From an uncultured Candidatus Saccharibacteria bacterium (lineage in GTDB: Bacteria; Patescibacteriota; CPR2; UBA1875; CAIMLA01): a stretch of 64,000 nt of DNA. Under the pieces are notes generated by a model. The model ran no database searches and was not told where the DNA came from. It was given only the letters and a program-made list of their open reading frames with translations. Positions 1 to 64,000 of the stretch are shown here, one piece after another. The stretch lies in contig CAZQLQ010000005.1 of NCBI GenBank assembly GCA_964594415.1, forward strand, positions 96 to 64,095, in the 5' to 3' direction. Within the stretch, counting starts at the first letter, position 1. The number at the start of each line of letters is the position of its first letter. A program made the translations under genes and the position numbers.

Positions 1-92
1 AGTTCAAGAAAAACTGAACTCCTTTTTAAAAAGATTATTCTTTTTTCGATATATTATAAGGTTTTCCTAGAAAGAATAACTTTTTAAAATAG

Positions 93-200
93 TCGGTCCT
101 CGGGACGAACAGTTTTTCGAGGGGTTTATTGTTCGAGGCGAAGTCGAGGATGACAATATTATTAAAATCACAAAAAATACTTGACAAAAAAGCTTTTTTG
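93..200. repeat. Partial copy (copy 1) of a GC-rich modular repeat family, ending in the shared promoter module
   Basis: The segments 'gttcgaggcgaagtcgaggatgacaat' and 'attattaaaatcacaaaaaatacttgaca' match parts of the elements at 1534-1800 and 3489-3710. GC is clearly higher than the flanking AT-rich DNA. Confidence 0.6.
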
Positions 201-209
201 TGATAAGAT
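181..209 (+). promoter_or_regulatory. Sigma70-like promoter: TTGACA, 17-nt spacer, TGnTAAGAT extended -10
   Basis: TTGACA at 181-186 and TAAGAT at 204-209 with TG at 201-202. The same module recurs at 1771-1799. It sits upstream of the 360..1463 CDS. Confidence 0.55.
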
Positions 210-359
210 ACACAGTCAACTAAAGAGAAGGCAATAAGCCTCAGTAGTTGACAAAGTTCATTGAAAACTGGCTAATAAAATTTTCCTTCGGGCAATCACT
301 GCTCTTTATATAGTTGCAATGCTTATATTCCAAGAAATGAAATACTTAAAGGAGTGATA

Positions 360-1463
360 ATGATGGAAGGAAGTATAGTAATAATAAATGGAAAGGCATA
401 CCGGAGAGATACCGGTGTGCAGGTAATCAACACGGAAGTTCCTAATACTCCTCCCGCCCCTGCAGCACCTGCTGCGGTAACTGCTGCGCCAACCGGAAAA
501 AAGAAAAACCCATGGAAATGGGTTGCAGGCGCGGCTTTAGCCGCGCTGCTGTTGCTGGTAGGCTGGATGATGTTCGGCCGCTACTGCGGCCCGAACTTCG
601 TAGAAAACGGGATCACCCCCCAGGGGGGGTGGACTGCTGAGTATGCAGAATATCAGCAGAGCCCCGTACTCCGGGCGGCCTTCAACCACCTTCAGGTGGT
701 TGATGAGCAGGAAATTAAAGATCTCGTGGCGCGTGAGCGCCGCGGGGAAAGTTTTGTCCAGTCCCTGCCTGCAGGGACTGTGATAAAAAACACGGAGGTA
801 ACGGAGGAGGGCTTCAGGGTATTTGATTACACCCTGAAGCAAGAAACCCAGATCCTCGTAGATATGAACGGGAATCCTGCAGTCAAGTTGGACTGTGGGA
901 ATCCCATAAAGCTGGTGCCGAAGCCAGTGGTTTCGACACCAGTAGTGAAAAAACAAGTTGTACAACAACAGACTTCCGTAGAACAGAATGTTGTTGTACA
1001 GCAAAATGTTGTTGTACAAACGGTTGTACAACAACTCCCTGATGTGATCAGAAATGTGATCATCAGGGAAGAAGATGACCATCATTCTCATCGTCGGACT
1101 TGTGACGATGACGATGAGGATGAGGATGAGGATGAAACGGAGTGCGTGGTTGATCCTGAGGATCAACACGCATCATGGAATCCTTCCACTCAGCCGGTGC
1201 AGGAGAATATTGCACCTCAGAAATCTGAGTGGATTGAGGAAAACGAAAGAGCTCAGCACGCTGAGTTTGTTCGGGAGTCCCAGCAAATACAATTTGCTGG
1301 GGAAAATGGACAGGCCACATATGGTTCTGTCCATGAAGAGGTGGGTAGAAATATAACTCCTTCGGGAGTTGTTGAGCCTACTCCTGAATCAACTGAGAAC
1401 TGGGATACTACAACTTATACAGATGTAGGTATCCCAGCAGGGTGGGTTTTAAAGCCCCAATAA
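360..1463 (+). CDS. GC-rich single-pass membrane protein of unknown function. It has a Pro/Ala-rich N-terminal region, one TM helix, a VVQQ-repeat region and a DEDEDEDE acidic tract. It is compositionally foreign.
   Basis: The ORF track gives 354..1463, which is a GTG start. An ATG at 360 with SD 'aaggag' 5 nt upstream is the more likely start. The hydrophobic helix is WKWVAGAALAALLLLVGWMMF. The coding GC (about 50-55% by eye) contrasts with about 33% elsewhere. Confidence 0.6.
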   Translation: MMEGSIVIINGKAYRRDTGVQVINTEVPNTPPAPAAPAAVTAAPTGKKKNPWKWVAGAALAALLLLVGWMMFGRYCGPNFVENGITPQGGWTAEYAEYQQSPVLRAAFNHLQVVDEQEIKDLVARERRGESFVQSLPAGTVIKNTEVTEEGFRVFDYTLKQETQILVDMNGNPAVKLDCGNPIKLVPKPVVSTPVVKKQVVQQQTSVEQNVVVQQNVVVQTVVQQLPDVIRNVIIREEDDHHSHRRTCDDDDEDEDEDETECVVDPEDQHASWNPSTQPVQENIAPQKSEWIEENERAQHAEFVRESQQIQFAGENGQATYGSVHEEVGRNITPSGVVEPTPESTENWDTTTYTDVGIPAGWVLKPQ

Positions 1464-1487
1464 TTAATTAGCCAGTTTTTTATTTAA

Positions 1488-1526
1488 GACGGTTGTGTTT
1501 CATCGCAGCCGTCTTTTTCTTTTTTG
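1488..1526 (+). terminator. Intrinsic terminator downstream of the 360..1463 CDS
   Basis: An imperfect hairpin 'agacggttgtg...cagccgtct' is followed by 'ttttctttttt'. Confidence 0.5.
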
Positions 1527-1533
1527 GTCAGTT

Positions 1534-1800
1534 ATCGTTCGAGGCAAAGCCGAGAACTACTAGGACGGGGAACTTCTCTCTTCGTTCGAAGGATATCTCT
1601 CGTGTCATCTAGTCCGCCGACTCCGATGGGTTCGTGTCGGAATCCGTCGGAGAGCGAAGTCGAAGAATCCGGATCCCCGTGTCAGGCACGAGTATGACAA
1701 TAAGGAGAGATCCTTCGAATCGCTTCGCTCCCTCAGGATGGCAATAGTATTATTAAATCACAAAAAATACTTGACAGAAATACATTATTATGATAAAGTA
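1534..1800. repeat. Copy 2 of the GC-rich modular repeat: A module (1534-1562), about 175-nt core (1571-1745), and P promoter module (1746-1800)
   Basis: The core is about 90% identical to 3489-3658. It contains long-range inverted repeats: ttcgaaggat..ctctc..gtcatcc pairs with ggatgac..gagag..atccttcgaa. The P module is shared with copy 1. Confidence 0.75.
1771..1799 (+). promoter_or_regulatory. Sigma70-like promoter (TTGACA-N17-TGaTAAAGT) for the LPXTG protein gene
   Basis: It has the same architecture as 181-209. The TSS would give a ~120-nt leader before the SD 'aaaggagg' and ATG at 1930. Confidence 0.55.
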
Positions 1801-1929
1801 ATATGTCAACAAAAAGTTGACTTTATTTTTTAGAAAAATATTGCCTATTGGTAAACTTTTTCTATCAAAAAAATAAAGAATGTAATATTATTAAAAAAGT
1901 AAGGTAAAGTCCTCGAAAGGAGGAAGAAA

Positions 1930-3405
1930 ATGGGTAAAATAACAAAAATATCAAAAAAGGTAGCTATTTATTTAGCAGCAATTATGTTCGGTATTACTAC
2001 AGCAGCATTTGCTGGCAGTACTGTGCCGATGGAAAGTAGCCTAGCGGTTGCGAACGCTACTGATGGCGATACGACTTATTCTGATTCAGTTAACGCTGAT
2101 GCAGGAGACATCGTAAAAGTTGAATTGTGGTATCACAACCAGGAGCCAGCTTCTACCGGTGATATTGCAAAAAACGTGAATATTAAAATTAATATTCCAA
2201 GTACAAGCACAAGTGATCACGCGATCACTTCGAGCGTAAAGGGTTCTAATACGACCCAAACTAACAGTTCTGCTCATGTATATACCTCAGTAAATGCAAC
2301 GCTGGAATATATACCAGGAACTGCATATAGGAGATACAACACCGGAACAAACTCAAACCCTAACTGGGTTACTGTAAAAATTTCTGATAGTGTCGTTTCT
2401 TCTAGCGGTTATACTATTTCTGAGATGAAGCCATGCTGGAATTATCAGGAAACAATTACGGTACAGGCTAGAGTTGCAAAAGCGCAAATACCTGTTCTTT
2501 CTGTTGTAAAACAGGTAAAAGTAGAAGGCGCAAGCACTTGGTCAACAGATATTAGTGCTAACCCGGGGGATACTCTTGCTTATATTATTACCGTTAAAAA
2601 TGAGGGTACCGTTAAACTTAACAATGTAATAGTTAGAGATAGTCTACCAACTAGACTTGATTATGTCGAAGGTAGTGCTAAATTGTATAATGTATTCAGC
2701 CCGAACGGCGTTTCAGTTTCTGACAGCGTTATTAAGGGTGGTATTAATATCGGTAATTTTGATCCAGGGGCAATATCATATGTTAGATTTAATGCAGTTG
2801 TTCCAACGAGTCTTGATGAGGGCGGTGCTTGGAAGTTCATAAATGTTGGTATTGGGAAATCTGATTCAACTAATGAGATCTATAACACGGCAAGGGTTAT
2901 TGTTGACTATCCAGAAACCACAAAATACACCATAAAGGCTGTAAAATTTGAAGACCTTGATGAAGATGGTACAAAAGACTCAAATGAGTCAGTTATCCAA
3001 AACTGGACGATGAAACTAACCGGCGAAGGGATCAGCGAAACATTAAAGACAGACGAAGATGGAATTGCCACTTTTACTGATTTGGACGCAGGAACTTATA
3101 CAGTTACTGAAGGGGTCTTAAGCGGTTGGAAGAATATCACTCCTCTTTCGCAGACTGTAACAATAGAAGAAGATTGCGATAATACTGAATATACGGTTTA
3201 TTTCGGTAATAAGAAACTTGTTCCAGGGGAAACCACTACTACAACTAAGACAGTAGTCACAACAGTACCTGGAAAAGGTAATTTGCCTACCTCAGGGCCA
3301 GTAGAGGCTGCTGCAGGCACGTTTGCAACAATCGGGCTTAGTGGTGCAGGTTACTATTATTGGAAGAGTAAAAAGGCCTTATTTGGGGCACTCAAGAAAT
3401 TCTAA
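1930..3405 (+). CDS. Sortase-anchored cell-surface protein: signal peptide, two DUF11-type conserved repeat domains, a CnaB/SpaA-like domain, and an LPTSG sorting signal
   Basis: N-terminus is 'KKVAIYLAAIMFGITTAAFAGS'. DUF11 signatures include 'GDTLAYIITVKNEGTVKLNNVIVRDSLPTRLDYV'. CnaB-like signature is 'DEDGIATFTDLDAGTYTVTEGVLSGWKNITP'. The C-terminus is 'LPTSG' followed by a hydrophobic stretch and 'KSKK'. Confidence 0.8.
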   Translation: MGKITKISKKVAIYLAAIMFGITTAAFAGSTVPMESSLAVANATDGDTTYSDSVNADAGDIVKVELWYHNQEPASTGDIAKNVNIKINIPSTSTSDHAITSSVKGSNTTQTNSSAHVYTSVNATLEYIPGTAYRRYNTGTNSNPNWVTVKISDSVVSSSGYTISEMKPCWNYQETITVQARVAKAQIPVLSVVKQVKVEGASTWSTDISANPGDTLAYIITVKNEGTVKLNNVIVRDSLPTRLDYVEGSAKLYNVFSPNGVSVSDSVIKGGINIGNFDPGAISYVRFNAVVPTSLDEGGAWKFINVGIGKSDSTNEIYNTARVIVDYPETTKYTIKAVKFEDLDEDGTKDSNESVIQNWTMKLTGEGISETLKTDEDGIATFTDLDAGTYTVTEGVLSGWKNITPLSQTVTIEEDCDNTEYTVYFGNKKLVPGETTTTTKTVVTTVPGKGNLPTSGPVEAAAGTFATIGLSGAGYYYWKSKKALFGALKKF

Positions 3406-3432
3406 TAATTAGTTGAGTTGATTTTAAAAAAG

Positions 3433-3455
3433 CTGGTCGAAAGACCAGTTTTTTT
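3433..3455 (+). terminator. Intrinsic terminator
   Basis: ctggtc-gaaa-gaccag hairpin followed by a T7 run. Confidence 0.7.
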
Positions 3456-3488
3456 ATTGTGTATGGCTAACAATAATAAACATTGATA

Positions 3489-3710
3489 ACTTCTCACTTC
3501 GTTCGAAGGATAACTCTCACGTCATCCCTTCCGACGACTCGATGAGTTCGTGTCGGATTCCGTCGTAGAGCGAAGTCGAGGAGTCTAGATCCCCGTGTCA
3601 AGCACGAGGATGACAATAAGGAGAGATCCTTCGAACCGCTTCGCTCCCTCAGGATGACATTTATATTGTTCGAGCGTTAGCGAGAACTACTCTATAAAAT
3701 ACTTAACGTC
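3489..3710. repeat. Copy 3 of the GC-rich modular repeat: core 3489-3658, A module 3667-3690, and a degenerate P-like module
   Basis: Near-identical core to copy 2. 'gttcgagcgttagcgagaactac' matches the A module of copy 2. The last 7 codons and stop of the HAD gene (3687..) lie inside the P-like module. Confidence 0.75.
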
Positions 3711-4373
3711 AGTTAGTATCCTGATTTTATTTATACCTGGCTCTTCTACCCTATTTTCTCTATCAATGAGCAGAGGATTGATTCCAACATTTTTTGCGCC
3801 ATGGTAATCGCTAATTAAACTATCCCCTATAAAAAGAACCTCATTAGGACTAAGTAAGGCTTTATTTAGGGCAGAGTAAAATATTTTTGGGTTTGGCTTT
3901 TCGTATCCTACCTCTTCTGAAGTCAGGACGAAGTCAAAATAGTCTTCTATGCCAAAGTGAATAAAAAATTTGTTCAAATATTCATTTTCGTTTGAGACAC
4001 AAGCCAAAGAAAGCCCCTCCTTCTTTAGCGTATGAAGAGTAGGGTTTACATCTTTGTAGAGAACAAAATTATCGGCATTCCCCCATGCTTCATGGAGCAA
4101 TCTTTCTCCCATCTCTCTACAATTTCCATTGTAACCCAATTCTTCAAGTATTTTACCGTTGAAGTTGTCCCAGGCCTGATGGCTTTTTTCGCCAAGCTCT
4201 TCAGCTGCAGCTTCTTCGTTGTTTTCTACCAGTCTATTCCACACTGCAGTCATCTTGTCTTCATCAATTTCCATTCCTGTGTGTTTTTTGATGATCCGTC
4301 TATACATTTCTATTTTGTTCGGATAGGCACAAAATAAGGTATCAATTGCGTCAAAGAATACGGCCTTAATCAT
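3687..4373 (-). CDS. HAD-superfamily hydrolase (subfamily IA-like)
   Basis: N-terminal 'FDAIDTLF' (DxD motif I) and a C-terminal 'FIGDS...D' motif. Confidence 0.65.
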   Translation of the reverse strand: MIKAVFFDAIDTLFCAYPNKIEMYRRIIKKHTGMEIDEDKMTAVWNRLVENNEEAAAEELGEKSHQAWDNFNGKILEELGYNGNCREMGERLLHEAWGNADNFVLYKDVNPTLHTLKKEGLSLACVSNENEYLNKFFIHFGIEDYFDFVLTSEEVGYEKPNPKIFYSALNKALLSPNEVLFIGDSLISDYHGAKNVGINPLLIDRENRVEEPGINKIRILTDVKYFIE

Positions 4374-4903
4374 TTTTCGGCCTTTTCTTTATATTTAATT
4401 ATCTCCTGAGGGGTCTTTGCGTTCTCGTCTATTACGGCTCTATATATATAATAGGCCATGCTGTATTTAAGTTTATTTTGCTTAAGAAAATATTCTTTGA
4501 GCAACATTATAGTTTTGCGGTTGTCCTCATTGAGCTTTGTACTGAAATCGGTGTAAAACTTGTATGCGTCTCTCAAGTAGTCGTTATTAGGCTCTGTTAA
4601 TGTGACGTCTATGGTCCACGTAGCATCTTCTACCTTGATTTCCGCTTTGATTAGATATTTATTGCTTTGAGACAATTCGTACCTATTCAAGAATGTAAGT
4701 CCTAATCCTTCGAGCTTAGTTTTGATTTTATGAGACAAATCTTCATATTCGTTTCTATTCGCATAAACTTGAATGTCTATATCGGGCTTAATGGTGGTCT
4801 TTAAGGCAACATTGCCTACAAGGTGGGTTTCTCCAAATATGGACAAGGTCTCGACTAGCTTAAGATTTTTAACAAGAGCTTCGGCTTGTTCTTGAAGATT
4901 CAT
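4370..4903 (-). CDS. Minimal nucleotidyltransferase-fold protein
   Basis: NTase signature 'GETHLVGNVALKTTIKPDIDIQV' (G-x-G..D-h-D). The start was moved to the ATG at 4903, which is 1 nt after the secA TAA stop. The listed ORF start at 4990 overlaps secA. Confidence 0.45.
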   Translation of the reverse strand: MNLQEQAEALVKNLKLVETLSIFGETHLVGNVALKTTIKPDIDIQVYANRNEYEDLSHKIKTKLEGLGLTFLNRYELSQSNKYLIKAEIKVEDATWTIDVTLTEPNNDYLRDAYKFYTDFSTKLNEDNRKTIMLLKEYFLKQNKLKYSMAYYIYRAVIDENAKTPQEIIKYKEKAEK

Positions 4904-4904
4904 T

Positions 4905-7535
4905 TTAGCTTCCACAACATTTTTTGTATTTTTTACCGCTTCCACAAGGGCAGGGATCGTTTCTGCCTGCCTTGTCCTTGCTTCGTACAACTTGTTTTTC
5001 TCTTTTCTCAGCTTCTTTTGCCTGTGGTGTGGCTTTTTTGGCAGCTTGGGTAAGCTTGGTATCTGCTTCAGCTACCTGTTTTGTTATTTCAACTCTAAAT
5101 ATAAGATTTAGCATTTCGGCATCAATTCCTGCAAGTAGCGTATGAAACATCTTGTATGATTCGTTCTTGTACTCAATAAGAGGATCTTTTTGCCCATATC
5201 CGCGAAGGCCTATGCCTTCTCTGAGGTTGTCCATAGCGTCCAGATGGTCTATCCAGAGCATATCAATTGTCCTTAGATAAAGGGCTTTTTCTAAAATCCT
5301 CATCATCTCGCTTGAAATTCTCGTTTCTTTCTCTTCATAGTTTTTGTATAACAGTTCCTTGGCGGCTTCTATAACAGTGTCAGGATATTTATTTTTGATA
5401 TTTTTGAAAAAGTTGGTTTTTTGACCTAAGGTTTTGTCTAGCTCGTTTTCAATCTTCTCAATTTCAACCTCTCCTATAATCTCGTTTGTATTTGAATTAA
5501 CTATATCTGCGATTCTTTCAGAAATGATTTCAAGAACTTCTTCTTTTAGGTTTTCAGAAGACAAAACATTCCGGCGCATCTTGTAGATGTATTCACGCTG
5601 TTTGTTCATTACGTCATCGTATTCAACTAGGTGTTTTCTGATATCAAAGTTGTGACCTTCAACTTTTCTTTGGGCCGATTCAAGTGACTTGGATATCATA
5701 GAATGCTGTATAGGTTGGTCTTCAGGCAGGCCGAGTCTTTCCATAACAGCACCTACTCTTTCGCTACCGAAAATGCGCATCAAGTCATCTTCGAGTGAAA
5801 CAAAAAATTGTGTAGATCCGGGATCTCCTTGGCGTCCGGCACGACCACGAAGCTGATTGTCAATTCTTCTGGATTCATGCCTTTCCGTACCGATAATATG
5901 CAATCCGCCAAGTTCGGCGACCCCTTTCCCAAGAACTATATCGGTTCCTCTTCCGGCCATATTTGTAGCCACAGTAACTGCTCCCTTTTGTCCAGCGTTT
6001 TTGACGATTAGAGCTTCCCTTTCGTGGTTTTTGGCGTTTAAAAGCTCGTGTTTTATCCCGCTTCTTTTTAATAAATCTCCCAGTATTTCATTTTTTTCAA
6101 TTGAAACGGTACCGACCAAAACCGGTTGGCCTTTTTCGTGCTTTTCTTTTATATCTTCAACTACGGCAAGAAATTTACCTTTTTCTGTTTTGTATATCAC
6201 GTCATTCAAATCAATTCTGATATTTTTTCTGTTTGTAGGGATTTTTATTACCTCTAATCTATAAATTTTTGAAAATTCCTCTGCTTCTGTAGACGCTGTA
6301 CCTGTCATACCGGCTAGTTTTATATAAATTCTGAAATAATTTTGAAATGAAATTGTGGCCAGAGTTAGGGACTCTCTTTTTATCTCTACCCCTTCCTTTG
6401 CTTCGATGGCTTGATGCAGCCCTTCACTGTAACGACGGCCGAACATTAGTCGTCCTGTGAACTCATCAACTATAACAATTTCCCCATCTTTGACTACATA
6501 ATCAACATCTTTTTTGAATATTGCGTTTGCCTTAAGCGCCTGTTCAATGTGATGAACATTTTCAATTCCGTATTCTTCGTAAATGTTCTCAACGCCTAGT
6601 AGTCTTTCCATATGAGCAATTCCGTCATCTGTTAAGGAAACTGCTTTCTGCTTCTCGTCAATCGTATAGTCCGTTTCTATGCTCAGTTGTTTTACTAGAC
6701 GATCAATAGAGATATACTTGTCGGTACTTTCTTCAGCTGGCGCAGAAATAATCAATGGAGTTCTTGCTTCATCAATAAGAATTGAGTCTACTTCGTCAAC
6801 AATCGCATAATGAAGCGGTCTTTGAACCATTTGCTCAAGATTTTGAACCATATTATCTCGCAGATAATCAAAGCCATATTCGTTATTTGTTCCATAAGTA
6901 ATATCTGCCTGATATGCCTCTTTTCTTGTCACGGGCCTTAAATGCTCTGTGGTCTCGTCCAGGACGTTCTCCTGAGCGTATTCCGGGTCGTAAACAAAAG
7001 CTGCGTCATGAACGATAACGCCTGTTGTAAGGCCAAGAAAGTGGTAAATTTGACTCATCCAGCCAGCATCTCTACGTGCCAGATAGTCGTTTACGGTGAC
7101 TACATGTACCCCTTTGCCAGTAAGAGCGTTAAGAGTAACCGGCAGGGTTGCCACAAGGGTCTTTCCTTCACCTGTAAGCATTTCGGCAATGTTTCCATCA
7201 TTTAGAACCATACCACCGATCAATTGGACATCGTAATGTCTTTGCCCGATTGTTCTTTTGGACGCTTCTCTCGTTAGGGCGTAAACTTCAGCAAGATAAT
7301 CAGAAAGAATGTCATTTTCTACTTTTTTCTCGGATTCCTTGTCTTCTGTTTTTTGCAAGGATTCTTCAAGTCTTTTCTTTATTTCCTCCGAAATAGCGTT
7401 GACTCGCAATTTGATTTCTTCGTCGCTTAATTTAACTATTTTTTCTTCGAAACTGTTAATTTCCTCGACCTTCTTTTTCAGCTTTTCTATCTTTTTCTGA
7501 TTGGGGTCGCTTATGAACTTTTTTAAAAATGACAT
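4905..7535 (-). CDS. secA: Preprotein translocase ATPase SecA
   Basis: DEAD-like motor motifs, 876 aa, and a C-terminal zinc finger 'CPCGSGKKYKKCCG'. Confidence 0.9.
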   Translation of the reverse strand: MSFLKKFISDPNQKKIEKLKKKVEEINSFEEKIVKLSDEEIKLRVNAISEEIKKRLEESLQKTEDKESEKKVENDILSDYLAEVYALTREASKRTIGQRHYDVQLIGGMVLNDGNIAEMLTGEGKTLVATLPVTLNALTGKGVHVVTVNDYLARRDAGWMSQIYHFLGLTTGVIVHDAAFVYDPEYAQENVLDETTEHLRPVTRKEAYQADITYGTNNEYGFDYLRDNMVQNLEQMVQRPLHYAIVDEVDSILIDEARTPLIISAPAEESTDKYISIDRLVKQLSIETDYTIDEKQKAVSLTDDGIAHMERLLGVENIYEEYGIENVHHIEQALKANAIFKKDVDYVVKDGEIVIVDEFTGRLMFGRRYSEGLHQAIEAKEGVEIKRESLTLATISFQNYFRIYIKLAGMTGTASTEAEEFSKIYRLEVIKIPTNRKNIRIDLNDVIYKTEKGKFLAVVEDIKEKHEKGQPVLVGTVSIEKNEILGDLLKRSGIKHELLNAKNHEREALIVKNAGQKGAVTVATNMAGRGTDIVLGKGVAELGGLHIIGTERHESRRIDNQLRGRAGRQGDPGSTQFFVSLEDDLMRIFGSERVGAVMERLGLPEDQPIQHSMISKSLESAQRKVEGHNFDIRKHLVEYDDVMNKQREYIYKMRRNVLSSENLKEEVLEIISERIADIVNSNTNEIIGEVEIEKIENELDKTLGQKTNFFKNIKNKYPDTVIEAAKELLYKNYEEKETRISSEMMRILEKALYLRTIDMLWIDHLDAMDNLREGIGLRGYGQKDPLIEYKNESYKMFHTLLAGIDAEMLNLIFRVEITKQVAEADTKLTQAAKKATPQAKEAEKREKQVVRSKDKAGRNDPCPCGSGKKYKKCCGS

Positions 7536-7579
7536 AATTTTCCTACGAAACTTCCTTCTTTAATGTTATTAGAATGCGT

Positions 7580-7945
7580 TTACTCTTTTTCTTGCTTAAA
7601 TACTCTTCTTAGTATCTCTTTCCCTTGTCGATAGAGCTTCACTTTTCCCGGTTCTTTTTTGCTTTTCTCTTTATCTAATTGTCGAGAAAGTTTTCTCTCG
7701 AGTTCGTCAATTGCAGCAAATATGTTTTTGGCTTCCCCGGTGGCAGAAATATCGTTTCCAGGAATTTGAACTAGTGCTTTTGCAACTGCTGCAGTACGCT
7801 CTTTTTTGTTGTGATCTTCTTCTAGGGTTAGCTCAATCGCAATTATTGACTTATTGTATTTTATTAATTTATTGGCTTTTTTCTCTGCGTATTTTTTTAT
7901 TTCTGGGGTTAAGTAGGTCTCATGCCCTTTAATTGTTGTCTTCAT
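7580..7945 (-). CDS. hpf: Ribosome hibernation promoting factor (RaiA/YfiA family)
   Basis: 'TPEIKKYAEKKANKL...IELTLEEDHNKKERTAAVAKALVQIPGNDISATGEAKNIFAAIDELERKL'. Confidence 0.75.
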   Translation of the reverse strand: MKTTIKGHETYLTPEIKKYAEKKANKLIKYNKSIIAIELTLEEDHNKKERTAAVAKALVQIPGNDISATGEAKNIFAAIDELERKLSRQLDKEKSKKEPGKVKLYRQGKEILRRVFKQEKE

Positions 7946-7957
7946 GTTGCCTCCTTT

Positions 7958-9223
7958 TTAATTACGCGATATTTTATCTTTTCCTATGTATTCTTGCAAT
8001 ACTTTGGGAATGGTTATCTCTCCGTTCTTGGTTTGGTTATTCTCCATAATCGCTATAAGCGCTCTGGTGATCGCAATCGCTGTGCCATTTAGCATACTTA
8101 CAAACTTCTTCTTTCCGTCATCGTCTTTATACTTGATATTTAAGCCCCTTGCCTGATAATCGGTGCAGTTTGAGGTAGAGGTAATTTCTGCCCAATCTCC
8201 CATCCCGTTATTCTTGTTTGGTTTTCCTGGCATCCAGGCTTCTAGGTCGTATGTTCGGATTGCTGGAGTTCCTAGATCGGCTGTACAGTGATCAATTATT
8301 CGATATGGGATTTCAAGTCCGTTGAATATCTCTTTTTCAATTTCAAGAAGCTCTTTATGTGCGCTCTCGGCATTTTCTGGTAATACGTATTGAAACATCT
8401 CAATTTTAGTAAACTGATGAACCCTGAAAATTCCCTTAGAAAATTTTGAATATGATCCTGCTTCTGTCCTAAAACAATGGGAAACAGCAACGTATTTTTT
8501 GGGAAGCTCAGTTTTTTCAAAAACCTCATTCATATGATAGCCTCCCATTGTAATCTCTGCCGTTCCGATAAGCGATAAGTCAGTATTCTCAATATTATAA
8601 ACTTGCGTTGATTCTCCTCTTGGGTTAAATCCAAGTCCTTCCAAAACCTCTCTTTTTGCTATATCTGGAGTTGAAAATGGTATAAATCCATGCCTAGTGA
8701 CTACTTTTAGAGCGTATTGGATCAAGGCAAACTCCAAAAGAGCCAACTCATTTTTCAAATAATAAAATTTTGCACCAGTCACCTTCGTAGCTCTTTCAAA
8801 GTCAACCAAATCAAGTTTTTCTGAAAGGGCTACATGATCAAGGGGTGCGAAATCAAAATCAGTCGGCTCCTTTACGATCTCCAGTATTGGATTGTCGTCT
8901 TCATTCTCGCTAATAAACACTTCGCTGTGTGTTTTGTTCGGTATTTGAAACAGAATTTCTTTGTACTCAGTCTCTATTTTTTCAAGCTCTTTTGAAAGTT
9001 CGTCCTCCCTCTCTTTATCGAAAGTGAGTTTTTTCAATTCTTCGTCTGTCGGCTTATTTTTTAACAGGTTCTTTTTGGCTCTAATTTCATCTATTTGAAG
9101 AATTAGTTCGGAACGTTTATTGTCTAGTTCGAAAAATCTATCAAGGTCTGCTTTACTGCCGCGATTTTTTATATTATTCCTAACTTCGTCTGGATTTTCT
9201 CTTATATAGTTTATATCTAACAT
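7958..9223 (-). CDS. serS: Seryl-tRNA synthetase
   Basis: N-terminal coiled-coil arm 'LDINYIRENPDEV...' plus a class II core. Confidence 0.85.
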   Translation of the reverse strand: MLDINYIRENPDEVRNNIKNRGSKADLDRFFELDNKRSELILQIDEIRAKKNLLKNKPTDEELKKLTFDKEREDELSKELEKIETEYKEILFQIPNKTHSEVFISENEDDNPILEIVKEPTDFDFAPLDHVALSEKLDLVDFERATKVTGAKFYYLKNELALLEFALIQYALKVVTRHGFIPFSTPDIAKREVLEGLGFNPRGESTQVYNIENTDLSLIGTAEITMGGYHMNEVFEKTELPKKYVAVSHCFRTEAGSYSKFSKGIFRVHQFTKIEMFQYVLPENAESAHKELLEIEKEIFNGLEIPYRIIDHCTADLGTPAIRTYDLEAWMPGKPNKNNGMGDWAEITSTSNCTDYQARGLNIKYKDDDGKKKFVSMLNGTAIAITRALIAIMENNQTKNGEITIPKVLQEYIGKDKISRN

Positions 9224-9243
9224 TTTAGCTCCTTTCTGTAGGC

Positions 9244-10824
9244 TTATTCGGTCGCTTTTTTCAATATATCTACAACCAAGGTATTATCGAGTGATGCGAG
9301 TAGCCATCCGGCCTGAGGGCCACTCTCTTTCCCTAAAAATAATTTGTAAATACCACTAAAGGCTTCTTTTGGTTCTATTTGGATCTCATTTTTAATCTCA
9401 TGAATTTTGCTATGCAGTTCATCTCCGGACCAATTTTGTTGCGAAGAGAACACCTCCAGTAATTTCCTCAAGAACTCGATTTGCCGGTCTGAAAGTTCAT
9501 TGATGTATTGTTTTAGTGAACTGTTTTCTGGACTATCAATTATCTTAAAAATAAAACTTTCAGGGGCAAATTTTTCAAGCCAGAGCTCTGCATATTTAAT
9601 ACGCTCTTCAAGTTTTTCCTTTTCATAGTCAGTTAGTTCTGATCCTTTTTCTTTTACGGCTTCTTCGTGAATATCCAGTCTAGGCATTTGTATAGTAAGA
9701 GCTACTTTGGAAAATCTCATTCTATATCCTGGATTGAAGTTTTCTTCTTGTACTATTTCATAGGCACGAGCAAGATCTGGAAAGTCGATCTTTTTTTCAT
9801 AAGCACTCATTGCTCGGTCGTAGTCATCGTATAGGTTGGGAACCGTATTTCCGTTTGGATCAAAATCAATAGTTTTCTTTGGGTTCTTTGCCATTAAGTA
9901 TCTAAGCAGCTCTTTTGGAAGAAGCTCTGCCATCTCTCTGGCGGTAACCCCTATTCCTTTGGACGAGCTCATTTTCTTCCCGCCAATATATAACCAGTCA
10001 TACCTGATATCGATAGGCGGTTCACTATTGAAAATCTGCCTAACCAAGATATCTGCCAAATCTCTTGAGCCACCTGCTGACCAGTGGTCCTTGCCTTCCC
10101 CCTCAACGGTTATTCCAAGATGCCACCAACGCGCTGGCCATTCTACTCTCCAATAGAGCTTACCGTTACCGTTGTAGGGGCTCATTTTCCCTGTATGTCC
10201 GCACCCGTCAGCCCATTCTACTTTTGATTTTTCGCAAACATATTCTACTTTTTCTCCATCCCAGTTTGAAACGGTGGTAGTGCCGATTTTCCCGCATTTT
10301 TCGCAAATTGGCTGGAAAGGATACCAGTTTTCGCCTTTTTCGGTGCCACTATATTTTTTGTACAGTTCGGCAATTTCGGTCGAATTGTCTAAAGCAATTT
10401 TTATGGCCTCGTTATATTTGCCTTCTTTATAAAGCCTTGAGTTCCATATAAATTCAGGATTGGTGCCGGCAATCCTTACTGTTTCAATAAAATTATTCCC
10501 AAAGTACTCTGCCAGTGATTTGTCCTTATCTACAGGAGAAGGGATGTTGCAGAGGGGCTTCCCCATCTCTTTATTATAGACTGTTGAGTCTAGATAAGAA
10601 GGCAACCCGTCCATAGGATCTATATCATCCATGATAAAAGTAAATCTAGACTTTAGGCCATCCTTTAGAAGAACCTTGTTTGCGATGTCATGGATAATAA
10701 TTCCCCTTAGGCTTCCGACGTGGGCAAATCCTGAAGTGCTCCAGGCATCATCAACTAGCTGTTGCTTTTTTTTATCTAATTTTTTTGCAATTTCATCTGC
10801 CCAAAACATAATATCTGTACCCAT
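9244..10824 (-). CDS. lysK: Lysyl-tRNA synthetase, class I (archaeal-type)
   Basis: 'FWADEIA..SGFAHVGSLRG' matches the HWAD / SG..HVGN.RE start of LysRS-I. The 'KMSSSKG' motif is present. Length is about 526 aa. Confidence 0.75.
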   Translation of the reverse strand: MGTDIMFWADEIAKKLDKKKQQLVDDAWSTSGFAHVGSLRGIIIHDIANKVLLKDGLKSRFTFIMDDIDPMDGLPSYLDSTVYNKEMGKPLCNIPSPVDKDKSLAEYFGNNFIETVRIAGTNPEFIWNSRLYKEGKYNEAIKIALDNSTEIAELYKKYSGTEKGENWYPFQPICEKCGKIGTTTVSNWDGEKVEYVCEKSKVEWADGCGHTGKMSPYNGNGKLYWRVEWPARWWHLGITVEGEGKDHWSAGGSRDLADILVRQIFNSEPPIDIRYDWLYIGGKKMSSSKGIGVTAREMAELLPKELLRYLMAKNPKKTIDFDPNGNTVPNLYDDYDRAMSAYEKKIDFPDLARAYEIVQEENFNPGYRMRFSKVALTIQMPRLDIHEEAVKEKGSELTDYEKEKLEERIKYAELWLEKFAPESFIFKIIDSPENSSLKQYINELSDRQIEFLRKLLEVFSSQQNWSGDELHSKIHEIKNEIQIEPKEAFSGIYKLFLGKESGPQAGWLLASLDNTLVVDILKKATE

Positions 10825-10871
10825 TATTTATCTTTGTATTTTAACCTAAAATCAATAAAAAATCTACTTAA

Positions 10872-10894
10872 AAACCCCTCGATATGAGGGGTTT
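10872..10894 (-). terminator. Intrinsic terminator after greA
   Basis: 'aaacccctc-gatatg-aggggttt' hairpin followed on the minus strand by a T-rich run. Confidence 0.6.
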
Positions 10895-10911
10895 GGTGTT
10901 TAGAAATATTA

Positions 10912-11379
10912 TTATGCTATTTTTTTGATGACATATCTCATCTTACCGGCAGGAACTTCTATCTCTATTTCTTCGCCCTTACCACGACCAAGAAGTGCTT
11001 TTCCGATTGGCGATTCATTCGAAATCCATCCTTTTTCCGGGTCTGCTTCGGCTGAACCGACAATTTTAAATTGCATTTCGCTACTCTCAAGTTCTACGTG
11101 TACTGTACAACCGATTTGTACTTTTTCGCAATTTGTATGATTTTCCTCGATGATCACGGTGTTCTTTAGAATATGTTCTAGCTCGGCTATTCGGCCTTCA
11201 GTAAATGCCTGTTGATCCTTGGCGTCTGCATATTCTGAGTTTTCGCTCAAGTCACCATATTCTTTGGCTTGCTTAATCATATTTGCTATATTTTTTCTAC
11301 CACTGGTAGTTAACTCTTCATATTCTTTTTGAAGTTTTTCATACCCTTCTTTCGTAAGATATACTGATTTTGTTTCCAT
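10912..11379 (-). CDS. greA: Transcription elongation factor GreA
   Basis: 'YLTKEGYEKLQKEYEEL' N-terminal coiled coil plus an FKBP-like C-terminal domain. Confidence 0.85.
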   Translation of the reverse strand: METKSVYLTKEGYEKLQKEYEELTTSGRKNIANMIKQAKEYGDLSENSEYADAKDQQAFTEGRIAELEHILKNTVIIEENHTNCEKVQIGCTVHVELESSEMQFKIVGSAEADPEKGWISNESPIGKALLGRGKGEEIEIEVPAGKMRYVIKKIA

Positions 11380-11486
11380 TTCTTTCTCCCTTCTTTGTAG
11401 AGTAAAAAATAATAGGAGTAAACCCCTATAAGTCTTTTTGTGTGCTATAAAATTTTATTAATTTTATAAAATTAAGTCAATATTTT

Positions 11487-12893
11487 TTATGCGAATTTTT
11501 GTTTCAAGAACGAGGAGATGTCTTCAATTTTTATCCTCTCTTGATTCATGGAATCGCGTTCTCTGATTGTTACCGTGTTATCTTCTATGGTATCAAAATC
11601 TACCGTAATGCAATAAGGGGTACCAATTTCGTCTTGTCTTCGGTATCTCTTCCCGATATTTCCATTATCGTCAAATTCGCACATAAAATCAGATTGCAAT
11701 GAATTATAAAGGTTTTTTGCTTTTTCTACAAGAGTTTCTTTGTTCTTAAGAAGCGGAAATACGGCAACCTTAACGGGAGCAAGCTTGTGTGGGAACTTAA
11801 GGACTGTTCTTACTTCTCCATCTACATTTTCTTCGGTATAAGCGTTATCAAGCACCATGAGTGTTATTCTATTTAATCCTGCCGAAGTCTCCATGATATG
11901 AGGTATGAACTTGTCATTTGTGTAAGGATCGATATAGCTAAGATCAACACCTGAAAATTTTGAGTGTTGTGACAAATCCCAGTCTCCCCTTGCATGTATT
12001 CCCTCAACTTCTCTAAACCCGCCCAACGACTTAAAGTTATATTCTATGTCGTATGCCTCGGAAGCATAATGAGCTAGTTTAGTATGCTTGTACCATCTAA
12101 TATTTTCTTCTTCGATGCCAAGATCTAGATACCATTGCCATCTAACTTGCTTCCATTCTTCATATTTTTTCTTCATCATGTCCTTGTGAAGAAAATATTG
12201 CATTTCCATTTGTTCGAATTCTCTGGTTCTAAAGATAAATTGACGTGCTACAATCTCATTTCTAAAAGCTTTCCCGACCTGAGCAATGCCAAAAGGCAAC
12301 TTGGGATGTAAGGAGTCAATTACATTTTTATATTCAAGATAAATACCTCCGCAGGTTTCTGGTCGTAAATACACTACGTTTTCTTCCGAAAGTTTCTCTG
12401 TAGGCGATCCCAGGTTTGATTTAACCATTAAAGAAAATATTTTTGCTTTAGTCAGGTCCGTTGAGCCGCAACTACTGCATTTAAGTTTTTTTTCGGTGCG
12501 GAGCCTGTCCAGCTCTTTATTAATAAATTCAATAGTGGCCTTGTCTGCATCAATGCCTAAACTTTCTAAAAGATGATCCGCTCTCATTCGGTTGTTGCAT
12601 TTTTTACAATCTACTTGAGGGTCATTGAAGCCGCTTACGTGACCGGAGGCTTCCCAAGTTTTCGGGTGCATAAAAATTGCGCTATCTAGTCCATAAACGT
12701 CGTCTCTTAGTTGGACCATGCTTTTCCACCAATTGTCTCGAATGTTATTTTTCAACAATGTACCATAGTGTCCATAGTCGTATATAGCTGCGAAACCGCC
12801 ATAAATTTCAGACGAGGCGTATATAAACCCTCTTCGTTTTGCTAAAGAGGCAATTTTTTCCATAGTTACTTGATTGTTTATATGCTTACTCAT
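11487..12893 (-). CDS. glyQS: Glycyl-tRNA synthetase (alpha2 dimeric type)
   Basis: 'EKIASLAKRRGFIYASSEIYGGFAAIYDYGHYG'; 468 aa. Confidence 0.85.
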   Translation of the reverse strand: MSKHINNQVTMEKIASLAKRRGFIYASSEIYGGFAAIYDYGHYGTLLKNNIRDNWWKSMVQLRDDVYGLDSAIFMHPKTWEASGHVSGFNDPQVDCKKCNNRMRADHLLESLGIDADKATIEFINKELDRLRTEKKLKCSSCGSTDLTKAKIFSLMVKSNLGSPTEKLSEENVVYLRPETCGGIYLEYKNVIDSLHPKLPFGIAQVGKAFRNEIVARQFIFRTREFEQMEMQYFLHKDMMKKKYEEWKQVRWQWYLDLGIEEENIRWYKHTKLAHYASEAYDIEYNFKSLGGFREVEGIHARGDWDLSQHSKFSGVDLSYIDPYTNDKFIPHIMETSAGLNRITLMVLDNAYTEENVDGEVRTVLKFPHKLAPVKVAVFPLLKNKETLVEKAKNLYNSLQSDFMCEFDDNGNIGKRYRRQDEIGTPYCITVDFDTIEDNTVTIRERDSMNQERIKIEDISSFLKQKFA

Positions 12894-12895
12894 AA

Positions 12896-13231
12896 TTAAC
12901 TCCTAAATCGTTTTTTATCTAAGAGGCTCATGCCTTCGTCTTCGTCAATTTTGCCGAGCTCAATTAAGTAGTGAATATCGATTACGTATTCATCATAAAG
13001 CTTGTTAAACAAGCTTTCGTTTTCTTGTGACAGGATAAAAAAAGTTTTTTCGGTATCTTCGATCCAAGAAGATATCTCGTCTGTGCTCATTAACTCACCT
13101 TCTGTATGGAGATCGTCTTCGATCAGACAATCAGGGATCTCCTCATTCTTGATGAGATAATCTGCTTTTGTCCACGCTAGCATTGAAAGCTGTTTTTCAG
13201 TTTTTGATATTTCTTCTGTCATACAATGCAC
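12896..13231 (-). CDS. Hypothetical acidic protein
   Basis: ORF only. It is D/E-rich and likely co-transcribed, since it overlaps the glyQS start. Confidence 0.4.
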   Translation of the reverse strand: MHCMTEEISKTEKQLSMLAWTKADYLIKNEEIPDCLIEDDLHTEGELMSTDEISSWIEDTEKTFFILSQENESLFNKLYDEYVIDIHYLIELGKIDEDEGMSLLDKKRFRS

Positions 13232-13267
13232 ATATGATATATTTTTTTGCTTTAAAGGTCAATAAAA

Positions 13268-14002
13268 TTAAGCCTCATTTAGCTTTAAGGATTTGAGTTT
13301 TAGGTCTGAAACTGCAAAGAAATAATCATTTGCAATCTCAGCCGCTTCCTCGAGAATTTCGGTTGGGATTCTAATACGGAAAAGCTTCTCTATCGATTCT
13401 TCGGAGATAAACTTCCAAAACTTCAAGAAATCCTTGTTTACGGGCCTCTTATCGTAAAAATAATCACCGCATTGTAGGTCTAGTGCGCCACATGCAAGGT
13501 TGCTGAAGAAGTTCACATTGTCTAATTCCGCATTACATTTTACACATCTTCTTATATGTGGAAATTGTCCTGAAATTCTCAAATATTGGCTGACAAAGTA
13601 GAGCTTTATAAGTTCATCCTCTCCTCTTATTTTGTAGTTTGACAAACAAGTCTCATAAAGATCGTACAGCTCCGGAGCAGGGTGGTTTTCGGGTAGGGTT
13701 TTCTCTATGACTTCTGTCATGAAGTAAAGATTTTTTAAATTTCCCAAATTTGTACTGTGTCCAAGATAATTTTCTATTAGGCTTACTTCTGTGGCTATCT
13801 TGAAAGTTTTCCCTCTATGCAGGATAAACTGTGACTTGTTCATCATTTCGATATGGCCGCAAAACTTGCTTTTCATTTTTCTTGCGCCTTTGGCGATAAC
13901 TTTTATTTTTCCTTCGTTTTTTGTAAATAAAGTAATAATCTTGTCGGATTCGCCAAAATTTACTCTTTTTAATATTATTCCACTTACCTTTTTACTATTC
14001 AT
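13268..14002 (-). CDS. recO: DNA repair protein RecO
   Basis: N-terminal OB fold 'GIILKRVNFGESDKIITLFT' and a Cys-x2-Cys zinc motif. Confidence 0.65.
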   Translation of the reverse strand: MNSKKVSGIILKRVNFGESDKIITLFTKNEGKIKVIAKGARKMKSKFCGHIEMMNKSQFILHRGKTFKIATEVSLIENYLGHSTNLGNLKNLYFMTEVIEKTLPENHPAPELYDLYETCLSNYKIRGEDELIKLYFVSQYLRISGQFPHIRRCVKCNAELDNVNFFSNLACGALDLQCGDYFYDKRPVNKDFLKFWKFISEESIEKLFRIRIPTEILEEAAEIANDYFFAVSDLKLKSLKLNEA

Positions 14003-14005
14003 AAG

Positions 14006-16069
14006 CTAAAACTGTTTCAGATAATTCAAGTCAATCTTGGCTGTCGGGACAGTTCCTTTCTTAAAATATTCTAATATATTTGGCTTTGATTTATAAGCAG
14101 AAAGAGTGCCGGTATACGGGCTAACCCAAGCTTCTTCAACATCGGATGGTTTCGCAAAGACTTCGTTTTCTGTATTCTTGAGACATTCTGTAATAACACC
14201 ATGCCAGATATATGCTGCTCCTTCGACTCCGCTAACTCTTTTCATGGGCGTATGGTCGTTGTTCCCCATCCAAACACCAACAACTAGACTTGGTGAATAA
14301 CCAATAGTCCAAGAGTCGGCATAATTGTCTGTAGTCCCGGTTTTTACCGCTGTAGTTTTCTCGGTTTTGAGCGGACTATTTAAGCCAAAAGTGGTAGAGC
14401 GAGCGTTATTGTCAGAAAGAATACTCGAGAGGATATATGCAGTTTCTGCAGATATGATCTGCTGTTTTTTGCGCTTCGGAGTGCTTATTTCGGCTCCCTC
14501 CTTATCTAACAGTTTCGTAATACTGGTTTGTGGCATCCTTTTGCCGGAATCCGCGAAGGTTGAATAGGCCTCAACCATGTCGACTAGCCTTACTTCTGCT
14601 GACCCTAATGCTATTGACAGGCCATATTCTTCAGCTTCATTATTTATACTCGTAATTCCTAAATTATGTGCGTAGTCTATTATCTTATCGGTCCCGACTA
14701 GTTTAGCCATCTCAACTGCAGGAATATTGAGTGATCTCGCAAGGGCGTTTCTAACGGTTACATACCCGCTATAGCCCCCACTATAGTTTTGTGGCGCATA
14801 GGCTGGAATTCCCCCGAAATTTACGTATTTGTCAATAAGTACGGTTGCAGCTGTGTATCCATTGTCTATTGCTGTTGCATAAACTATTGGCTTAAAAGAT
14901 GAGCCTGGCTGTCTTTCTGAGGTGGCAACATTTACTTTGCTTTCTTCCCAGTCTGCTCCCCCAACCATAGCAATTATTTCATTTGTTTCTGGATTAGCGA
15001 TTACTACGGCGCTGTTTGAAGCCCCTCTATACGAAAGTTTTTGCAACCAGAATTTTACTTGATCTTCCGCTATTTGTTGTTTTTCAGGGTCAAGTGAAGT
15101 GTAAACCTTTATCCCCGAGTCATTAAGATCTTTTACGGAAAGTTTTCTAGATAACTCGTCTTTCACGTATTGGTTGAAAAAAGGATACTTGTTAAGCACA
15201 AGATTTTGACTGTGGTTAAGGTATAATGTTGCGTTTGCGGATTCTTTCGCTTTGTTAAGAGAAATAAAGCCGTTTGAATACATTCTCTGAAGGACGTATT
15301 CTTGGCGTTTTTTTGAATTAACATAGGTTTCGCCAAAAGGCGAATAATATGTTGGGGATGCAGGAATACCCGCTAGCATACTAGCTTCTGCTAGAGTTAA
15401 CTCGCTTGTTTTTTTATTAAAGTAAATATTTGCTGCATTTTCTATTCCTAACGCTTGTTCCCCATAATATATTTCATTTAAGTAAAGCTCGAGAATCTCG
15501 TCTTTTGAATATTTAGACTCGATCTTATAGGAAAAGATAACCTCCTTAAGCTTTCTCTTGAAGGTTTTCTCGTCAGTAAGATAGATATTTTTTACCAGCT
15601 GTTGAGTAATAGTGCTTCCGCCTTGGATATAGGATTCTTCAGATAACAATCTCTTTATCTTCGATTTTGTATCACTATCGTCGCTACCCCAGTTGACATA
15701 TAGTGCTCTTGCAAGACTTTTAAAGTCTACCGCTCCATGGTTGTAAAAATCAGTATCTTCCGCAGCTAGAGTTGCCTGAATAACGGTTTGTGGAACATTA
15801 GTAAGTTCAATTCTCTTAGGTTCAGCGGCTCCATATCCTCTAAATATTTCGGCACCATCTTTATCATAGAAAACCAGTTGGGTCGAGTTGCTTCTAGGCT
15901 TAACTGACTCGAACTCTCTTGAATAGTTCAAATATATACCTGCCAAGCAAAAAACCGCAGTTAATATAATACCTGTTATAAACAAAAATAAACCACCGAA
16001 GATTATTCTTAAGCTCTTTTTTGCCCCCGATATAAATTTTTTGTATTTAAAATTCTCTTCTTTTTGCAT
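14006..16069 (-). CDS. Class A penicillin-binding protein (PBP1A-type transglycosylase/transpeptidase)
   Basis: GT51 'GGSTITQQLVKN'; transpeptidase 'SGSSFKP' (SxxK) and 'KTGTT'. Confidence 0.85.
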   Translation of the reverse strand: MQKEENFKYKKFISGAKKSLRIIFGGLFLFITGIILTAVFCLAGIYLNYSREFESVKPRSNSTQLVFYDKDGAEIFRGYGAAEPKRIELTNVPQTVIQATLAAEDTDFYNHGAVDFKSLARALYVNWGSDDSDTKSKIKRLLSEESYIQGGSTITQQLVKNIYLTDEKTFKRKLKEVIFSYKIESKYSKDEILELYLNEIYYGEQALGIENAANIYFNKKTSELTLAEASMLAGIPASPTYYSPFGETYVNSKKRQEYVLQRMYSNGFISLNKAKESANATLYLNHSQNLVLNKYPFFNQYVKDELSRKLSVKDLNDSGIKVYTSLDPEKQQIAEDQVKFWLQKLSYRGASNSAVVIANPETNEIIAMVGGADWEESKVNVATSERQPGSSFKPIVYATAIDNGYTAATVLIDKYVNFGGIPAYAPQNYSGGYSGYVTVRNALARSLNIPAVEMAKLVGTDKIIDYAHNLGITSINNEAEEYGLSIALGSAEVRLVDMVEAYSTFADSGKRMPQTSITKLLDKEGAEISTPKRKKQQIISAETAYILSSILSDNNARSTTFGLNSPLKTEKTTAVKTGTTDNYADSWTIGYSPSLVVGVWMGNNDHTPMKRVSGVEGAAYIWHGVITECLKNTENEVFAKPSDVEEAWVSPYTGTLSAYKSKPNILEYFKKGTVPTAKIDLNYLKQF

Positions 16070-16127
16070 TACAAGTAAATATTGTTAACTTATTAACAAC
16101 CTTAATAGCATAAGCTATCCATTTTAA

Positions 16128-17861
16128 TTAAATCTTTTTTCTAATATTTAATTTATTCAGGTAGAACAGGTACGTACTTGCAGAGAAGGCCTGAATGCCA
16201 CAACCCCACGAATCTAGCTTATTAGCCAAGCTTACTTCACCAGGCCTGCCAATGAAATTATGCCAAAGAATTTCTTCTGTTGAGGCGAAAATAAGCTCAT
16301 CGATAAAATATTTGTATTTTTTGGAATCGATATCGTTTAGCACTATAGCGGTAATATTATTTATAAAGAACCAGCTATCGCCGTTATGGTACGCATCGTT
16401 TGATAGCGACTTTTTAAATTCCGGACTTTTGATACTTATTGTTGAAAGTCCTCCCCACTTAAGCCATAAAAATGGCAGATGGCTATCTATCGTAATTTCC
16501 CATTCGCTTTTAGTTTGTAGCTCTGGTGCGAAAAAAGCCGCAAGCAAAATATTTGGTCTAGCCTCATTTTCGCCAAGCCGATCTACTTTTAAATTTCTCG
16601 AAAGCAGGTAGTGTTCTCTTATGTTCCTAATAAGATCTTCCCTTTTTGTTTTATATTTTTTGTCAAGAGTAAGCTTGTATGCTAGTTGCAAAATATTTGT
16701 ATAGTGCGCTTGAGTTTCAACCAAAAAACCTTCTCTTGCAATACTGTCCATCCATGATTCGTTCGGCGCGGAATAAATAAAGCCTAGTTCATTCTCAGTC
16801 TTTTCTAGCTCTGAAATAGCCGCTAATAACTTATTTTTTAGTTTTTCATTTTCATCTTTTGAGAGCTTTATACTTGTAATCAAAATTGCCCAGCACAATA
16901 TTCCTAGTGAGTCAGAAGTTAATTCTTTGTGACCTATCACTACAGGTATCTTTCCTGCTGGCCAATCTGCCTCTATATATTTTTTGATAATTTTTCTTAT
17001 AACAGGTTTTTCCAATACTGGTATTGATAAAAGTTCATCTCTACTCCAATGATCCGTAAACCAAGGAAGACCTGCCAAAACTCCGTTCTCCGTCGTAAGG
17101 TCTTGCATAGATTTTCTGCAAGCTACTCCGCCTGCCTTGTAAAGAGTTTCCAAGTCTGGATTGTTGTTCACCTTTGTTTTTTTATTAAAAATAAAAATTC
17201 TAGGTTTAACAATGTTCTCAAGGTTTTTCAAGGCTTCTTTTTCTGTTTCGCCGTAAGCAAATAAAATATTTTTTGCATTTACGTCGCCAAGATTGAATTC
17301 GTATAAAGTAGAGGGAGTCTGTCCTCTTTTTTCGTCTCTAGGATAATAGCATTGTTCCCATGTTTGTTTCTTTACTAATTTACCGCTAGTATGTATAGCA
17401 ACGAAAATTCCTGAGGTAATCTCGTTGTCAGTGTATTTTATTACAAGACCGTTATTGATTTCTGCTATAATTTCGTAGTTTCTTCCAAATTCGGGTGAAG
17501 AAAAAATCTTTCTGATATCAAGAAATATGCTTACGTTTTGTTTGGATGAGAGCTCGTAAGAAAAAGAAGGTTTATTTTCCGAGAGAGTAAACTTTTCTGA
17601 AAAATCACCGTATACTCTTACCACCTCTGAATTAACAGAGTCTATAATTTGTTCTTCTGGCTCGGGGTTATTAATTTTTATCTTAGCTAAAATCTTAATA
17701 TAACCCTGAGATGTTTTTACGAAAAAACCGTCATAACGACTTTGCGGCTTTTCGTAAAATATCATAAAATCTTTTCGTTTGTTTATCAGGCAGAATGCTT
17801 TGTCGTCCTTTTTTGAAACTTTTGCGATTGCCGGTGAAACGTGTTTATGAATTATTTTCAT
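16128..17861 (-). CDS. Putative alpha-glucan glycoside hydrolase, glucoamylase or debranching-enzyme-like
   Basis: Assigned by context in the glycogen cluster. Only weak motif recognition. Confidence 0.3.
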   Translation of the reverse strand: MKIIHKHVSPAIAKVSKKDDKAFCLINKRKDFMIFYEKPQSRYDGFFVKTSQGYIKILAKIKINNPEPEEQIIDSVNSEVVRVYGDFSEKFTLSENKPSFSYELSSKQNVSIFLDIRKIFSSPEFGRNYEIIAEINNGLVIKYTDNEITSGIFVAIHTSGKLVKKQTWEQCYYPRDEKRGQTPSTLYEFNLGDVNAKNILFAYGETEKEALKNLENIVKPRIFIFNKKTKVNNNPDLETLYKAGGVACRKSMQDLTTENGVLAGLPWFTDHWSRDELLSIPVLEKPVIRKIIKKYIEADWPAGKIPVVIGHKELTSDSLGILCWAILITSIKLSKDENEKLKNKLLAAISELEKTENELGFIYSAPNESWMDSIAREGFLVETQAHYTNILQLAYKLTLDKKYKTKREDLIRNIREHYLLSRNLKVDRLGENEARPNILLAAFFAPELQTKSEWEITIDSHLPFLWLKWGGLSTISIKSPEFKKSLSNDAYHNGDSWFFINNITAIVLNDIDSKKYKYFIDELIFASTEEILWHNFIGRPGEVSLANKLDSWGCGIQAFSASTYLFYLNKLNIRKKI

Positions 17862-19654
17862 TTTTTCCTCCCTGAAATATTAAGGGCTAACCTATGTGCA
17901 TCAAAATAATTTTTAGAAAGCAACTTCCAACTGTAATTTTTCGCAACTTGACTTGCATGTATTCGAGAAAGCATCCGCTCGTCCCTATTAAGTGAAGCAT
18001 ATTTATAAAGGATGCTAGTCAGGTCTTTTAGCTCTTTGTTATAGTCATAGCCGGTTCTCTTAAGTATGTAGGTTCCGGGAAGCTTCCCAGGTTTTCCAAG
18101 CTTGTTAACGGCGAATCCGTAACCGGAAAGATCAGAGGCAACTGAGGGAACACCTAAAGCATTCGCTTCTAGTGGGGTATAACCCCACGGCTCGTAAAAA
18201 GAAGGAAAAATTCCAAGGTGAGCGCCTGTCATGAAATCGTACAGATTGGTATCCAAGAGTCCGTCAGAGCCATTTAGGTAAACCGGGATAGATACTACTT
18301 TTACTTTATCGGTAGAAGAGTTGTTAAGACCTTTTTCTTTTAGTCTTTTTGTTATTGCGTCCGAGTCAGCATTTCTTAGATTATGAGTACAAAGAAGCGG
18401 CTCCCCGGATTTTGAAAATTGCTTCATTTTCGCATAGATTTTATTTCTTAGCTCTTTTTCAAGGATAAGATCGTTGGTGATCTTGAATTCCCCGGCGCAA
18501 GCTCTGATTAATTTATGATAGATACTTTCCATTTCTGACTCAAGCAATTGATTTATATTTTCAAAGATAGCTTTGCTCTGGACTAATTCTGGTCTGATTT
18601 CGTTTACTGCCGTTGGTACCGATAAAAATGCAACAACTGTTTTTTCACTATTTTCTGATTTTAACTTTTTATTTAATTCCCCTAGAGAGTCGATAAACAA
18701 ATCTATGCCTTTTGCGTGCATTTCATATCGGGCAACCAAAAAATAAATAAGAGTTTTGTCCAAATTGAATCTATAATAAGGGAAAAAATAATACATTAAA
18801 AAGTCTTTAATTATCCGCTTAAATTCAGTGTGTCTAAAAGTTATTTCCTCGGTATCAGGGAATGATTTTAAGTTAAGCCCGTTGTTTAAAATTACCTCGG
18901 GCCTTCTTCCATAAAAATGTTCAGCCTCTATGGCAGTTATATCTGAAACAGTAGTGAGGACGTCACAGTTAGCAGCTACACTTTTTTCAAGCAAATGTTT
19001 TGGGGTGATGCCTAATTCTGCTGCTTTTTGATCCGGATTTATATTCCCAATGTCTTTATAAAAATTAATTTCAGCAGATGAAAGTACTCTTCCTAAAAAT
19101 GTAGCATGGGTAGTAAAAACCGTAGCTATGTTTACTCCAACTTTTTTGAGATAAAGAATAGCAGTTCCTGCCAGCCATTCATGGGAATGCAGGATTACTT
19201 CTTCGCTTTTAAGGCAATTGTTTTTAATAATTTCAAGAATTTTAGCTACCGCCCAAGACCAAGCAACTGGTTCGTCATAATCAAAGCATGCGCTTATAGA
19301 ATCAATCTGGTACCATTCCCAAAGAGCCTTCTTTATATTGTTTACTTCAGGTAAAAAGTTTTTAAAATCAACTAAAATTACTTGCGGGGCGGATCCTATC
19401 AGCCATCTTCCATAATGAATTTCAATACCGTTTTTATCTAATTCGTCCGCTATATTTTTTAAAAAATCAGGTAATTCTTCCTGCTCAAATTGAGAAAATG
19501 AAGTTTCTCCTAAAAAAGGGCCAATTAAAAAGTAATTGTCCTCGTACTCAGTTTGCATACAATCAGATTTTGATTCTAGAACTGTATAAATTCCGCCGAT
19601 TTTGTTGCATACTTCCCAAGATGCTTCAAACAAAAAAGGTTTTTTTGTTTTCAT
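17858..19654 (-). CDS. Glycogen synthase, eukaryotic-type (GT3 family)
   Basis: N-terminal 'FEASWEVCNKIGGIYTVL' closely matches the GT3 glycogen synthase signature 'FEVAWEVANKVGGIYTV'. Confidence 0.6.
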   Translation of the reverse strand: MKTKKPFLFEASWEVCNKIGGIYTVLESKSDCMQTEYEDNYFLIGPFLGETSFSQFEQEELPDFLKNIADELDKNGIEIHYGRWLIGSAPQVILVDFKNFLPEVNNIKKALWEWYQIDSISACFDYDEPVAWSWAVAKILEIIKNNCLKSEEVILHSHEWLAGTAILYLKKVGVNIATVFTTHATFLGRVLSSAEINFYKDIGNINPDQKAAELGITPKHLLEKSVAANCDVLTTVSDITAIEAEHFYGRRPEVILNNGLNLKSFPDTEEITFRHTEFKRIIKDFLMYYFFPYYRFNLDKTLIYFLVARYEMHAKGIDLFIDSLGELNKKLKSENSEKTVVAFLSVPTAVNEIRPELVQSKAIFENINQLLESEMESIYHKLIRACAGEFKITNDLILEKELRNKIYAKMKQFSKSGEPLLCTHNLRNADSDAITKRLKEKGLNNSSTDKVKVVSIPVYLNGSDGLLDTNLYDFMTGAHLGIFPSFYEPWGYTPLEANALGVPSVASDLSGYGFAVNKLGKPGKLPGTYILKRTGYDYNKELKDLTSILYKYASLNRDERMLSRIHASQVAKNYSWKLLSKNYFDAHRLALNISGRKK

Positions 19655-19672
19655 TTACCCTCCATCCCTAAA

Positions 19673-20926
19673 TTATACCACCTGTGGTGTTGCTACACTC
19701 AAGGTTTTTATCTCGTTTTCAACGAGATTATTTTCAATCTCTGCTAGTTTTTCCTCCACTCTGAAAATAAAGTCAGTAATCACGTTTGCAAAAAAGATGT
19801 ATCCATCATGCGGTCTTTCATAAGCACTAAAATATTTGTGTACGTCACCATCGTTAAAATATTTGGTGCACATATAATAAAAGTTATCTGAAGTTTGTAA
19901 TTTACGCCATTCATTTAGTAAAGTTTCGTCACAGCATTTTTTTACTTTTTCTTCTATTTGGTATAAAAGATCGAGCGAGGTTCTTTGCATATGGTTCCCT
20001 ATCCAGGCTGAAAGGTCCCGTTCAGTATCTGCCCAAGAAACAGGCTCTACCATCGATATTTTATCCATAGCGGGGTATCTTTTTGCCTCTTCGCTTACTG
20101 TAATGAAGTCCATATCCGAATGTTTAAAAATTTCCTCAGGCATATGTCGCATAAAATCAAAAATTCCGGTATCTGCCCACTGGTGTTCACCAAACGTCTC
20201 GTAGTCCATAAATAGATTAATTACCTGTCCATTACCGTTAACTGCGGTTACCCATGAGGCAAATTTTTCAGCGCTCAGCGGCCATTCTTGCCAGGCTCTA
20301 TTTGAGAAACGAAATGCGATATCGTCAGAAAGCTTATAATTCTTCAGTAGTAATCTAACTGGCGCATCTACGGCCTCATATACGAAATTTGGGCTTTTCC
20401 AGTGAAGAACCTTATCCCAGCCTTCCGCTAGAACTGCCTTAAATCCGAGCGTAGAAACCATTTTCGATAAATAATCAAAATATACCAGCTCTGTATTTCT
20501 GAATACTTTTGGTTTTTTACCAAAAAGTTTTTCAATAGTTTCCATATGCTTTTTAACTTGTTCAAGAAATTCTTTTTCCGAGTAGATAGAAGCTAGGGAA
20601 TGATAATATGTTTCAGCTAAGAACTCCACGTGTCCTGTGGCTGCAAGTTCTTGAAAGCTTTGAATGAGGTCTGGGCGCCATTTTTGAGCTTGATCTAGGA
20701 AAGTTCCGGAAATACTATAGCTTATCTTGAATTTACCGTCGTATTTTTTTATCAACTCAAGAAGTAATTTATTTGTTGGTACGTAACATTTTGTTGCAAC
20801 TTTGTTTAGAATCGCTTTATTTTTTTTATCATCAAAATAATTTTCATTTTTTCCAATATCAATGACACGAAAATCCTTGATTCTTTCCGGCTGGTGAACG
20901 TGAAAATACATGCAAACGCTAGGCAT
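19673..20926 (-). CDS. Glycoside hydrolase family 57 protein (alpha-glucan branching or 4-alpha-glucanotransferase-like)
   Basis: N-terminal 'YFHVHQP' (GH57 HQP motif), 'ISGTFLDQ', and 'HVEFLAETYYH'. Confidence 0.55.
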   Translation of the reverse strand: MPSVCMYFHVHQPERIKDFRVIDIGKNENYFDDKKNKAILNKVATKCYVPTNKLLLELIKKYDGKFKISYSISGTFLDQAQKWRPDLIQSFQELAATGHVEFLAETYYHSLASIYSEKEFLEQVKKHMETIEKLFGKKPKVFRNTELVYFDYLSKMVSTLGFKAVLAEGWDKVLHWKSPNFVYEAVDAPVRLLLKNYKLSDDIAFRFSNRAWQEWPLSAEKFASWVTAVNGNGQVINLFMDYETFGEHQWADTGIFDFMRHMPEEIFKHSDMDFITVSEEAKRYPAMDKISMVEPVSWADTERDLSAWIGNHMQRTSLDLLYQIEEKVKKCCDETLLNEWRKLQTSDNFYYMCTKYFNDGDVHKYFSAYERPHDGYIFFANVITDFIFRVEEKLAEIENNLVENEIKTLSVATPQVV

Positions 20927-22187
20927 TTTTCACTCCTTTTAAGGTTCTTTTATATACTTCATTCATTTCTTTTGCAGCTTTTTCCCAGGTTAATAATTTT
21001 GCTTCTGCCTTTGCGTTTTTTACTAGCTCTTTAGCGTATTCTTCGTCTTCGAGTATTTTAATAATCTCCTCAGAGGTTTTTTCGATGTCCCAGAAGTCAA
21101 CTTTTACGGATGACTTTAGAACTTCTGAAATTCCAGAATTTTTGGAAATAACTACTGGTGTCCCATTTTGGGTTGCCTCTAAAGGTACAAGACCAAATGG
21201 TTCAGAAACGGATGGCATTACAAATACGTCAGCCATCTGGTAGGCCATATCTTGATCGGCATTTGCTAACCAGCTTGTATAAAGCAATTTTCCAGTTAAG
21301 CCTTCCCTGGCTCCCTCTTCAATTAATTTATTCTGCATATCACCAGGACCTACCATCATAAATTTTACATTAGGATGCAAATCAGTTACTCTTTTCGCTA
21401 CTTTTAAAAAGTAATCTGGCCCTTTTTGATACGTAATTCTTCCCAGGTATAAAACTATTTTAAAATGCTTCTTTATCGGGTTCTCTGGATATTTAATGAC
21501 TTCCCGGGGGGTAATACCATTATGGACGACATCGATTTTGTTAGGATTAACCCCATAATTATCACAAATAACTTTCTTTGTATAGTTGCTTACCGCGACA
21601 ATTCTATTTGCAGCTTTAAGCCCTTTCTTTTCTGTCTCATAAATATATTTTCCGTCATGTCTGTCAATTTCTGTGGCATGAACTTGAGTAAGCAAAGGCA
21701 CGTTTCTTCCTTTTTTCTTGGCTACGTTTCTTGCGGCTATTCCAGCCTGATAAGTCATCCAGTCGTGTGCGTGAATTATGTCATAATCTAGGTTTTCGCA
21801 AAGAGCTTTAACTCCCTTGATGTATAAATTGACATTTGGCAAAACTGATTTCTCTTGATCAAATAAACATGCTGTACACATCAGAGATTCATCGATTTTT
21901 ACGCTAAAACCTTGGTATCCATTTACTAAGGAGCATTTATTCTTTTTAGCCATCTTAAGGCAATATTCATCATGCTCATCCCCAAATATTTGTTTTGATG
22001 CGTCTAGAACGTTCATCCATGAGTAATCACCGCCATAAATCTTTGGCAATATAAAATCAATCTCCACTCCAAGGCCGGCAAGGCCTTTTGTGAGTCCCTC
22101 ACAAGCATTACCTAACCCACCGGAGTGAAAGGGCGGCAATTCCCAACCAAGCATCAAGACTTTTATGGCCCCCTCCTGTGTATTCAT
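20919..22187 (-). CDS. glgA: Glycogen/starch synthase-like glycosyltransferase (GlgA-like, GT5/GT4)
   Basis: 'GWELPPFHSGGLGNA', 'IIHAHDWMTYQAG', and 'MPSVSEPFGLVPLEA' parallel GlgA motifs. Confidence 0.6.
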   Translation of the reverse strand: MNTQEGAIKVLMLGWELPPFHSGGLGNACEGLTKGLAGLGVEIDFILPKIYGGDYSWMNVLDASKQIFGDEHDEYCLKMAKKNKCSLVNGYQGFSVKIDESLMCTACLFDQEKSVLPNVNLYIKGVKALCENLDYDIIHAHDWMTYQAGIAARNVAKKKGRNVPLLTQVHATEIDRHDGKYIYETEKKGLKAANRIVAVSNYTKKVICDNYGVNPNKIDVVHNGITPREVIKYPENPIKKHFKIVLYLGRITYQKGPDYFLKVAKRVTDLHPNVKFMMVGPGDMQNKLIEEGAREGLTGKLLYTSWLANADQDMAYQMADVFVMPSVSEPFGLVPLEATQNGTPVVISKNSGISEVLKSSVKVDFWDIEKTSEEIIKILEDEEYAKELVKNAKAEAKLLTWEKAAKEMNEVYKRTLKGVKNA

Positions 22188-22244
22188 ACTTTTTATATTT
22201 TATAACTTTTATAATTAAACAACAAGAATATATTTAATGAAAAA

Positions 22245-22264
22245 AGCCGACGTTATTGTCGGCT
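22245..22264 (-). terminator. Intrinsic terminator overlapping the stop of the 22263..22601 gene
   Basis: agccgacg-ttat-tgtcggct hairpin flanked by A/T runs. Confidence 0.6.
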
Positions 22265-22601
22265 AAAAATGTGTTGGATGGGGCGATCTGGGAGTTAGAC
22301 GTTTTTTTTCTATTGAAATATTTTGTTCAACTATGTTTTCGATTCTTAAATTGTAAATATCTTTGTAATCATACCAATCTTTTGTTTGAATTATCTCTTT
22401 TCGAATTTTCCAGATAAGAACTTCGATCAAATAGTCTTCATAATAACTTCTGTCAAATTTTCTTTTATATGCGTTTAGAGTAATATCATCCGTTTCGATA
22501 TCTAAAAAAATAACATGAAATCCTTTTAGAAAAACCTTAACTTGTACAGAAATTTGTGCATCGTTTTGTTTCTTAAAAGATATTTGTTGCAACTGCTTCA
22601 C
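22263..22601 (-). CDS. Hypothetical protein
   Basis: ORF only. Confidence 0.35.
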   Translation of the reverse strand: MKQLQQISFKKQNDAQISVQVKVFLKGFHVIFLDIETDDITLNAYKRKFDRSYYEDYLIEVLIWKIRKEIIQTKDWYDYKDIYNLRIENIVEQNISIEKKRLTPRSPHPTHF

Positions 22602-22625
22602 CGCCTTTAACTCAAGTTCTACAAA

Positions 22626-22946
22626 CTACGATGTCAATACCATGTAATGCACATAAAAGATGTTGTTCAGATGAATATTCTTTATTTTTATTTTTAGTCG
22701 TTGGACGATACCTGTTTTTCTTGCTTCCAACCTGATCAAATGCAACAATCTCTCATTCATTAGCATATCTAGCGGGCATTCTGGATCATTATAGATGAAA
22801 GCAGTTATTAACCATTGATAGATAGTGAGTTTGAGCTCTACTTGTTCTGGCCCTAGTTTGATAACAAACTTTGCTTTGACCGGCTTATCTTTTTTGACGG
22901 AGATCACTTGTATTCCCTCCTTTTCTATTTGATTATTAATGTTCAT
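22626..22946 (-). CDS. Hypothetical protein
   Basis: ORF only. Confidence 0.35.
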   Translation of the reverse strand: MNINNQIEKEGIQVISVKKDKPVKAKFVIKLGPEQVELKLTIYQWLITAFIYNDPECPLDMLMNERLLHLIRLEARKTGIVQRLKIKIKNIHLNNIFYVHYMVLTS

Positions 22947-22996
22947 TTCGATTGTTGTCTTTTATTGAAGATATTTTATTTGAACCATTTAAAAAA

Positions 22997-23027
22997 GCAA
23001 TAGGTACAATGTGTTCAATCTATTGCT
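22997..23027 (-). terminator. Intrinsic terminator, bidirectional-looking, downstream of mscL
   Basis: agcaatag...ctattgct hairpin flanked by A6 and T6 runs. Confidence 0.6.
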
Positions 23028-23035
23028 TTTTTAGA

Positions 23036-23341
23036 TTATTTTTCTGCTTTTTTGTCTAGTTTATCTACGCCAAGCTTCTTGACCCCGAAATATACCACAA
23101 AAGCAATTACTAGAAAATCGATTAATATACTTGCAAAGTTACCCCAAGATATTGTTGCTTCCCCTACTTCATAAGTAGCCTTTTGAAGCCCTTCAGTGGA
23201 GCCGAGAACTAGCCCAAGCAGAGGGTTAATAATATCTGTTACTAATGAGGATACTACTTTGGCGATCGCGCCTCCTAGAATAAATCCTACCGCAAGACCG
23301 ACAACGCCCTGCTCTCTAATAAAATTAATAAATCCTTTCAT
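23036..23341 (-). CDS. mscL: Large-conductance mechanosensitive channel
   Basis: 'FIREQGVVGLAVGFILGGAIAKVVSSLVTDIINPLLG'. Confidence 0.85.
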   Translation of the reverse strand: MKGFINFIREQGVVGLAVGFILGGAIAKVVSSLVTDIINPLLGLVLGSTEGLQKATYEVGEATISWGNFASILIDFLVIAFVVYFGVKKLGVDKLDKKAEK

Positions 23342-23455
23342 ACTAGCTCCTTCACGTTATTTATGTTTTCATTCTAGCATAATTTTTGCTACTAAAAAGC
23401 TTTTTTTTGACTCTAGTTTATGGTATATTAATTTGTTATTTAAATCGGTGGATGG

Positions 23456-26400
23456 ATGGAAACTGGATTTCAAATATTTTTTGATATTACTGGAAGGAGG
23501 CGTAAGATTACGGACTTCTTTCTTTCGATTTTTCTAATCTTTTCAAGTTGCTTACTGCTTTTTATAGGAGCCAAAATCATTGGCGTGGAGGGTATAAAGA
23601 AAATAGGGAAAAAGATAAATAATCAAGAATATAGTCATGAAACAAAAGTTGCTATGTTATATACAGAAAATCATGAAAGCTCCTTAAAAATTTTTAGCGA
23701 GCAAGTGAGCAATCTTGATACATTGATCGTCCCAAGGTATCTCATTGCAGACAAAGTAATTAATATACCAGAAGACTATGAATTGCTAGTAAAAAACATG
23801 GAGTATATTGAAACAAATAGCCCGACACATTACAAAAAATTTTTTTTATTGAGCGAAGTTAATTATTCTATACCTCCAACTGAGCGCCAAAACAGAAGAG
23901 TAAATAATGACTTTATCTACCTGGGAGAGAAAAACTTAGATCAGATAGTCAATGATTTGGTAAAAAATGATATCGACGGCTTGTTATTGGAGGTTGACTT
24001 TAGCGATCTAGAAGCCGAAACTTTATTGCCTCAATATTTGAATCAGATAAATACAATAAAGAGACTTTTTGAAATTAACAATCTCAAATTGGGACTTAAG
24101 TTTAGAATTAACGACTTCAGCGAAAAAAAATTAGATTTTTTCTCCAGGGCTGATCTTTTATATATTGATTACGATTACTCATCAGGATTTAATTTAGCCT
24201 TGAATAGTTTTTCTGAAAAAAAAGACTTACTCGGAGGTAAAAAAATTATTTTTGAATTACCCACTATATCACAAAAAACAAGCCTTGATTTGTCAAATGA
24301 TTATATTAATAGTATTGATTATGCCGAAATAGAGAAATTGATTCTTGAAACAAAAATTAGTAACAGGGATTTTGAGGACCCAGCTTTTACCAGAGATAAT
24401 TTTAAATATATATTAAGAGACGCAGTCAGCTCATATAATTACATGACCAAAATAGAGTCTAATACTTTGTCTGGCAGTAACGAGATTATGGAATATTCTG
24501 TCTGCGATCCTGGATTTGAAGAGTTTACGGTATGGAATATTATTACTGATAATTTTAGTTCTGAAAAAATTAGTTTGTTATCTAATAATATAAAATCTAC
24601 CGTCAAAGTAAACTTATTGGGTGAAGGAAAAATATTTGGTGTTTATGACTCATCAGAATTTGGTATAAGAGAGTTGGAAACGGATGGCAACAACACAATA
24701 ATCACTAGCACAGTAAAAAAGAGTTATAAGCCAGGAACAGTTATAAAATCGGGGAAAAAGGAAAATAAGATTGCACTAACCTTTGACGACGGTCCTCACC
24801 CTGTCTATACGAAAAAGATTTTAGATATTTTAGACAAATATAATGTAAAGGCAACATTTTATATGGTTGGTGAAAATATAGCCTCTTATCCTTCATTGGC
24901 AAAAGAGATTGCTGATAAAGGGCATGAGATAGAAAACCATAGTTATAGCCACCCGCATTTCAACTTTTTGGACGCCGAGTCATTAGTCAATCAGATTGCT
25001 TCTGATAATAAATTAATAGAAGAGATTACTGGTAAAAAGCCAAAATATTTTCGTCTCCCCTATGGAGAGGATAACGAGCTTGATACATCATCTGATTTTG
25101 AGTATTTATTGATGCTTAAAAATGAAGGCCTTAAAGCAAGTGAGTACGATATTGACTCAAAGGATTGGACTTCTTCCAGTGGTAAGCAGATAGAAGATAA
25201 GGTAATAAATGATATTGAGAAGTCAAATGGTAATTACAGTCAAATACTGTTTCATGATTCTAGTGTCAATTCCATAAAGACCATAGAAGCTCTTCCTCAA
25301 ATCATTGAGTATTTAATGAAAAAAAATATAGAGATCGTTCTTGTAAGCGAATTATCACAAGAAGAAAAGCAGCAAAACTCAAATGTAACAAATATTAGTA
25401 CTGCAATTGATTTAATGAACAAGATTATGAAATTTTTTTCATATCTAATGATTTTCTTTTTTGGCTTTTCAGTCTTTAAATACACCTGGGTCATTGTTGG
25501 GATGGTTATCTACAATATAAAGAGAGTCCTTAAAAACAACAAAACAAAGGAAGTAACCGAATATAACAAGAAGATATCTATAATAATTGCTTGTTATAAT
25601 GAGGAAAAGGTTATCGGAAAGACGATTGAGTCTTTACAACTAAATGGTTATCACAATATAGAAATTATTATTTCTAACGATGGTTCAGTTGATAAGACAG
25701 CGGAAATAGTAAGAGAATATGCATCTTCTGACGATAGAATCGTTTTATTGGATCTTGAACACGGCGGGAAAGCGAAGGCAATTGATGCAGGTATTTATGC
25801 GAGTACTGGCGAATGGCTTGTTTTTTGCGACGCTGATACGATTTTTAAAAAAGATTCAATAAAAAAATTCTCTAATTTGATTGCGCAAAACGGAAAATTG
25901 GCAGCTGTTGCAGGAAGAATTCTTGTTGGTAATAATCTTAACTTATTAACATATTCTCAGTTTATTGAATATGCTATTGCACATCGTTTCTTGAAGCCCA
26001 CACAAGATGTATTCAATTCAATTACTGTGGTTCCTGGCGCTATTGGGCTTTGGAATAAATCAAAGCTTTTAAAAGCAGGTGGTTTTGCTCCGAATACTCT
26101 CGCAGAAGACGCAGACACGACGATAAAAGTAGTAAGTCTTGGCAATAGAGTGAGATTTGACGACGACGTTGTGGCGAAAACTGAAGTTCCGGAAACCTTG
26201 AGAATGTTGTTTAAGCAAAGAACGAGGTGGCAACTTGGAAATATGCAAGCGTTAAGGAAACATTACAAGGGCTTTATGAACTACAGATATGGCCCAATAG
26301 GATTTATCGGGCTGCCCATGCTTTTTATTGAGATCACAAATGCTGTTTTGTTTCCTATGTTTATCCTTTTTATTGCTTGGCTTTTTATCGCTGATTATAA

Positions 26401-26704
26401 CAATATGAGTTATGTTTTTTCAGCTATGCAGGTCGAATATATTTATTCGGAAACTTTTAGGCAAATGTCAATGGCCTTACTTTTATTTGAAATATTCTTA
26501 TGTGTAGGGTCAATTACGGTTGAAGAGGCTTATCCAAGAACTAAGCTAACTGCTTTTGCTACCCTACCCTTCTATTTTACTTTTTATAAGTTTTTTTTAA
26601 GTTATTGTGCGATAGTTTCATTCCTCCGGGCATTAAGAGGAACAAGTCAGGGCTGGGGCCATATGACAAGGACCTCGCATGTCAAGTTGAAGGATGTTGT
26701 ATAA
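23456..26704 (+). CDS. Multidomain membrane protein: N-terminal TM and ~380-aa domain of unknown fold, then a NodB polysaccharide deacetylase, then a processive family-2 glycosyltransferase (NodC/PgaC/chitin-synthase-like) with C-terminal TM helices
   Basis: NodB domain 'ALTFDDGPHPVYTKKILDILDKYNVKATFYMVGENI...HSYSHP'. GT2 domain 'ISIIIACYNEEK', 'CDADT', and 'QRTRWQLG' (QxxRW motif). Confidence 0.7.
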   Translation: METGFQIFFDITGRRRKITDFFLSIFLIFSSCLLLFIGAKIIGVEGIKKIGKKINNQEYSHETKVAMLYTENHESSLKIFSEQVSNLDTLIVPRYLIADKVINIPEDYELLVKNMEYIETNSPTHYKKFFLLSEVNYSIPPTERQNRRVNNDFIYLGEKNLDQIVNDLVKNDIDGLLLEVDFSDLEAETLLPQYLNQINTIKRLFEINNLKLGLKFRINDFSEKKLDFFSRADLLYIDYDYSSGFNLALNSFSEKKDLLGGKKIIFELPTISQKTSLDLSNDYINSIDYAEIEKLILETKISNRDFEDPAFTRDNFKYILRDAVSSYNYMTKIESNTLSGSNEIMEYSVCDPGFEEFTVWNIITDNFSSEKISLLSNNIKSTVKVNLLGEGKIFGVYDSSEFGIRELETDGNNTIITSTVKKSYKPGTVIKSGKKENKIALTFDDGPHPVYTKKILDILDKYNVKATFYMVGENIASYPSLAKEIADKGHEIENHSYSHPHFNFLDAESLVNQIASDNKLIEEITGKKPKYFRLPYGEDNELDTSSDFEYLLMLKNEGLKASEYDIDSKDWTSSSGKQIEDKVINDIEKSNGNYSQILFHDSSVNSIKTIEALPQIIEYLMKKNIEIVLVSELSQEEKQQNSNVTNISTAIDLMNKIMKFFSYLMIFFFGFSVFKYTWVIVGMVIYNIKRVLKNNKTKEVTEYNKKISIIIACYNEEKVIGKTIESLQLNGYHNIEIIISNDGSVDKTAEIVREYASSDDRIVLLDLEHGGKAKAIDAGIYASTGEWLVFCDADTIFKKDSIKKFSNLIAQNGKLAAVAGRILVGNNLNLLTYSQFIEYAIAHRFLKPTQDVFNSITVVPGAIGLWNKSKLLKAGGFAPNTLAEDADTTIKVVSLGNRVRFDDDVVAKTEVPETLRMLFKQRTRWQLGNMQALRKHYKGFMNYRYGPIGFIGLPMLFIEITNAVLFPMFILFIAWLFIADYNNMSYVFSAMQVEYIYSETFRQMSMALLLFEIFLCVGSITVEEAYPRTKLTAFATLPFYFTFYKFFLSYCAIVSFLRALRGTSQGWGHMTRTSHVKLKDVV

Positions 26705-27581
26705 TATATACATGATAAAAAAACAAATTTTAATTTTTGTTCTTGTTTTTAGTGTTTTTATAAGACCTAGCTCTGTTCTTGCGTTAAGCGATAGGGCAAA
26801 TATTGTTGGTGCTACTTATTATGGCGGCTACTTTGACGAAGAACAAGACAGCTGGTTTATTGATAACGTAAATCAGTGCACAAGAATTGAGAATGGCGAG
26901 TTTACGGCAGAATCACTTGGAGCAAAGATTAGTGAGGAATGTAGTGACGATAATGGTCTTGGATATGTTGATAATGAGCCGTTACACAATAGAGTCAGTT
27001 TCGCAGAGCTCAGTAATAATTACCTGGATCCTGATTTTGCGGCACTTGGAGATTTGCCATACGGTTCCAAATTAGAGATCAATTATAACGGAAAGTGCCT
27101 TATAGCAGAAAAACTAGACATAGGGCTTGGCGGGACTGATGTGAAGGATTATCATCGGTCAATCGATTTATGGTGGCAGACCGCCAAAACTCTTGGCTTT
27201 GAGAGTGGTTTTGATGTGGTATCGGTCAGGTTAGTGGATGCCAACACGCCTCTCACTCCCTTAGGCAAACTAATAAAATGTAGCGACACATCCACTACTG
27301 CAACAGCAGTTTCTAGCACGCAAAGTCAAAGTCAGACTTATCCTACAACAACTATTTCAACAAAAAGCTTGGGTGGTGATCAAGTCGCCTCGAAAAGCAA
27401 ATTAAAAACACAGGAAAACGAAGAAGAGAGCAGGTTTTTGTTTAATAACCTTTGCATTTTATTAGGAATAATCATTGGTTTTATATCAATTGGATTATCG
27501 TGGTATTTCTTGTTTTATAAAAAAAAGCAAATAAAAAAAGCTCGCTTTGGTAAGCGAGCTCGTAAGGGCAAAATTACTTAG
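26694..27581 (+). CDS. Secreted 3D-domain / RlpA-like double-psi beta-barrel protein with C-terminal TM anchor
   Basis: Signal peptide 'ILIFVLVFSVFIRPSSVLA'. 'PYGSKLEINYNGKCLIAEKLDIGLGGTDVKDYHRSIDLWWQTAKTLGF' resembles the 3D/YuiC/RlpA DPBB. An S/T-rich linker precedes a TM helix and a basic tail. Confidence 0.5.
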   Translation: MLYNIYMIKKQILIFVLVFSVFIRPSSVLALSDRANIVGATYYGGYFDEEQDSWFIDNVNQCTRIENGEFTAESLGAKISEECSDDNGLGYVDNEPLHNRVSFAELSNNYLDPDFAALGDLPYGSKLEINYNGKCLIAEKLDIGLGGTDVKDYHRSIDLWWQTAKTLGFESGFDVVSVRLVDANTPLTPLGKLIKCSDTSTTATAVSSTQSQSQTYPTTTISTKSLGGDQVASKSKLKTQENEEESRFLFNNLCILLGIIIGFISIGLSWYFLFYKKKQIKKARFGKRARKGKIT

Positions 27582-27683
27582 ACAATCTCTTTATTTTTTT
27601 AGGAGTTTGGCCGACCCAGATTCTGGTTTTGCCTCCAAGAATACTTTCGACTTCCTTTTTAGGCCTATATTCAATAAAAATAA

Positions 27684-27705
27684 AACCCACGCAATCGCGT
27701 GGGTT
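27684..27705 (-). terminator. Intrinsic terminator ending the three-gene small-ORF operon
   Basis: aacccacgc-aatc-gcgtgggtt hairpin, then 'ttattttta' on the minus strand, about 30 nt after the stop at 27734. Confidence 0.65.
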
Positions 27706-27733
27706 AAATAATAGCTGTTCTTGTTCTTTTGTT

Positions 27734-27913
27734 CTAAGGGTTTATTTTTAACTTCCCTTGTAGGATTTCAGATAGAAAGTTTTCTATTTCTGTGAGGTGC
27801 TGTTTAAGCTTGCTAATTTTTATTAGCAATTCAATTAATTCTGATGAGCTAACTTGGTCTCTTGAGCCAAGTTTTTGTGCCCATAATCCTAGGGACACTA
27901 CTCTATACTTCAT
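27734..27913 (-). CDS. Small hypothetical protein (59 aa), third gene of a translationally coupled triplet. Not in the ORF track because it is under 60 aa.
   Basis: ATG at 27913 overlaps the TGA stop of the upstream gene (ATGA). Translated by hand: MKYRVVSLGLWAQKLGSRDQVSSSELIELLIKISKLKQHLTEIENFLSEILQGKLKINP. Confidence 0.45.
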   Translation of the reverse strand: MKYRVVSLGLWAQKLGSRDQVSSSELIELLIKISKLKQHLTEIENFLSEILQGKLKINP

Positions 27914-28179
27914 TTTAATCTCCCAATCTTATCTTCTTTGTCGCTGATTTCTGGTGGATCGTATTCATGAAAATGTTCACGTATCAACACCAGCATTTCG
28001 GGTATCTGTTCTTGTAGGAATTTTGTCATAGCAATGGTCTCAGAGATTATTTTGTCTGAAAACTCTTTTTTTGCAGTTTCTGAAAAATTCTCGAAGGCTA
28101 GGACCTTCTCTAAATGATTTTTCATAAGGAGAACGGCCTGTTTATATTCTTTTAAGGGCGTAAAGAACATTATAGTCAC
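27910..28179 (-). CDS. Small hypothetical acidic helical protein (89 aa)
   Basis: ORF with a 4-nt overlap with the upstream gene. Confidence 0.45.
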   Translation of the reverse strand: MTIMFFTPLKEYKQAVLLMKNHLEKVLAFENFSETAKKEFSDKIISETIAMTKFLQEQIPEMLVLIREHFHEYDPPEISDKEDKIGRLK

Positions 28180-28427
28180 CTCCCCCTGCTTGCCTGCGGT
28201 TCCTGCTTAAATGTGTTTGGATTATCTAGCGCTTTTTTGACAATACTTACTGCGATGTGGTTGCTACTTTCCCTTGCTTGAGATAATAGTCTCCCTAGTG
28301 CCTTTTTCTTCTCGTTTAGAGTCATTTTTGAGTTATTCCTAATTGTATTGATTTGATCCTCTAAAGCTTTCCTCGCCTGCTTTTTCAAAGAATCACCCCC
28401 TTTACGAATTATTAATGTGCAAGGCAA
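28176..28427 (-). CDS. Small basic hypothetical protein. The listed start is TTG. The likelier start is TTG at 28388, preceded by SD 'GGGGGTGA'.
   Basis: ORF. The SD and TTG architecture is conserved in the degenerate paralogous copy at 29640-29870. Confidence 0.45.
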   Translation of the reverse strand: MPCTLIIRKGGDSLKKQARKALEDQINTIRNNSKMTLNEKKKALGRLLSQARESSNHIAVSIVKKALDNPNTFKQEPQASRGR

Positions 28428-28500
28428 TATGTATTGAATTATTATAAATGCAATTTGTTTTAAGTAAAGGTGTTTTTTGTGAATTTTATTTGTTAAAATT
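28371..28500. repeat. Copy A of a ~130-bp duplicated segment comprising the gene 5' end, SD and promoter
   Basis: Aligns with 29821-29950: 'gcttgctttttcaaa..cacc.cc.ttacgaattattaatg.gcaa..atatgtatt.aattattataa...'. Confidence 0.7.
28441..28468 (-). promoter_or_regulatory. Putative promoter (TTTACT-N16-TATAAT) of the small-gene operon
   Basis: On the minus strand, -35 is RC of 28463-68 and -10 is RC of 28441-46. The block is duplicated at 29900-29927. Confidence 0.4.
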
Positions 28501-28536
28501 GATTAAACGAGAAATAATAATATCTGTGAGGCGCCT

Positions 28537-29565
28537 ATGGACAAAGTTGAAATCAACAAGTTGCTTGAGAGGTTTTATGAACAGAATCCGGACTTTCTTG
28601 ATTGTAAGGTAGAATTGATAAAAAGTGGTAACAATAGATCGACATATTTACTCGAATCAAAAAGCGGTAAAAAGCTAATACTCAAAAAGTCTCATGCTAA
28701 AAACGATCTTCCCTTTTCGAGTTTAAATGATGTCCGGGTTCAGACTTTTATCAAGTCTTTAGGTTATGATTTTGTGCCCGAAATAATATTCTGTGACAAA
28801 GGAAATGAATATTTCATAGAAGCCTACGTTGGTGAAGAAAATATTAAAGTCAATGATATGAGTGACGAGTTACTCGAGGTTTTTGCCAAACAGTTAGCCG
28901 AGGTTCATAAGCAGACCTTTAGTCAATATCAAGAGTTTTGTAAAAAAAATGATTTTGAGGTTCCTAAGGCTATATTACCGGAAGAAAGTCTGAAGATTTT
29001 TGGTTTTAACAGATTTGAAATTGTTGAAAAACTATGTGAAGACAAGGAGGTCGTTAACTGTCTTAAAGGTCAACTAAATGCAAATCTTGAATTATTAAGA
29101 AAAAATAAGACTTCTGTTGATTCTGCTCACTTATTGTGGGGCATAATCGGTAATGAAATGCGTTTTAGTGGAGATAAAATTTATTTTGTGGGTTGGGAGT
29201 TTTCGAGAGTTGGAAATGGTTCAGAACTTTCTTTCATGAAAATCCATTCCGGTATAAATGAAAACGTTCTCAAAAAAATAATTGCTTTATATTCAAAATA
29301 TAGCGGGAAAACAGAAGAAGAGTTATATGAAGAAATTAAAATTGAAGAGAAAATTACAAGAGTAAATGATGCTATCTGGGCTACGATGAAATGGTGTGAA
29401 TCGGAAACAGAAGAAGACAAGGAGAAATATAAAGAACTGACTTTTGAACGTTTAAATCTTACTAAATTCGTATTATTTTCATTACCATTTTGGTTTTCAT
29501 TTTTAAACCTCCAATCAGGTTCTGATTTACTTTCGGTAATCGCTTTATTGTTTGCAACTTTGTGA
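28537..29565 (+). CDS. APH/choline-kinase-fold phosphotransferase-like protein with substituted catalytic residues (putative pseudokinase) and a C-terminal membrane anchor
   Basis: Gly-rich region 'KSGNNRSTYLL', 'LILKK', hinge 'FIEAYVGEE'. The catalytic-loop-like 'LLWGIIGNEMRF' has no His or Asp. The Mg-site-like 'VGWEFSRVGNG' replaces the 'IDWE' Asp with Gly. The hydrophobic C-terminus is 'FVLFSLPFWFSFLNL...VIALLFATL'. Confidence 0.45.
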   Translation: MDKVEINKLLERFYEQNPDFLDCKVELIKSGNNRSTYLLESKSGKKLILKKSHAKNDLPFSSLNDVRVQTFIKSLGYDFVPEIIFCDKGNEYFIEAYVGEENIKVNDMSDELLEVFAKQLAEVHKQTFSQYQEFCKKNDFEVPKAILPEESLKIFGFNRFEIVEKLCEDKEVVNCLKGQLNANLELLRKNKTSVDSAHLLWGIIGNEMRFSGDKIYFVGWEFSRVGNGSELSFMKIHSGINENVLKKIIALYSKYSGKTEEELYEEIKIEEKITRVNDAIWATMKWCESETEEDKEKYKELTFERLNLTKFVLFSLPFWFSFLNLQSGSDLLSVIALLFATL

Positions 29566-29639
29566 ATTAAGGATTGTTTCAAGGTCGATTCCGATTTGTT
29601 TGATTTCTAAATAAAATTCTGTTGATATGTTTGACATTA

Positions 29640-29870
29640 ATCCCCCTATTCTTTATGCCTGTGCTCTAAATGCATTGGGATTATTGATAGCATTTTGAAT
29701 TAATCCAATTGCGATATGGTCACCATCCCTTTTTGCCTCGACCAACAACTTTTTTTAGTCTCTTCTTCCTTTAATTAAAGGTAATGTTCGTATCGTCCCC
29801 AATCTTCTTTATTTTACTTATTAAGGCTTCACGGGCTTGCTTTTTCAAAAAAACCACCTCCCTTACGAAT
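29640..29870 (-). pseudogene. Frameshifted, truncated paralogue of the 28176..28427 small gene
   Basis: The reverse complement encodes 'MKKQAREALISKIKKIGDDTNITFN*' and then, out of frame, '..LLVEAKRDGDHIAIGLIQNAINNPNAFRAQA*'. This parallels 'KKQARKALEDQIN...LLSQARESSNHIAVSIVKKALDNPNTFKQ'. Confidence 0.6.
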
Positions 29871-29950
29871 TATTAATGAGCAACAATATGTATTAAATTA
29901 TTATAATTTCTATTTCTTTCATGTAAGGGTATTTATTAAAATTTTTCTTG
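29821..29950. repeat. Copy B of the ~130-bp duplicated promoter/5' segment, a direct repeat of 28371-28500
   Basis: See copy A. It retains the SD 'gggaggtgg', the TTG, and the -10 TATAAT. Confidence 0.7.
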
Positions 29951-30004
29951 TTTTAATTTTCTACTGTTTTATAATTTAACAAATGTAATAACGAGAAGGA
30001 TAAA

Positions 30005-30196
30005 ATGGAATTTTTTACGGACAATACTCAAATAATTGTTACAGTTGTATTATTATTTGCAATTATATTTTCAGGGGTTTTAAATCAATTTTTAGTTAAA
30101 CATACAAGTAAGGCAATCTACAGCTTTTTAAGATTAGCCACAATTATTGTTACAGTTATTTGTATTTTATATAACATCTTTTTCTTATTTTCTTGA
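30005..30196 (+). CDS. Small two-TM membrane protein (63 aa)
   Basis: ORF with two hydrophobic helices. A terminator follows immediately. Confidence 0.4.
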   Translation: MEFFTDNTQIIVTVVLLFAIIFSGVLNQFLVKHTSKAIYSFLRLATIIVTVICILYNIFFLFS

Positions 30197-30240
30197 TTCA
30201 ATATTCTTAAGCGCTAATAATTTGTTTTAAAACAAAAAAT

Positions 30241-30271
30241 AAGTCACCTAATAAATAAGTGACTTATTTTT
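30241..30271 (+). terminator. Intrinsic terminator
   Basis: aagtcac-ctaataaataa-gtgactt hairpin followed by 'attttt'. Confidence 0.6.
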
Positions 30272-30291
30272 GGCTGGGGAGGAGGGATTCG
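30271..30291 (-). repeat. 21-nt direct repeat of the tRNA-Gln 3' end; att-site-like scar
   Basis: 'tggctggggaggagggattcg' is identical to 30455-30475. Even the preceding T-run is similar. Confidence 0.7.
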
Positions 30292-30454
30292 CAGCAGAGC
30301 TGCTTCTCACCGCTATCATGACTACTATCTTGTTATTGTTTAATAAGATTTTCGACAAATTGTGCTTCTAGCTATAAACAAAGTTTTGTTCATGTCGGTG
30401 GTCTCACCTGCCTCACAACAGAAAAAAGCCTCCCACGAATGAGAAGCTTTTTTC

Positions 30455-30529
30455 TGGCTGGGGAGGAGGGATTCGAACCCCCGAATGCCGGGACCAAAAC
30501 CCGGTGCCTTACCACTTGGCGACTCCCCA
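30455..30529 (-). tRNA. tRNA-Gln (anticodon UUG)
   Basis: RC reads TGGGGAG-TC-GCCA-AGTGGTAA-GGCA-C-CGGGT-TTTTGGT-CCCGG-CATTC-GGGGG-TTCGAAT-CCCTC-CTCCCCA-G-CCA. It has U1:A72, a 7-bp acceptor stem, anticodon loop UUUUGGU, a TPsiC loop TTCGAAT, and an encoded CCA. Confidence 0.85.
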
Positions 30530-30570
30530 ATATTTTGTTTGCAACGAATAATATTTTATCTTAAATCGGC

Positions 30571-31518
30571 TTATTTTTCAATAGATTCGAGCTGTTTAAG
30601 GATATTCTGGATATCTTCATATGTATTTACTAAAACAGCTTGTTTACGTAATTCATGTGCACCGGGGAATCCTTTTATATACCATCCGAGGTGTTTACGC
30701 ATCTCTCTAATCCCCTTTTCCTCTCCTACAAATTCCATATTTCTTTTTGTTTGAAGCTCAATTATGCTAATTAAATCTTCTAAACTTCTTGAGTACTTTT
30801 TTTGTTCATTAATCTCTTTAAACAACCATGGATTTCCTAAACATCCCCTAGCTATCATTACTCCCGATACACTCTTGTTCATTCTTTTTTCTGCTTCTTG
30901 TAGGGAAAATATATCACCGTTTCCTATTACTGGAATTGTTAAGCTATTTGCAATCTCATAAATTGGATCCCAATTTGCTTCTCCTGAGTAGGCTTGTTTT
31001 GCAGTTCTGCCGTGAATAGATATCGAGTCAATTCCGATTTCTTCAAGCTTTTTTGTGAATTCAAAAATATTATATTCGCTCCAGCCAAGACGTAATTTAA
31101 CTGATAATTGGCCATTGAACTCTTTTCTTACAACTTTTAGCAATTCTAGCGCTTTGTCTAGGTCTTTAAGTAAAGCCGATCCGCATTCGTTACCAGTAAT
31201 TTTAGGTGCAGGGCAACCTAAGTTAATATCAATTCCGGCAGGCTTAATTCTATCATTTACAATATTCGCAGCCCTGGCTATAAGTTCTCCGCTATAACCA
31301 AAAATCTGGACAATTACCGGTTGTTCTTCAGGCAAGAACTTAACTATTTCTAAAGTTTCTTCAGGGTTATAAATTACCGCGTTTGAGGAAATCATTGGCG
31401 TAAAGACAATGTCTGCACCCATTTCTTTGCAAATAGAACGAAATGGCAAGGTGGTTATATTTGCCATCGGGGCCAAAATTATGGCTGGTTTTTTTATTTT
31501 AGACCATTTGAAGCTCAT
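30571..31518 (-). CDS. dus: tRNA-dihydrouridine synthase
   Basis: 'IILAPMANITTLPFRSICKEMGADIVFTPMISSNAV' and the FMN-binding TIM-barrel Dus family. Confidence 0.8.
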   Translation of the reverse strand: MSFKWSKIKKPAIILAPMANITTLPFRSICKEMGADIVFTPMISSNAVIYNPEETLEIVKFLPEEQPVIVQIFGYSGELIARAANIVNDRIKPAGIDINLGCPAPKITGNECGSALLKDLDKALELLKVVRKEFNGQLSVKLRLGWSEYNIFEFTKKLEEIGIDSISIHGRTAKQAYSGEANWDPIYEIANSLTIPVIGNGDIFSLQEAEKRMNKSVSGVMIARGCLGNPWLFKEINEQKKYSRSLEDLISIIELQTKRNMEFVGEEKGIREMRKHLGWYIKGFPGAHELRKQAVLVNTYEDIQNILKQLESIEK

Positions 31519-31519
31519 T

Positions 31520-32911
31520 TTATTTCTTGCGTAATCTTGAAGATCCTTCGTAATCTTCCGCGATCCAGCCTAACTGAGAAATTTCTGCCCTCAATTTATC
31601 AGACGTTTCGTAGACTTTGTTTTTCTTGGCATCGATATATTTATCAAATAATTTATTTACTTCTTCGCTTGGCTTAATTTCTAGGCTTAGGTCTAGCCCT
31701 AAAACCTTGTCTAGGCCAAAGAGGAGATCTAAAATCTGTTCTGAATCATTTCTTGAGATCCCCTGAGCTAATAGCTTGTTCACTTCGCTTCTAAGATTAA
31801 ATATAGTAGAAAGCGCTTTTGGCATACCCAAGTCGTCATTTAAAGCTTCTTCAAACCCTTTTTTTGCGTCTTCAACCAATTTATTTATTTCAATATTATT
31901 TTGTATTTTTTCGTTTGCACCTTCTCTTAATTTAGCTACGAAATCTCTTAGGCCGTTAAGGGTATTTTGAGCTTGTTCTATCGAGTCCTTCGTAAAGTTT
32001 AGCCTTTCCCTATAATGTGACATAAGACAAAGCATTCTAAATGCGAGTGGCTCTATGTTAAATTTGTCTTTTAAATCTACAATAGTGTAAAAATTTCCAA
32101 GCGATTTTGACATTTTATCGCCTTCAACTAGAAGATGTTCACCATGGAACCAATAATTCACAAAATTTTTACCAGTATAAGCTTCGGATTGAGCAATTTC
32201 GTTTTCATGGTGCGGAAACAAGAGATCAATTCCACCAGCATGAATGTCTAAAGTTTCTCCGAGGTATTTCATGCTCATAGCTGAACATTCTATATGCCAA
32301 CCAGGACGACCTTTTCCGAAAGGGGTGTCCCACGAGGGCTCCCCAGGTTTTGAAGCCTTCCAAAGTGCAAAATCTTGCGCATTTTCTTTATCATATTCGT
32401 CTTGCGCAATTCTGCTTTCCGTATTTTCGCTTGAAACTATTGCGTCTGATAATTTTCCATAGTTTTTAAATTTTGCTACTGAAAAATAGATCGAGCCGTC
32501 TTCGGATTTATAAGCTATCTCTTTTTCTAGTAGTTTCTCAATTATCCTTATCATCCAGTCAATTTCCTCGGTCGCTCTTGGCATAATTTCCGGAGTTTCT
32601 ATGTTTAGTAGCTCTATATGTTCAAGAAAGATTTTCTCATATTTTTCGGTAATTTCATGGTAATCGACATCTCGTGCTATAGAATCACGAATAATCTTGT
32701 CATCAATGTCGGTTATATTCATTACCATATTCATTTCATAACCGAGGTATTTAAGCCAACGCCTAAGGAAATCAACGTTTAAATAAGTCCTAAGATTACC
32801 AATATGTGCATAATTGTAAACCGTGGGGCCGCAAGAATATAATTTTACCTTGCCTTCTTCAATTGTTTCAAATTCTTCTTTTTGTTTTGTAAGAGAGTTG
32901 TAAATCTTCAT
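31520..32911 (-). CDS. cysS: Cysteinyl-tRNA synthetase
   Basis: 'YSCGPTVYNYAHIGNLRTY' (HIGH) and 'KMSKSLGN'. Confidence 0.9.
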   Translation of the reverse strand: MKIYNSLTKQKEEFETIEEGKVKLYSCGPTVYNYAHIGNLRTYLNVDFLRRWLKYLGYEMNMVMNITDIDDKIIRDSIARDVDYHEITEKYEKIFLEHIELLNIETPEIMPRATEEIDWMIRIIEKLLEKEIAYKSEDGSIYFSVAKFKNYGKLSDAIVSSENTESRIAQDEYDKENAQDFALWKASKPGEPSWDTPFGKGRPGWHIECSAMSMKYLGETLDIHAGGIDLLFPHHENEIAQSEAYTGKNFVNYWFHGEHLLVEGDKMSKSLGNFYTIVDLKDKFNIEPLAFRMLCLMSHYRERLNFTKDSIEQAQNTLNGLRDFVAKLREGANEKIQNNIEINKLVEDAKKGFEEALNDDLGMPKALSTIFNLRSEVNKLLAQGISRNDSEQILDLLFGLDKVLGLDLSLEIKPSEEVNKLFDKYIDAKKNKVYETSDKLRAEISQLGWIAEDYEGSSRLRKK

Positions 32912-34656
32912 TTCAAATATTCTCCTGATTGTATTTTGAATAATTTAGAGTAAATTCCCTGCTTTTTGATTAACTCTTTATGACTTCCCATTTCGGCTAT
33001 TTTACCTTTATCCAGCACAACTATCAAGTCTGCTCGCATAACTGTAGAAAGTCGGTGTGCAATTATAATTGTAGTTCTGCCTTTTATGAGTTTCCATAAT
33101 GCGTCCTGAATTAGCTTTTCGCTTTCCGAGTCAAGACTTGAAGTTGCCTCGTCAAGTACTAATACAGGTGGGTTTTTGAGTATAGCTCTTGCAATATTGA
33201 TTCTTTGTCTTTCCCCTCCCGAAAGCTTTACTCCTCTTTCTCCAATAATTGTATTATATCCTTTAGGTAATCTTGATATAAACTGATCGGCATTTGCTAT
33301 TTTTGCCGCCTCTAGGACTTCTTTATTTGTTGCATTTGGCTTTCCAAAGCGTATGTTCATATTAACCGTATCATTAAACAATTGCGATTCTTGTATAACG
33401 ACTGCGATATTATTTCTTAATGATTCTTGGGTAATGTTTTTGATATTTACATTATCAAGAAGTATTTCACCCTTCTGGGGATCGTAAAACCTGAGTAGTA
33501 ATTTTGCGATAGTCGATTTGCCCGTACCACTTTTACCGATAATAGCTACCGTCTGCCCATTTTTTATCCTTAGATTAAAATTATGAATAACTTTTTCATC
33601 TTTGTAGGCAAAGCTAATATTTCTAAATTCAATTCCACCACTAGCAACTTTTATTTTTTTTGCATTTTCTACATCGGTAATCTCTGGTTTCTGATTAAGG
33701 AAATCTGATAAAAGTTCTATGCTTATAATGTCTCTTTGTGCGTTGTCATATATATCAGCAATATAGTTTATTGGGCTAAATGCTCTCCAAGAAAATGAAT
33801 TAGCCATTATCAGGGTGCCTAATGACATTTTTCCAGTAATTGTCCAGTAAGCTCCTATTGCCATAATTGAAGTAGTAGCGATGTCAAATAAATTGCCTTG
33901 TAAAAATCTCATTTTTACTCTTATTTTGGTGCGCTCCATAGTCTTTATAAGAATATTATCAAGAATCCTTGTAAACTTATTCAGCTGTCTTTCTTCGGCA
34001 CTAAATGACTTGATTGTTTGAACGCCAACAATTGATTCTATTATTTTGCCTCCGGCCCTTTCTTCTAATTTCCTGATTATTTTCTGCTTAGCATTTAAAG
34101 ATTTTCTGTATCTAGATACAGCGACAATGTAGAGGGCCACGCAAGTGATAGTGATTAATCCGAAAACAATGTGAATCCTAAATAAAAAATAGACAGCGAC
34201 TAAAACAAACAAGATTTGCGGTACAACTTCAACTACAAGATTATTAATAACATTTAGAGTGTCATTTACTCCCTTATCAACCCTTTCTTTGATTTTGCCA
34301 GTAGAATTTGACTCAAAGAAGCTTAGGGAGAGTTCGTTTAGATGGCCGAATGACTGAACTGACATTTTATTTCGAGAAGATGTCCACCATTTTTGTGATA
34401 TATACCTTTTGATTAAGTTGAATATTGTTTCAAAAAAAATGATAATTGAGTAAAAGATAACTAACCGTATGAAATTGGTATCTTTTATAGTATAGTTGTT
34501 TGTTCTGACTTGATTCTCTACAATATCAAAAATCTGTTTTTGTATTAGGGGCAAGGTTGTTGATAGTCCTACTCCAATTAGTGAAATGACTAGAATCAAT
34601 GCCAGAAGTTTTCTGTCAATTTTTGCAAAGCTAATTGATTTTAAAAAGCTTAACAT
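32908..34656 (-). CDS. ABC exporter, fused permease and ATPase (MsbA-like)
   Basis: Six-TM N-terminal domain; Walker A 'GKSGTGKST', 'LSGGERQR' signature, and Walker B 'VLVLDEATS'. Confidence 0.85.
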   Translation of the reverse strand: MLSFLKSISFAKIDRKLLALILVISLIGVGLSTTLPLIQKQIFDIVENQVRTNNYTIKDTNFIRLVIFYSIIIFFETIFNLIKRYISQKWWTSSRNKMSVQSFGHLNELSLSFFESNSTGKIKERVDKGVNDTLNVINNLVVEVVPQILFVLVAVYFLFRIHIVFGLITITCVALYIVAVSRYRKSLNAKQKIIRKLEERAGGKIIESIVGVQTIKSFSAEERQLNKFTRILDNILIKTMERTKIRVKMRFLQGNLFDIATTSIMAIGAYWTITGKMSLGTLIMANSFSWRAFSPINYIADIYDNAQRDIISIELLSDFLNQKPEITDVENAKKIKVASGGIEFRNISFAYKDEKVIHNFNLRIKNGQTVAIIGKSGTGKSTIAKLLLRFYDPQKGEILLDNVNIKNITQESLRNNIAVVIQESQLFNDTVNMNIRFGKPNATNKEVLEAAKIANADQFISRLPKGYNTIIGERGVKLSGGERQRINIARAILKNPPVLVLDEATSSLDSESEKLIQDALWKLIKGRTTIIIAHRLSTVMRADLIVVLDKGKIAEMGSHKELIKKQGIYSKLFKIQSGEYLK

Positions 34657-34658
34657 CT

Positions 34659-35258
34659 CTAGTATTCCCTTCTGCCTTCAAGCGCTCTTGTTAGAGTTAT
34701 TTCATCGGCGTATTCAAGGTCGCCGCCGACGGGTAATCCTCGGGCGATTCTGGTAATCTTAATATCTAAATCTTTAAGTTGATTTTGGATATATAGCGCA
34801 GTGGTTTCGCCTTCTAGATTTGGATTTGTTGCGAGAATTATTTCTTTTACTTCGCCACTATTGGCTCTGATAATCAATTCTTTAATAAATAAATCATCTG
34901 GTCCTATGCCTTCAACTGGTGATATTGCGCCTCCGAGCACATGGTAAAGCCCTTTAAATTGTCCTGTTTTTTCTATTGCCACGGCATCTAGTGGTTCTGC
35001 CACAACACAGATTAGTGAGCTGTCCCTATACCCGTCAGAACAAATAGGACAAACTTCTCCTTCGGAAAAATTACAACAGATTGAGCAAATACTGATATCT
35101 TTTTTTAAATCAATTGCCGCATTTCCTAGCGAAATAGAGGCTTGTTCTGGTCTTCTCAGCAAATAAAAAGTCAACCTCTGGGCTGTTTTCGGTCCTATTC
35201 CTGGAAGCTTTGAGAACTCTTCTATTAAATTTTGAATATTTTTTGGGATGATGTTCAT
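34659..35258 (-). CDS. recR: Recombination protein RecR
   Basis: 'LIEEFSKLPGIGPKTAQRLTFYLL' HhH, a C4 zinc finger, and a Toprim domain. Confidence 0.85.
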   Translation of the reverse strand: MNIIPKNIQNLIEEFSKLPGIGPKTAQRLTFYLLRRPEQASISLGNAAIDLKKDISICSICCNFSEGEVCPICSDGYRDSSLICVVAEPLDAVAIEKTGQFKGLYHVLGGAISPVEGIGPDDLFIKELIIRANSGEVKEIILATNPNLEGETTALYIQNQLKDLDIKITRIARGLPVGGDLEYADEITLTRALEGRREY

Positions 35259-35273
35259 GGTTTTCCCAATAAA

Positions 35274-35303
35274 ATCAACCTTTAAGTCACCCCAAAGGTT
35301 GAT
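35274..35303 (-). terminator. Terminator-like hairpin between ybaB and recR
   Basis: atcaaccttt-aagtcacccc-aaaggttgat hairpin followed by a T-rich stretch on the minus strand. Confidence 0.45.
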
Positions 35304-35321
35304 TTTTGTTATTCAGCAAAA

Positions 35322-35621
35322 TTACATTCCCGGAAAGCCGTCAAATCCGCCGACTTCTTTCATCAAGTTTGCAGCATAATCTTGAGACTTCTTAATACCG
35401 CTTTCTAGGGCAGTTTTGATATCTTTTTCGAGTACTTCAAGCTTTCCGGGATCAAAGTCATCCTTGTTTATTGATACTTTTTGTATTTTTTGTTCGCCGT
35501 TTATAACAATTGTTACAGCACCAGATTCGACTGTAATTATCTCGTCTTTTAGTTTTTTCTGAATTTCTCGCGCTTTCTTGACGAGCTCAAATTGTTCTTT
35601 CGCTTTTCCAAACATTGCCAT
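35322..35621 (-). CDS. ybaB: Nucleoid-associated protein YbaB/EbfC
   Basis: 'MFGKAKEQFELVKKAREIQKKL...' typical of the family; 99 aa. Confidence 0.8.
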   Translation of the reverse strand: MAMFGKAKEQFELVKKAREIQKKLKDEIITVESGAVTIVINGEQKIQKVSINKDDFDPGKLEVLEKDIKTALESGIKKSQDYAANLMKEVGGFDGFPGM

Positions 35622-35647
35622 GATTTGCCTTTCAAAATTATTTTTAC

Positions 35648-37402
35648 TTAGAGCTTATAGATTAATATAGAACCACCGATGTTGTCAACAGGTTCGATAC
35701 TATCAAGGAATGAATAATCCACACCTCCGTTTGCACCTTTTTTTAGCTTTGAGTTCTGATAAAAAGTAGCACTAACGGCAAAATAACCGTTCGGACGGCC
35801 ATTTTGAACATGCCATTCAATAGCCTTATCTCCCATATAATAAAGAATTTCTGGGTCGTAACTACCAGGAAAAACATCCACGTATATTTGGTCTACATTA
35901 TTATCAATCGTCCATTGGTTTAGGCGTTTTATGTCTTGGCCCCAATCAATGTTAGAATCTGTAAGATATTTATAGCCATTTTTATAACCGCCAATAAACT
36001 CGTTGAAATAAGACAAGTAGTGAGGGTAGGTAAATAACCCAGAAAGCATATACCAGCCCATCATAAGAACAATAAACCAAGCGATGCTAAATTCTCTGAG
36101 GTTTTTACTCGTCTTCTTAAGATTATCAAGAGTAATCAGGTTTGCTAATGGCGAAACAAATACAAATATATATGCATAAATTGGCAACATGTAGCGAATT
36201 CCAAGGCATAATTTGCCCTGCATTCCCATTGCCAAAAGAACCGCAGGAAGGACCCAAAAATAAGTTTCTGTAAACCAGTCCTTTTTGTCTAGTTTTTTCC
36301 ATAAAACGAAAGTCAGAATAAGCAGTATGAAAATAGGAATCTGAGTTTTTAGAGCAATAACGACTGGGTAATAATACCACCAGCCTTGATTTGAAGTCAT
36401 GCCCAAAAGATATGCATCGTGTCCTCCCTCTACATGAGCAGTAACCATCGCAAAACCCAAAAGCCATTGTGCAAGGGGTTTTGTGAGAGCATTGTCGGAC
36501 ATTATTTGAAGCGGTGCGGTAAATGGACCTACTTGTGACTCTGTGATCAAATCCTTTTGTACTTGAGAAGGCATATTAATTGTGTGAGGTATATAGTAAA
36601 GCCACATTGTTAAAATGCCGATAAAAACTATTATTGCGAAGCCTAAGAAGCTACTAAGTGCACGCTTCGTCCATTTCTTATCGTTTACTTGTTCAAGTAT
36701 GTTTTTATTGCTTTCATTACCCTTCTTGAATATCAACAGTAACCAGATTAATAAATAGGTTGGCGCCAATACTGCTGCTGAAAATTTCGTCACCAACACA
36801 AGGCCGAAAGCAAGTCCTGCGATAATTATGTTCTTTAAATTTGGTTTTTTGATGAATTTGTAAACCGTGTACGTACTAACAAAAAATGCAAACGAAATTC
36901 CCAAGTCCGTAGTAACAAACCTTGAATGTGCAATTATGTTTACGTTGAATACAAACAAAATTAATGCAAATAAGCCAGCTTTCTCTCCGAAAAGTTCCTT
37001 TGCCCATTTATAAACAAAAAAACCGAATAAAACAGACAAAAGCATTATTGGGATTTCGGCCACTAGCTTTATAAAATCAGGGTTGTTGCCCATCTTGAAT
37101 AGAAAGCTCCATCCCATTTCCCATTGGTTATTGACCACTGGGTTGTTGGACTCCCAAAGGCTGAAAGGAAATTCAAGATTAAACAATGTCAAAGGTAACG
37201 CTGCAAGATCTTTAATCAGTGGTGGATGTTCAGGGTTAAGCCTATAATCTCCAGTAGTAATATATGAGTATCCAGAAGGAATGTGGGCTATCTCATCTAC
37301 GATAACCGAATCGCCTTTTGCAGAAAAAAACATTAATAAAAACATTGTAATTAGTAGAGATGAGATCGATATAGGATAAAACCATTTTTTTAGAAAATTC
37401 AT
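35648..37402 (-). CDS. GT-C fold membrane glycosyltransferase (GT39/GT83, PMT/ArnT-like), polyprenyl-phosphate-sugar dependent
   Basis: First-loop 'VIVDEIAHIPSGYSYITTGDYRLNPEHPPLIKDLAALP' (DE motif), more than 10 TM helices, and a ~200-aa C-terminal extracytoplasmic domain. Confidence 0.5.
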   Translation of the reverse strand: MNFLKKWFYPISISSLLITMFLLMFFSAKGDSVIVDEIAHIPSGYSYITTGDYRLNPEHPPLIKDLAALPLTLFNLEFPFSLWESNNPVVNNQWEMGWSFLFKMGNNPDFIKLVAEIPIMLLSVLFGFFVYKWAKELFGEKAGLFALILFVFNVNIIAHSRFVTTDLGISFAFFVSTYTVYKFIKKPNLKNIIIAGLAFGLVLVTKFSAAVLAPTYLLIWLLLIFKKGNESNKNILEQVNDKKWTKRALSSFLGFAIIVFIGILTMWLYYIPHTINMPSQVQKDLITESQVGPFTAPLQIMSDNALTKPLAQWLLGFAMVTAHVEGGHDAYLLGMTSNQGWWYYYPVVIALKTQIPIFILLILTFVLWKKLDKKDWFTETYFWVLPAVLLAMGMQGKLCLGIRYMLPIYAYIFVFVSPLANLITLDNLKKTSKNLREFSIAWFIVLMMGWYMLSGLFTYPHYLSYFNEFIGGYKNGYKYLTDSNIDWGQDIKRLNQWTIDNNVDQIYVDVFPGSYDPEILYYMGDKAIEWHVQNGRPNGYFAVSATFYQNSKLKKGANGGVDYSFLDSIEPVDNIGGSILIYKL

Positions 37403-37429
37403 AATGCCCCCAATATTTATGTTAAGTTA

Positions 37430-37570
37430 TTAAAATGGTAAAAAATTAAAAAAGATTACGTATAAGAAAAAAAACCACTCTTTCTTTAAAAGATATAATG
37501 CCAAAACCGCTAAAGCTATTAGTATAAAGACCAATATTTCACTAAGTTCTTTTTTGCTTGTAGATCTCAA
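37430..37570 (-). CDS. Possible 46-aa hydrophobic micropeptide (TTG start) directly after the GT2 gene
   Basis: SD 'GGAGGG' 6 nt upstream of a TTG that lies 2 nt after the GT2 TAG stop. The product is (M)RSTSKKELSEILVFILIALAVLALYLLKKEWFFFLYVIFFNFLPF. It is not in the ORF track. Confidence 0.2.
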   Translation of the reverse strand: MRSTSKKELSEILVFILIALAVLALYLLKKEWFFFLYVIFFNFLPF

Positions 37571-37571
37571 A

Positions 37572-38465
37572 CTAATCCCTCCAGTTAAGGATAATTTCCT
37601 CTATGTTTTTTCCAAGTTTGTGCTTAATGTGTTTTTTGGAATATTTTCCCAAGATTAGATTTTTTTGTACTCTGAAGATATCTTTGAAAGAGTTTAAAGT
37701 ATCTTTTACAGGATCTACTGTTGTAGTCGCTGCAGAATCGTACCATTCTACAGGAACTTCTATTATTTTAAATTTATATTTTTGGGCGATCGCAAGATAT
37801 TCAGTGTCATAGCCAAATCCATGAACTTGCTGTAGTCCTGCTAGTAGTTTTGCAATCTCTGTTCTGTATAATTTAAATCCACATCTTTGATCGATATAGC
37901 TTTGATTTAAAAGAACAGTAAAAGCAAGGTTTCCACCCCTTGAAATAAATTGTCTTAGTCTCCCCTGTTTTCCTTTTGCAGCATAATCTTTTGAATGACC
38001 ATAGACTAGCACCTCGATAACGCTTTTGATGCCTCTGTATATCGACTTAAAATAGTTTGGTTCATAAGGTCTAGGGTTCTTAATATATCTAGATCCCATA
38101 ATTATATCGTATTCGTTTACATAAGGAAGCAGTTTGTCAAGTTCAAATATCGGAGTTGAACTGTCCGCGTCCATGAACATAACATATTTTCCTTTTGCGG
38201 CTAAAAATCCGTCTTGGACGCCTTGACCCTTCCCTTTTCTTCTATCTTTTGGCTCAGTGAACTCAATGTGTTCAACTTTTTTTGCATATTCCTTTGCCAT
38301 ATTAAGAGACCCGTCGTTACTATGAGTATCTGAAAGAACAACCTGAGTCTTGAAATCAACTTTATTTGTATATTTTATTATATCCTTAATGGTATTTTCT
38401 AATTGCTCTCTTTGATTTTTAAACGGAACAACTATGGTTAGATAAATTTCTTCTTCTTTTTTCAT
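37572..38465 (-). CDS. Family-2 glycosyltransferase, polyprenyl-phosphate sugar synthase type (DPM1/GtrB/ArnC-like)
   Basis: 'LTIVVPFKNQREQLENT' and 'FMDADSS' (DxD); about 300 aa. Confidence 0.7.
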   Translation of the reverse strand: MKKEEEIYLTIVVPFKNQREQLENTIKDIIKYTNKVDFKTQVVLSDTHSNDGSLNMAKEYAKKVEHIEFTEPKDRRKGKGQGVQDGFLAAKGKYVMFMDADSSTPIFELDKLLPYVNEYDIIMGSRYIKNPRPYEPNYFKSIYRGIKSVIEVLVYGHSKDYAAKGKQGRLRQFISRGGNLAFTVLLNQSYIDQRCGFKLYRTEIAKLLAGLQQVHGFGYDTEYLAIAQKYKFKIIEVPVEWYDSAATTTVDPVKDTLNSFKDIFRVQKNLILGKYSKKHIKHKLGKNIEEIILNWRD

Positions 38466-38485
38466 TAAAACCTCATATTAATTTT

Positions 38486-39739
38486 TTATTTGATGAATAT
38501 GTATTCTTGGTTAAACTGATTTTTTATCGTCTCGTCCTTTTTCCAGGCTAGAAATTGATATTTGTAATTATACAGAAAGGACATAAATAAGAATACTGAG
38601 AATATCAATGCCATCGATATTCTAGCTTGGCGATTGAAGGGAAAGGTGCGCGACCAGTTAGTAAGAATATAGTCAAAGATGATTGAGGCAAGCACTATTA
38701 CTGCTGGGAAAATTATAAAAAAATTTAATAGTTCTGTTGAATCTAGCAGTCCAAGCGTAATAAACCCGAGAAACAACCAAGCTATAAGAAAGACGTGCTT
38801 CCTCTTGTTCAAATGGAAAGCCGCAAAAATTATTCCACATAAGAAACTTATTGCAAGAAATGGGTCAACTAGCGGCTCGTTTCCGAGATTGAATATAGTA
38901 GTGGTAGGAGATCTATATAGGAGGGCAGGAACCGTTTCTCCAATATTGAGGTAAAAGTCCCCGATTGAGCCAGGGTTAAACTTGCTGATAGTGCCTTGAA
39001 TGAATTCGGGCAAATTTAATAAATACGGGGTTGCTGTGACAAAAAATGAAATTACAAAAATAATGATTTCGTAAAGATAAACTGTAAGGACCTTCAAATT
39101 CTTTTTTATCATTAGAAGAAATAGTACCAGCGAAAGAGCATAGATAAACAAGAAAACCTCGTCAGTATATAGTCCAAGACCGATGATTATTCCAGATATT
39201 GCGAACAACAGCTTGTTTTTCCTTCGAAAAGCAATTGATATTGTAAAAAAAGACAAAAAAGCGAATAACAGAATAAGGACCTTTGAATTGATGAGTTGAG
39301 AGTTAACCACCAAAAACGAATTTATTGAAAAAAATAAACCGGCAAAAATAGCTGTTTGTCTGTTGTACCAATTTTTTACAAAGTAATAGAAAAGGATCAA
39401 GACTAAGGAGCTGAGGATTACCTGGAAAATTCTTAGAGCTAGTATATTGAAGTTTGTTACATACCCAATAGCCGCTAAAAAATATAAGTAAAGTGAGTTA
39501 GGGATTAACGTTTGTTTTATTTCCCATCCGTTTCTAATTATATCTCCTGCATTTTGCACAAGCGAAAATTCACTTTCAGAAAGATTATTAAAAAGATTTA
39601 TATTATTAAATCTAAGCAAAATACCTGTAAGAAGGATAATAAAAGCTATCAACTCAAATTGTTTTAAAGTTAAAAAGCTCTTTATGTTTTGTTTCAAGCT
39701 TTTTTTCTTCCCTGTTTCGGTTTCAATGATATTTTCCAT
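38486..39739 (-). CDS. Polytopic membrane protein, putative second GT-C-type glycosyltransferase (GtrC-like role)
   Basis: More than 10 predicted TM helices and a 'YTDEVF' acidic loop motif. Assigned by context. Confidence 0.35.
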   Translation of the reverse strand: MENIIETETGKKKSLKQNIKSFLTLKQFELIAFIILLTGILLRFNNINLFNNLSESEFSLVQNAGDIIRNGWEIKQTLIPNSLYLYFLAAIGYVTNFNILALRIFQVILSSLVLILFYYFVKNWYNRQTAIFAGLFFSINSFLVVNSQLINSKVLILLFAFLSFFTISIAFRRKNKLLFAISGIIIGLGLYTDEVFLFIYALSLVLFLLMIKKNLKVLTVYLYEIIIFVISFFVTATPYLLNLPEFIQGTISKFNPGSIGDFYLNIGETVPALLYRSPTTTIFNLGNEPLVDPFLAISFLCGIIFAAFHLNKRKHVFLIAWLFLGFITLGLLDSTELLNFFIIFPAVIVLASIIFDYILTNWSRTFPFNRQARISMALIFSVFLFMSFLYNYKYQFLAWKKDETIKNQFNQEYIFIK

Positions 39740-39757
39740 TTATGTAATCTTAACACG

Positions 39758-40618
39758 TTAAAAGGTAATTATAAATACTCCAATGAGCATAATTAGACAA
39801 GAAATAAGCCGAAAGTTCGTCTTTTTTTCTTGAAAGATAAATCCGCCCAGAATAACAGTAAATAATGTCCATAGTCTTAGCACGGGAACCACTAAAGAAA
39901 CGTCTCCCTTGCTAGTTGCCATAAACCAAAAATAGTAGTCTGCAACACTTGTTATTCCTATTATCAGTATTAGCCATCCAGATGCGGCGAATCCTTGTCT
40001 GATGTCCTTAACGCCGTTATGCCTTATAAATATATACGATGAAATAATGATAGTTCTGAAAAAAAGTTCAAAAAACAAATAAGTTATAGGATCGATAATG
40101 TTTAAAATATATTTAATGAATATCGCCAAAACAGAATAACCAACAATAGAAATAACTAGGTGATGGTAATCATTTGATCTAAGTAGCTCTTTGAACGGAT
40201 AGAGCAGGTCTTTACCTTTGAAATTTATTAGATAGGCCCCAAAGACAAGGAACAAAGAACCTGAGAATTGCACTAAAGTAATTTGTTCCTGAAATATAAT
40301 TATAGCGAAGAATATTGTGATTAGGGTCCCGACGTTAAAAAGTGGCGAAACCACTGACACATCCATGTGTCTATAAGCCTTAACGCTGTAGATGTATGAG
40401 ATTGAGGCAATAAGAGATGAGAGCAGTATCAATAAGATAGTTTTAGGCTCAAGGCTAAAATCTACATAGGGAATAAATACAAGGCCTATCAAGAGGCTTG
40501 TAATTGATGCGGCTCCTGCAACCTGAAGCGAATGTGCTTTTTTTAAAACAACTTTAGTTAGTAAGTTGCCTATAGTTACCGCAAAGGCACTAAATAACGC
40601 GAAGAAGAACCAGTTCAT
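39758..40618 (-). CDS. EamA/DMT-family transporter
   Basis: Ten-TM duplicated EamA architecture. Confidence 0.6.
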   Translation of the reverse strand: MNWFFFALFSAFAVTIGNLLTKVVLKKAHSLQVAGAASITSLLIGLVFIPYVDFSLEPKTILLILLSSLIASISYIYSVKAYRHMDVSVVSPLFNVGTLITIFFAIIIFQEQITLVQFSGSLFLVFGAYLINFKGKDLLYPFKELLRSNDYHHLVISIVGYSVLAIFIKYILNIIDPITYLFFELFFRTIIISSYIFIRHNGVKDIRQGFAASGWLILIIGITSVADYYFWFMATSKGDVSLVVPVLRLWTLFTVILGGFIFQEKKTNFRLISCLIMLIGVFIITF

Positions 40619-40623
40619 CTAAT

Positions 40624-41070
40624 TTAAAAAACCCAAAATTTATAAAATAGAAAGTTCCAAACCAGAGAAGTAAAGACCGCAAAAATTTTTGCACTGTTGT
40701 CTTTGATAAAAGATTCCGAAAATCTGTTAACCAAAGGAAGTTTTTTTGCTATTTTTGCAAAAAAAATACCAGGAGCCAATATTTTTGTAGTAAATATCCA
40801 AACAATACCATTATGAACAACGTAAATACTGACAATTGTAGTACCAAAAAACTTAATTATTTCTGAGGCAGAACCATTCCCTTGAAAAGTCCAAGAACTA
40901 TTTAAGAGGTAGCTTTGTACCATTGCTATTGTACTGGATATATAACTCGCAACAACAGGCTTGATATTCTTAAAACGGCGAAAAATATTAAAAAATATCA
41001 AATCAACCAATGTATTTAAAACTCCGACCGATGCAAACCTAGCTAATTGTTGTCCTAATAAACCGCTCAT
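40624..41070 (-). CDS. gtrA: GtrA-family protein (polyprenyl-phosphate-sugar flippase-associated)
   Basis: 'ARFASVGVLNTLVDLIFFNIF' and four TM helices, typical of GtrA. Confidence 0.65.
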   Translation of the reverse strand: MSGLLGQQLARFASVGVLNTLVDLIFFNIFRRFKNIKPVVASYISSTIAMVQSYLLNSSWTFQGNGSASEIIKFFGTTIVSIYVVHNGIVWIFTTKILAPGIFFAKIAKKLPLVNRFSESFIKDNSAKIFAVFTSLVWNFLFYKFWVF

Positions 41071-41132
41071 TTCTTCCTTTCATTTTTTTAACACTATAAA
41101 AAGAATACAATAATTCTGTTTTATGTTAAAGT

Positions 41133-42479
41133 CTAAATTGTAGGAAGGTCTCTTTTCTTCTCAAGGTTTGTAAAAAGCATTTGTTCTTGTTTGAAGAAAA
41201 GATCTATCTGGCCAATCGGACCGTTACGATGTTTTCTTACTAAGATACTTGCAATATTTTTATTTTCAGTATCGCTTTCATAATAGTCCTCTCTGTAGAT
41301 AAACATAACAACATCTGCGTCCTGTTCTATTGACCCAGATTCCCGTAAATCTGACAATTGAGGAATCTTTGAGGGTCGATTCTCAACTGCTCTTGAAAGC
41401 TGCGAAAGAGCAATAACAGGAACATTTAATTCCCTTGCAAGACCTTTTAGCGATCTGGAGATATCAGAAACCTCTTCTACTCTGCTATTTTTTGAATTAC
41501 CTTGTATTAACTGCATATAATCAATAACAATCAGCCCCAAGCCGTGTTCTGCCTGTAATCTTCTTGCTTTTGTTCTCATCTCAAGGACATTTATTCCTGC
41601 TGAATCGTCAAAATAAAGAGGCGCTTCAGAGATCTTTGCCATTGTCTCGCCGATTTTAGCAAAATCGTGATCACTTAGACTTGCATTTCTAAGTTTCCAA
41701 AAATCTATATTTGCTTCTGAACATAGTACACGGTCAACTAGCTGTTCTTTGCTCATTTCTAAAGAAAAAACAGCAGCTGGGATGCCTTCCCTGATTGCAG
41801 CATGCTGAGCAATATTTAAGGCGAAACTTGATTTACCCATCGAAGGTCTTCCGGCGACTATTACAAGATCAGAAGGCTGTAAACCTGCAAGCAACGAATC
41901 GAGATCTTTAAATCCTGAAGGAACGCCTCTTACGCTATCTTTGTTTTTGCTTAGCTCGTCTAGTCTTTCAAAGCTTCCGATTAAAACTTCCTTGATCTGG
42001 ACAAAGTTACCCTTTAAATGTTTTTGAGAAACTTGAAAGATTGCTTGTTCTGCCTTATCAAGAACCACCGGTATTTCTTCTTCTTCGTTGAGGGCAATGG
42101 TATTGATTTCGTTCGAGGCCTGAATAAGACGTCTTAGAATAGCTTTTTCTGATACTATTTTTGCGTAATGAACAATGTTTGCAGCGGAAGGTACTGAGCT
42201 AGCGAGCGTTGCTATATAGCTACCACCTCCAATTTTATCTAATAATTTAAGTTCCTCGAGTTTGTTTGTAAGCGTTATTACGTCAATTGGCTCTCGATGC
42301 TCAAAAAGATTTATTGATGCTCTATAAATCAAACCATGAGCGTCTTTATAAAAGTCTTCCGGGGTTAGAATATCGGATATTTTAATTATTGCGTCCTTAT
42401 CCAAAAGAAGTGCACCTAAGACGGATATCTCCGCATCAATATTTTGTGGCGGTAATGTTAATTTTTCTTTATTTTCCAT
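41133..42479 (-). CDS. dnaB: Replicative DNA helicase DnaB
   Basis: Walker A 'GRPSMGKSSFALN', 'LIVIDYMQLI', and an N-terminal DnaB domain. Confidence 0.9.
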   Translation of the reverse strand: MENKEKLTLPPQNIDAEISVLGALLLDKDAIIKISDILTPEDFYKDAHGLIYRASINLFEHREPIDVITLTNKLEELKLLDKIGGGSYIATLASSVPSAANIVHYAKIVSEKAILRRLIQASNEINTIALNEEEEIPVVLDKAEQAIFQVSQKHLKGNFVQIKEVLIGSFERLDELSKNKDSVRGVPSGFKDLDSLLAGLQPSDLVIVAGRPSMGKSSFALNIAQHAAIREGIPAAVFSLEMSKEQLVDRVLCSEANIDFWKLRNASLSDHDFAKIGETMAKISEAPLYFDDSAGINVLEMRTKARRLQAEHGLGLIVIDYMQLIQGNSKNSRVEEVSDISRSLKGLARELNVPVIALSQLSRAVENRPSKIPQLSDLRESGSIEQDADVVMFIYREDYYESDTENKNIASILVRKHRNGPIGQIDLFFKQEQMLFTNLEKKRDLPTI

Positions 42480-42485
42480 TTTCCC

Positions 42486-43997
42486 CTATTCTATTATTTC
42501 CCCACCAAATATTTCCAAAGCATCATCAAGCAAGTCATCCTTTCTCGGTTTTTGTTGCTCCATAGAGTTATTCAAGTGCGGTTTAAATAAGCATTTAACG
42601 ATAAATTTCCTTTTATAAACCTTCTCAGCTGCTCTTACTAAGATTTCTAAATTTTTTTGTTCCTCTACCCTTTCTTTATGAAACTTAAAAGGAAAGGTTA
42701 GAATTATTTCATCTTCTGTTATTTCGTTTGTACATACTTTTAAGAATGCGTAGACCGAATTGTTTTTACTTTTTATCTCAGCTAAAAATTCTTGCCATTT
42801 AGCTGCCTCAAAACCAGTCTTTGGGATCGTTTCTTCTTTTGGTTGCGAAGTCTTTAATGATTCCTGTTGAGTGTTGTTTTTGTTTTGTATTTCTTTTTTC
42901 TGAGAGTCACCTAATTGCCCAAAGCATATTTTAATTGTAGCCATCTCAAGTCCAAGTTGTGGCAAGGTGGAATTCTTATATTTGGACTCAGAAGCAATTA
43001 GAATGTCAATAAACTCTAGAATATCGGAAGTATTAACAAGCTTCAACAATTCTTTTGTCCTCTTTAATGCATTCTCTGACAGATCAACTTCTTCTATGTT
43101 GGAAACGCTTGCAAAAAGCATTTTTCTTAAAAGCTCTAAAATATTTCTCAAGAACTGTGATGGTTCGTAGCCGTCATCAACGGCTCTGCTGATAAGCTGT
43201 ATTGCTTCATTTGCTTTTTTATTTGAGATAGCGTAAATATAGTCTTCGACTATTTTAGTATCGGTTATGCCAATAATGTTCTCAATGTTGTCCTTAGTTA
43301 TCTGATTATTAAATGAGGACGCCGCTTGGTCCAAGAGCGAAATTGCATCTCTAAAGCCTCCCTCGCTAGTTTCTGCGATTATTTCCAGAACCTCTTCGCT
43401 TACTTCAATTTTTTCTTTCTCAGAGATTTCTCTTAGTCTTTTAACTATATCGGCAATTCTAATTCTCCTGAAGTCGTATCTTTGACAGCGCGAAAGAATG
43501 GTTGGCGGTATCTTATTTATTTCAGTAGTTGCAAATATAAAAATTGCGTGGCTAGGCGGTTCTTCGAGAGTTTTAAGGAGTGCATTAAAAGATGACTTGG
43601 AAAGCATATGGGCTTCATCTATTATATAGACCTTGTAATTTAGATTTGTAGGCGCAAAGTTCGCTCTATCAACGATTATCTCTCTTATATTATCTACCTG
43701 GGTATGCGAAGCCGCATCTATCTCAATAATATCAGTGGTTTGTGATTTATTGATGAGATCGCAATTGTTACACTTATTGTCAGGGTTGCCATTCATGTTT
43801 TTTAGACAGTTAATCGCCTTTGCTAATATTCTAGCAGCTGAAGTCTTTCCAGTTCCTCTGGGGCCAAAAAAAAGATAAGCATGAGAAAAATTACCAGATT
43901 TAACGGAATTCTTAAGAGTTTTAGATATGTGTTCTTGACCAAAAAGCTCGTCAAAGTCTGTTGGTCTATATTTTCGATACAAAGCTAAAGAAGCCAT
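42486..43997 (-). CDS. dnaX: DNA polymerase III subunit gamma/tau
   Basis: 'YRKYRPTDFDELFGQEHI', 'GPRGTGKTSAARILAKAINC', and a C4 Zn module. Confidence 0.9.
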   Translation of the reverse strand: MASLALYRKYRPTDFDELFGQEHISKTLKNSVKSGNFSHAYLFFGPRGTGKTSAARILAKAINCLKNMNGNPDNKCNNCDLINKSQTTDIIEIDAASHTQVDNIREIIVDRANFAPTNLNYKVYIIDEAHMLSKSSFNALLKTLEEPPSHAIFIFATTEINKIPPTILSRCQRYDFRRIRIADIVKRLREISEKEKIEVSEEVLEIIAETSEGGFRDAISLLDQAASSFNNQITKDNIENIIGITDTKIVEDYIYAISNKKANEAIQLISRAVDDGYEPSQFLRNILELLRKMLFASVSNIEEVDLSENALKRTKELLKLVNTSDILEFIDILIASESKYKNSTLPQLGLEMATIKICFGQLGDSQKKEIQNKNNTQQESLKTSQPKEETIPKTGFEAAKWQEFLAEIKSKNNSVYAFLKVCTNEITEDEIILTFPFKFHKERVEEQKNLEILVRAAEKVYKRKFIVKCLFKPHLNNSMEQQKPRKDDLLDDALEIFGGEIIE

Positions 43998-44102
43998 AAG
44001 ATGCCCTTACTATTTATCTACTTAGTTTGACTATTATACGTCAAAATTAATTTTTTTTTAAGTCTAAAGTAATATTTTTAGTGGATAATCTGGGTATATT
44101 TA

Positions 44103-45065
44103 CTATATTTCCAATTCCTTAATGCTATCGCTGCTATCAGTTGTAGGGTATATTGGTTGTTCTTCAATAGGCTTAATAAATTCATCCAAAAGCCCTGATT
44201 CGTCCTTTTCATCAGAAATAGGGGTTCTGGTATCAGAATCGTCCTTTTTTACTTCCTTGTCGTGAATCTCATTTTTCATATCGGTTGTTATGTTCTTTAA
44301 AATATCCTCGTCTGAGATTCCAAGATTGTTCCCTGGAAACTCTATTTGGGGCTCTGGAGAAGCTTTGCCTCCGGAGCCTATCTCTGAAGAGTTCGGAACA
44401 GGGATAACCTTTTCTTCTGTTAACATATAGTCATTATCTCTGTTATCATTGTCGGTCTCTACAAGGGATTCTCTTTCTTGGACGATTGGTTCGGCTTGTT
44501 TGTCTGCTAGCTCTTTGTTTGGCTCCTCTTTGGCAGAATTGTCTTTCTTTATAATCCCATCTAAAGCTGCCCAAACCGAGTCATGCCCCTTGGGTAATAC
44601 TATTGTGGCTTGATCCCCGGGTTGCCCCTTGTAGAAAGTCACACTTGCCGGAAGGACTTTGAAGCTTTTTCCTTCGGCAAAAACGCTAAATGCATTATTC
44701 CCGCTTAAAACGAGGGATCCTACGGTCTTTTTTCTTTCAGCAGGTGCGATTTGTTTATAAACATAACTACCGTTATCGGATATCGTAAGTTTTAGCGTAT
44801 CGCCTTCTATTAACTTTGACTTTGAGGCATAGTTTGCGGGAACGGCGTAGGCCTTGCCGTCCTTTCCAATCATGCATTCACCGTTGAAGATACCTTCAAT
44901 TATTTTTTGATTTGGATTCGGATTTAGTTCTTTTAATTTGTTATTTATGTCTAATGTTTGACTGTTGTCGTTTTTTAATATACTTCTTAGAAGATTTCTC
45001 GCAGAATGAAGATCTCCTTCCGCCATATCAAGCAATTTTTGAATTTGCTTTAATCTTTCTTCCAT
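44103..45065 (-). CDS. Hypothetical protein with acidic, disordered C-terminal half
   Basis: ORF only. It has an N-terminal helical segment, a central beta-rich region, and a D/E/S-rich tail. Confidence 0.35.
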   Translation of the reverse strand: MEERLKQIQKLLDMAEGDLHSARNLLRSILKNDNSQTLDINNKLKELNPNPNQKIIEGIFNGECMIGKDGKAYAVPANYASKSKLIEGDTLKLTISDNGSYVYKQIAPAERKKTVGSLVLSGNNAFSVFAEGKSFKVLPASVTFYKGQPGDQATIVLPKGHDSVWAALDGIIKKDNSAKEEPNKELADKQAEPIVQERESLVETDNDNRDNDYMLTEEKVIPVPNSSEIGSGGKASPEPQIEFPGNNLGISDEDILKNITTDMKNEIHDKEVKKDDSDTRTPISDEKDESGLLDEFIKPIEEQPIYPTTDSSDSIKELEI

Positions 45066-45137
45066 TTTATCTCCTTTTGTTTTTGTTTTGGTTTGCTTTT
45101 ATATTATAAATTAGATTTTTGGCTATGTATAGTTGTT

Positions 45138-46289
45138 TTAAGATTTATATTTTAACATAAAATCTTCTTTAAAATTATTAAATCTATTTTCTTTGATTGC
45201 AGCTCTTGCTTGTTCAATTAACTTATGTAAAAAACGTAGGTTGTGTATAGTTGTCAGCCTAAGTCCGAATACCTCTTTTTCTCTAATTAGGTGTGCTACG
45301 TAACTCGTTGAGTAGTTTTTACAAGTATAGCAATCACAACTTTCATCTAGTGGGGAAAAAACGTTTTTACAGCCAGAATTGTTCAGATTTATCTTGCCAG
45401 AAGATGTCCAAACCGTTCCGTTTCTGGCAATTCTGGTAGCAAGAACGCAGTCAAACATATCAACACCTCTCTCAATTGATTCAAGCAGGTCATCTGGGGC
45501 ACCAACACCCATTAAGTAGCGCGGCTTGTTTTTGGGAAGATATCCTTCTATTATCTCTAATATGTGGTACATTTCTTTTTTGGTTTCACCAACAGAAAGG
45601 CCGCCAATTGCTACGCCATCAAAATCTAAAGAGCTAATATATTTTGCCGATTCTATTCTGAGATCGTCGAAAACCACTCCTTGAGTAATGCCAAAAAGAG
45701 CCTGATAATCGCCGTAAATTGACAGGCTGTTATGTTTTTTATGTTCTAGAAGACATTTTTCTGCCCAGTTGTGTGTACGAATCATGGCTTCCTCGGCATA
45801 TTTGTGGCTTGAGTTGTGAGGGGCGCATTCATCAAACGCCATAATTATATCAGCGCCAATTTTCTCTTGCATATTAATAGCTGATTCTGGTGAAAAAAAA
45901 TGTTTAGAACCGTCGAGATGTGAGCTGAATTCAACACCAGCTTCTGTAATCTTAACGAGCTTTTTGGAGTCTTTTTTCCCAGTGCCTAAAGAAAAAACTT
46001 GAAATCCTCCCGAGTCTGTTAGTATCGGCCCATTCCAATTCATAAACTTATGAATTCCGCCAGCGTTTTCTATGATATCTAGTCCCGGGCGAAGGTATAA
46101 GTGATATGCGTTTGATAAGATAATCTGCGAGCCTACATTCTTTACTTCTTCGGGAGAAACTGTTTTTACTGTTGCATGAGTCCCTACCGGCATAAAAACA
46201 GGTGTTTCAATTTTTCCGTGTGGTGTTGTTATGACTCCGGCTCTTGCCTTGCCATCATTTTTTATTAATTTATATTCAAATTTACTCAT
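45138..46289 (-). CDS. tgt: Queuine tRNA-ribosyltransferase
   Basis: 'GKIETPVFMPVGT', catalytic Asp region, and zinc site 'CDCYTCKNYS..H'. Confidence 0.85.
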   Translation of the reverse strand: MSKFEYKLIKNDGKARAGVITTPHGKIETPVFMPVGTHATVKTVSPEEVKNVGSQIILSNAYHLYLRPGLDIIENAGGIHKFMNWNGPILTDSGGFQVFSLGTGKKDSKKLVKITEAGVEFSSHLDGSKHFFSPESAINMQEKIGADIIMAFDECAPHNSSHKYAEEAMIRTHNWAEKCLLEHKKHNSLSIYGDYQALFGITQGVVFDDLRIESAKYISSLDFDGVAIGGLSVGETKKEMYHILEIIEGYLPKNKPRYLMGVGAPDDLLESIERGVDMFDCVLATRIARNGTVWTSSGKINLNNSGCKNVFSPLDESCDCYTCKNYSTSYVAHLIREKEVFGLRLTTIHNLRFLHKLIEQARAAIKENRFNNFKEDFMLKYKS

Positions 46290-46349
46290 AGATTAACATT
46301 TTAACTTAAAATACTCTTTTTTAAAAGGCGAAAGAGTATTACACTCTAC

Positions 46350-46976
46350 TTGATGAGTAGGGTCAATTTTCAATCATTGTCTGACAATGTTATAGAGAAG
46401 CTTTTTCTTTGGGCAATACCTAAATGGCTTAGGCCAAACCCAATATCTATTAGCAGGATTATTATGGCTCCGTTTGTGCTGATTTTACTGTCCAGAAGAA
46501 GCTATTTTTTAGGAATATTGCTCTTTATTTTTGCAGTATGTACTGATTTTATTGACGGCGCACTTGCCAGAAAAAGAGATCAGGTAACAGATTTGGGTAA
46601 AATACTTGATCCAATCGCAGATAAGGTTCTTATTCTCTCAATATTTTTATTCATAGGATTTGATTATTTAATCGTTTATGTTTTTACAATATTTGTAATT
46701 CTTGAGGTTATTGCAGTTATTTCAGGCGCGGCTTTTTCTGAGTTTGTTGGAAGACCTATCGGAGCAAATCTTTACGGAAAGATAAAAATGATACTCCAGA
46801 GTAGCAGTCTTTTTCTTTTTTTGGCGGGGATTGCTCTGGGGAAGGAACAGCTTATCAGTATATCAGAGGGGGTATTGGTCGTTGCTCTTCTATTTGCCCT
46901 AATCTCTGCAATCGAACAAATTTACAACAAGATAAGGTTCCTTAAAACTGATAAAAATTTTAAAAAAATGCCATAA
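46350..46976 (+). CDS. CDP-alcohol phosphatidyltransferase (PgsA-like)
   Basis: 'DFIDGALARKRDQVTDLGKILDPIADKV' is the canonical D-G-x2-A-R...G-x3-D-x3-D motif. Confidence 0.75.
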   Translation: MMSRVNFQSLSDNVIEKLFLWAIPKWLRPNPISISRIIMAPFVLILLSRRSYFLGILLFIFAVCTDFIDGALARKRDQVTDLGKILDPIADKVLILSIFLFIGFDYLIVYVFTIFVILEVIAVISGAAFSEFVGRPIGANLYGKIKMILQSSSLFLFLAGIALGKEQLISISEGVLVVALLFALISAIEQIYNKIRFLKTDKNFKKMP

Positions 46977-46979
46977 AAA

Positions 46980-47007
46980 AGAGCCCCGGCATGGGGCTCT
47001 TTTTTTC
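46980..47007. terminator. Bidirectional intrinsic terminator between the convergent pgsA-like and rplL genes
   Basis: agagccccg-gcat-ggggctct hairpin flanked by A6 and T7. Confidence 0.75.
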
Positions 47008-47028
47008 GATTTAGAGGAATGTTAATTA

Positions 47029-47559
47029 TTATTGAAGTTCTACTGTTGCGCCAGCTTCAGTAAGCTTTGTTTTAGCGTTTTCAGCGTCTTCTTTCTTCAT
47101 ATTTTCTTTTACTGTTGCAGGCGCACCGTCTACTAGATCCTTAGCTTCTTTTAGGCCAAGTTCTGGTAGAATCTCTCTAACAGCCTTGATTACGGCAATT
47201 TTGTTTGACCCTGCGCTAGTAATAACTACATTGTAAGCGCTTTTTTCCTCTTCTTGAGGAGCAGCAGAACCAGCAGCAGCGGGCATAGCCCCCATCATAA
47301 CTGGTGCGGCGGCAGATACACCGAATCTGTCTTCAAGAACTTTTACAAGTTCAGACAGCTCGAGTACGCTCATATTCTCAATAGTTTTTACAAGGTCAGC
47401 AAATTTTCCAGTTACTTCAGTCTTTGCTGGTGTAGCTTCCGCTGCTACAACTTCTTTTACTTCTTCTACAGCCTCTTTTGCTTCCTCAACAGCGTCTTTA
47501 GCTTCTTCTACAGACTCCTCGGCAGCTTCAATAGCTTCTTTTACTTCTTCATTTGCCAT
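47029..47559 (-). CDS. rplL: 50S ribosomal protein L7/L12 with a ~50-aa acidic N-terminal extension
   Basis: Residues 51-176 ('[33 protein letters not shown]...[26 protein letters not shown]...') are canonical L7/L12. Residues 1-50 are an Ala/Glu/Val/Lys low-complexity extra segment. Confidence 0.8.
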
Positions 47560-47569
47560 GATAATTATT

Positions 47570-47743
47570 TTACTCCTCTTCTCCGTCTTCGTCAGACTCT
47601 TCCTCTATTTCGTCATCTTCTTCGTCAGACTCATCTTCTTCATCTAACTCTTCTTCATCTTCATCGATCTCTTCTACGTCTACGTCTTGTTCTACTTCTT
47701 CAGTTTCCATGTCCTCTTGTTTTTCTAATTCTTCGTCTGGCAT
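47570..47743 (-). CDS. Possible 57-aa hyper-acidic micro-protein
   Basis: ATG at 47743 with SD 'aGGAG' 4-5 nt upstream. Product: [57 protein letters not shown]. Not in the ORF track because it is under 60 aa. Confidence 0.3.
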
Positions 47744-47797
47744 AATACTCCTTTCTGCTTGTTAGCATTGCCTTTTGGCATTAATTAATATACTTTC

Positions 47798-47881
47798 TTA
47801 TTCTTTTTCGGCAAACTCGTCTTTGGTTTGCTCCTCGGTTGACTCTTCGTCATCGTTATCTATTTTTTCTTCTTCTGCCAA
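47798..47881 (-). CDS. Possible 27-aa acidic micro-ORF
   Basis: TTG at 47881 with SD 'aaGGAGG' 5 nt upstream. Product: (M)AEEEKIDNDDEESTEEQTKDEFAEKE. Confidence 0.2.
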   Translation of the reverse strand: MAEEEKIDNDDEESTEEQTKDEFAEKE

Positions 47882-47932
47882 GCTTGCCTCCTTTCTTTTT
47901 ATTATTAAATAAAAAACTGAAAATTCTCTTAA

Positions 47933-48454
47933 TTATTTTTGATTCTTGATCGCGTTTAATACATTTAATAGATTTCTGGTATTGCCTGATAAAACATTGA
48001 CAAGCCCAGACAGCGGTGATGCGATTGAGCCGACAATCTTTGCATAAAGATCTTCTTTAGAAGGAAGCTTGGCTAAAGACTTGACCATAATATCGCTAAT
48101 TTCTTTGCCTTCTAACACGCCACCGATAATTTCTAATTTATCGTTCTTTTTTGCAAATTCGTATGAAATTTTTGCAGGCGCAACTTCATCAGCAGTTCCG
48201 AAGGCAACAGCTACGGGGTGCCCCTTCACTGCCGTTTCGTTAATTTCAATACCAGCTTCTTTTGCAGCTATTTTAAAGAGCGTGTTTTTTATTACTTTAA
48301 ACTCGATTCCTTCTTTTCTGAGATTATTTCTAAGTTCATCTAGTTCCTCAACGCTAAGACCCCTATAGTCGGTAAATACCGCTGACTTGGAAGTCCTAAG
48401 CTTTTCTACAAGCTCTGCTACTAATTCTTCTTTTTTAACTTTTGTGATTGCCAT
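47933..48454 (-). CDS. rplJ: 50S ribosomal protein L10
   Basis: 'AITKVKKEELVAELVEKLRTSKSAVFTDYRGLSVEELDELR'. Confidence 0.9.
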   Translation of the reverse strand: MAITKVKKEELVAELVEKLRTSKSAVFTDYRGLSVEELDELRNNLRKEGIEFKVIKNTLFKIAAKEAGIEINETAVKGHPVAVAFGTADEVAPAKISYEFAKKNDKLEIIGGVLEGKEISDIMVKSLAKLPSKEDLYAKIVGSIASPLSGLVNVLSGNTRNLLNVLNAIKNQK

Positions 48455-48483
48455 GACTGTACTCCTACGTTTTATTAAAAAAA

Positions 48484-48503
48484 TCTTCGCGTAACCGAAG
48501 ATT
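48484..48503 (-). promoter_or_regulatory. Hairpin plus U-tract in the rplJ leader, about 30 nt upstream of the start (putative attenuator or L10-leader element, or glyA terminator)
   Basis: atcttcg-cgtaac-cgaagat stem followed on the minus strand by T8, then the SD 'aggag' and ATG. Confidence 0.45.
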
Positions 48504-48659
48504 AAAATAACTAAATTACTTTATCCTCGGTAGCAAATTAAGTCTAGTTGTGCTGACAGCTACTGTCTACGGAATATTTTATTTACAGAAATTCTCTATT
48601 TCTTGACTACAACAATTTATCAAAAATTTAATCTAAAGTCAATACTTTTAATCCTGTTA

Positions 48660-49880
48660 TTATTTAATTCCCGGAACTGGGTATTTTTCGCAAATCTTAA
48701 AAACATCTTCTCTGATTTCGCTATAAACTTCTTCACTCCCGATATTTTTAAGAGTTTTTACAATTAGTTTGGCAATTTTTGTAACATCCTCCTCCTTGAA
48801 ACCGCGAGAAGTAATAGCAGCAGTCCCAATTCTTATACCGCTGGTAACAAATGGGCTTTCTGGGTCATTTGGGATAGCATTTTTATTGACCGTAATTCCT
48901 ACCTTGTCGAGTTCTTCTTCGGCAACTTTTCCGGTTGTTTTTAGTTTTCTAAGATCTAATAAAATCAAATGATTATCACTACCACCAGAAACCATATCAA
49001 TATTTTCGTCATTAAAAACCTTTTCCATTGCCTTTATGTTTATAAGTATGTTTTTGGCATAAGTTTTGAATTCGGGTCTGAGAGCTTCGCCAAAGGCAAC
49101 AGCTTTAGCTGCAATAACATGTTCAAGGGGCCCGCCCTGGATGCCTGGGAATACCGCTTTATCTATCTGTTTTGCGTATTCGTCTTTACAAAAAATTACT
49201 CCTCCCCTAGGTCCCCTCAGAGTCTTATGTGTCGTTGTGGTAACTATATCAGCATAAGGAATCGGTGATTCATGCAAACCAGTGGCGACCAACCCTGCTA
49301 TGTGAGCCATATCAACCATTAATTTTGCGCCTACCAAATCAGCGATTTGCTTAAACCTCTTAAAATCAATTACTCTTGGATAAGCGCTTGCTCCTGCCAC
49401 AATCAGCTTTGGTCTGTGCTCTTTTGCAAGTTTTTCCAAATTAGTATAGTCAATCCTTCCATCGTTTCCAAGGCCATACGAAACAAAGTTATATAACTTT
49501 CCCGAAAAGTTAACAGCGCTTCCATGAGTAAGATGGCCACCTTGATCTAAAGATTGGCCCAAAACAGTATCCCCTGGCTCAAGAAGGGCGAAATAAACTG
49601 CCATATTTGCTTGAGCTCCGCTATGTGGCTGAACATTAACATGATCCGCTCCGAAAAGCTTCTTAGCCCTTTCAATAGCAATTGTTTCAATTGCATCTAC
49701 ATTTGTGCAACCGCCGTAATAACGATGATAAGGAGTTCCTTCCGCATATTTATTTGTAAGGATTGAACCGGTAGCTAAAAGTACTTCCTCTGAAACATAG
49801 TTTTCGCTCGCAATGAGTTCAATTCCATTTTTTTGTCTTTGCTTCTCTTTTTCTATTAGATTAAAAACTTCCTTATCCAT
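48660..49880 (-). CDS. glyA: Serine hydroxymethyltransferase
   Basis: '[27 protein letters not shown]' and PLP-lysine '[14 protein letters not shown]'. Confidence 0.9.
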
Positions 49881-50788
49881 TATTCACCTCTTAAATTTGT
49901 TAATTTATAAGCCTTTAGAACATTTGATAGTAGCATAGCAACGGTCATTGGTCCTACTCCGCCTGGATTTGGCGTGATGAATGAGGCATTTTTGGCAACG
50001 TTTTCAAAATCAACGTCTCCAGCTACCCTGCCATCAATAAATGATGTGCCGACATCTATTACAACAGCGTTTTTGCTCACCATCCCCTTCTTTATTAGTT
50101 TTGCCTGACCGGTAGCAGAGATGATAATCTCAGCGTTTTGGGCTAATTCTTTGAGATTTCTTGTCTTTGAATTTGCTATCGTAACCGTAGCTTTTTCTCT
50201 AAGTAAAAGTAGGGCCAATGGCTTTCCTACCAGATTACTTTGACCGACTACGAGCACTCTTTTTGACACAAGAGGCACCTGGTAGTACCTCAAAAGGTTT
50301 ATTATTCCTTCGGGCGTAGCAGGGCAAAGCCCATCGAGTCCTTTTGCTAGTTTACCGAGATTTGTCGAACTCAAACCGTCAACATCTTTGTTAGGGGAAA
50401 TGCTTTCGAGTATATTATTTGTATCAATTTCCTGAGGAAGAGGTAACTGCATAATTATACCGGTTATTTTCGGATCTTGATTCAGTCTTGCTATTACATC
50501 AATAATTTTCTTTTCAGATACACTTTCTTTAAATTTTATAACCTTAAAGCCGATGCCAACTTTTTTGCACGCTTGTTTTTTGATATTGATGTACTTCAAG
50601 CTAGAATCATCATTGCCAACAACAACTACAGCAAGTGTTAGCTTAAGCTTTTCTTGCTTAATCTCCTTGCCTAGTTCTTCCTTGATAATTAAAGCTAGTT
50701 CTCTGCCTGACATCAGTACCATTTTATTTCTCCAAAGTAACATATTTGTAAGCGTAATTATTTGTTTTTTGTAATTTCGATTCCTCAA
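49880..50788 (-). CDS. folD: Bifunctional methylenetetrahydrofolate dehydrogenase/cyclohydrolase
   Basis: '[28 protein letters not shown]' and '[16 protein letters not shown]'. Confidence 0.85.
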
Positions 50789-51212
50789 TAACCTTATTAA
50801 ATTCTTTAAAATCTGGGAAAAAAGTGTCAGCCTCGTATTTTCCTTCTACGAGAGTTAAATATAATCTATTTGCTAACTTTATTGACTCTCTATAAACCAT
50901 GCCCCCGCCAATAATGAATATCTCTTCTTGATCAATTTTACCTGCATATTCAATTGCTTCTTCTAGCGAATTAACAACTGTGCAGCCTTCGATCTCAATA
51001 TTTTCTTGTGATAGGACAACGTTCATTCTGTCTGGCAAGGGTCTTCCAATAGAATTATAAGTGTTTAGGCCCATGATTATCGGGTGTCCGCTCGTGATTT
51101 TTTTAAAACGTTTCAGATCCTCTGGTATATTCCAAAGCAGTTTATTGTCTTTGCCAATCGCATTATTATCTTTTGCTACAGCACAAATTATGCTAATTCT
51201 TGGTTTTTCCAT
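50724..51212 (-). CDS. folA: Dihydrofolate reductase
   Basis: '[51 protein letters not shown]'. The start was set to the internal Met 'MEKPRISII' at 51212. The listed 51263 start overlaps thyA by 70 nt. Confidence 0.8.
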
Positions 51213-52248
51213 AGTCGGCACACTTGGGAAGCTTTTTCTCTGTAAAACCACCAATATTTGCAATCTCTGCTTTTATTGCAGGATGCGGATCGTAGCCTTC
51301 TAGAGTAAAGTCTTCGAATTTAAAGTCATCAATATTTTTTACACTTGGGTTAATTTTCATAACTGGCATAGGTCTTGGTTCGCGAGCAAGCTGTTCGTTT
51401 ACGGCATCAAAGTGATTACTATAAATATGAACATCACCAAAAAAATGGACAAATTCACCTGCTTTGAGACCTGTTACCTGAGCCACCATTAGTAATAAAA
51501 GCGCGTAGCTTGTAATATTGAATGGTACTCCCAGGAATGAGTCTGCGCTTCGTTGATATAGACCAAGATTCAACTTATTGCCTTCAGTGACTGCAAATTG
51601 AAATGTGGTATGACAAAAAGGCGGAACTTCATTTTTATTTTTCTCAGAAGCCATTGCGTAGATGAAATCAGGGTTCCAAGCAGAAACTACATACGATTTC
51701 CTGAAAGGGTCAGTCTTCAGTCCCTCAATAACCCATCCTAACTGATCGATTTCCCTGCCGTCGGAGGCTGGCCACCTGCGCCACATTCTTCCATAAATAG
51801 TTATGAGATCTCCCCACTTTTTTACAAACTCATCATCTTCCGGTAATTCTGCAATTTTTGCAATAAATTCATCCTGTGTCAGATCTTTTTCGGGTTCGTT
51901 TTTGACGCAATACTTGTGATACATTTTCCAAGCCCATTCATCCCAGATATGCACTCCGTTGTCAACCAGATATTTGATATTTGAATCGCCTTTTAAAAAC
52001 CAAAGAAGTTCGTAAATAATACCTTTAGTAAAAACTTTTTTTGTAGTAAGGATGGGGAAACCCTCGGACAAATCAAACCGCATCTCTCTACCGAAAACTG
52101 AACGAATAGATGGAGGCTCCTCCCCTCTGTCTTTATATTGTTGTTTTATTTCAGGTGTAAAAAAAACTTCTTTGTCCGATCCATTTTCCAGGATATCCTT
52201 GATTAAATTCAGGTATTGGACATCTACATGTTTTTTACTGACCGCCAT
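51193..52248 (-). CDS. thyA: Thymidylate synthase (ThyA type, long form)
   Basis: '[27 protein letters not shown]', '[14 protein letters not shown]', and catalytic Cys region '[10 protein letters not shown]'. Confidence 0.85.
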
Positions 52249-52265
52249 ATTTACCTCCTAAAAAA

Positions 52266-52805
52266 TTAAATTTGTGTCTCTTTTCCTTCAGTAGTTACCC
52301 TACCGCCTTGCCATTGTCCTCTATATAGATTCGTTTCACCATTAACTTCATGAAAGACCACATGGCAGACCCTAGCGCCTAATTCAAGTTTTACCTCACA
52401 TGGACCTACGTTTGCAATAGCAAACGTTAACTCTCCGCTATATCCCGACCCACCAAAAGAAGATCTGAAAAAAATTCCCATCCGTTGAAGGGTTGTTCTG
52501 GGTTTAAACTCCGCGATTAAATTATCGGGGATGTTAACCTTTTCGATGGTTTTAAATAAATAAAAATCCCCGGGCTTAATAATGTGAGTAGTTATTTTGC
52601 CTTCTTCGTATTTTGCAACACTATTTATATCGCAAGTTTTTCTCTCTTTCTCGCCCAGGTAGCCTTCGCCAGAAAGCGTAAAGATTTCACCTACTCTAAG
52701 ATCAAAACCTGTTCCTTCCGGATTTGTCAGTTCTCTTTCACATAGATTTTCTACTAAATTGTTTTTCTCAACTAATTCGTGTAATTTATCAACGCCTAAA
52801 ATCAT
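52266..52805 (-). CDS. dcd: dCTP deaminase (dUTPase superfamily)
   Basis: dUTPase-fold motif 'SSFGGSGYSGELTFAIANVG', a Dcd-like N-terminus, and 179 aa. Confidence 0.55.
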   Translation of the reverse strand: MILGVDKLHELVEKNNLVENLCERELTNPEGTGFDLRVGEIFTLSGEGYLGEKERKTCDINSVAKYEEGKITTHIIKPGDFYLFKTIEKVNIPDNLIAEFKPRTTLQRMGIFFRSSFGGSGYSGELTFAIANVGPCEVKLELGARVCHVVFHEVNGETNLYRGQWQGGRVTTEGKETQI

Positions 52806-52807
52806 TC

Positions 52808-53476
52808 TTACCTCTTAATTATTTTTTCCATATTAATATTTTCAACCCTTCCCGTAGGCTCTCCGTTTGGTTTTAATTCTCTTCTCCATGAAGTAATTCC
52901 CAGTAAAGAGAATAAGGTTTTGTTTATTGCGACGTCGCTTAATTCAACTTTTTCAATTTCTATACCAGCTTCGCTTAAAGCTTCTTCCCAGTGTTTATCT
53001 CGCGCAGCGTCAACTGAGGTATATTCATATTCGTAATAAACTTTTTTATTGACTGCCTGTACTAACAGTTTTGTGCATACATAACAAGGATAAAGAGTTA
53101 CATAAATCTCCGCGCCGTCAACACTAATTCCCATTTTTGCCGCTTGCGCAATTGCATTTGCTTCGGCGTGTGCCGATCTGCAGTTATCATATTTCCCGGC
53201 GTCAGAAGCCCCTATTCTCCTTCTATAGCAGGAACCTTCGTCGCTACAATGCGCCAACCCAGACATGGAACCGCAATAACCAGTCGAAAGAACTTGCTTG
53301 TCGCGAACTATTACTGCACCGGTTGGCCTAGTAAGACAAGTTGCTCTTGTAGCTGCAATTTTGGCTAGAATCATAAAATATTCCTTCCAGCTCGGCCGAT
53401 CAATAACCGCAGTCTTAAAATCTTCCGGAGTTTTTACTAAAGCCTCTAGTATCTCCTTTTTGTTGATATTTTTCAC
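52808..53476 (-). CDS. dCMP deaminase (CMP/dCMP deaminase zinc-binding family)
   Basis: 'HAEANAI' and 'PCYVCTKLL' (H-x-E...PCxxC zinc site). Confidence 0.65.
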   Translation of the reverse strand: MKNINKKEILEALVKTPEDFKTAVIDRPSWKEYFMILAKIAATRATCLTRPTGAVIVRDKQVLSTGYCGSMSGLAHCSDEGSCYRRRIGASDAGKYDNCRSAHAEANAIAQAAKMGISVDGAEIYVTLYPCYVCTKLLVQAVNKKVYYEYEYTSVDAARDKHWEEALSEAGIEIEKVELSDVAINKTLFSLLGITSWRRELKPNGEPTGRVENINMEKIIKR

Positions 53477-53544
53477 AATACACCTCTAAATTACTACTTG
53501 CTTTGGTAATTTTACTCTTTTTCGTATAATAAAAAAAGATTGAA

Positions 53545-55476
53545 TTATTTTGAAAAATAGTATTGATATATTTCGTTTGCAACGGGAACAGCATACACAT
53601 CGCCACCGCCAGCACCTTCAAGAATTATCGCCATTGCGATCGTAGGATTATCGTAGGGCGCAAAAGTAATAAACCAAGCATGGGATTTCGAGTTATTCGG
53701 CCCATATTGTGCAGTCCCTGTTTTTCCAGCCACGGCTATGGGCAACGCGTTAAGGGTTCTTGCGCTTCCGCTAGTAACGGTTTGCCTCATCCCCCGCTTA
53801 ACAATATCAATTGTTTTTGAAGAAATAAAATTAGCTGCCTCAATTACCGGAGAAAAAATCTCCTTAACCTTGTTATTTCCGTCAAGAATACTATTAACTA
53901 AGTGTGGCCTGTATAAAGTCCCGCCATTTGCAATAGCTGCTACGGCATTTGCCATCTGAAGCGGCGTTACTAGAATATCTCCCTGACCGATTGCCATATG
54001 ATAAGTATCTCCCAGATACCAATCTTCTCCAAAATTCTCAAGCTTCCAAGCAGGATCTGGGATTGAGCCTTCTAGTTCACCATTTATATCAACATCTGTA
54101 TAATCGCCAAAACCAAATTTCTCCAAGTAGTTCTTCATTTTTTCAGGACCCAAACCCTTGATATTTTCATAACCGCCACCTATTGCATAAAAAAAAGTAT
54201 TGACTGATTCAGCAATTGCTTTAAGTACATTAGTAACTCCGTGCCCGCCGCTTTTCCAATCAGGGAAATTAAACTCTCCTACCTTTATACCGCCTGTAGA
54301 GTTAACAGTAGTGCTTTCTGTTATATTTCCTTCCTCCAGGGCTGCAGCTGCAATAAAGGGCTTTATTGTTGAGCCTGATGGATACAGTCCGGCAATTGCC
54401 CGAAAAGACAGCGGATCGTTTTCGTCATTTAACAACTTTTGGTATTCGGCATCCGAGATACCTTTTGCGAAAAGATTGTTATCATAACTAGGATAGCTTA
54501 CAATAGCCAAAATTTCACCATTTTGGGGATTTATAGCAACAACGCTTCCTTTGTTTACATTTGCCTTGTCCATATACTTCTTAAGACTAGTTGCCACAAC
54601 TTTCTCCAAATCAAGATCAATCGTAAGCTTCAGGTTGTCTCCCGGAATAGGCGTAGTAGTTTTCAAAACCTTTTCTGTTTGACCAATAGCATTTACCTCA
54701 ATATCTTCACTGCCTGTTACCCCCCTAAGTTGTCTTTCATAGTAGCTCTCAAGACCAGTTTTGCCGATATAATCAGTTAGTGAATAATCATTGTTCTTAG
54801 CAAGCTCTTCCTCGGATATTCTTCCTACGTAGCCAAAAACGTGGGCCAGTAATCCACCGTCAAGGTATTCCCTGATGGGATTGACTTCGATTTGGACGCC
54901 TTCTAACTTTTTGATCTCTGATTCAATAATTAACGATTTCTCCTGGTCAATATTACTAGCTACAACGACTGGTAGTGTGGAGTGTTCACCTTTTTCCCTT
55001 ATTTTTCTGTCTATCTCATCGGTGCTAATACTCAAAATACTAGATATTTCCTGAATAATGACCTTCTTTTCAACCGGATCCAGGGGTAATTCGCTAGGTA
55101 TTATAACAACATCATAATTTGGAACGTTTTTTACTAAGGCAGTGTTGTTAGAATCAATCACAATCCCTCTAGGTGCTCTAACAATATTTTTCTTTACACG
55201 ATTTCCTTCAGCTAGGCTAAGATTAGCATCACCATTTATTATTTGTAGATTGTATAACCTACCGACAAGAATAATTAGAAAAAGAGTACATAGAGCAAAA
55301 ATAATGGTAAACATTTTGGGATTTCTATCAGCCTCAATATTTGGCACCTCGGCATCAGCCGGTAGTAGGCTGTTAAGCCATTTCTCGCTTTGAAGGGTTG
55401 GACTAGTAGGAACATGCCACCTCTTGTCGTCACCCTCCAGATAAAGTAATTTTTTAAAAATATTTTTATTTTTCAC
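53545..55476 (-). CDS. mrdA: Penicillin-binding protein 2 (elongasome transpeptidase)
   Basis: 'LVGRLYNLQIINGD', 'SGSTIKPF', 'KTGTAQ'. The start overlaps the mreD stop by 1 nt. Confidence 0.85.
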   Translation of the reverse strand: MKNKNIFKKLLYLEGDDKRWHVPTSPTLQSEKWLNSLLPADAEVPNIEADRNPKMFTIIFALCTLFLIILVGRLYNLQIINGDANLSLAEGNRVKKNIVRAPRGIVIDSNNTALVKNVPNYDVVIIPSELPLDPVEKKVIIQEISSILSISTDEIDRKIREKGEHSTLPVVVASNIDQEKSLIIESEIKKLEGVQIEVNPIREYLDGGLLAHVFGYVGRISEEELAKNNDYSLTDYIGKTGLESYYERQLRGVTGSEDIEVNAIGQTEKVLKTTTPIPGDNLKLTIDLDLEKVVATSLKKYMDKANVNKGSVVAINPQNGEILAIVSYPSYDNNLFAKGISDAEYQKLLNDENDPLSFRAIAGLYPSGSTIKPFIAAAALEEGNITESTTVNSTGGIKVGEFNFPDWKSGGHGVTNVLKAIAESVNTFFYAIGGGYENIKGLGPEKMKNYLEKFGFGDYTDVDINGELEGSIPDPAWKLENFGEDWYLGDTYHMAIGQGDILVTPLQMANAVAAIANGGTLYRPHLVNSILDGNNKVKEIFSPVIEAANFISSKTIDIVKRGMRQTVTSGSARTLNALPIAVAGKTGTAQYGPNNSKSHAWFITFAPYDNPTIAMAIILEGAGGGDVYAVPVANEIYQYYFSK

Positions 55477-55979
55477 TATCTATATCTTTCTTCTATGCTC
55501 TTGTTAAGCCAATCCATATACCTATCTAATATTTTGAACAAAATAAACCCGATCAATAAAGTGAATAGTGTTTTTGATGCAAGTGATAAGAAAAAACCAC
55601 TCCATTCGCTGAATCCATCTCTTTGTAGCATGTAGATCTGAAAAATAAAAGTCAGTACGGTTCCAAAAACTATTAGCCATGTATAAGATGCAATCGACAG
55701 GTAGTTTGTTTTTCTAAAAAATAACGCTCTTGAAATCATTGATATAAATACAAAGGTTGCTACGAATAAGCCTAAATTACTGCCAGTTGAATAGTCAAAG
55801 ATAAGACCGCCCAAAAAAGCAATCCAGTAAGTGAAAAACCATCGAACTCTTATCGATAATAGGATAATAAAGGCCAAAAAAACGTATGGAGTGGCTCCAA
55901 ATACCTTAAAATATGGAAGAAAGCTTATTTCAAAAAAAATTAGAAATATTGAGAGTAGCGAAACTGACACGTAATTCAT
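55476..55979 (-). CDS. mreD: Rod shape-determining protein MreD
   Basis: Polytopic ~165-aa membrane protein in the mreBCD position. Confidence 0.65.
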   Translation of the reverse strand: MNYVSVSLLSIFLIFFEISFLPYFKVFGATPYVFLAFIILLSIRVRWFFTYWIAFLGGLIFDYSTGSNLGLFVATFVFISMISRALFFRKTNYLSIASYTWLIVFGTVLTFIFQIYMLQRDGFSEWSGFFLSLASKTLFTLLIGFILFKILDRYMDWLNKSIEERYR

Positions 55980-55983
55980 CTTG

Positions 55984-56775
55984 CTAATCCGTTATTATCA
56001 TTACCCGCTCAAGTCGATCAAAATTTAGAGAAGACCGTACTTTGAGTAATTGAAAAATCGATCCAGACGCTTTTTCAATACCCTCAACCTTGCCGATTAA
56101 CAAGCTTTTGGGATAAGACCCCCCAAGTCCTGAAGTTGCAACATAGTCGCCGATGTTCACTGTTTCGCTTTGTGGGATTTTTTCCAAGATCAGACCGTTA
56201 CCAATCTCGCCATAAACTATTCCTTGAAGGTCTTTAGCAACTAAAGTTGCGGGGATAGCATTTCCGGGGTCTGTGATTAACTGAACTTTAGAAGTATTTT
56301 CAGTAACCGAATAAAGCTTACCAACCAGAAAACCCTCAGAAACAACAACATCTTCGTCTCTTAGCCCATCTCCATAACCTCTATCAATCAAAATTGTATT
56401 ACGTAAATTGTTTGGATCGAAGGATATTATATTTGCAGCTACCAAATTATATTCAGTCGCATTTTTAAAGCCCAAGTCTTTTTTTAGCGATTCGTTCTCT
56501 AGCTTTTGAGCATTAAGTTTAGCATTTTCGCTTAGAGCGATATTAAGTTTTTGTCCTAGTTCATTATTTTCATTTTGCAAGTTTGAAATATTTTTAATAC
56601 TGGAAAAAGAGTTACTTACTTTATACCCCATATTTGACAAGACTATCCCCACAGGAGAAAGAAAACCAGTGATTTTTTTTGAAAGATAATTTGAAGTAGA
56701 TCTATCTATCAAGTAAAGGCCTGAGATAGCGAGTAGAATCAAAAAAATTACATATATATTTTTCTTTTTTTTCAT
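55984..56775 (-). CDS. mreC: Rod shape-determining protein MreC
   Basis: N-terminal TM, coiled coil, and beta-rich periplasmic domain, between mreB and mreD. Confidence 0.75.
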   Translation of the reverse strand: MKKKKNIYVIFLILLAISGLYLIDRSTSNYLSKKITGFLSPVGIVLSNMGYKVSNSFSSIKNISNLQNENNELGQKLNIALSENAKLNAQKLENESLKKDLGFKNATEYNLVAANIISFDPNNLRNTILIDRGYGDGLRDEDVVVSEGFLVGKLYSVTENTSKVQLITDPGNAIPATLVAKDLQGIVYGEIGNGLILEKIPQSETVNIGDYVATSGLGGSYPKSLLIGKVEGIEKASGSIFQLLKVRSSLNFDRLERVMIITD

Positions 56776-56780
56776 AAAAC

Positions 56781-57836
56781 TTATACTTTTGGAGATTTTT
56801 CGTACTGGGTGGTCATCAAAACTTCCTTGAGAAAGTCTATATCCTCAAGTACTAACCCAGTTCCCCTAACCACGCTCGTTAAAGGATCATCAGCGATATG
56901 AACCGGCATTTTGGTATTTAGACTTATTAGTCTATCCAGTCCTCTAAGCAAAGCACCCCCGCCTGCCAAATAAATACCCTTGTCCATAATATCAGCAACA
57001 AGCTCAGGAGGTGTTTCTTCTACAGTCATTTTAATGGCATCTATAATAGATAGGACTGATTTTGAAAGCGCCTGTCGTATCTGGTCACTATCGATAGTAA
57101 TTGCCTTCGGAAGCCCAGTAACCAAATCTCTACCTCGCATAACGGCTTCTAGCCTCTCTTCCATCGGATAAGCAGAGCCAATTGCAATCTTTATATCTTC
57201 GGCGGTTCTTTCGCCAAGTAAAAGATTGTATTCATCCCTTGCGAATTGGATAATATCTTCATTCAGTTCGTCCCCGGCTATTCTAAGAGATCTGGATGCC
57301 ACTATTCCTCCTAATGAAATAACCGCAACTTCAGTAGTACCGCCACCAATATCTACGATCATAGATCCCGCAGCTTCTTGAATCGCCAATCTAGCCCCTA
57401 TAGCTGCAGCCATAGGCTCCTCTATTAAAAAGGCTTGCCTTGCGCCTGCATTTATAGTTGCGTCCTCTACTGCTCTTTTTTCGACCTCAGTCACTCCCGA
57501 AGGTACGCCAACAACTACTCTCGGTCTCGGCATGAGAGAAAAAGACTCTTTATGCACCTTTTCAATAAAATACTTAAGCATTTGTTCGGTTATCTCAAAA
57601 TCGCTAACCACTCCGTCTACAAGCGGTCTTCTAGCCACTATGTTTGCAGGAGTTCTCCCAACCATGCTTTTTGCCGCCTCTCCAATTGCTAGAATTTGCT
57701 TTGTCTTAACATTCAAAGCAACCACAGAGGGCTCGTTTATAACAATCCCCTTGCCTTTTACATAAACTAGGGTGTTTGCTGTTCCCAGGTCTATGCCTAT
57801 ATCGTGGCTAAAATAACCAAACAGTCTGTTTAACAT
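56781..57836 (-). CDS. mreB: Rod shape-determining protein MreB
   Basis: 'GIDLGTANTLVYVKGKGIVINEPSVVA' and 'VDIGGGTTEVAVISLGGIV'. Confidence 0.9.
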   Translation of the reverse strand: MLNRLFGYFSHDIGIDLGTANTLVYVKGKGIVINEPSVVALNVKTKQILAIGEAAKSMVGRTPANIVARRPLVDGVVSDFEITEQMLKYFIEKVHKESFSLMPRPRVVVGVPSGVTEVEKRAVEDATINAGARQAFLIEEPMAAAIGARLAIQEAAGSMIVDIGGGTTEVAVISLGGIVASRSLRIAGDELNEDIIQFARDEYNLLLGERTAEDIKIAIGSAYPMEERLEAVMRGRDLVTGLPKAITIDSDQIRQALSKSVLSIIDAIKMTVEETPPELVADIMDKGIYLAGGGALLRGLDRLISLNTKMPVHIADDPLTSVVRGTGLVLEDIDFLKEVLMTTQYEKSPKV

Positions 57837-57874
57837 TTAAACTCCGTAAAAACAATTTTAACAAATTATCAACT

Positions 57875-59122
57875 TTAACTCAAAAGCCCTGAGATATATT
57901 CAACTATTTGATCTTTTTTGACCAGGGTTTCTTCTTCAGACACTCTCAGTTTCACGCCATAGCTATTTGAGGCTTCCGTTTTTTTGCTGACTATTATTCT
58001 TATTGGCAACCCAATTAAATCGCAATCCGCGAATTTTGTTCCAGCCGATTCGTCCCTATCGTCATACAAAACAGAAACCCCAGCGTTCTTTATTTCCTCA
58101 TAAAGCTTCTGCGTTTCTTTTAATAGATCTTCCTCATTACCGAGGCAAGAAAGATATATCTTATAAGGAGCTACTTCTTTTGGCCAAATAATGCCATTTT
58201 TATCATTGCATGATTCAACAATTACCCCCATAACCCTTGCTGGACCGATTCCATAACAACCCATAATTGGAAATTGCTGTTTACCAGATTCATCAGTAAA
58301 CTTAAGGTCAAACGCCGTAGAAAACCTATTGCCTAATTTGAAAATGTTGCCAACCTCAACTGCTTTTTCGGCTTTGAGCCTCTCATTGCCGCATTCAGGG
58401 CACTTATCAACATCGCTAATGATTTCCTTGTTTATTGCAATCTTACATTTCTCACATATAAAAATGGTATCTTCGCCTGCAGAGCTAACTGTCTGAAACT
58501 CATGTGAGTATTTACTAAAATCACCACCAGAAGCATAAGTCTTATATGTTATTCCGCCAATTCCGCATTTATCAAAAATATTTTTATAAGCCTCAGCCGC
58601 TTTGTCATAAAAAGAGTTCATACAATCTTCACTTGCGTGAAATGAATATAAGTCCTTCATTATAAACTCCCTTGTCCGCAGTAAGCCAGATTTTGCTCTA
58701 AGTTCATCCCGAAATTTGTCTTGAAACTGATAGAGAGCCAATGGGAGATCTCTGTAAGAGTTAATGTATCTGAGTGCAAGGGGAGTAATTATTTCTTCGT
58801 GAGTCCAACCAAAAACATACTCCTGACCAGTCTTAGACTTGGTCTTAAATGCCACATCTGCGTCATATCTGCCAGTTTTCTTCCAAAAGTCAGATAAATG
58901 GAGCGCTGGTAATAATAGCTCAACAGCTCCCAAGCTATCCATCTCTTTACGAATAATGTCTATAATGTTGTTAAGCACGGTTAGCCCTAAAGGCAAAAAG
59001 GAATAAACTCCTGTTGCTGTTTGATCGATAAAGCCAGCCCTTATAAGCAAATCCGCATTAACGCTTTCAACTTCTTTCGGCCGCTCTTTTCTGGTTTTTA
59101 ATTTCAAAGTCGAAAATCTCAT
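57875..59122 (-). CDS. proS: Prolyl-tRNA synthetase, compact form lacking the INS editing domain
   Basis: 'LLIRAGFIDQTATGVYSFLPLGLTVL', motif 2 'FRDELRAKSGLLRTREFIMKDLYSF', and motif 3 'GCYGIGPARV'. Only 415 aa, with a Cys4 insertion 'CEKC...CPEC'. Confidence 0.8.
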   Translation of the reverse strand: MRFSTLKLKTRKERPKEVESVNADLLIRAGFIDQTATGVYSFLPLGLTVLNNIIDIIRKEMDSLGAVELLLPALHLSDFWKKTGRYDADVAFKTKSKTGQEYVFGWTHEEIITPLALRYINSYRDLPLALYQFQDKFRDELRAKSGLLRTREFIMKDLYSFHASEDCMNSFYDKAAEAYKNIFDKCGIGGITYKTYASGGDFSKYSHEFQTVSSAGEDTIFICEKCKIAINKEIISDVDKCPECGNERLKAEKAVEVGNIFKLGNRFSTAFDLKFTDESGKQQFPIMGCYGIGPARVMGVIVESCNDKNGIIWPKEVAPYKIYLSCLGNEEDLLKETQKLYEEIKNAGVSVLYDDRDESAGTKFADCDLIGLPIRIIVSKKTEASNSYGVKLRVSEEETLVKKDQIVEYISGLLS

Positions 59123-59123
59123 A

Positions 59124-60284
59124 TTACCCCCTTATTTTTTCTATTATTGAATCCCAGATATCAAAACTTACAAAATCCTTAACCGTTACCGTAATCATTA
59201 GTAAAATAAGCAATGAAAAACCTGTTATCTGAATTAAATTTTTAGTTTTAAGTGAAAATTTTCGTTTCGTGATAAATTCCAGTACCGTAAACATCAGATG
59301 TCCGCCATCAAGTGCTGGAATTGGTAGTATATTAAATACTGCTAGGCTTAGACTTAAGATAGCCGTAAACTGTAATAATGAAACAAATCCAAGATGTGCA
59401 AAATAGCTTGTTGCTACCACGATCCCAATTGGCCCCGTAACATCTTGACTTATATTGAATTTAACAATTACTTGCTTAAATAAATCAACTATCGCAAAAA
59501 AAGTTAATTTAGATATTCTTCCAGTTTCCGAAATAGCTGCTAGAAAAGAATAATAAGGGTTGGCTTTCATAACTCCTTTTGTTTCTAGAACAACCCCAAC
59601 CCTGCTAACTTCAATTTCCTTATTACCAGAAGTTATTTTAGACTTATAAGTAGAAAGCGTTTTTTCTAAAATCTCACCATTTCTATCGATAGTTATTCTA
59701 GCGGTTGCCCCTTCATCGGTTTTCTTATTGTAAATTATGCTCAATACCTCATCGCTTAGAAAAATTTCTTCTCCGTCAACTTTCTTAATAATATCCCCGC
59801 TAAGGATGCCCATTTTTTCAGCAGGGCTGTCTTTTTCAACTTCCTTAATTACCACTTTTTGATTATTAACCACCCCTTTATGTTCCCACATTCCTTTGTA
59901 TATTGCCTGCGTACCAACCATAAAACAAATCCAAAACAAAATTACTGCTAGGAAAAAATTCATTAAAACGCCAGCTATATAGATAAATAAAAGCTCAAGA
60001 GGAGACTTTGAAAGCATACTGCGTTTATTTTTTTCTTCCCTTTCGAGGTCTTCTTTCTCAAGTTCGGCCTCATTTTCGCCGCGTAAGCTAACATATCCGC
60101 CAAGTGGTAAGGCGTTAATGGCATATCTTGTTTCTCCAATTTTTTTACTCCATATCTTTGGTGGAAATCCAAAAGCGAATGTTTTAACTTCAACTCCAAC
60201 TTTTTTTGCAGCCAAAAAATGACCAAGCTCATGTACGAATACTACTAGTGAAAATATGAATATAAAAGCTAATATGGTTGTCAT
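59124..60284 (-). CDS. rseP: Site-2 (RIP) zinc metalloprotease RseP
   Basis: 'FVHELGHFLAAK' (HExxH), a PDZ domain, and C-terminal 'NILPIPALDGG'. Confidence 0.85.
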   Translation of the reverse strand: MTTILAFIFIFSLVVFVHELGHFLAAKKVGVEVKTFAFGFPPKIWSKKIGETRYAINALPLGGYVSLRGENEAELEKEDLEREEKNKRSMLSKSPLELLFIYIAGVLMNFFLAVILFWICFMVGTQAIYKGMWEHKGVVNNQKVVIKEVEKDSPAEKMGILSGDIIKKVDGEEIFLSDEVLSIIYNKKTDEGATARITIDRNGEILEKTLSTYKSKITSGNKEIEVSRVGVVLETKGVMKANPYYSFLAAISETGRISKLTFFAIVDLFKQVIVKFNISQDVTGPIGIVVATSYFAHLGFVSLLQFTAILSLSLAVFNILPIPALDGGHLMFTVLEFITKRKFSLKTKNLIQITGFSLLILLMITVTVKDFVSFDIWDSIIEKIRG

Positions 60285-61324
60285 TATCTCTCCTTAACTT
60301 TTGGTAAAAACGACGAACAAATCGCAAGAATTTTTTCCTTACGTTCTTGATCTAAGCTCATCTTATCGATCGCCTCAGTATATAATTTAACATAATACTC
60401 CAATTTTACCCATACATCATTGAAGACATCCTTTTCATCTATGAGTTTTTTTATTTCTTTTGCTTCAACTAATGAAATCTGTTTTTCCTTGGAATAAAAT
60501 TTATTTATATAATCTTTTTCCAAATCATTACACTTCTCATAAAAATAAATAATAGGAAGTGTTTTTTTCTTTTCTAAAATATCATTAAGTTCCTCTTTCC
60601 CCGTCGCCTCTTTTGAGCTCCATAAAGAAGCCAGATCATCAAGAATTTGATATGCTATACCGAAGTTTAGACCAAATTTCCACAAATTATCTACTTCCGA
60701 ATCGTCTAAATCTAACACCATACCACTTGCTTTTACAGACGCTCCAATAAGTACCGCGCTCTTTTTTGTAATCATTTCAAAATATTTTTCAGTACTAATC
60801 TTTTTGTCATTAATATTATTCTCTGCTAGTTCGAAGTCAAGAAATTGCCCCTCAGCAACCTGAAGATAGCATTCAAACAAAAATTTTTGAACTTCTTGAA
60901 TATTTTTGCAATCTAGTTTTAGCAACTCTATATTAGCAAGGAGCAATTGAGCATCCCCAGTATTAATTCCATGGTTTATCCCCCATACCTTCCAAACTGT
61001 TGGCCGATTTCTGCGAAGCTCGTCCCTATCCTCAATATCATCATGAATCAATGTAAAATTATGAAATATTTCTATAGCGGCCGCAACCGGAATGCACTGC
61101 TCTTTCTTTCCGTATAAGTCTGCAAAAAATAAGCACAGTGCGGACCTCATTCTTTTGCCCGCATAAATATTTGCCGGCCTGAAATTTTCGTCAGCGTATC
61201 CGAAAAAGTATCTCATCATGTCGTACAGCTGATAATCTTTTCTTGTATCTAAAAGGCTTTTTATCTCGATATCAATACAATCTATATAGTCTTCTAAATC
61301 TTTTAGTTCTTCGTGTTTTTTCAT
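60284..61324 (-). CDS. Polyprenyl diphosphate synthase (trans-isoprenyl diphosphate synthase family)
   Basis: First aspartate-rich motif 'LIHDDIEDRDELRRNRPT' and second motif 'QILDDLASL'. Confidence 0.75.
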   Translation of the reverse strand: MKKHEELKDLEDYIDCIDIEIKSLLDTRKDYQLYDMMRYFFGYADENFRPANIYAGKRMRSALCLFFADLYGKKEQCIPVAAAIEIFHNFTLIHDDIEDRDELRRNRPTVWKVWGINHGINTGDAQLLLANIELLKLDCKNIQEVQKFLFECYLQVAEGQFLDFELAENNINDKKISTEKYFEMITKKSAVLIGASVKASGMVLDLDDSEVDNLWKFGLNFGIAYQILDDLASLWSSKEATGKEELNDILEKKKTLPIIYFYEKCNDLEKDYINKFYSKEKQISLVEAKEIKKLIDEKDVFNDVWVKLEYYVKLYTEAIDKMSLDQERKEKILAICSSFLPKVKER

Positions 61325-61326
61325 TC

Positions 61327-62049
61327 TTATTTCCCAAAATTACGCTTTGTCGCTGCATAAAAATCTAGAGCAGCTTTTACATCTGACTCTTTAATATCGG
61401 GCCAGAGAATATCCGTAAAATAAAGTTCCGAATAAGTAGATTGCCATGTAAGAAAGTTCGATAAGCGAAACTGCCCGCCCGTTCTAATTATCAAATCTGG
61501 ATCTTCTTGCCCCTTAGTATATAGACTTTCCTCGATATCCGACTCTGTAATTCTCTTTTTTCCAGAGCTAATTAAGCTGTTTACAGCATCGACTATCTCG
61601 GCTCTTCCTCCATACGAGAAAGCTACATTAATCTTCCCTCTATCATTTTCTTTTGTTTTTTGTTCAAGGATATCTATTGCTTTTAATATATCTGGTGGTA
61701 GGTCTTCTTTTCTCCCAATATGTCTAAAACAAAGTTTCTCCTTAATTATTTTTCTTCCGCTTACCTTAAAGGCATATCGTAAAAGCTCTAGAATATCATC
61801 GACTTCGGATTTTTCTCTTTGCCAGTTTTCAGAAGAAAAGGCATATACAGTGATCGTGTTTACCCCTTGTGTAAATAAAAATTCCATAACTTTTAGAAAG
61901 ACTTCGTATCCCTCTTTATGTCCAGCGGCTGACGATATTCCTCTTTGCTTAGCCCAGCGTCTGTTACCGTCCATTATTATTGCAACATGGCCTGGAATGG
62001 TTATGGCGTCCTTATTACTTTCATTTATGTTAGGATTTTTAGACTTCAA
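61327..62049 (-). CDS. uppS: Undecaprenyl diphosphate synthase
   Basis: 'PGHVAIIMDGNRRWAKQRG' and 'RTGGQFRLSNFLTWQ'. Confidence 0.9.
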   Translation of the reverse strand: MKSKNPNINESNKDAITIPGHVAIIMDGNRRWAKQRGISSAAGHKEGYEVFLKVMEFLFTQGVNTITVYAFSSENWQREKSEVDDILELLRYAFKVSGRKIIKEKLCFRHIGRKEDLPPDILKAIDILEQKTKENDRGKINVAFSYGGRAEIVDAVNSLISSGKKRITESDIEESLYTKGQEDPDLIIRTGGQFRLSNFLTWQSTYSELYFTDILWPDIKESDVKAALDFYAATKRNFGK

Positions 62050-62596
62050 GTAGCTCTTTCTCTTTTGCTGAAAAAATCTCTTCTATCTTTTTGTTATAAC
62101 TATCCACCAGCTTCTGAACTTCTTCTTCACCTCTATACATATCATCTTCACCTATCTCTCCATCTGTTTTTGCTTTTTTTATAGAACTCCAGACTTCGGC
62201 TCTTGCATTCCTAACAGCAACTCTGGCCTCTTCAGTTTTTTCTTTGCAGACTTTTACATATTCTCTCCTGCGCTCTTCGGTTAATTCAGGGATATTTATT
62301 CTAATAACATCGCCCGCATTTACCGGATTAAATCCCAGACTAGACTCCCTGATAGCTACTTCTATTTGTACCGTAACAGATCTGTCCCAAGGCTGTATCA
62401 ATATCTGCCTTGCTTCAGGTATCGTAATATTAGCAATTTGCCTGATTGTCTGTTTAGTGCCATAAACATCAACAAGAATAGAGTCAACCATGGAAACCGA
62501 GGCTCTGCCTGTATGGATATTGTTTAGTTCTGCTTTTAGGAATTCAATGGATTTGTCTAGTTTAGGTGTTAGTTCTTTTAAATAGTTGTTTAACAT
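62039..62596 (-). CDS. frr: Ribosome recycling factor
   Basis: 185 aa with 'IPELTEERRREYVKVCKEKTEEARVAVRNAR'. Confidence 0.9.
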   Translation of the reverse strand: MLNNYLKELTPKLDKSIEFLKAELNNIHTGRASVSMVDSILVDVYGTKQTIRQIANITIPEARQILIQPWDRSVTVQIEVAIRESSLGFNPVNAGDVIRINIPELTEERRREYVKVCKEKTEEARVAVRNARAEVWSSIKKAKTDGEIGEDDMYRGEEEVQKLVDSYNKKIEEIFSAKEKELLEV

Positions 62597-62622
62597 AGGC
62601 TAATCCTTTCCTTTGTTTATAT

Positions 62623-63213
62623 TTATTTTCCCAGTTCGTATCTCACAAATCGCCTTACAGCAATCTTCTCTCCTATTGCAGCTGTCTTCTCGTTTATCAA
62701 GTCTCCAACCGTTATGTCAGGATTTTTAATAAAGGGCTGTTTGATCAAACAAACCCCAGAAAAATACTTTTCCAGTTTTCCTGAAATAATTTTCTCCAAA
62801 ACTTCTTTCGGCTTATCAGATCCCTCTAGTCTTGCTAATTCAATTTCCTTTTCTTTTTCGATTATTTCAGCCGGAATCTCCTCCGGACTAACATATTCAG
62901 GAGCAGCCGCCGCAACATGCATTACAAGATCGTTTGCTAAATTAATAAAATCTTGATTTCTTGCAACAAAATCAGTTTCAGAGTTTAGCTCAAGAAGTGC
63001 GCCTATCCTGCCATTATGTATATATGAGACCACTATCCCTTCTTTTGCTTCTCTTTCAGCTCTCTTGGCCGCAGTAGCGGCACCTTTTTTCCTCAAGATT
63101 TCAATTGCTTTTACAAAATCACCAGCTGCCTCTTCGAGAGCCTTCTTACAATCCATCATCCCTGCGCCAGTCTGTTCCCTGAGCTTTGCTATATCTTGTG
63201 TACTAATTGCCAT
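62623..63213 (-). CDS. tsf: Elongation factor Ts (short form)
   Basis: 'LREQTGAGMMDCKKALEEAAGDFVKAIEILRKKG' UBA-like N-terminus; 196 aa. Confidence 0.9.
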   Translation of the reverse strand: MAISTQDIAKLREQTGAGMMDCKKALEEAAGDFVKAIEILRKKGAATAAKRAEREAKEGIVVSYIHNGRIGALLELNSETDFVARNQDFINLANDLVMHVAAAAPEYVSPEEIPAEIIEKEKEIELARLEGSDKPKEVLEKIISGKLEKYFSGVCLIKQPFIKNPDITVGDLINEKTAAIGEKIAVRRFVRYELGK

Positions 63214-63221
63214 AATCTCTC

Positions 63222-63920
63222 CTACGCCGCAACTGCTTCTTTATTAGAAACCGGCTTATTTTCATTAATTACTCTTGCGATCTCATTGGAGAAAAGCATA
63301 ATAGATTTCACGGCGTCGTCATTACCAGGAATAACATAATCAACTTCGTCTGGGTTTGCGTTCGTATCAACAACAGCGATAACAGGTATCCCAAGTTTTT
63401 TTGCTTCTCTAACAGCGTTTATTTCTTTCATGACATCAACCACAAATAGAGCATCGGGCAATTTTATCATTTTCTCAATTCCGCCCAAGTTCAGCTTAAG
63501 CTTTTTAGCTTGTTTGGTAGCAACAACTAACTGCTTCTTTGTATTAAAGTCATTTTTTTCAATTTTTTCATTTAGCTTTCTTAGGGTTTCGAGTTGGGAC
63601 AAAATTGTTTCAAAATTGGTTAACATCCCACCTAACCATCTCTCTGTTACGAAAGGCATATCTGAATTTGTTGCTGCCTCTTTAATAATTGCCTGAGCTT
63701 GCTTCTTGGTTCCTACGAAGAGTATTGTACCATTATTTGAAGCGATATTTCTAACGAGAACAAGAGCTTTTTCAAGACTTTCTTCCGTTTTCGCAAGATC
63801 AAATATATGAACCCCACCTCTTTCAGTAAAAATAAAAGGAGCCATTTTGGGATTCCATCGCGAACTTTGGTGTCCAAAGTGTACTCCTGCTTCAAGCATG
63901 TCTTTCATTGTTACATTCAT
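63222..63920 (-). CDS. rpsB: 30S ribosomal protein S2
   Basis: 'MKDMLEAGVHFGHQSSRWNPKMAPFIF'. Confidence 0.9.
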   Translation of the reverse strand: MNVTMKDMLEAGVHFGHQSSRWNPKMAPFIFTERGGVHIFDLAKTEESLEKALVLVRNIASNNGTILFVGTKKQAQAIIKEAATNSDMPFVTERWLGGMLTNFETILSQLETLRKLNEKIEKNDFNTKKQLVVATKQAKKLKLNLGGIEKMIKLPDALFVVDVMKEINAVREAKKLGIPVIAVVDTNANPDEVDYVIPGNDDAVKSIMLFSNEIARVINENKPVSNKEAVAA

Positions 63921-64000
63921 TTTTTCTCCTTTTCTGCTCTTTTAAAGAGCCCTCCACCTTTTCGGCCACCCATCATTATGGGAGGAGTTAAGATAAAAGG

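Follow-up and report, generated by a model that had tools for sequence, protein, structure and literature searches.

The locus

The window, by which we mean the whole 64-kb stretch of DNA analysed here, belongs to a small-genome Patescibacteria bacterium, and its repeat units are set beside two envelope-protein genes (Table 1), an association already recognised in the first-pass annotation. The upstream gene encodes a 369-aa membrane protein and corresponds by position to a gene of the relatives that we call geneX. The second encodes a 491-aa DUF11 protein, the ortholog (49% identity) of the relatives' 388-aa DUF11 protein. The terminators described after the two genes are confirmed, at 1486-1515 and 3425-3456.

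Table 1. Features of the repeat locus, in window coordinates
Feature	Position	Strand	Remarks
Copy 1 remnant	131..158	+	chimeric hairpin unit GTTCGAGGCGAAGTCGAGGATGACAATA
P1, promoter of 369-aa gene	165..209	+	-35 at 181-186, extended -10 at 201-209
Leader hairpin	216..252	+	GTCAACTA...TAGTTGAC, directly after P1; counterpart in relatives
369-aa membrane protein gene	354..1463	+	weak DUF6777 match; probable start 360
Intrinsic terminator of 369-aa gene	1486..1525	+	
A module, copy 2	1533..1560	+	hairpin unit TATC GTTC-GA-GGC-AAA-GCC-GA-GAAC TAC; tandem G.A pairs
U0 of core 2	1571..1595	-	degenerate G.A-type hairpin unit, left end of core
Long degenerate unit of core 2	1603..1671	+	tag TGTC then ...GAGCGAAGTCGAAGAAT, tail CCG
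U2 of core 2	1670..1699	-	TGTC ATACTCGTG CCTGA CACGGGGAT CCG; canonical CGTC-type REP, 9-bp stem, 5-nt loop
U1 of core 2	1709..1743	-	long G.A hairpin unit, + strand GATCCTTCGAATCGCTTCGCTCCCTCAGGATGGCA; tag mutated to TGCC
P2, duplicate of P1	1755..1799	+	before surface-protein gene; -35 at 1771-1776, -10 at 1794-1799
Leader hairpin	1805..1821	+	GTCAAC-AAAAA-GTTGAC
491-aa cell-surface protein gene	1930..3405	+	DUF11 and SdrD_B/SpaA domains, C-terminal anchor-like tail
Bidirectional intrinsic terminator	3425..3456	.	between surface-protein and HAD genes
U0 of core 3	3488..3512	-	
Long degenerate unit of core 3	3520..3588	+	tag CGTC then ...GAGCGAAGTCGAGGAGTC, tail TAG
U2 of core 3	3586..3615	-	TGTC ATCCTCGTG CTTGA CACGGGGAT CTA; hairpin perfect
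U1 of core 3	3625..3659	-	- strand TGTC ATCCT GA GG GA GC GAA GC GG TTC GA AGGAT C
A module, copy 3	3664..3690	+	TATT GTTCGAGCGTTAGCGAGAAC TAC; overlaps HAD stop codon 3687-3689
HAD hydrolase gene	3687..4373	-	last gene of conserved SecA-side synteny block

Repeat copies

A 184-nt repeat is present in two full copies, core 2 (1571-1754) and core 3 (3488-3670). They are ~88% identical overall and align with a single indel, one 131-nt segment matching at 89% and one 53-nt segment at 85%. Their GC contents of 0.51 and 0.50, against 0.368 across the whole window, agree with the initial description of a GC-rich repeat. That description counted three copies. Copy 1 shares with the core only the final ~25 nt (131-158), plus the promoter module; for positions 93-130 there is no alignment with the core. 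The tally is about 2.5-3 clusters, all inside 3.7 kb of the window. The remaining 60 kb contains no further copies. Judged from the 64-kb window alone, copy number in the source genome looks low.

Copy 3 had been credited with the last seven codons and the stop of the HAD gene. The stop codon (3687-3689) does lie in the repeat, with at most one further codon. The protein ends in DVKYFIE* in the window and in EIGNYI* at the same aligned place in L118, an 86% relative, so the codons are not the repeat's contribution.

Unit anatomy

Rather than one element, each core is a mosaic in which four or five small tagged hairpin units face in opposed directions. U0 and one long degenerate CGTC/TGTC-tagged unit (plus strand) are followed by the tagged units U2 and U1 (minus strand); the left half of either core is too degenerate for confident parsing into units. 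U2 has the same plan in both cores: tag TGTC, a 9-bp stem opening A-T/T-A, a 5-nt loop and a 3-nt tail, CTA or CCG where the published consensus is CCA. In the hairpins of U1 and the A module, tandem sheared G.A pairs surround a GCGAAGC-like mini-hairpin, and the G/A-rich strand form of these hairpins is far more stable. As first reported, the A module lies 5′ of core 2 (1537-1560, within the unit at 1533-1560) and 3′ of core 3 (3668-3690, within the unit at 3664-3690). The copy 1 remnant resembles the A module in its left half and the tag end of a minus-strand unit in its right half. The 3′ half of the long unit in core 2 is identical to partner units in Oscillospiraceae dimers.

Because the unit tags face outward, head to head, the core seems to possess one long stem. 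This outer stem, prominent in the first-pass annotation, appears in the minimum-energy fold of copy 3, not that of copy 2, and arises from the opposed tagged units.

Could each core instead be a discrete, folded transcript from a structured ncRNA gene family, as had been proposed? The cores do fold somewhat more stably than shuffled versions (plus strand, z = -2.4 and -2.7; minus strand, -1.8). Weak promoter-like sites on the minus strand, matching at 9-10 of 12 positions (187->158 and 1777->1749), are directed into copies 1 and 2, and transcription from them would begin near the U1 tag. Rfam, however, gave no match at gathering score or at E <= 10, the minimum-energy folds differ between the two copies, and core 3 has no promoter module. 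Covariation for the large fold was not found: the two strands give different consensus folds, and comparison of the two copies shows no compensatory pairs on either strand. Similarity to other genomes is confined to single 30-40-nt units or dimers and never extends to a whole core, and the unit grammar accounts in full for the apparent structure. We consider an ncRNA family very unlikely. The position of core 2, after a terminator and before a promoter, makes an RNA-level role there doubtful; if transcription reads through, U1 and U2 of core 3 would lie in sense within the 3′ UTR of the HAD gene.

The promoter module

The best two sigma-70-like sites in positions 1-4400 are those at 181-209 and 1771-1799, both TTGACA-17-TGnTAAnnT. 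The 22-mer AAATCACAAAAAATACTTGACA occurs identically at 165-186 and 1755-1776, with 0 chance matches expected. The two promoters attributed to the element are there, but they are not its own. The module is kept upstream of geneX in three relatives (L122, L123 and L125), all without repeats at that place, down to the -35, spacer length, extended -10 and GTCAAC leader. This module is the upstream gene's ancestral promoter, which lies outside the repeat, and its conservation in repeat-free relatives means that it is not the cargo of a mobile element.

The same conservation already largely refutes a MITE-like transposable element whose outward-facing promoter activates downstream genes, the other identity first suggested. 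Such an element would account for the one promoter module that ends both copies 1 and 2 and for the variable presence of a related cluster among relatives. Yet core 3 has no promoter module, the composite ends lack MITE-type terminal inverted repeats, and target-site duplication is absent at cores 2 and 3 and at the insertion in L125. There is no transposase in the window ORFs scanned, and none recurs near units across 172 loci. Taken with the ancestral promoter, these findings leave a MITE extremely improbable.

Units in other genomes

The claim of a dispersed, mosaic repeat family is upheld. U2 recurs at 55 metagenome loci, whose GC ranges from 23% to 67%. They contain 122 tagged perfect hairpins (0 in shuffles) with a modal stem of 9 bp, a modal loop of 5 nt, 36 distinct stems, and the tails CCA (50) and CTA (37). 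U2 is also found in Sulfurovum, as an identical unit, and in a Wolbachia WO region, where the stem changes are compensatory. The genes around U2 units are arranged in tandem (13), convergently (10) or divergently (1).

More than 117 genome stretches contain the U1 20-mer; by their record titles they span many phyla. An upstream, head-outward partner motif of GTCAYNC type accompanies 64 of 126 U1 copies, a count that rests on a loose pattern test. In 0.8 Mb there are 61 short G.A hairpin units, where shuffles give 0; their tags include TGTC (32) and CGTC (11), and their stems covary (ATCCT/AGGAT, ATTCT/AGAAT, ATGCT/AGCAT, ACCCT/AGGGT).

Sites in relatives and synteny

The family is dynamic in related genomes, whose loci differ in presence and absence of clusters. 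In L125 a cluster of four units, 185 nt in all, separates the ftsX stop codon from the pcsB promoter, and L123 has none at this site. The filled and empty sites show no target duplication, and the pair could equally stem from deletion. After the HAD gene, L118 carries two units that differ from those of the window but match them in position and orientation.

Core 3 is exactly where collinearity with the relatives stops, and the envelope block of two genes (geneX and DUF11 genes) is inverted relative to five relatives; the clusters sit at a synteny break beside an inverted block. The initial proposal of recombination sites that shuffle gene cassettes is not supported: 52 of the 55 ORFs were checked and include no integrase or recombinase, and attC-like core sites are absent. 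A weaker version stays alive because the clusters coincide with the inversion and synteny break: they would mainly be recombination hot spots or sites, NIME-like, at which adjacent envelope-protein genes are exchanged, inverted or replaced. The clusters do lie on either side of genes for a membrane protein that evolves fast and for a DUF11/SdrD surface protein, the promoter and repeat tail are duplicated, the array after HAD is unlike that of L118, and NIME arrays have been proposed to act in this way (PMC1797815). Nevertheless, the evidence is a single locus with no recombinase nearby, the copy 1 remnant and core 3 are in direct rather than inverted orientation, and the relatives' other cluster, between ftsX and pcsB, does not adjoin a surface antigen. 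As the main role of the clusters this seems unlikely to us. It concerns function and is compatible with REP identity.

Interpretation

The modular element is, in all likelihood, a cluster of REP-type palindromic units, a mosaic comparable to the BIMEs of Escherichia coli and the NIMEs of Neisseria. U2 is a canonical CGTC-superfamily REP; the match of its tag, stem, loop and 3-nt tail to the published definition (PMC3733652) counts for REP identity. The units belong to an already known superfamily found across many phyla.

Single-stranded DNA hairpins may be the form in which units spread and are homogenised, through a putative trans-acting enzyme, through recombination and gene conversion, or through both. 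The whole 184-nt composite would, in this lineage, have been copied into two neighbouring intergenic regions, and the repeat tail with the native promoter of the upstream gene was probably copied before the surface-protein gene. Possible effects are the addition of stable hairpins to the HAD mRNA 3′ UTR, a wider gap between a terminator and the promoter that follows, and short homologies that might favour local rearrangement.

Comparison with known systems

The CGTC-tagged REP superfamily was described by Di Nocera, De Gregorio & Rocco (2013, BMC Genomics 14:522; PMC3733652). That paper reports the repeats from five phyla, with the genera Sulfurovum and Wolbachia named as hosts. Likenesses to the superfamily include an unpaired CGTC or TGTC tag, a stem opening A-T, T-A, the 9-bp stem and 5-nt loop of U2, a short CCA, CTA or CCG tail, head-head dimers, placement between tandem or convergent genes, near-alike units in distant taxa and no adjacent transposase. 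The units of the window differ in occurring in Patescibacteria and, by record titles, in many more than five phyla. The hairpins of U1 and the A module contain G.A mismatches and have loops of 3-4 nt, and the U1 stem is much longer; both units fall outside the stem and loop ranges given in that paper for the four published families. The A module has the tag TATY rather than CGTC.

E. coli REPs and BIMEs and the RAYT-mobilised REPINs of Pseudomonas are likewise short imperfect palindromes with an unpaired tetranucleotide, whose inverted dimers can fold into a larger hairpin and which form mosaic clusters in 3′ UTRs and intergenic regions without target duplication. Their tag is GTAG/GTGG instead of CGTC/TGTC, and REP and REPIN sequences are species-specific whereas the units here are nearly identical across phyla. 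The scanned ORFs of the window contain no RAYT or other Y1 transposase, and none recurs near units.

NIMEs are neisserial intergenic mosaic elements in which dRS3 repeats flank RS elements (PMC1797815), and dRS3 is itself equated with CGTC-1 (PMC3733652). A unit in L118 is an exact fit to ATTCCC-N8-GGGAAT, a further likeness. Like the window clusters, NIMEs are mosaic arrays of small palindromic repeats with GC above their surroundings, syntenic with content varying among relatives, and adjoin surface-protein genes (PMC1797815). Strict dRS3 is absent from the window, where a dRS3-targeting phage or transposase is not evident; the clusters are short (4-5 units) compared with the long NIME arrays, which are described as Neisseria-specific (PMC1797815).

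The oligonucleotide d(GCGAAGC), a structural motif rather than a genetic element, is an extraordinarily stable DNA mini-hairpin (PMC13037366). U1 and many related units have precisely this GCGAAGC sequence at their centre, or one of the covarying forms GCGCAGC and ACGAAGT, and such stability in single strands may be relevant to the units.

Composition and placement of the repeats

Two 184-nt stretches, core 2 (1571-1754) and core 3 (3488-3670), have a GC content of 50-51% in a window of 36.8% GC, confirming the GC-richness claimed in the first-pass annotation. They align with one indel, at 89% identity over 131 nt and 85% over 53 nt. That annotation had counted three copies of the core; two are full-length, but the first (131-158) shares only the final ~25 nt of the core and has in addition a promoter segment. 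This 60-nt segment (165-224) matches 1755-1814 at 78%, and an identical 22-mer lies within both, where none is expected by chance. The three clusters all fall within 1-3710 (see table), and a search for further core copies found none in the remaining 60 kb of the window. At most about 200 nt separate copy 1 from the end of the contig, which is what an assembly break at repeats would produce.

Promoters P1 and P2, preceding the genes for a 369-aa membrane protein and a 491-aa surface protein, are the top two promoter-like sites within the first 4.4 kb. At the other end of the region, copy 3 had been credited with the last seven codons of the HAD gene. The HAD protein ends in DVKYFIE* where its closest relative has EIGNYI* at the same aligned position, so all that the gene receives from the repeat is its stop codon plus no more than a single codon.

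Over its 5′ half (window 401-800) the 369-aa gene reaches 56-60% GC, compared with 37% for the genome. Its ortholog in the relative L123 likewise starts at ~50% GC, which indicates that the bias belongs to the gene itself, with its Pro/Ala-rich N-terminal region, and not to foreign DNA.

Coordinates of features in the window and in compared genome stretches (L-numbers)
Feature	Location	Position	Remark
Promoter P1	window	181-209	
369-aa membrane protein	window	354-1463	
Terminator	window	1486-1515	
A module	window	1533-1560	
Core 2	window	1571-1754	between tandem genes
Promoter P2	window	1771-1799	
491-aa DUF11/SdrD_B surface protein	window	1930-3405	
Bidirectional terminator	window	3425-3456	
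Core 3	window	3488-3670	between convergent genes
A module, second	window	3664-3690	
HAD gene	window	3687-4373	minus strand
tRNA-Gln end repeat	window	30254-30291 and 30438-30475	
Spacer hairpin, geneX/DUF11	L122	7985-8060	
Spacer hairpin, geneX/DUF11	L123	13676-13745	
Spacer hairpin, geneX/DUF11	L125	13630-13700	
Tandem G.A-unit array	L066	3092-3390	
Tandem G.A-unit array	L067	7115-7306	
Tandem G.A-unit array	L068	4945-5287	
Tandem G.A-unit array	L006	1140-1513	

Unit anatomy of the cores

Each core is a composite of small hairpin units, in plus-strand order a degenerate U0, a long degenerate unit tagged CGTC or TGTC, U2 (minus strand) and U1 (minus strand). The long unit has TGTC in core 2 and CGTC in core 3, and its 3′ half (GAGCGAAGTCGAAGAATCC) is identical to partner units in Oscillospiraceae dimers. 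The tags of this plus-strand unit and of the minus-strand U2 and U1 point outside (head-head), and it is this opposition that produces the apparent 22-bp stem enclosing nested pairings. The complementarity noticed earlier comes from opposed small units and not from one element.

A 26-mer common to both cores had no match in a metagenome scan, so the 184-nt composite seems confined to the source species. BLASTN of whole cores against 117 loci returned matches to single units or to one dimer (92 nt at 76-79%, in one Oscillospiraceae genome), never to an entire core.

U2 and the CGTC-tagged superfamily

On the minus strand of core 3 (3586-3615) U2 reads TGTC ATCCTCGTG CTTGA CACGGGGAT CTA. Its 9-bp stem, ATCCTCGTG/CACGGGGAT, has zero mismatches here and one in core 2 (1670-1699); both cores carry the TGTC tag, the loops (CTTGA, CCTGA) are both 5 nt, and the tails are CTA and CCG.

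The CGTC-tagged REP superfamily was defined by Di Nocera et al. in 2013 (PMC3733652). In that definition, the unpaired CGTC tag is often TGTC or CCTC, stems are 8-9 bp and begin almost invariably with A-T and T-A, loops are 4-5 nt and tails are 3 nt, mostly CCA. The units occur mainly as head-head dimers with tags outside, sit between unidirectional or convergent genes, and resemble each other across taxa more than GTAG REPs do. Five host phyla and no dedicated transposase are reported there; Sulfurovum and Wolbachia are both named as hosts, and dRS3 of Neisseria is family CGTC-1. U2 belongs to this superfamily: its tag, stem (8-9 bp, A-T then T-A) and loop (4-5 nt) all agree with the definition, and in the window its tails are CTA and CCG in place of the prevailing CCA.

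Scanning metagenomes with the U2 stem gave 55 loci ranging from 23% to 67% GC. These hold 122 tagged perfect hairpins (shuffles, 0) with a modal stem of 9 bp, a modal loop of 5 nt and 36 distinct stems; 50 tails are CCA and 37 CTA. TGTC is the commonest tetranucleotide before perfect hairpins in these loci (113, against 32 for the runner-up). The U2 copies are mostly paired head-head and lie between tandem (13), convergent (10) or divergent (1) genes, with no preference for sense or antisense orientation. A Sulfurovum replicon carries a U2 unit with CGTC tag and CCA tail, and a Wolbachia WO region carries one whose stem has changed in a compensatory manner (ATCCCAGTG/CACTGGGAT) around an unchanged loop. 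The plasmid and phage collections yielded a single match each; no evidence was found in those collections that plasmids or phages are the main carriers of the units.

U1, the A module and G.A hairpins

U1 and U2 are both very widely distributed. A U1 20-mer from the 3′ end of the core (CGCTTCGCTCCCTCAGGATG) occurs in more than 117 stretches of species-representative genomes. Among the matches listed, with taxa taken from record titles, the hosts include Gemmatimonadota, several Clostridia, Dehalococcoidia and other Chloroflexota, Acidobacteriota, Planctomycetota, Actinomycetota, Myxococcota, Fibrobacter, Ignavibacteriota, Bacteroidia, Proteobacteria and several groups of Patescibacteria. The flanks of these matches define the common element as a ~34-nt unit, GATCCTTCG(G)TCGCTTCGCTCCCTCAGGATGACA. 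About half of the U1 copies among the matches listed are preceded by an inverted partner of type TGTCATCCTGAGCGAAGCGAAGGATC; a loose pattern test puts a GTCAYNC-type motif upstream and head-outward in 64 of 126 such copies.

The U1 tag is TGTC in core 3 and TGCC in core 2. Read on its G/A-rich strand, a U1-type unit is a TGTC tag followed by the hairpin ATCCT-GA-(GG-GA)-GC-GAA-GC-(GA-CC)-GA-AGGAT, in which Watson-Crick blocks are separated by tandem G.A/A.G pairs around a central GCGAAGC mini-hairpin. This mini-hairpin is extraordinarily stable in DNA (PMC13037366). Short units with the same grammar number 61 in 0.8 Mb of U1 loci (shuffled sequence, 0), tagged TGTC in 32 cases and CGTC in 11. 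Their outer stems covary (ATCCT/AGGAT, ATTCT/AGAAT, ATGCT/AGCAT, ACCCT/AGGGT), as do the inner pairs (GCGAAGC, GCGCAGC, ACGAAGT). The A module, the hairpin unit adjoining the cores, is built alike (GTTC-GA-GGC-AAA-GCC-GA-GAAC), and A-type units with a TATY prefix occur at three other loci. The published CGTC families may or may not include the G.A-hairpin unit types.

In several high-GC genomes, G.A hairpin units are strung into regular tandem arrays (period 84-86, 100 or 162 nt), which are reminiscent of BIME-2 or NIME arrays and might be taken for CRISPR arrays.

Synteny and turnover in relatives

By its SecA the source belongs to the Patescibacteria, the named matches being CPR2 and Howlettbacteria. 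We compared five relatives with SecA identities of 73-74%. Their common gene order, on a single strand, is SecA, 176-aa protein, HAD, DsbD-like, geneX, DUF11, PrfB, FtsE, FtsX and PcsB; in L122 no HAD is called between the 176-aa protein and DsbD. GeneX is the positional counterpart of the 369-aa gene, to whose product its protein is weakly similar, and the DUF11 protein is 49% identical to the window surface protein. No repeats surround geneX and the surface gene in any of the five.

The window is collinear with the relatives from the PBP gene to HAD, and collinearity ends exactly at core 3. Beyond it, the geneX and DUF11 block is inverted relative to SecA/HAD (1-3700 compared with L119 and L122-L126). 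DsbD, PrfB and FtsX are absent from the window; the DsbD-like gene separates HAD from geneX in most relatives examined. The clusters thus coincide with a synteny break; their link to the inverted envelope-gene block is a single observation.

Such clusters are dynamic in the source clade. In an 86% relative (L118) two units directly follow HAD, placed and oriented like U1 and U2 with different hairpins, one of which fits the dRS3 pattern exactly. The search for empty sites in relatives was productive: L125 has a 185-nt four-unit cluster (17726-17910) that separates the stop codon of ftsX from the promoter of pcsB and includes a U2 with CCA tail, and L123 has the empty counterpart, an uninterrupted ftsX/pcsB junction (…taa|tattgaca…, 17725-17735). 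No target duplication is seen between this pair.

In the relatives, the spacer between geneX and DUF11 contains a long GC-rich hairpin (e.g. GCTGCTGAGAGCGGCC...GGGCCGCCTCAGCGG) whose pairing is kept while its sequence varies between genomes. Its window counterpart consists of terminator, A module, core 2 and P2.

Origin of the promoters

The copies had been taken to carry outward promoters as cargo. The relatives' geneX promoter, ACTTGACA-N17-TGATATTAT-N5-GTCAAC, is the same as P1 and P2 and is present where repeats are lacking; the promoter module is therefore ancestral and the gene's own. P2 is a lineage-specific duplicate, set before the surface gene along with a repeat tail.

A GTCAAC...GTTGAC hairpin of varying loop length directly follows both promoters (216-252, 1805-1821), and a hairpin beginning GTCAAC is kept at the same spot after the geneX promoter in L122, L123 and L125. 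It may be an mRNA 5′-end stem-loop or a regulator site. Putative weak minus-strand promoters (187->158, 1777->1749; TTGTCA/CTGTCA, 17-18 nt, AATAAT) are directed into copies 1 and 2, and would put the transcription start near the U1 tag.

Other classes of element

The first-pass annotation had offered three identities for the repeats. As a MITE, the composite would be expected to have inverted ends; its ends, AACTTCTC... and ...GGATGRCA, do not form an inverted pair. No target-site duplication flanks core 2, core 3 or the L125 insertion, no IS was found, and the ancestral promoter removes the proposed cargo.

As to a structured non-coding RNA family, across 1-3800 Rfam gives nothing at the gathering score and only terminator-like chance matches at E <= 10. 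The minimum-energy folds of cores 2 and 3 differ, their z-scores are modest, and consensus folding finds no compensatory pairs on either strand, with the little power of two sequences. By direct reading, the conserved positions of hammerhead, kink-turn and attC do not fit.

As to recombination sites that shuffle cassettes, the A module (GTTCGAG...CGAGAAC) fits, by direct reading, neither core-site consensus of integron attC (RYYYAAC ... GTTRRRY). The window ORFs scanned contain no integrase Pfam match.

Search for a mobilizing gene

The window has 55 ORFs of at least 90 aa, of which 44 were scanned with Pfam and another 8 were called housekeeping by homology. No transposase or recombinase is found by Pfam in the 44 of 55. 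Among 2,969 ORFs at 172 unit-bearing loci, no mobile gene recurs near the units; the only recurring families are ABC ATPases, response regulators and GT2 glycosyltransferases, whose general abundance explains their presence.

Other repeats in the window

The last ~21 nt of a tRNA-Gln gene (30455-30529, minus strand) recur 184 nt downstream of the gene, in the form TGGCTGGGGAGGAGGGATTCG. The arrangement resembles an att duplication from an integrated element since lost, or a remnant of a second tRNA. Two direct repeats of ~120 nt (28381-28500, 29842-29959; 75-83% identical) flank a 342-aa ORF (28537-29565) without Pfam matches. Four to five tandem 21-nt repeats (47447-47551) occupy the 5′ end of the L7/L12 ORF (47029-47559, minus strand), in which Pfam domains begin only at residue 54; they are either a repetitive N-terminal extension or the result of an over-long ORF call.

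Discussion

We consider it likely that the cores are clusters of REP-type units of the CGTC superfamily; any function of the clusters is much less certain than this identity. A false lead is thereby removed, the locus being neither a promoter-carrying mobile element nor a new RNA family, and placed within a described repeat superfamily. The kind of element is known; the novelty lies in finding it in Patescibacteria, and in far more phyla than the five of the original description. The literature searched holds no mention of REP-type repeats together with Patescibacteria, and searching it with unit sequences and translated peptides gave one incidental match, a dRS3-like sequence in Neisseria.

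The units might propagate as single-stranded DNA hairpins or via gene conversion. The 184-nt composite may have been copied as one block, which is supported by the conservation of inter-unit spacers between both cores. The clusters may give the HAD transcript stable 3′ hairpins and may favour local rearrangement; their coincidence with the inverted envelope-gene block is a testable hint of the latter.

CGTC/TGTC units, including the G.A-tandem GCGAAGC type, are nearly identical across a dozen or more phyla, in hosts of 23% to 67% GC, among them Patescibacteria whose small, reduced genomes show no sign of a transposase. It is conceivable, though we think it unlikely, that the units are produced or maintained by a conserved function of the host that works on hairpins of single-stranded DNA, or are repeatedly transferred between phyla, with the clusters of episymbiotic Patescibacteria serving as NIME-like recombination hot spots that diversify envelope-protein loci. 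Patescibacteria do harbour CGTC-type repeats, and these are dynamic there. With no dedicated transposase reported in the literature, how CGTC REPs arise and spread still lacks an explanation, and these small carrier genomes could narrow the candidate trans-acting factors.

Comparison with known systems

NIME/dRS3 arrays are described in Neisseria (PMC1797815). They are defined by 20-bp dRS3 (ATTCCC-N8-GGGAAT) flanking RS elements; the window has 0 matches to dRS3 at <=1 mismatch, which places the locus outside the NIME definition. REPIN/RAYT systems have pairs of REPs with GTAG/GTGG tags that flank a cognate RAYT (Y1 transposase) gene, whereas the window tags are CGTC/TGTC, and the scanned window ORFs have no match to Y1_Tnp (RAYT).

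Measured against the CGTC superfamily as published, two unit types depart. The U1 stem starts AT but is longer and has G.A mismatches, beyond the published range, and the loops of U1 (GAA) and of the A module (AAA, GTTA) do not conform to the published loop. Superfamily members are dispersed through a genome in many copies; the 64 kb covered here show three clusters, all within 1-3710. The absence of a recurrent mobile gene near the units agrees with the lack of a dedicated transposase in the published description, as do the 44 window ORFs scanned with Pfam, in which no transposase was found. The likeness extends to arrangement: the units in the cores are paired head-head with outward tags, and the genes on either side are tandem at core 2 and convergent at core 3.

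Follow-up and report, generated by a model that had tools for sequence, protein, structure and literature searches.

Organization of the Gene Cluster

Four abutting genes occupy positions 16128-22187 on the minus strand of the window, by which the whole 64 kb stretch of DNA analysed here is meant, and they encode a glucosyltransferase on the border of families GT4 and GT5 (GT4/5), a GH57 enzyme, a GT3 glycogen synthase, and a GH133-type protein (Table 1). Their open reading frames lie exactly where an earlier note on this DNA had placed four consecutive minus-strand genes.

Table 1. Genes of the cluster and sequence features at its 5' boundary, with positions in the window.
Feature	Position	Strand	Basis
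Gene 1: GT4/GT5-borderline retaining GT-B glucosyltransferase, 422 aa	20919..22187	-	Pfam
Gene 2: GH57 "alpha-amylase" (AAMY) subfamily enzyme, 417 aa	19673..20926	-	Pfam, CSRs
Gene 3: GT3 glycogen synthase, DPANN/CPR clade, 598 aa	17858..19654	-	PF05693
Gene 4: GH133-type (GDE_C) amylo-alpha-1,6-glucosidase-like protein, 577 aa	16128..17861	-	Pfam GDE_C
Terminator-like hairpin, end of the upstream transcription unit and 5' cluster boundary	22245..22264	-	Consensus match only
AT-rich intergenic leader, presumed promoter region of the four-gene unit	22188..22244	-	Sequence read directly

The GT4/5 and GH57 genes overlap by 8 nt, the GH57 and GT3 genes are separated by a gap of 18 nt, and the GT3 and GDE_C genes overlap by 4 nt. 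The upstream hairpin, composed of a 7-bp stem with five GC pairs and followed by TTTTTT, lies directly after the stop codon of the open reading frame at 22263-22601 and 57 nt ahead of the ATG at 22187. Based on these junctions and on the terminator-like hairpin, the four genes probably form one transcription unit. A promoter scan returned 23 sites where 24.8 were expected, which is not above chance, and no promoter is claimed. Since no terminator was seen 3' of the GDE_C gene, the unit may extend into the PBP1A gene.

The window also encodes SecA, DnaB, DnaX, PBP1A, and MreB, which points to a bacterial host, probably a CPR member with a small genome. Pfam scans of essentially all open reading frames of at least 150 aa in the window detected no glgC/galU nucleotidyltransferase, no GH13 protein, no GT35 phosphorylase, and no GT8 glycogenin, in agreement with the earlier statement that glgC, GH13 enzymes, and phosphorylase are missing here.

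The Two Glucosyltransferases

The product of gene 3 matches Glycogen_syn (PF05693) over residues 10-592 (E = 9.8e-142, 474 bits against a cut-off of 27), and the motif FEASWEVCNKIGGIYTV, which the earlier note had quoted for a GT3 glycogen synthase of eukaryote/archaea-like type, is present at residues 9-25. Both parts of that assignment were borne out. The protein matches human GYS1 (1.2e-119), yeast Gsy2 (6.7e-103), and the C. elegans enzyme (3.8e-101), and in a neighbor-joining tree it was placed within a clade of DPANN, CPR, and Aquicultor sequences with 100% bootstrap support. Residues 6-592 align with human GYS1 and yeast Gsy2 with 33-35% identity over the trimmed columns, and the helical insertion of the eukaryotic enzymes is kept within this full-length homology. 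For catalysis and NDP binding, retaining GT-B synthases rely on the Arg and Lys residues of "GRYExxNKG" and the E-x7-E pair of "YEPWGYTPxE". The corresponding residues R309, K315, E488, and E496 (E488-x7-E496) are invariant in 23 homologues and coincide with these motifs of the human and yeast enzymes in the alignment.

The roles of the glucose-6-phosphate (Glc6P) site residues have been described for human GYS1 (PMC9287172). In the alignment, R579, R582, R586, K301, and H501 of the human pocket correspond to R557, R560, R564, K279, and H479, respectively, and the phosphate-binding residues are conserved in this way; R560 is found in all 23 homologues, positions 564 and 279 hold Lys or Arg in all 23, and H479 occurs in 22 of the 23. 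In contrast to GYS1/Gsy2, the protein lacks the phosphosite tails, as it starts 5 residues before the aligned core and ends about 6 residues after it, and the human phospho-sensing residues R580, R588, and R591 are replaced by D558, H566, and Q569 at positions that are variable in the family. The window also lacks the GT8 glycogenin of the eukaryotic system.

Three Pfam domains were matched above cut-off by the product of gene 1, namely Glycos_transf_1 (4.6e-35, 121.1 bits), Glyco_transf_4 (1.4e-21, 77.7 bits), and Glyco_transf_5 (5.5e-18, 66 bits against a cut-off of 22.7, residues 9-211). This protein had been described as a bacterial-type GlgA-like synthase with the motif HAHDWMT, which is indeed found at residues 139-145, but the description applies only to the N-terminal 130-200 residues or so and the HAHDW motif. 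Bacterial GlgA (GT5) was rejected on the score of TIGR02095 (89.2 bits against a cut-off of 328), and the PRK00654 equivalogs on 45-49 bits against 459-603; glgA_Coryne (TIGR02149) gave 106 bits against 302, and no NCBIfam cut-off was reached. Profile searches against the PDB matched residues 9-141 to starch synthase IV and placed the family about as close to the GT4 enzymes GlgM (1.3e-29), BshA (2.3e-28), and MshA (2.6e-26) as to the archaeal P. abyssi GlgA (1.9e-25), and GT4 and GT5 were not distinguished for this protein by Foldseek. It contains the Glyco_transf_4 N-domain, the Glycos_transf_1 C-domain, and the E-x7-E motif by which GT4 is recognized, with R250, K255, and E329-x7-E337 invariant in 24 homologues. 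Such genes are labelled GT4 by NCBI and, for the archaeal cluster counterparts, in a recent review, where the role of archaeal GT4 is stated as unclear and archaeal GT3 as uncharacterised (PMC11046441). We regard the protein as a candidate synthase of alpha-1,4-glucan that could act de novo or in priming.

The GH57 and GH133 Enzymes

The assignment of gene 2 to GH57, proposed earlier from YFHVHQP (residues 7-13), agrees with its match to Glyco_hydro_57 (E = 7e-78, 262 bits against a cut-off of 21). Its CSRs are HVHQP, GHVEFL, RNTELV, FMDYETFGEH, and LQTSDNFYY. The catalytic Glu146 (CSR-3) and Asp241 (CSR-4) are intact and invariant in 21 homologues, and in profile comparisons E146 is aligned with the Glu of "WLTERV" in TLGT and D241 with the Asp of "FDAELFG" in AmyC. 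In the fingerprint of the AAMY subfamily (Martinovicova and Janecek, 2018), logo position 12 is occupied by Arg or Glu in place of Trp, position 23 by Thr, and positions 35-36 by a Tyr-Tyr pair, and the proteins are about 414 aa long. The diagnostic residues R143 (position 12), T244 (position 23), and Y350-Y351 (positions 35-36) are each found in 21 of 21 homologues, and the CSRs are near-identical to the table rows of M. jannaschii, M. maripaludis, P. torridus, TM7x, and S. acidocaldarius AAY80547. By this sequence fingerprint the enzyme belongs to the AAMY subfamily, whose sole biochemically characterised member, the GH57 of M. jannaschii, is described as a hydrolytic alpha-amylase.

It had been suggested that the GH57 protein may be the branching enzyme, which does not stand in that form. 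A canonical GH57 branching enzyme was rejected, as NF041566 gave 14.7 bits against a cut-off of 920, no BE_C domain was found by Pfam, and the protein is of 417 aa compared with about 520-550 aa; branching enzymes in the PDB were reached by its profile at E = 0.06 only. The top Foldseek match of the AF2 model (pLDDT 79) was the 4-alpha-glucanotransferase of T. litoralis (E = 2.6e-14, 15% identity, TM-score 0.62), which is the top sequence-profile match as well. In the Phycisphaerae locus L089, an AAMY-subfamily GH57 gene lies within 5 kb of a canonical GH57+BE_C enzyme, and because the two types occur together there, the role of the AAMY-type enzyme would not be simply classical branching. It was reported that amyA and glgA of S. 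acidocaldarius are co-transcribed and that the amyA deletion mutant is without glycogen until complemented (PMC8158581). Since AmyA, a member of the same AAMY subfamily, is required for glycogen accumulation in that organism, an anabolic role is plausible for the GH57 enzyme by analogy.

The product of gene 4, previously read as a putative (alpha/alpha)6 glycoside hydrolase, resolves to GH133, with a GDE_C match at residues 375-563 (E = 3.8e-10, 39.7 bits against a cut-off of 21). The sole matches of a profile built from 15 orthologues are to the glucosidase domain that forms the C-terminal part of the C. glabrata and human glycogen debranching enzymes (GDE) (5d06 etc., E from 1e-6 to 1e-5). 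In the HMM alignment the invariant W272-x-R274-D275 is aligned with W1075-G-R-D1078 of the C. glabrata enzyme (CgGDE), in which D1078 is essential to glucosidase activity. The invariant WMD372 and E542 fall outside the aligned segments, at the relative positions expected for D1241 and E1492 of CgGDE, and D372 and E542 are presumably the counterparts of these two residues. Unlike the eukaryotic GDE, the protein is stand-alone, and no GH13 transferase domain was found in its 577 aa. A null mutant of the GH133 gene in Sulfolobus was found to over-accumulate glycogen.

Distribution of the Cluster and Comparison With Known Systems

In a survey of 80 GT3 loci from GTDB species genomes, partner genes were scored within the flanks. 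At least one partner gene was located near GT3 in 28 of the 32 archaeal loci and six of the seven CPR loci, compared with none of the 41 loci from PVC, FCB, and others, and the arrangement is far beyond chance. The GT3 genes of Planctomycetota and Bacteroidota are solitary. Wherever a locus has both a GT4/5 and a GH57 gene (22 of 22), the former is directly upstream of the latter on the same strand.

A DPANN/CPR-type cluster was defined by the order GT4/5 - GH57(AAMY) - GT3 - GDE_C on one strand, with an optional GalT-like gene before GDE_C, and the window cluster has this order without the GalT-like gene. The order GT4/5-GH57-GT3-GDE_C was also found in CG2_30_37_16, Azambacteria, Paceibacterota, Parcubacteria KatS3mg097, CPR2, Ca. 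Aquicultor, Woesearchaeota, Altiarchaeales, and Nanoarchaeota. Four loci have the identical four-gene form (L008, L063, L053, and L087), an additional small open reading frame accompanies the otherwise unchanged order at L090, and the five-gene form with the GalT-like gene is present at L001, L018, L084, L085, and L088. The window lineage differs in its lack of the GalT-like gene from many DPANN, CPR2, and Aquicultor clusters, in which this gene is often present; its closest relative, L087, has the same GalT-less form. A GT35 phosphorylase gene adjoins the cluster in CPR2 and L088. Compared with L087, the four genes have 0.08-0.12 non-synonymous differences per site and 0.77-0.80 synonymous ones; since non-synonymous divergence is low while synonymous sites are saturated, strong purifying selection is indicated. 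The earlier note had treated the cluster as unusual, but the module is widespread in DPANN archaea and CPR bacteria and had been sequenced and annotated before. The window holds a further example of a known cluster type, which ultra-small archaea and bacteria carry in many publicly available genomes.

The archaeal and DPANN glycogen clusters in Table 3 and Fig. 7 of the review by Cifuente et al. (2024, PMC11046441) contain the same GT3, GT4, GH57-amylase, and GH133 genes and, like the window, neither glycogenin nor a classical branching enzyme. The host of the window cluster, in contrast, is a bacterium, and no mention of CPR or Patescibacteria occurs in the first 300,000 characters of that review. 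GT4/5-GH57-GDE trios without GT3 were found in Planctomycetota, and a GT4+GH133+GH57 cluster is described in the review for Picrophilus torridus (PMC11046441). These trios share with the window the GT4/5 and GH57 subfamilies (about 60% identity for GH57) and their order, and a GDE_C protein comes next; unlike the window, they lack GT3, their GDE carries a GDE_N domain, and at L089 the canonical GH57+BE_C branching enzyme adjoins.

The glg locus of S. acidocaldarius (amyA-glgA, glgC-gaa-glgX; Lee et al., 2021, PMC8158581) likewise combines an AAMY-subfamily GH57 gene with one for a glucan synthase, and a gene for GH133 debranching lies close by, as in the window. Unlike the window, the Sulfolobus locus has glgC and a GH15 glucoamylase gene but no GT3, and amyA precedes glgA, whereas the synthase gene comes first in the window. 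The Sulfolobus synthase is a GT5 GlgA of 566 aa. With the classical glgBXCAP system the cluster would share the purpose of intracellular alpha-glucan storage and mobilisation, but the five families of that system (GlgC, GT5 GlgA, GH13 GlgB, GH13 GlgX, and GT35 GlgP) are all missing, both from the cluster and from the rest of the window.

Proposed Function and Alternative Explanations

We consider it likely that the four genes constitute a cytoplasmic unit for the storage and turnover of glycogen (alpha-1,4/alpha-1,6-glucan), in a DPANN/CPR version and not that of glgBXCAP; in broad terms, the non-classical alpha-glucan pathway already put forward for this locus holds. Support at the family level comes from a GT3 protein with complete catalytic motifs, an AAMY-type GH57 with both catalytic residues, a GH133-type protein, and a GT4/5-borderline transferase. 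The GT4/5 enzyme would start or extend alpha-1,4 chains from NDP-glucose and, because no glycogenin is present, could provide the primer that GT3 would need; in the GT3-less trios of Planctomycetota and Picrophilus it is the sole synthase. As judged from the alignment, GT3 would be the main elongating synthase, probably with UDP-glucose as donor, and it may be activated by Glc6P, given that it retains the residues with which human GYS1 binds the phosphate, without being under phosphorylation control. The GH57 enzyme may reshape the nascent chains by cleavage or transfer and be needed for glycogen accumulation, as is AmyA in Sulfolobus, and GH133 would strip alpha-1,6-linked glucose stubs during breakdown. 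NDP-glucose supply, phosphorylase, and any canonical branching enzyme would have to come from genes in other parts of the genome, unless they are absent; because these three are missing from the window, a complete pathway is not demonstrated.

Alternatively, the GH57 protein could itself be the missing branching enzyme, and the cluster a complete synthesis set of two synthases and a brancher together with one debrancher. The same question was raised in the review for archaea without GH13 or GH57 branching enzymes (Chem Rev 2024, PMC11046441). The absence of a canonical branching enzyme from the window, the translational coupling of the GH57 gene to the GT4/5 synthase gene, and the loss of glycogen in the Sulfolobus amyA deletion mutant are in line with this explanation. 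However, the protein fell far short of the branching-enzyme model (14.7 bits against 920), the same subfamily stands beside a canonical GH57+BE_C enzyme in L089 and so is not the sole brancher there, and the AAMY subfamily is not known to have branching activity, all of which makes this explanation unlikely, though it keeps some weight.

The GH57 and GH133 proteins might also represent a split form of the eukaryotic "indirect" debranching enzyme, paired with a eukaryote-like synthase: a GH57 4-alpha-glucanotransferase would trim limit-dextrin branches to one glucose, which GH133 would then take off. This would account for a GH133 protein without the GH13 transferase domain used by eukaryotic GDE, and the T. 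litoralis 4-alpha-glucanotransferase as nearest solved structure and top profile match of GH57, the linkage of GH57 and GDE_C genes in the GT3-less trios, and the GT35 phosphorylase adjoining the cluster in CPR2 and L088 agree with it. The transferase match is weak, however, barely above those to branching enzymes and amylopullulanases, and GH57 is linked most tightly to the GT4/5 gene and not to GDE_C. The window lacks a phosphorylase, and the Sulfolobus amyA mutant loses glycogen and shows no excess of it. A split debranching enzyme is therefore regarded as improbable.

A mainly catabolic cluster, in which a GH57 alpha-amylase and a GH133 debrancher act on host or environmental alpha-glucans, a use that has been proposed for nanohaloarchaea, and the transferases only re-store the sugar, is quite improbable. 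The M. jannaschii GH57 of the AAMY subfamily hydrolyses starch and glycogen, the amylase, debranching enzyme, and glucoamylase of Ca. Nanohalobium act on external starch and glycogen, nanohaloarchaeal GH57 homologues were found in the secretome, and GH57 is counted as starch degradation in CPR surveys. Nevertheless, no signal peptide, membrane segment, or anchor was found in any of the four proteins (maximum of the 19-residue Kyte-Doolittle window at most 1.34, hydrophobic N-terminus in none), two of the four genes, including the first of the unit, encode synthases, and Sulfolobus genetics place the AAMY-type GH57 on the synthesis side.

The GT4/5 protein could conceivably act as a maltose-1-phosphate synthase like GlgM, this being its top PDB profile match (E = 1.3e-29), or a specialised small-glucan enzyme like Rv3032, homologues of which are reportedly common in archaea, and not a primer synthase for glycogen. 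In mycobacteria, the GT4 enzyme Rv3032 is paired with the GH57 protein Rv3031 in methylglucose lipopolysaccharide synthesis. This explanation is highly improbable, as GlgM scores only negligibly better than BshA, MshA, and P. abyssi GlgA, no GlgE (GlgE-like GH13), methyltransferase, or acyltransferase was found in the window or the related loci examined, archaeal GT4s of this kind are only about 20% identical to GlgM according to the review (PMC11046441), and the N-terminus matches a starch-synthase domain.

Organization and genomic setting of the cluster

The cluster consists of four minus-strand genes, encoding in transcription order a glycosyltransferase on the GT4/GT5 border (GT4/5), a GH57 enzyme, a GT3 glycogen synthase and a GDE_C (GH133) protein. 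Their coordinates match exactly the four ORFs that an earlier note had placed in 16128-22187. The genes are tightly packed, with an 8-nt overlap between GT4/5 and GH57, an 18-nt gap between GH57 and GT3, and a 4-nt overlap between GT3 and GDE_C, and they are probably co-transcribed. An AT-rich leader of 57 nt precedes the first ATG of the cluster. No terminator was detected past GDE_C, and the next gene, encoding PBP1A, follows 58 nt on. A promoter scan performed at chance level (23 sites vs 24.8 expected). Two small ORFs without Pfam match lie between mscL and the cluster, and a terminator-like hairpin comes after them.

The surroundings are those of a bacterial housekeeping region, including SecA, DnaB, DnaX, RecO, RecR, GreA, PBP1A, PBP2, MreB, MreC, ribosomal proteins and several aminoacyl-tRNA synthetases, and the window has a GC content of ~36%. 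The best named matches of the cluster proteins are from CPR2 (63-73% identity) and "bacterium CG2_30_37_16"; taken together with the gene content, they make a CPR/Patescibacteria host most likely. Neither a hydrophobic N-terminus nor a membrane segment was found in the four proteins, and a secreted amylase system was rejected because signal peptides are absent.

Coordinates of the cluster genes, other features of the window, and features of comparison loci (marked L)
Feature	Position	Strand	Size or remark
GT4/5 gene, first in transcription order	20919-22187	minus	422 aa
GH57 gene, second	19673-20926	minus	417 aa
GT3 gene, third	17858-19654	minus	598 aa
GDE_C gene, fourth	16128-17861	minus	577 aa
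Terminator-like hairpin	22264-22245	minus	directly 3' of preceding small ORF
Small ORF	22263-22601	minus	112 aa
Small ORF	22626-22946	minus	106 aa
mscL	23036-23341		
Deacetylase/GT2 fusion	23456-26704	plus	1082 aa
HAD hydrolase	3687-4373		
Class I lysyl-tRNA synthetase	9244-10824	minus	
PMT/GT2 block	35648-39739	minus	
Folate/dTMP block	48660-53476	minus	
GalT-like gene, L084 (CPR2)	12359-13285		
GalT-like gene, L085 (Ca. Aquicultor)	12160-13101		
GalT-like gene, L001 (CG2_30_37_16)	8775-9698		
PF05635 gene, L001	8317-8724		
GT35 phosphorylase, L084	1758-3521		
GT35 phosphorylase, L088 (metagenomic contig)	3619-5376		
Trio and neighbors, L089 (Phycisphaerae)	5669-15245		

GT3 glycogen synthase

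The 598-aa protein, which the earlier note had called a GT3 enzyme, is confirmed as such by Pfam PF05693 (474 bits, residues 10-592) and by end-to-end alignment with human GYS1 (E=1.2e-119), yeast Gsy2 (6.7e-103) and C. elegans gsy-1 (3.8e-101). Its phylogeny, proposed in the same note as a check, was analyzed with a neighbor-joining (NJ) tree of 93 sequences, including the human and yeast enzymes (591 trimmed columns, 200 bootstraps), a distance tree whose resolution stops short of the deeper branching. The window GT3 forms one group with CG2_30_37_16 and three metagenomic sequences (99.5%), the sister of which is an Aquicultor/Actinomycetota group (100%). Both groups nest in a clade that holds all DPANN and CPR GT3s, with FCB, PVC and eukaryotic enzymes outside (100%). 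The CPR GT3s occupy at least three separate positions in the tree, and none of the replicates (0%) grouped them as monophyletic. This scattering of CPR sequences among archaeal ones points to exchange of the storage pathway genes between domains.

The residues of human GYS1 that bind Glc6P or sense its phosphorylated tails were assigned in a cryo-EM study (PMC9287172), and their counterparts in the window GT3 were read from a HMMER alignment. The phosphorylated tails themselves are missing from the window protein. Judged from the aligned residues, the enzyme may have retained the allosteric phosphosugar site and lost phospho-control.

Regulatory residues of human GYS1 and their counterparts in the window GT3
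GYS1 residue	Role in GYS1	Window residue	State in 23 homologues
R579	Glc6P phosphate ligand	R557	mostly Lys/Arg
R582	Glc6P phosphate ligand	R560	invariant
R586	Glc6P phosphate ligand	R564	Lys/Arg in all
K301	Glc6P phosphate ligand	K279	Lys/Arg in all
H501	Glc6P phosphate ligand	H479	kept in 22/23
R580	senses phosphorylated tails	D558	variable
R588	senses phosphorylated tails	H566	variable
R591	senses phosphorylated tails	Q569	variable

GT4/5 glycosyltransferase

With 422 aa, the GT4/5 protein belongs to the retaining GT-B enzymes and scores above the Pfam cut-offs of Glycos_transf_1, Glyco_transf_4 and Glyco_transf_5 (the starch-synthase N-domain). It reached no NCBIfam equivalog (glgA, 89 bits vs 328; glgA_Coryne, 106 vs 302). 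A profile built from 24 homologues found GlgM, BshA, MshA and P. abyssi GlgA all within four orders of magnitude, and the N-terminal 130 residues matched starch synthase IV. The AF2 model (pLDDT 85) was equally close to GT4 and GT5 neighbors and did not separate them. The label "bacterial-type GlgA" is therefore incorrect, since the equivalogs were not reached and both profile and model are equidistant from GT4 and GT5; the description "GlgA-like", also given in the earlier note, holds for parts of the protein. An N-domain insertion at residues ~66-115 is poorly conserved and variable across homologues (mean pLDDT 45-56 over 71-110), and alignments to PDB GT4 enzymes do not start until near residue 113. 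Mycobacterial-type methylglucose polysaccharide synthesis was rejected, with no methyl- or acyltransferases nearby, as was the GlgE pathway, since no GlgE was found in the window or in related loci.

GH57 enzyme

The predicted GH57 membership of the 417-aa protein was borne out by Pfam (262 bits). Plain PDB sequence searches with the GH57 and GDE_C proteins gave no matches, so profiles were run against the PDB for both. The GH57 profile retrieved the T. litoralis 4-alpha-glucanotransferase (E=0.004), AmyC (0.007) and the T. thermophilus branching enzyme (0.06), and Foldseek ranked the T. litoralis transferase first (2.6e-14), with branching enzymes and amylopullulanases just behind, all at 13-16% identity and a TM-score of ~0.6. 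By both sequence and fold searches, the window GH57 is remote from every solved member of the family.

The subfamily was identified by comparison with a published table of conserved sequence regions (CSRs; PMC6037648). The CSRs of the window protein (HVHQP, GHVEFL, RNTELV, FMDYETFGEH and LQTSDNFYY) hold every diagnostic of the "alpha-amylase" subfamily (AAMY), namely Arg in place of Trp ahead of the nucleophile, Thr at logo position 23 and the terminal Tyr-Tyr; the mean length of AAMY members is 414 aa (Martinovicova and Janecek). They are near-identical to the table rows of M. jannaschii, M. maripaludis, P. torridus, Saccharibacteria TM7x and S. acidocaldarius AAY80547. The M. jannaschii enzyme, the sole characterized AAMY member, was described as an alpha-amylase. 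To judge by where its accession falls with respect to the GH133 entry AAY80544, AAY80547 is probably saci_1200 (amyA). The amyA and glgA genes of S. acidocaldarius are transcribed together, and deletion of amyA abolishes glycogen accumulation, which complementation restores (PMC8158581).

A 2024 review (Cifuente et al., Chem Rev, PMC11046441) asks if the branching enzyme missing from archaea could be a GH57 of this type, and a branching role had likewise been suggested for the window protein. Several observations speak against a simple branching role: the protein fails the branching-enzyme model (14.7 bits vs 920) and has no BE_C domain, and in the Phycisphaerae locus L089 an AAMY GH57 adjoins a canonical GH57+BE_C gene. 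That locus carries a GT4/5-GH57(AAMY)-GDE trio and, within 1-5 kb, a second GT (524 aa), the GH57+BE_C gene (576 aa) and a third GT4; both GH57 types therefore coexist in one locus.

GH133 (GDE_C) enzyme

The 577-aa protein, noted earlier as a putative (alpha/alpha)6 glycoside hydrolase, passes the GDE_C model in its C-terminal half (39.7 bits, a modest score), in agreement with that reading. A profile of 15 orthologues drawn from related loci retrieved from the PDB only the C-terminal glucosidase domain of fungal and human GDE (E 1e-6 to 1e-5). The invariant W272-x-R274-D275 aligned to W1075-G-R-D1078 of CgGDE, in which D1078 is needed for glucosidase activity. Two further invariant elements, WMD372 and E542, fall beyond the aligned blocks, at the positions expected for catalytic D1241 and E1492, of which they would be the equivalents. 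In Sulfolobus, a GH133 null mutant over-accumulates glycogen.

Distribution of the cluster

A GT3 scan of one genome per GTDB species yielded at least 80 loci, a sample rather than a census of taxa, in which partner genes were sought by tblastn with the four window proteins. Among the matches listed, GT3 adjoins partner genes in 28 of 32 archaeal loci (Woesearchaeota, Nanoarchaeota, Altiarchaeales and others), in 6/7 CPR loci (Azambacteria, Paceibacterota, Parcubacteria) and in none of the 41 Planctomycetota/Verrucomicrobiota, Bacteroidota and other loci. In every listed locus with both genes (22/22), GT4/5 immediately precedes GH57 and shares its strand. Protein-identity look-ups added the order GT4/5-GH57-GT3-GalT-like-GDE_C in CPR2, Ca. 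Aquicultor (Actinomycetota), CG2_30_37_16 and a JGI metagenome contig. The order of the window, without a GalT-like gene, was also found in Azambacteria (L008), Parcubacteria (L063), Altiarchaeales (L090) and the loci L053 and L087. In L087, the closest relative, the ORF after GT3 starts MKIIHKHVTPAI..., the same as in the window; amino-acid identity between the two is 79-85%, with 0.08-0.12 non-synonymous changes per site and saturated synonymous sites. Two Planctomycetota loci carry a GT3-less GT4/5-GH57-GDE trio, and a GT4+GH133+GH57 cluster of Picrophilus torridus is reported in the 2024 review (PMC11046441).

Sugar-nucleotide supply and phosphorolysis

The absence of glgC, GH13 branching enzyme and phosphorylase, observed earlier for the cluster, extends to the whole window: Pfam scans found no nucleotidyltransferase, GH13, GT35 or GT8 elsewhere in it, and NDP-glucose supply and phosphorolysis are not encoded there. 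A HAD hydrolase was rejected as beta-phosphoglucomutase (33 bits vs 189). A tblastn search of the window also found no GalT-like gene, which is missing from L087 as well. A GalT-family gene separates GT3 from GDE_C in the clusters of CPR2, Ca. Aquicultor, CG2_30_37_16 and many DPANN archaea. Its product has conserved CxFCPGNE and H[S/T/P]HxQ motifs, passes TIGR00209 in L026, and may function either as a transferase that forms UDP-glucose or as an NDP-glucose phosphorylase. In L084 and L088, a gene for a short glucan phosphorylase of family GT35 (585-587 aa) is located a few kb upstream of the cluster. In the CG2_30_37_16 cluster only, a PF05635 "23S rRNA intervening sequence protein" gene is placed between GT3 and the GalT-like gene.

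Proposed working of the cluster and its significance

From the established families of the four enzymes, we infer a division of labor. GT4/5 would build or lengthen alpha-1,4 chains from NDP-glucose and may supply primers, since the trios have no other synthase and eukaryotic GT3 enzymes are primer-dependent according to the 2024 review (PMC11046441). GT3 would elongate the chains, with UDP-glucose as the likely donor in view of the analogy with eukaryotic GT3 and the GalT-family gene in sister clusters. GH57 would cut or transfer chain segments, as needed for net accumulation, and GH133 would strip alpha-1,6 glucose stubs during mobilization. If this division of labor is true, the compact operon offers a test bed for GT3 priming without glycogenin, for a branching-enzyme substitute where only the GH57 "amylase" type exists, and for whether Glc6P activation of glycogen synthase predates eukaryotes.

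A further-reaching proposal is that GT4/5-GH57 provides glycogenin-independent initiation and chain-shaping for a Glc6P-activated, phosphorylation-independent GT3, and that, with the stand-alone GH133, they form a mobile module that DPANN archaea and CPR bacteria have exchanged and that was the prokaryotic forerunner of eukaryotic glycogen metabolism (GT3 with Glc6P control and indirect debranching). We regard this as improbable; if true, the "alpha-amylase" GH57 would catalyze a putative transfer (branching or disproportionation).

Several components are known. The literature already covers GT3 synthases of DPANN, Euryarchaeota, PVC and Bacteroidota, GT4 genes whose role is unclear, and GH57-amylase and GH133 genes within archaeal glycogen clusters. 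In the searched portion of the 2024 review, no mention of CPR or Patescibacteria was found (PMC11046441). Glycogen storage was described as a DPANN hallmark, CPR metabolic reconstructions mention glycogen or starch genes, and no paper describing the exact four-gene module in CPR was found. Homologous loci are numerous and already annotated in public assemblies, and the window is one more copy. The retained Glc6P pocket, the strict GT4/5-GH57 coupling, the two GH57 types in one Planctomycetota locus and the patchy CPR/DPANN tree are of specialist use, and none of them is a first-order surprise. One module common to ultra-small archaea and ultra-small bacteria is documented here.

Other genes of the window

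The 1082-aa fusion protein has an N-terminal region of ~430 aa without family match, a polysaccharide deacetylase domain of the NodB type (433-541) and a GT2 domain resembling chitin synthase or PNAG synthase (707-977), and may be an exopolysaccharide synthase and deacetylase in one. A class I (archaeal-type) lysyl-tRNA synthetase (PF01921, E=3.9e-96) is found in bacterial surroundings. A series of genes encoding PMT_2 (584 aa), GT2 (297 aa) and PMT (417 aa) proteins and then an EamA transporter resembles the blocks for glycosylation of proteins or lipids that are typical of CPR genomes. SHMT, FolD, DHFR, ThyA, a dCTP deaminase-like protein and dCMP deaminase are encoded in an unbroken folate/dTMP block, in which ThyA (351 aa) contains a long insertion when compared with its Pfam model of 266 positions.

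Follow-up and report, generated by a model that had tools for sequence, protein, structure and literature searches.

Two adjoining genes in the 64,000-nucleotide stretch of DNA analysed here (the window), from an uncultured Saccharibacteria bacterium, probably constitute a self-contained, synthase-dependent surface polysaccharide system, in which a single membrane protein would carry out synthesis, export and partial deacetylation of a GlcNAc-type polymer; we assign this reading a probability of roughly 0.6. From the domain content of the encoded protein, the most likely activity is predicted to be the synthesis of a poly-GlcNAc surface polymer coupled to its export and partial de-N-acetylation, and the PNAG made by Streptomyces MatAB provides what appears to be the best analogy.

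The locus and its gene calls

The synthase gene (23456–26704, forward strand) encodes a multidomain protein of 1082 amino acids (aa), delineated from the open reading frame list, Pfam and NCBIfam domains and 15 full-length homologues. Its parts follow in the order N-terminal motif, TM helix 1 (TM1), GH18-like barrel, beta-linker, CE4 domain, TM helix 2 (TM2), GT2 domain and C-terminal TM bundle. The first-pass annotation had described a single-polypeptide fusion of deacetylase and synthase, and this is borne out by the presence of a CE4 domain (PF01522) and a GT2 domain, with catalytic residues intact, in one ORF. The motifs that it quoted (TFDDGP, HSYSHP, CDADT and QRTRWQLG) are present in the window protein and invariant among the 15 homologues, and no catalytic residue of either domain has been lost, CE4 motifs MT1–MT5 and the GT2 motifs alike being invariant in 15/15.

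These full-length relatives (1077–1104 aa; 36–42% identity) come independently from different assemblies and have the same architecture, which rules out a frameshift artefact. Broken versions at some related loci (L014, L085 and L086) might be taken as signs that an assembly error or frameshift had merged separate genes, but these resemble frameshift errors themselves, the downstream ORF at L086 beginning in mid-domain. Proteins of at least 1000 aa moreover occur in at least 126 representative clusters (126 among the best 150 of the family), and cultured bacteria, with complete genomes and plasmids, have one gene of 1117–1149 aa. The probability of an artefact is vanishingly small, and that reading can be regarded as effectively refuted already.

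The second gene, ORF2 (26694–27581, forward strand), encodes a secreted, C-terminally anchored protein with a predicted double-psi beta-barrel (DPBB), of 295 or 289 aa according to whether the start is placed at 26694 or 26712. An 11-nt overlap between the genes, as originally annotated, holds for the ATG at 26694 and gives way to a 7-nt gap if the ATG at 26712 is used, the start from which an identical protein in the database (P0105, 289 aa) was called; the two genes are tightly linked with either start.

Membrane topology and the CE4 and GT2 domains

TM1 (23513–23581, approximately aa 20–42, forward strand as for all features below; hydropathy 2.53) is preceded by RRRK on its N-terminal side and would run from inside to outside, and TM2 (25442–25510, approximately aa 663–685), identified by hydropathy and followed by seven Lys/Arg residues, would return the chain to the cytoplasm. 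The arrangement obeys the positive-inside rule and is consistent with a deacetylase outside and a synthase inside the membrane. The intervening extracytoplasmic CE4 (NodB-homology) de-N-acetylase domain (24752–25375, aa 433–640) is recognized by PF01522 (E 8e-38, aa 433–541). Among solved structures it lies nearest to GlcNAc deacetylases acting on chitin and peptidoglycan (E 1e-33 to 1e-30), with PgdA, PdaB and PdaC as best matches; PgaB and IcaB were not among the solved-structure matches at E<1e-10, and direct comparison with PgaB revealed negligible similarity, so that the domain is orthologous neither to PgaB nor to IcaB.

The GT2 catalytic domain (25553–26275, approximately aa 700–940) carries NDGS, CDADT (the DxD motif), AEDAD and QRTRW and is matched by Pfam (PF00535/PF13641, aa 707–927; Chitin_synth_2 matches were also found in the synthase) and NCBIfam. 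It is followed by a C-terminal TM bundle (26294–26635, approximately aa 947–1060; hydropathy segments 947–982 and 1003–1025), presumed to be the polymer channel, and the two together bear all the hallmarks of a processive synthase by motifs, hydropathy and NCBIfam. The top NCBIfam model, PgaC_IcaA (aa 666–1062), scores 190.6 bits, well under its equivalog cutoff of 422.3, and reaches aa 1062, so spanning the bundle; NodC scores 68.2 bits and CelA 40. The synthase, which had been termed NodC-like, is thus better described as PgaC/IcaA-like. BLASTP aligned it with Escherichia coli PgaC at 29% identity over 295 aa (E 1e-36), beginning at TM2, which matches the PgaC TM helix preceding the GT domain. 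No homologues of PgaA, PgaD, IcaC or IcaD were found at the locus.

A GH18-fold barrel with degenerate catalytic residues

The N-terminal domain (23648–24586, approximately aa 65–377), previously left as an unknown region that might be a hydrolase or export module, is identified by structure prediction and profile comparison as a (beta/alpha)8 barrel of the GH18 fold. It matched the GH18 region of a Bacillus-type clade of relatives with a probability of 98.4% (hhalign, E 4e-15), its AF2 model had a pLDDT of 84.7, the top 50 Foldseek matches in the PDB were all GH18 proteins, and its homologues carry the name YaaH. The Saccharibacteria clade does not conserve the canonical catalytic residues. 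At the position of the proton donor, 12 sequences have Asp, two have Asn and one has Glu (n=15); the acid before it is Glu, Asp, Asn or His (7, 5, 2 and 1, respectively); neither MxYD nor YDW occurs; and Ala, Ser or Cys takes the place of the beta8 Trp. The Bacillus-type clade, in contrast, retains D-x-E, MxYD and the Trp in at least 20 of 22 sequences. This degeneracy makes classical hydrolase activity of the domain in the window unlikely, as judged from its residues. The Saccharibacteria-clade barrel nevertheless has invariant acidic and aromatic residues of its own, including E267, E355, E356, D322 and Y236.

Among the best structural matches are the YKL-39 and YKL-40 lectins, which have the GH18 barrel and bind GlcNAc oligomers but do not hydrolyse them, together with SleL and YdhD/YaaH; identity with these lectins and spore-cortex proteins is only 10–15%, and the window domain differs from them in being membrane-tethered within a synthase and in its own set of invariant residues. 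Between barrel and CE4 lies a small beta-rich linker (24611–24748, approximately aa 386–431; G-x-G-Q-I-Y ... G-x-R), modelled with five strands, which is conserved and alignable across both clades, with G389, G391, G403 and R405 invariant in the homologue alignment.

The N-terminal motif and the spread of the family

Ahead of TM1 the protein begins with a cytoplasmic motif, FFDITGRR (23477–23500, aa 8–15), in which F8, D10, G13 and R15 are invariant in the homologue alignment. A wide version of the motif, with a TM helix after it, occurs in 134 of the 163 tri-domain-sized proteins of the family; elsewhere, this version had 12 matches in 143,153 residues. The combination of FxDxSGRR and a TM helix also occurs as a separate gene in Streptomyces, in ORFs upstream of MatB-like genes, where matA sits, and a Kocuria CE4-GT2 protein likewise has the motif at its N-terminus. 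The apparent link to MatA is based on an eight-residue motif and gene context, the ORFs compared being those upstream of MatB-like genes.

The novelty implied for a CE4-GT2 fusion did not survive comparison with the literature. The Streptomyces MatB fusion is experimentally tied to PNAG (PMC5972031), GT-PgaB fusions have been catalogued (PMC7112194), and the product name [quoted passage not shown] is already current at NCBI. The full GH18-CE4-GT2 arrangement is itself carried by cultured bacteria (Bacillus, sphingomonads, Deinococcus and Prevotella), where the proteins have no annotation beyond "glycosyltransferase". Since such fusions are known and widespread, the window protein represents an uncharacterised variant and not a new kind of system.

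The DPBB neighbour

After its signal peptide the ORF2 product has a globular core of some 160 residues, a Ser/Thr/Gln-rich linker, a C-terminal TM helix and a basic tail. The signal peptide and anchor noted in the first-pass annotation agree with hydropathy and alignment, the anchor (27429–27518; hydropathy 2.34) being a helix in the AF2 model and preceding a Lys/Arg-rich cytoplasmic tail. Its description as 3D/RlpA-like holds at the level of fold: the core (26799–27281, aa 30–190 in the 289-aa numbering), in which four Cys as well as D136 and D152 are invariant, was modelled mostly at mean pLDDT >80 in 10-residue blocks (range 53–95), and Foldseek matched it to PA4485 (E 4e-4, target-normalised TM-score 0.73), cerato-platanin, expansins and barwin. 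Membership at the sequence level does not follow, as the ORF2 family (37 homologues) has no Pfam domain, with no match at E<10, and profile comparisons with E. coli RlpA and MltA were non-significant. In the non-significant hhalign alignment with RlpA, N-D-R-G-P and R-V-I-S-L line up with K-x-D-x-G-x-G-G (containing an invariant Asp) and R-x-I-D-L of ORF2. The fold is shared with PA4485/RlpA-like proteins, cerato-platanin, bacterial expansins and barwin, to which ORF2 adds the four conserved Cys, a Ser/Thr-rich stalk and the C-terminal anchor.

The neighbour is conserved: of 13 informative Saccharibacteria loci, 11 have ORF2 directly downstream of the synthase. It does not adjoin it at the other two (L002 and L011) and is absent from non-Saccharibacteria relatives of the synthase; it is therefore not essential to the machine.

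Proposed mechanism and alternative readings

We propose that the GT2 domain polymerises UDP-GlcNAc in the cytoplasm and that the growing chain is threaded through its own C-terminal TM channel, to be partly de-N-acetylated on emergence by the CE4 domain, tethered about 20 residues from TM2, yielding a cationic, adhesive chain. Given the loss of canonical chitinase residues, the extracytoplasmic barrel would most likely bind or guide the glycan in the manner of a lectin. The cytoplasmic FFDxSGRR motif and TM1 may correspond to the module that Streptomyces encodes as a protein of its own at the MatA position. The wall-spanning ORF2 protein would most likely act by binding glycan, either the polymer itself or peptidoglycan, or by loosening it locally, which could make room for polymer deposition. 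The Saccharibacteria envelope has been reported to have a single membrane, in which case no outer-membrane porin would be needed.

The same machine might instead produce a beta-1,4-linked polymer resembling chitin or chitosan and not beta-1,6 PNAG, the barrel serving as a chitin-type binding groove and a NodB/PgdA-type CE4 converting nascent chitin into chitosan; we consider this possible, if improbable. Glycans of beta-1,4-GlcNAc are the classical ligands of GH18 folds, and this preference, with the likeness of the CE4 domain to enzymes of beta-1,4-GlcNAc substrates and not to PgaB or IcaB, is what suggests such a product; the uniformly GH18 Foldseek matches, the Chitin_synth_2 matches and a Kocuria gene for a weak GH18 "chitinase" adjoining its CE4-GT2 gene point the same way. 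The preference of the GT2 domain for PgaC_IcaA over NodC argues for PNAG, however. So does MatB: although its CE4 is of the same PgdA/NodB-like type, an anti-PNAG antibody recognises its product, which is also dispersin B-sensitive (PMC5972031).

That the barrel is an active hydrolase with a re-tooled site, trimming or releasing the polymer, seems unlikely. Its clade-specific invariant residues listed above are candidates for such a site, the canonical Bacillus-type sequences suggest that the ancestral domain was probably an enzyme, and the C-terminal domain of PgaB, first held to be non-catalytic, was later shown to cleave dPNAG (PMC5933820); but the canonical positions described above have lost their conservation in the Saccharibacteria clade, and the closest structures include the catalytically dead YKL lectins. 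More doubtful is a role mainly in remodelling the cell wall, with a PgdA-like CE4 deacetylating peptidoglycan GlcNAc, the GT2 adding a wall-linked glycan, and the SleL/YaaH-related barrel and RlpA-like DPBB protein binding or cutting peptidoglycan. The best CE4 matches, the SleL and YdhD neighbours and YaaH names of the barrel, the occurrence of the DPBB fold in lytic transglycosylases, and a possible peptidoglycan link raised in the first mat paper (PMC4391728) are compatible with it. Against it stand the processive-synthase signature with its channel-forming bundle, the later demonstration that MatAB makes PNAG (PMC5972031), and the tethering of the CE4 domain beside the channel, which fits action on a nascent chain.

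Comparison with known systems

The GH18-CE4-GT2 proteins of Bacillus mycoides, sphingomonads, Deinococcus, Prevotella and Acidobacteria have their domains in the same order as the window protein and share its N-terminal motif, beta-linker, CE4 and GT2 (28–32% identity over about 70% of the length). Unlike the latter, these proteins have retained the canonical GH18 residues and pass the Pfam threshold for GH18, and they are encoded by stand-alone genes lacking a DPBB neighbour. In the Streptomyces CslA-GlxA-CslZ-LpmP system a GT2 synthase is encoded with secreted peptidoglycan remodellers that let the glycan reach the surface (PMC9040799); as these are an LPMO and a GH6 enzyme and not a DPBB protein, the likeness is one of analogy only.

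PgaABCD of E. coli and IcaADBC of Staphylococcus follow the same logic of a synthase and a CE4 deacetylase working outside the membrane, and PgaC resembles the window GT2; here, the deacetylase is fused to the synthase, and the locus is without the PgaA porin, PgaD, IcaD and IcaC. Streptomyces matAB serves PNAG synthesis and hyphal aggregation. Like the window protein, MatB unites in a single chain an extracellular CE4 and, beyond a TM helix, an intracellular GT2 of the PgaC-like type; its CE4 domain is likewise closest to PgdA and NodB, and PNAG is lost in matA or matB mutants (PMC5972031; PMC4391728). Relative to MatA and MatB, the window protein includes the motif and TM1 in its own chain, fused in cis, and has an additional stretch of about 370 aa made up of the GH18-fold barrel and beta-linker; no icaC-like gene follows it, and its partner is the DPBB protein.

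A two-gene unit on the plus strand

The window carries, on its plus strand and at the coordinates proposed in the first-pass annotation, a synthase ORF of 1082 aa (23456..26704) and a downstream gene, ORF2, of 295 aa (26694..27581). Because both are flanked by minus-strand genes, they form a compact two-gene unit. The 11-nt overlap originally described between them holds if ORF2 starts at 26694; a public gene call for an identical protein places the start at 26712 (289 aa), leaving a 7-nt gap instead. On the upstream side of the synthase lie MscL (23036-23341, minus strand), two small ORFs, a gene resembling GT4/GT5 glucan synthases and one for a GH57 protein. The downstream side has small ORFs, and Dus is also among the neighbors. 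No gene for a PgaA porin, PgaD/IcaD or IcaC was found among the locus neighbors.

Several further features of the surroundings were recorded. The GH57 and GT4/GT5 (starch-synthase-like) genes (19673-22187, minus strand) suggest alpha-glucan metabolism, and MscL, GT5 and GH57 also occur near the synthase homologue of locus L003, making the neighborhood syntenic in related Saccharibacteria. The two small ORFs (112 and 106 aa), which adjoin one another between MscL and the GT4/5 gene (22263-22946, minus strand), have no Pfam match; a 342-aa ORF at 28537-29565 (plus strand), ending in a hydrophobic C-terminal segment, has none at E<0.001. Rfam models identify a ribosomal protein L10 leader (48468-48590, minus strand) and a tRNA (30458-30529, minus strand), commonplace housekeeping elements that fit a chromosomal location.

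Integrity and domain content of the synthase

Fifteen full-length homologues from independent assemblies (1077-1104 aa, 36-42% identity) have the whole architecture in common, which excludes the frameshift or assembly artefact that could have joined two genes into one. Close relatives found in reference genomes all belong to Candidatus Saccharibacteria or Saccharimonadia, which, with the neighborhood shared by L003, assigns the window to a Saccharibacteria (Patescibacteria) genome. One interrupted homologue was encountered in a Saccharibacteria MAG (L014, CAZTWB010000003.1, 5001-8224), where the reading frame differs between the N-domain and the CE4-GT2 portion (ORFs 5412-6290 and 6422-8227); the locus is a pseudogene, or else the assembly is wrong there.

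Pfam and NCBIfam models place a CE4 (NodB) deacetylase domain at aa 433-640 (PF01522, 129.6 bits against a gathering cutoff of 23.1) and a GT2 domain at aa 666-1062. The catalytic residues of both, including the CE4 metal-binding His-His-Asp triad that the first-pass annotation wished to see confirmed, are with one exception invariant in all 15 homologues. In CE4 these comprise T442-F-D444-D445 (MT1, TFDD, base and metal Asp), H495/H499 (MT2, H(S/T)xxH, metal His-His), R533-x-P535-Y536 (MT3, RxPY), D567/D570-W571 (MT4, DxxDW) and L598-x-H600 (MT5, LxH, acid His), each motif conserved in 15/15 save for Y536 (14/15). The GT2 motifs D, DxD, (T/A)ED and QxxRW correspond to D742, D792-A-D794, E884-D885 and Q921-R-T-R-W925, again in 15/15.

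Hydropathy analysis locates one TM helix (TM1) at approximately aa 20-42, a second (TM2) at approximately aa 663-685, and further helices after the GT domain; the segments that flank the GT domain, at 663-685 and then between 947 and 1060, have a channel-type layout. Lys/Arg clusters precede TM1 and follow TM2, so that the intervening 620-aa segment is predicted to lie outside the cell and GT2 inside. From this hydropathy and positive-inside charge pattern, CE4 is predicted to be extracytoplasmic.

The N-terminal domain as a degenerate GH18 barrel

Distantly related proteins of the same length, from Bacillus, Acidobacteria, Chitinophagaceae, Rhizomicrobium and others, contain a Pfam GH18 domain (PF00704) at the position of the N-domain, in the order TM, GH18, CE4, TM, GT2. 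The window protein itself has no PF00704 match at E<0.1, and a sequence-profile search of the PDB with the N-domain returned only chance matches, so that profile-profile and fold comparisons were needed to recognize the relationship. Aligned with hhalign, the Saccharibacteria N-domain profile matches the GH18 region of these relatives with a probability of 98.4% (E 4e-15, 331 columns). When a confident AlphaFold2 model of the domain (pLDDT 84.7, pTM 0.86) was compared with the PDB using Foldseek, the top 50 matches were all GH18 proteins (best E 2.5e-11), pointing to a (beta/alpha)8 barrel; among them are YKL-39 and YKL-40, chitinase-like lectins that lack catalysis, as well as SleL and YdhD of the spore cortex. 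The first-pass annotation had left this region as a domain of unidentified type, possibly a hydrolase or export module; the fold comparison now assigns it a predicted GH18 barrel from which the canonical hydrolase residues are gone.

Two clades of these tri-domain (GH18-CE4-GT2) proteins differ in this respect. The Bacillus-type clade (n=22) keeps the GH18 active site (D-x-E in 20/22, MxYD in 20-21/22, YDW in 19-22/22, the beta8 Trp in 21/22), whereas in the Saccharibacteria clade (n=15) MxYD and YDW are absent and Ala, Ser or Cys stands in the place of the beta8 Trp. In the window protein L-L-L-E-V-D takes the place of the GH18 D-x-D-x-E, a departure from the canonical DxxDxDxE. Judged from these substitutions, the Saccharibacteria N-domain does not appear to be a classical GH18 hydrolase. 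It does have invariant residues specific to the clade (Y236, E267, Y289, R304, D322, N328, E355, E356 and W360), which argues that the domain is under selection. A separate element, a five-stranded beta-linker with the pattern GxGQIY...GxR...S (24611-24748, aa 386-431), lies between barrel and CE4; both clades keep it, Saccharibacteria as well as Bacillus and Acidobacteria, and it belongs to no assigned family.

ORF2 encodes a predicted double-psi beta-barrel protein

The ORF2 family comprises at least 37 clusters (40-58% identity). A signal peptide leads into a core of approximately 160 aa in which four Cys, and Asp residues too, are invariant; then come a stalk rich in Ser, Thr and Gln, a C-terminal TM helix and a basic tail. 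No Pfam or NCBIfam domain was found in ORF2, nor any Pfam match at E<10 in 21 members. In an AlphaFold2 model of ORF2, mean pLDDT in the 10-residue blocks that span the core was mostly >80 (range 53-95); the Foldseek matches of the model were double-psi beta-barrel (DPBB) proteins, namely PA4485 (E 3.9e-4, target-normalised TM-score 0.73), cerato-platanin, bacterial expansins, barwin and papain inhibitor. By hhalign, neither E. coli RlpA (E 0.15) nor MltA (E 0.3) matched significantly, the RlpA alignment still pairing the expected D-x-G strand and R-x-I-x-L segment with ORF2. Of the "3D/RlpA-like" designation initially given to this protein, the DPBB fold is thus borne out by the model, and membership in either family is not.

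Both the fusion and its neighbor proved to be conserved: in addition to the 15 homologues of the synthase, 11 of the 13 distinct Saccharibacteria loci that were informative have an ORF2 homologue directly 3' of the synthase gene. The two without one are L002 and L011, and a further locus (L009) reaches the contig edge. ORF2 was absent beside the synthase in the non-Saccharibacteria relatives examined.

An N-terminal motif and its possible link to MatA

Directly before TM1 the window protein bears the cytoplasmic motif FFDxSG(R/K)R (23477-23500, aa 8-15), in which F8, D10, G13 and R15 are invariant. Of 163 family members with tri-domain length, 134 have a wider form of the motif with a TM helix after it; other parts of these proteins give 12 matches in 143,153 residues. 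The motif is absent from E. coli PgaC and PgaD. On two Streptomyces replicons, the ORFs directly upstream of MatB-like genes contain FVDASGRR or FVDSSGRR with a TM helix and a Pro-rich tail, and each is the sole strict-motif match in the six-frame translation of its locus. In Kocuria rosea, FYDPSGKR and a TM helix begin a bifunctional CE4-GT2 protein. The corresponding pattern F[FVY]DxSG[RK]R falls at nt ~3200 of locus L092, ~2330 of L094 and ~2470 of L093, the Kocuria plasmid. From these occurrences we recognize a motif-TM1 module that is either fused (the window protein, the tri-domain family, Kocuria) or separate (the MatA position in Streptomyces). The Streptomyces ORF at that position was also considered as a cryptic GH18 protein and rejected (hhalign against the N-domain profile, E 0.89; no Pfam match).

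MatA is required for PNAG production (PMC5972031) and has no recognised domain; FxDxSGRR beside a TM helix is a candidate for its functional element. The eight residues and their context point to a functionally important, PgaD/IcaD-like synthase element which, judging from the two Streptomyces upstream ORFs, may be the functional core of MatA.

Dispersal of the tri-domain family

Searched exhaustively, a set of 1.84 billion representative proteins yielded 1,298 clusters at E<=1e-30. Among the best 150 of these, 126 are at least 1000 aa long, and hence have an extra N-terminal module; a minority resemble MatB in being 700-760 aa long. Large plasmids of cultured bacteria carry the tri-domain type, in Bacillus mycoides, B. 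nitratireducens, Novosphingobium, Sphingobium, Sphingomonas, Sulfitobacter, Deinococcus and Prevotella nigrescens, where it is annotated plainly as "glycosyltransferase" and its gene stands alone. A literature search found no paper characterising the GH18-CE4-GT2 fusion, and nothing relevant on Saccharibacteria with PNAG. The family is large, widespread, sometimes plasmid-borne and IS-flanked, and as yet uncharacterised.

Individual loci illustrate these settings. On Bacillus mycoides plasmid p322 (322 kb; L087, 3446-10830) IS6-family transposase genes stand on both sides of a 1117-aa tri-domain gene, suggesting that a single-gene polysaccharide machine is mobile. On a plasmid of Deinococcus sp. 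KNUC1210 (L088, 4945-10112) a gene for a sensor diguanylate cyclase comes after the tri-domain gene in the same orientation, a hint of c-di-GMP control in some lineages, to which the Arg-rich N-terminal motif could be relevant. The Kocuria rosea plasmid (L093, 2467-5772) has a 757-aa bifunctional CE4-GT2 gene and, 46 nt away, a convergent gene for a 328-aa "chitinase" with a weak Pfam GH18 match (22.9 bits, under the cutoff); on that match, a GH18-type gene has here independently come to lie beside a CE4-GT2 synthase. The "chitinase" itself was rejected as a relative of the N-domain, the profile comparison being non-significant. In L085 (5001-8357) and L086 (5001-8281) an apparent GH18 gene is followed by a CE4-GT2 gene. 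These were discounted as natural split versions: in L086 the downstream ORF starts inside the beta-linker, and the upstream ORF is without the N-terminal motif and TM helix. The L086 split is probably a frameshift error, and its contig suffix "np1212" may indicate a long-read assembly, in which case such an error would be the likelier. An actinomycetotal candidate for a MatB-like locus (L017) encodes a TM-CE4 protein only.

Likely product and alternative explanations

Among solved structures, GlcNAc deacetylases acting on chitin or peptidoglycan come closest to CE4 (E 1e-33 to 1e-30), with no match to PgaB or IcaB at E<1e-10; the ectodomain was likewise rejected as PgaB-like, E. coli PgaB aligning over the TFDDG segment only. 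For GT2, E. coli PgaC gave 29% identity over 295 aa (E 1e-36), the alignment beginning at the TM helix before the GT domain, and the best-scoring curated model was PgaC_IcaA (TIGR03937; 190.6 bits, under its equivalog cutoff of 422.3). Since CE4 is nearest to GlcNAc deacetylases and GT2 to PgaC and PgaC_IcaA, the product is likely to be a GlcNAc-based polymer, of beta-1,6 or beta-1,4 linkage. A beta-1,4, chitosan-like product is a main rival to a PNAG-like one: for it, chitin deacetylases are among the nearest CE4 structures; against it, the NodC model scores 68 bits, well under PgaC_IcaA. The CelA model scores 40.

Two other rivals are less probable. A primary role in peptidoglycan remodelling would be in keeping with the peptidoglycan deacetylases among the CE4 matches and the spore-cortex proteins among those of the N-domain; on the other side stands a GT2 with its complete motif set. 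Alternatively, the GH18-like domain might be a re-tooled active hydrolase, for which the clade-specific invariant acidic and aromatic residues speak. Against it, the Saccharibacteria sequences have Asp (12), Asn (2) or Glu (1) as proton donor residue and E7/D5/N2/H1 for the acid preceding it, and the losses of MxYD, YDW and the beta8 Trp likewise favor a barrel devoid of catalysis.

A proposed single-polypeptide exopolysaccharide synthase

In the mechanism that we propose, the cytoplasmic GT2 would polymerise UDP-GlcNAc and thread the chain through the C-terminal TM bundle, and CE4, some 20 residues from TM2, would partly de-N-acetylate it on emergence. The GH18-fold barrel, without catalytic machinery, would most likely bind or guide the GlcNAc chain, and the N-terminal motif with TM1 would support synthase activity. 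The Saccharibacteria envelope is reported to have a single membrane, and if so a porin would not be required. The DPBB protein, on its flexible stalk, would probably bind or loosen wall glycan, permitting polymer deposition.

Saccharibacteria are reported to live attached to actinobacterial hosts. Taken together, these elements allow a broader reading, to which we assign a probability of roughly one in five: that tri-domain proteins are one-polypeptide exopolysaccharide factories with all accessory functions in cis, in which FxDxSGRR and TM1 represent a fused MatA equivalent and PgaD/IcaD-like synthase activator, the pseudo-GH18 domain serves as a lectin-like clamp passing the chain to CE4, and, with a DPBB partner to open the wall, the product acts in Saccharibacteria as a cationic host-attachment glue.

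The interest of the system derives mainly from the size of the tri-domain family, the motif link to MatA and the possible role in Saccharibacteria surface structure and attachment. It offers a lead to a minimal way of making a de-N-acetylated GlcNAc polymer with one or two genes, which bears on Saccharibacteria surface biology, host attachment and the production of chitosan- or PNAG-like material; the clades with intact and degenerate GH18 domains constitute a natural comparison for the role of a chitinase-fold module in a synthase.

Comparison with known systems

The first-pass annotation started from synthase and deacetylase being encoded separately in PNAG and Nod-factor systems. That premise is not general, and the view of the fusion as unusual is corrected here. 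In Streptomyces MatB, CE4 lies outside the cell and a PgaC-like GT2 inside, with a TM helix between them, and matA or matB mutants lose PNAG, detected by F598 antibody and sensitive to dispersin B (PMC5972031, PMC4391728); a survey that went through EPS operons systematically recorded GT-PgaB deacetylase fusions (PMC7112194); and [quoted passage not shown] is a product name in use at NCBI. The CE4-GT2 fusion is thus already known, from MatB-type proteins and from a large annotated, uncharacterised family, and the window protein has the same layout, a predicted extracellular CE4 N-terminal to, and TM-joined with, an intracellular GT2. New in the Saccharibacteria version are the degenerate GH18 module and the conserved DPBB partner, whose putative role resembles in concept that of Streptomyces CslZ and LpmP in helping CslA (PMC9040799).
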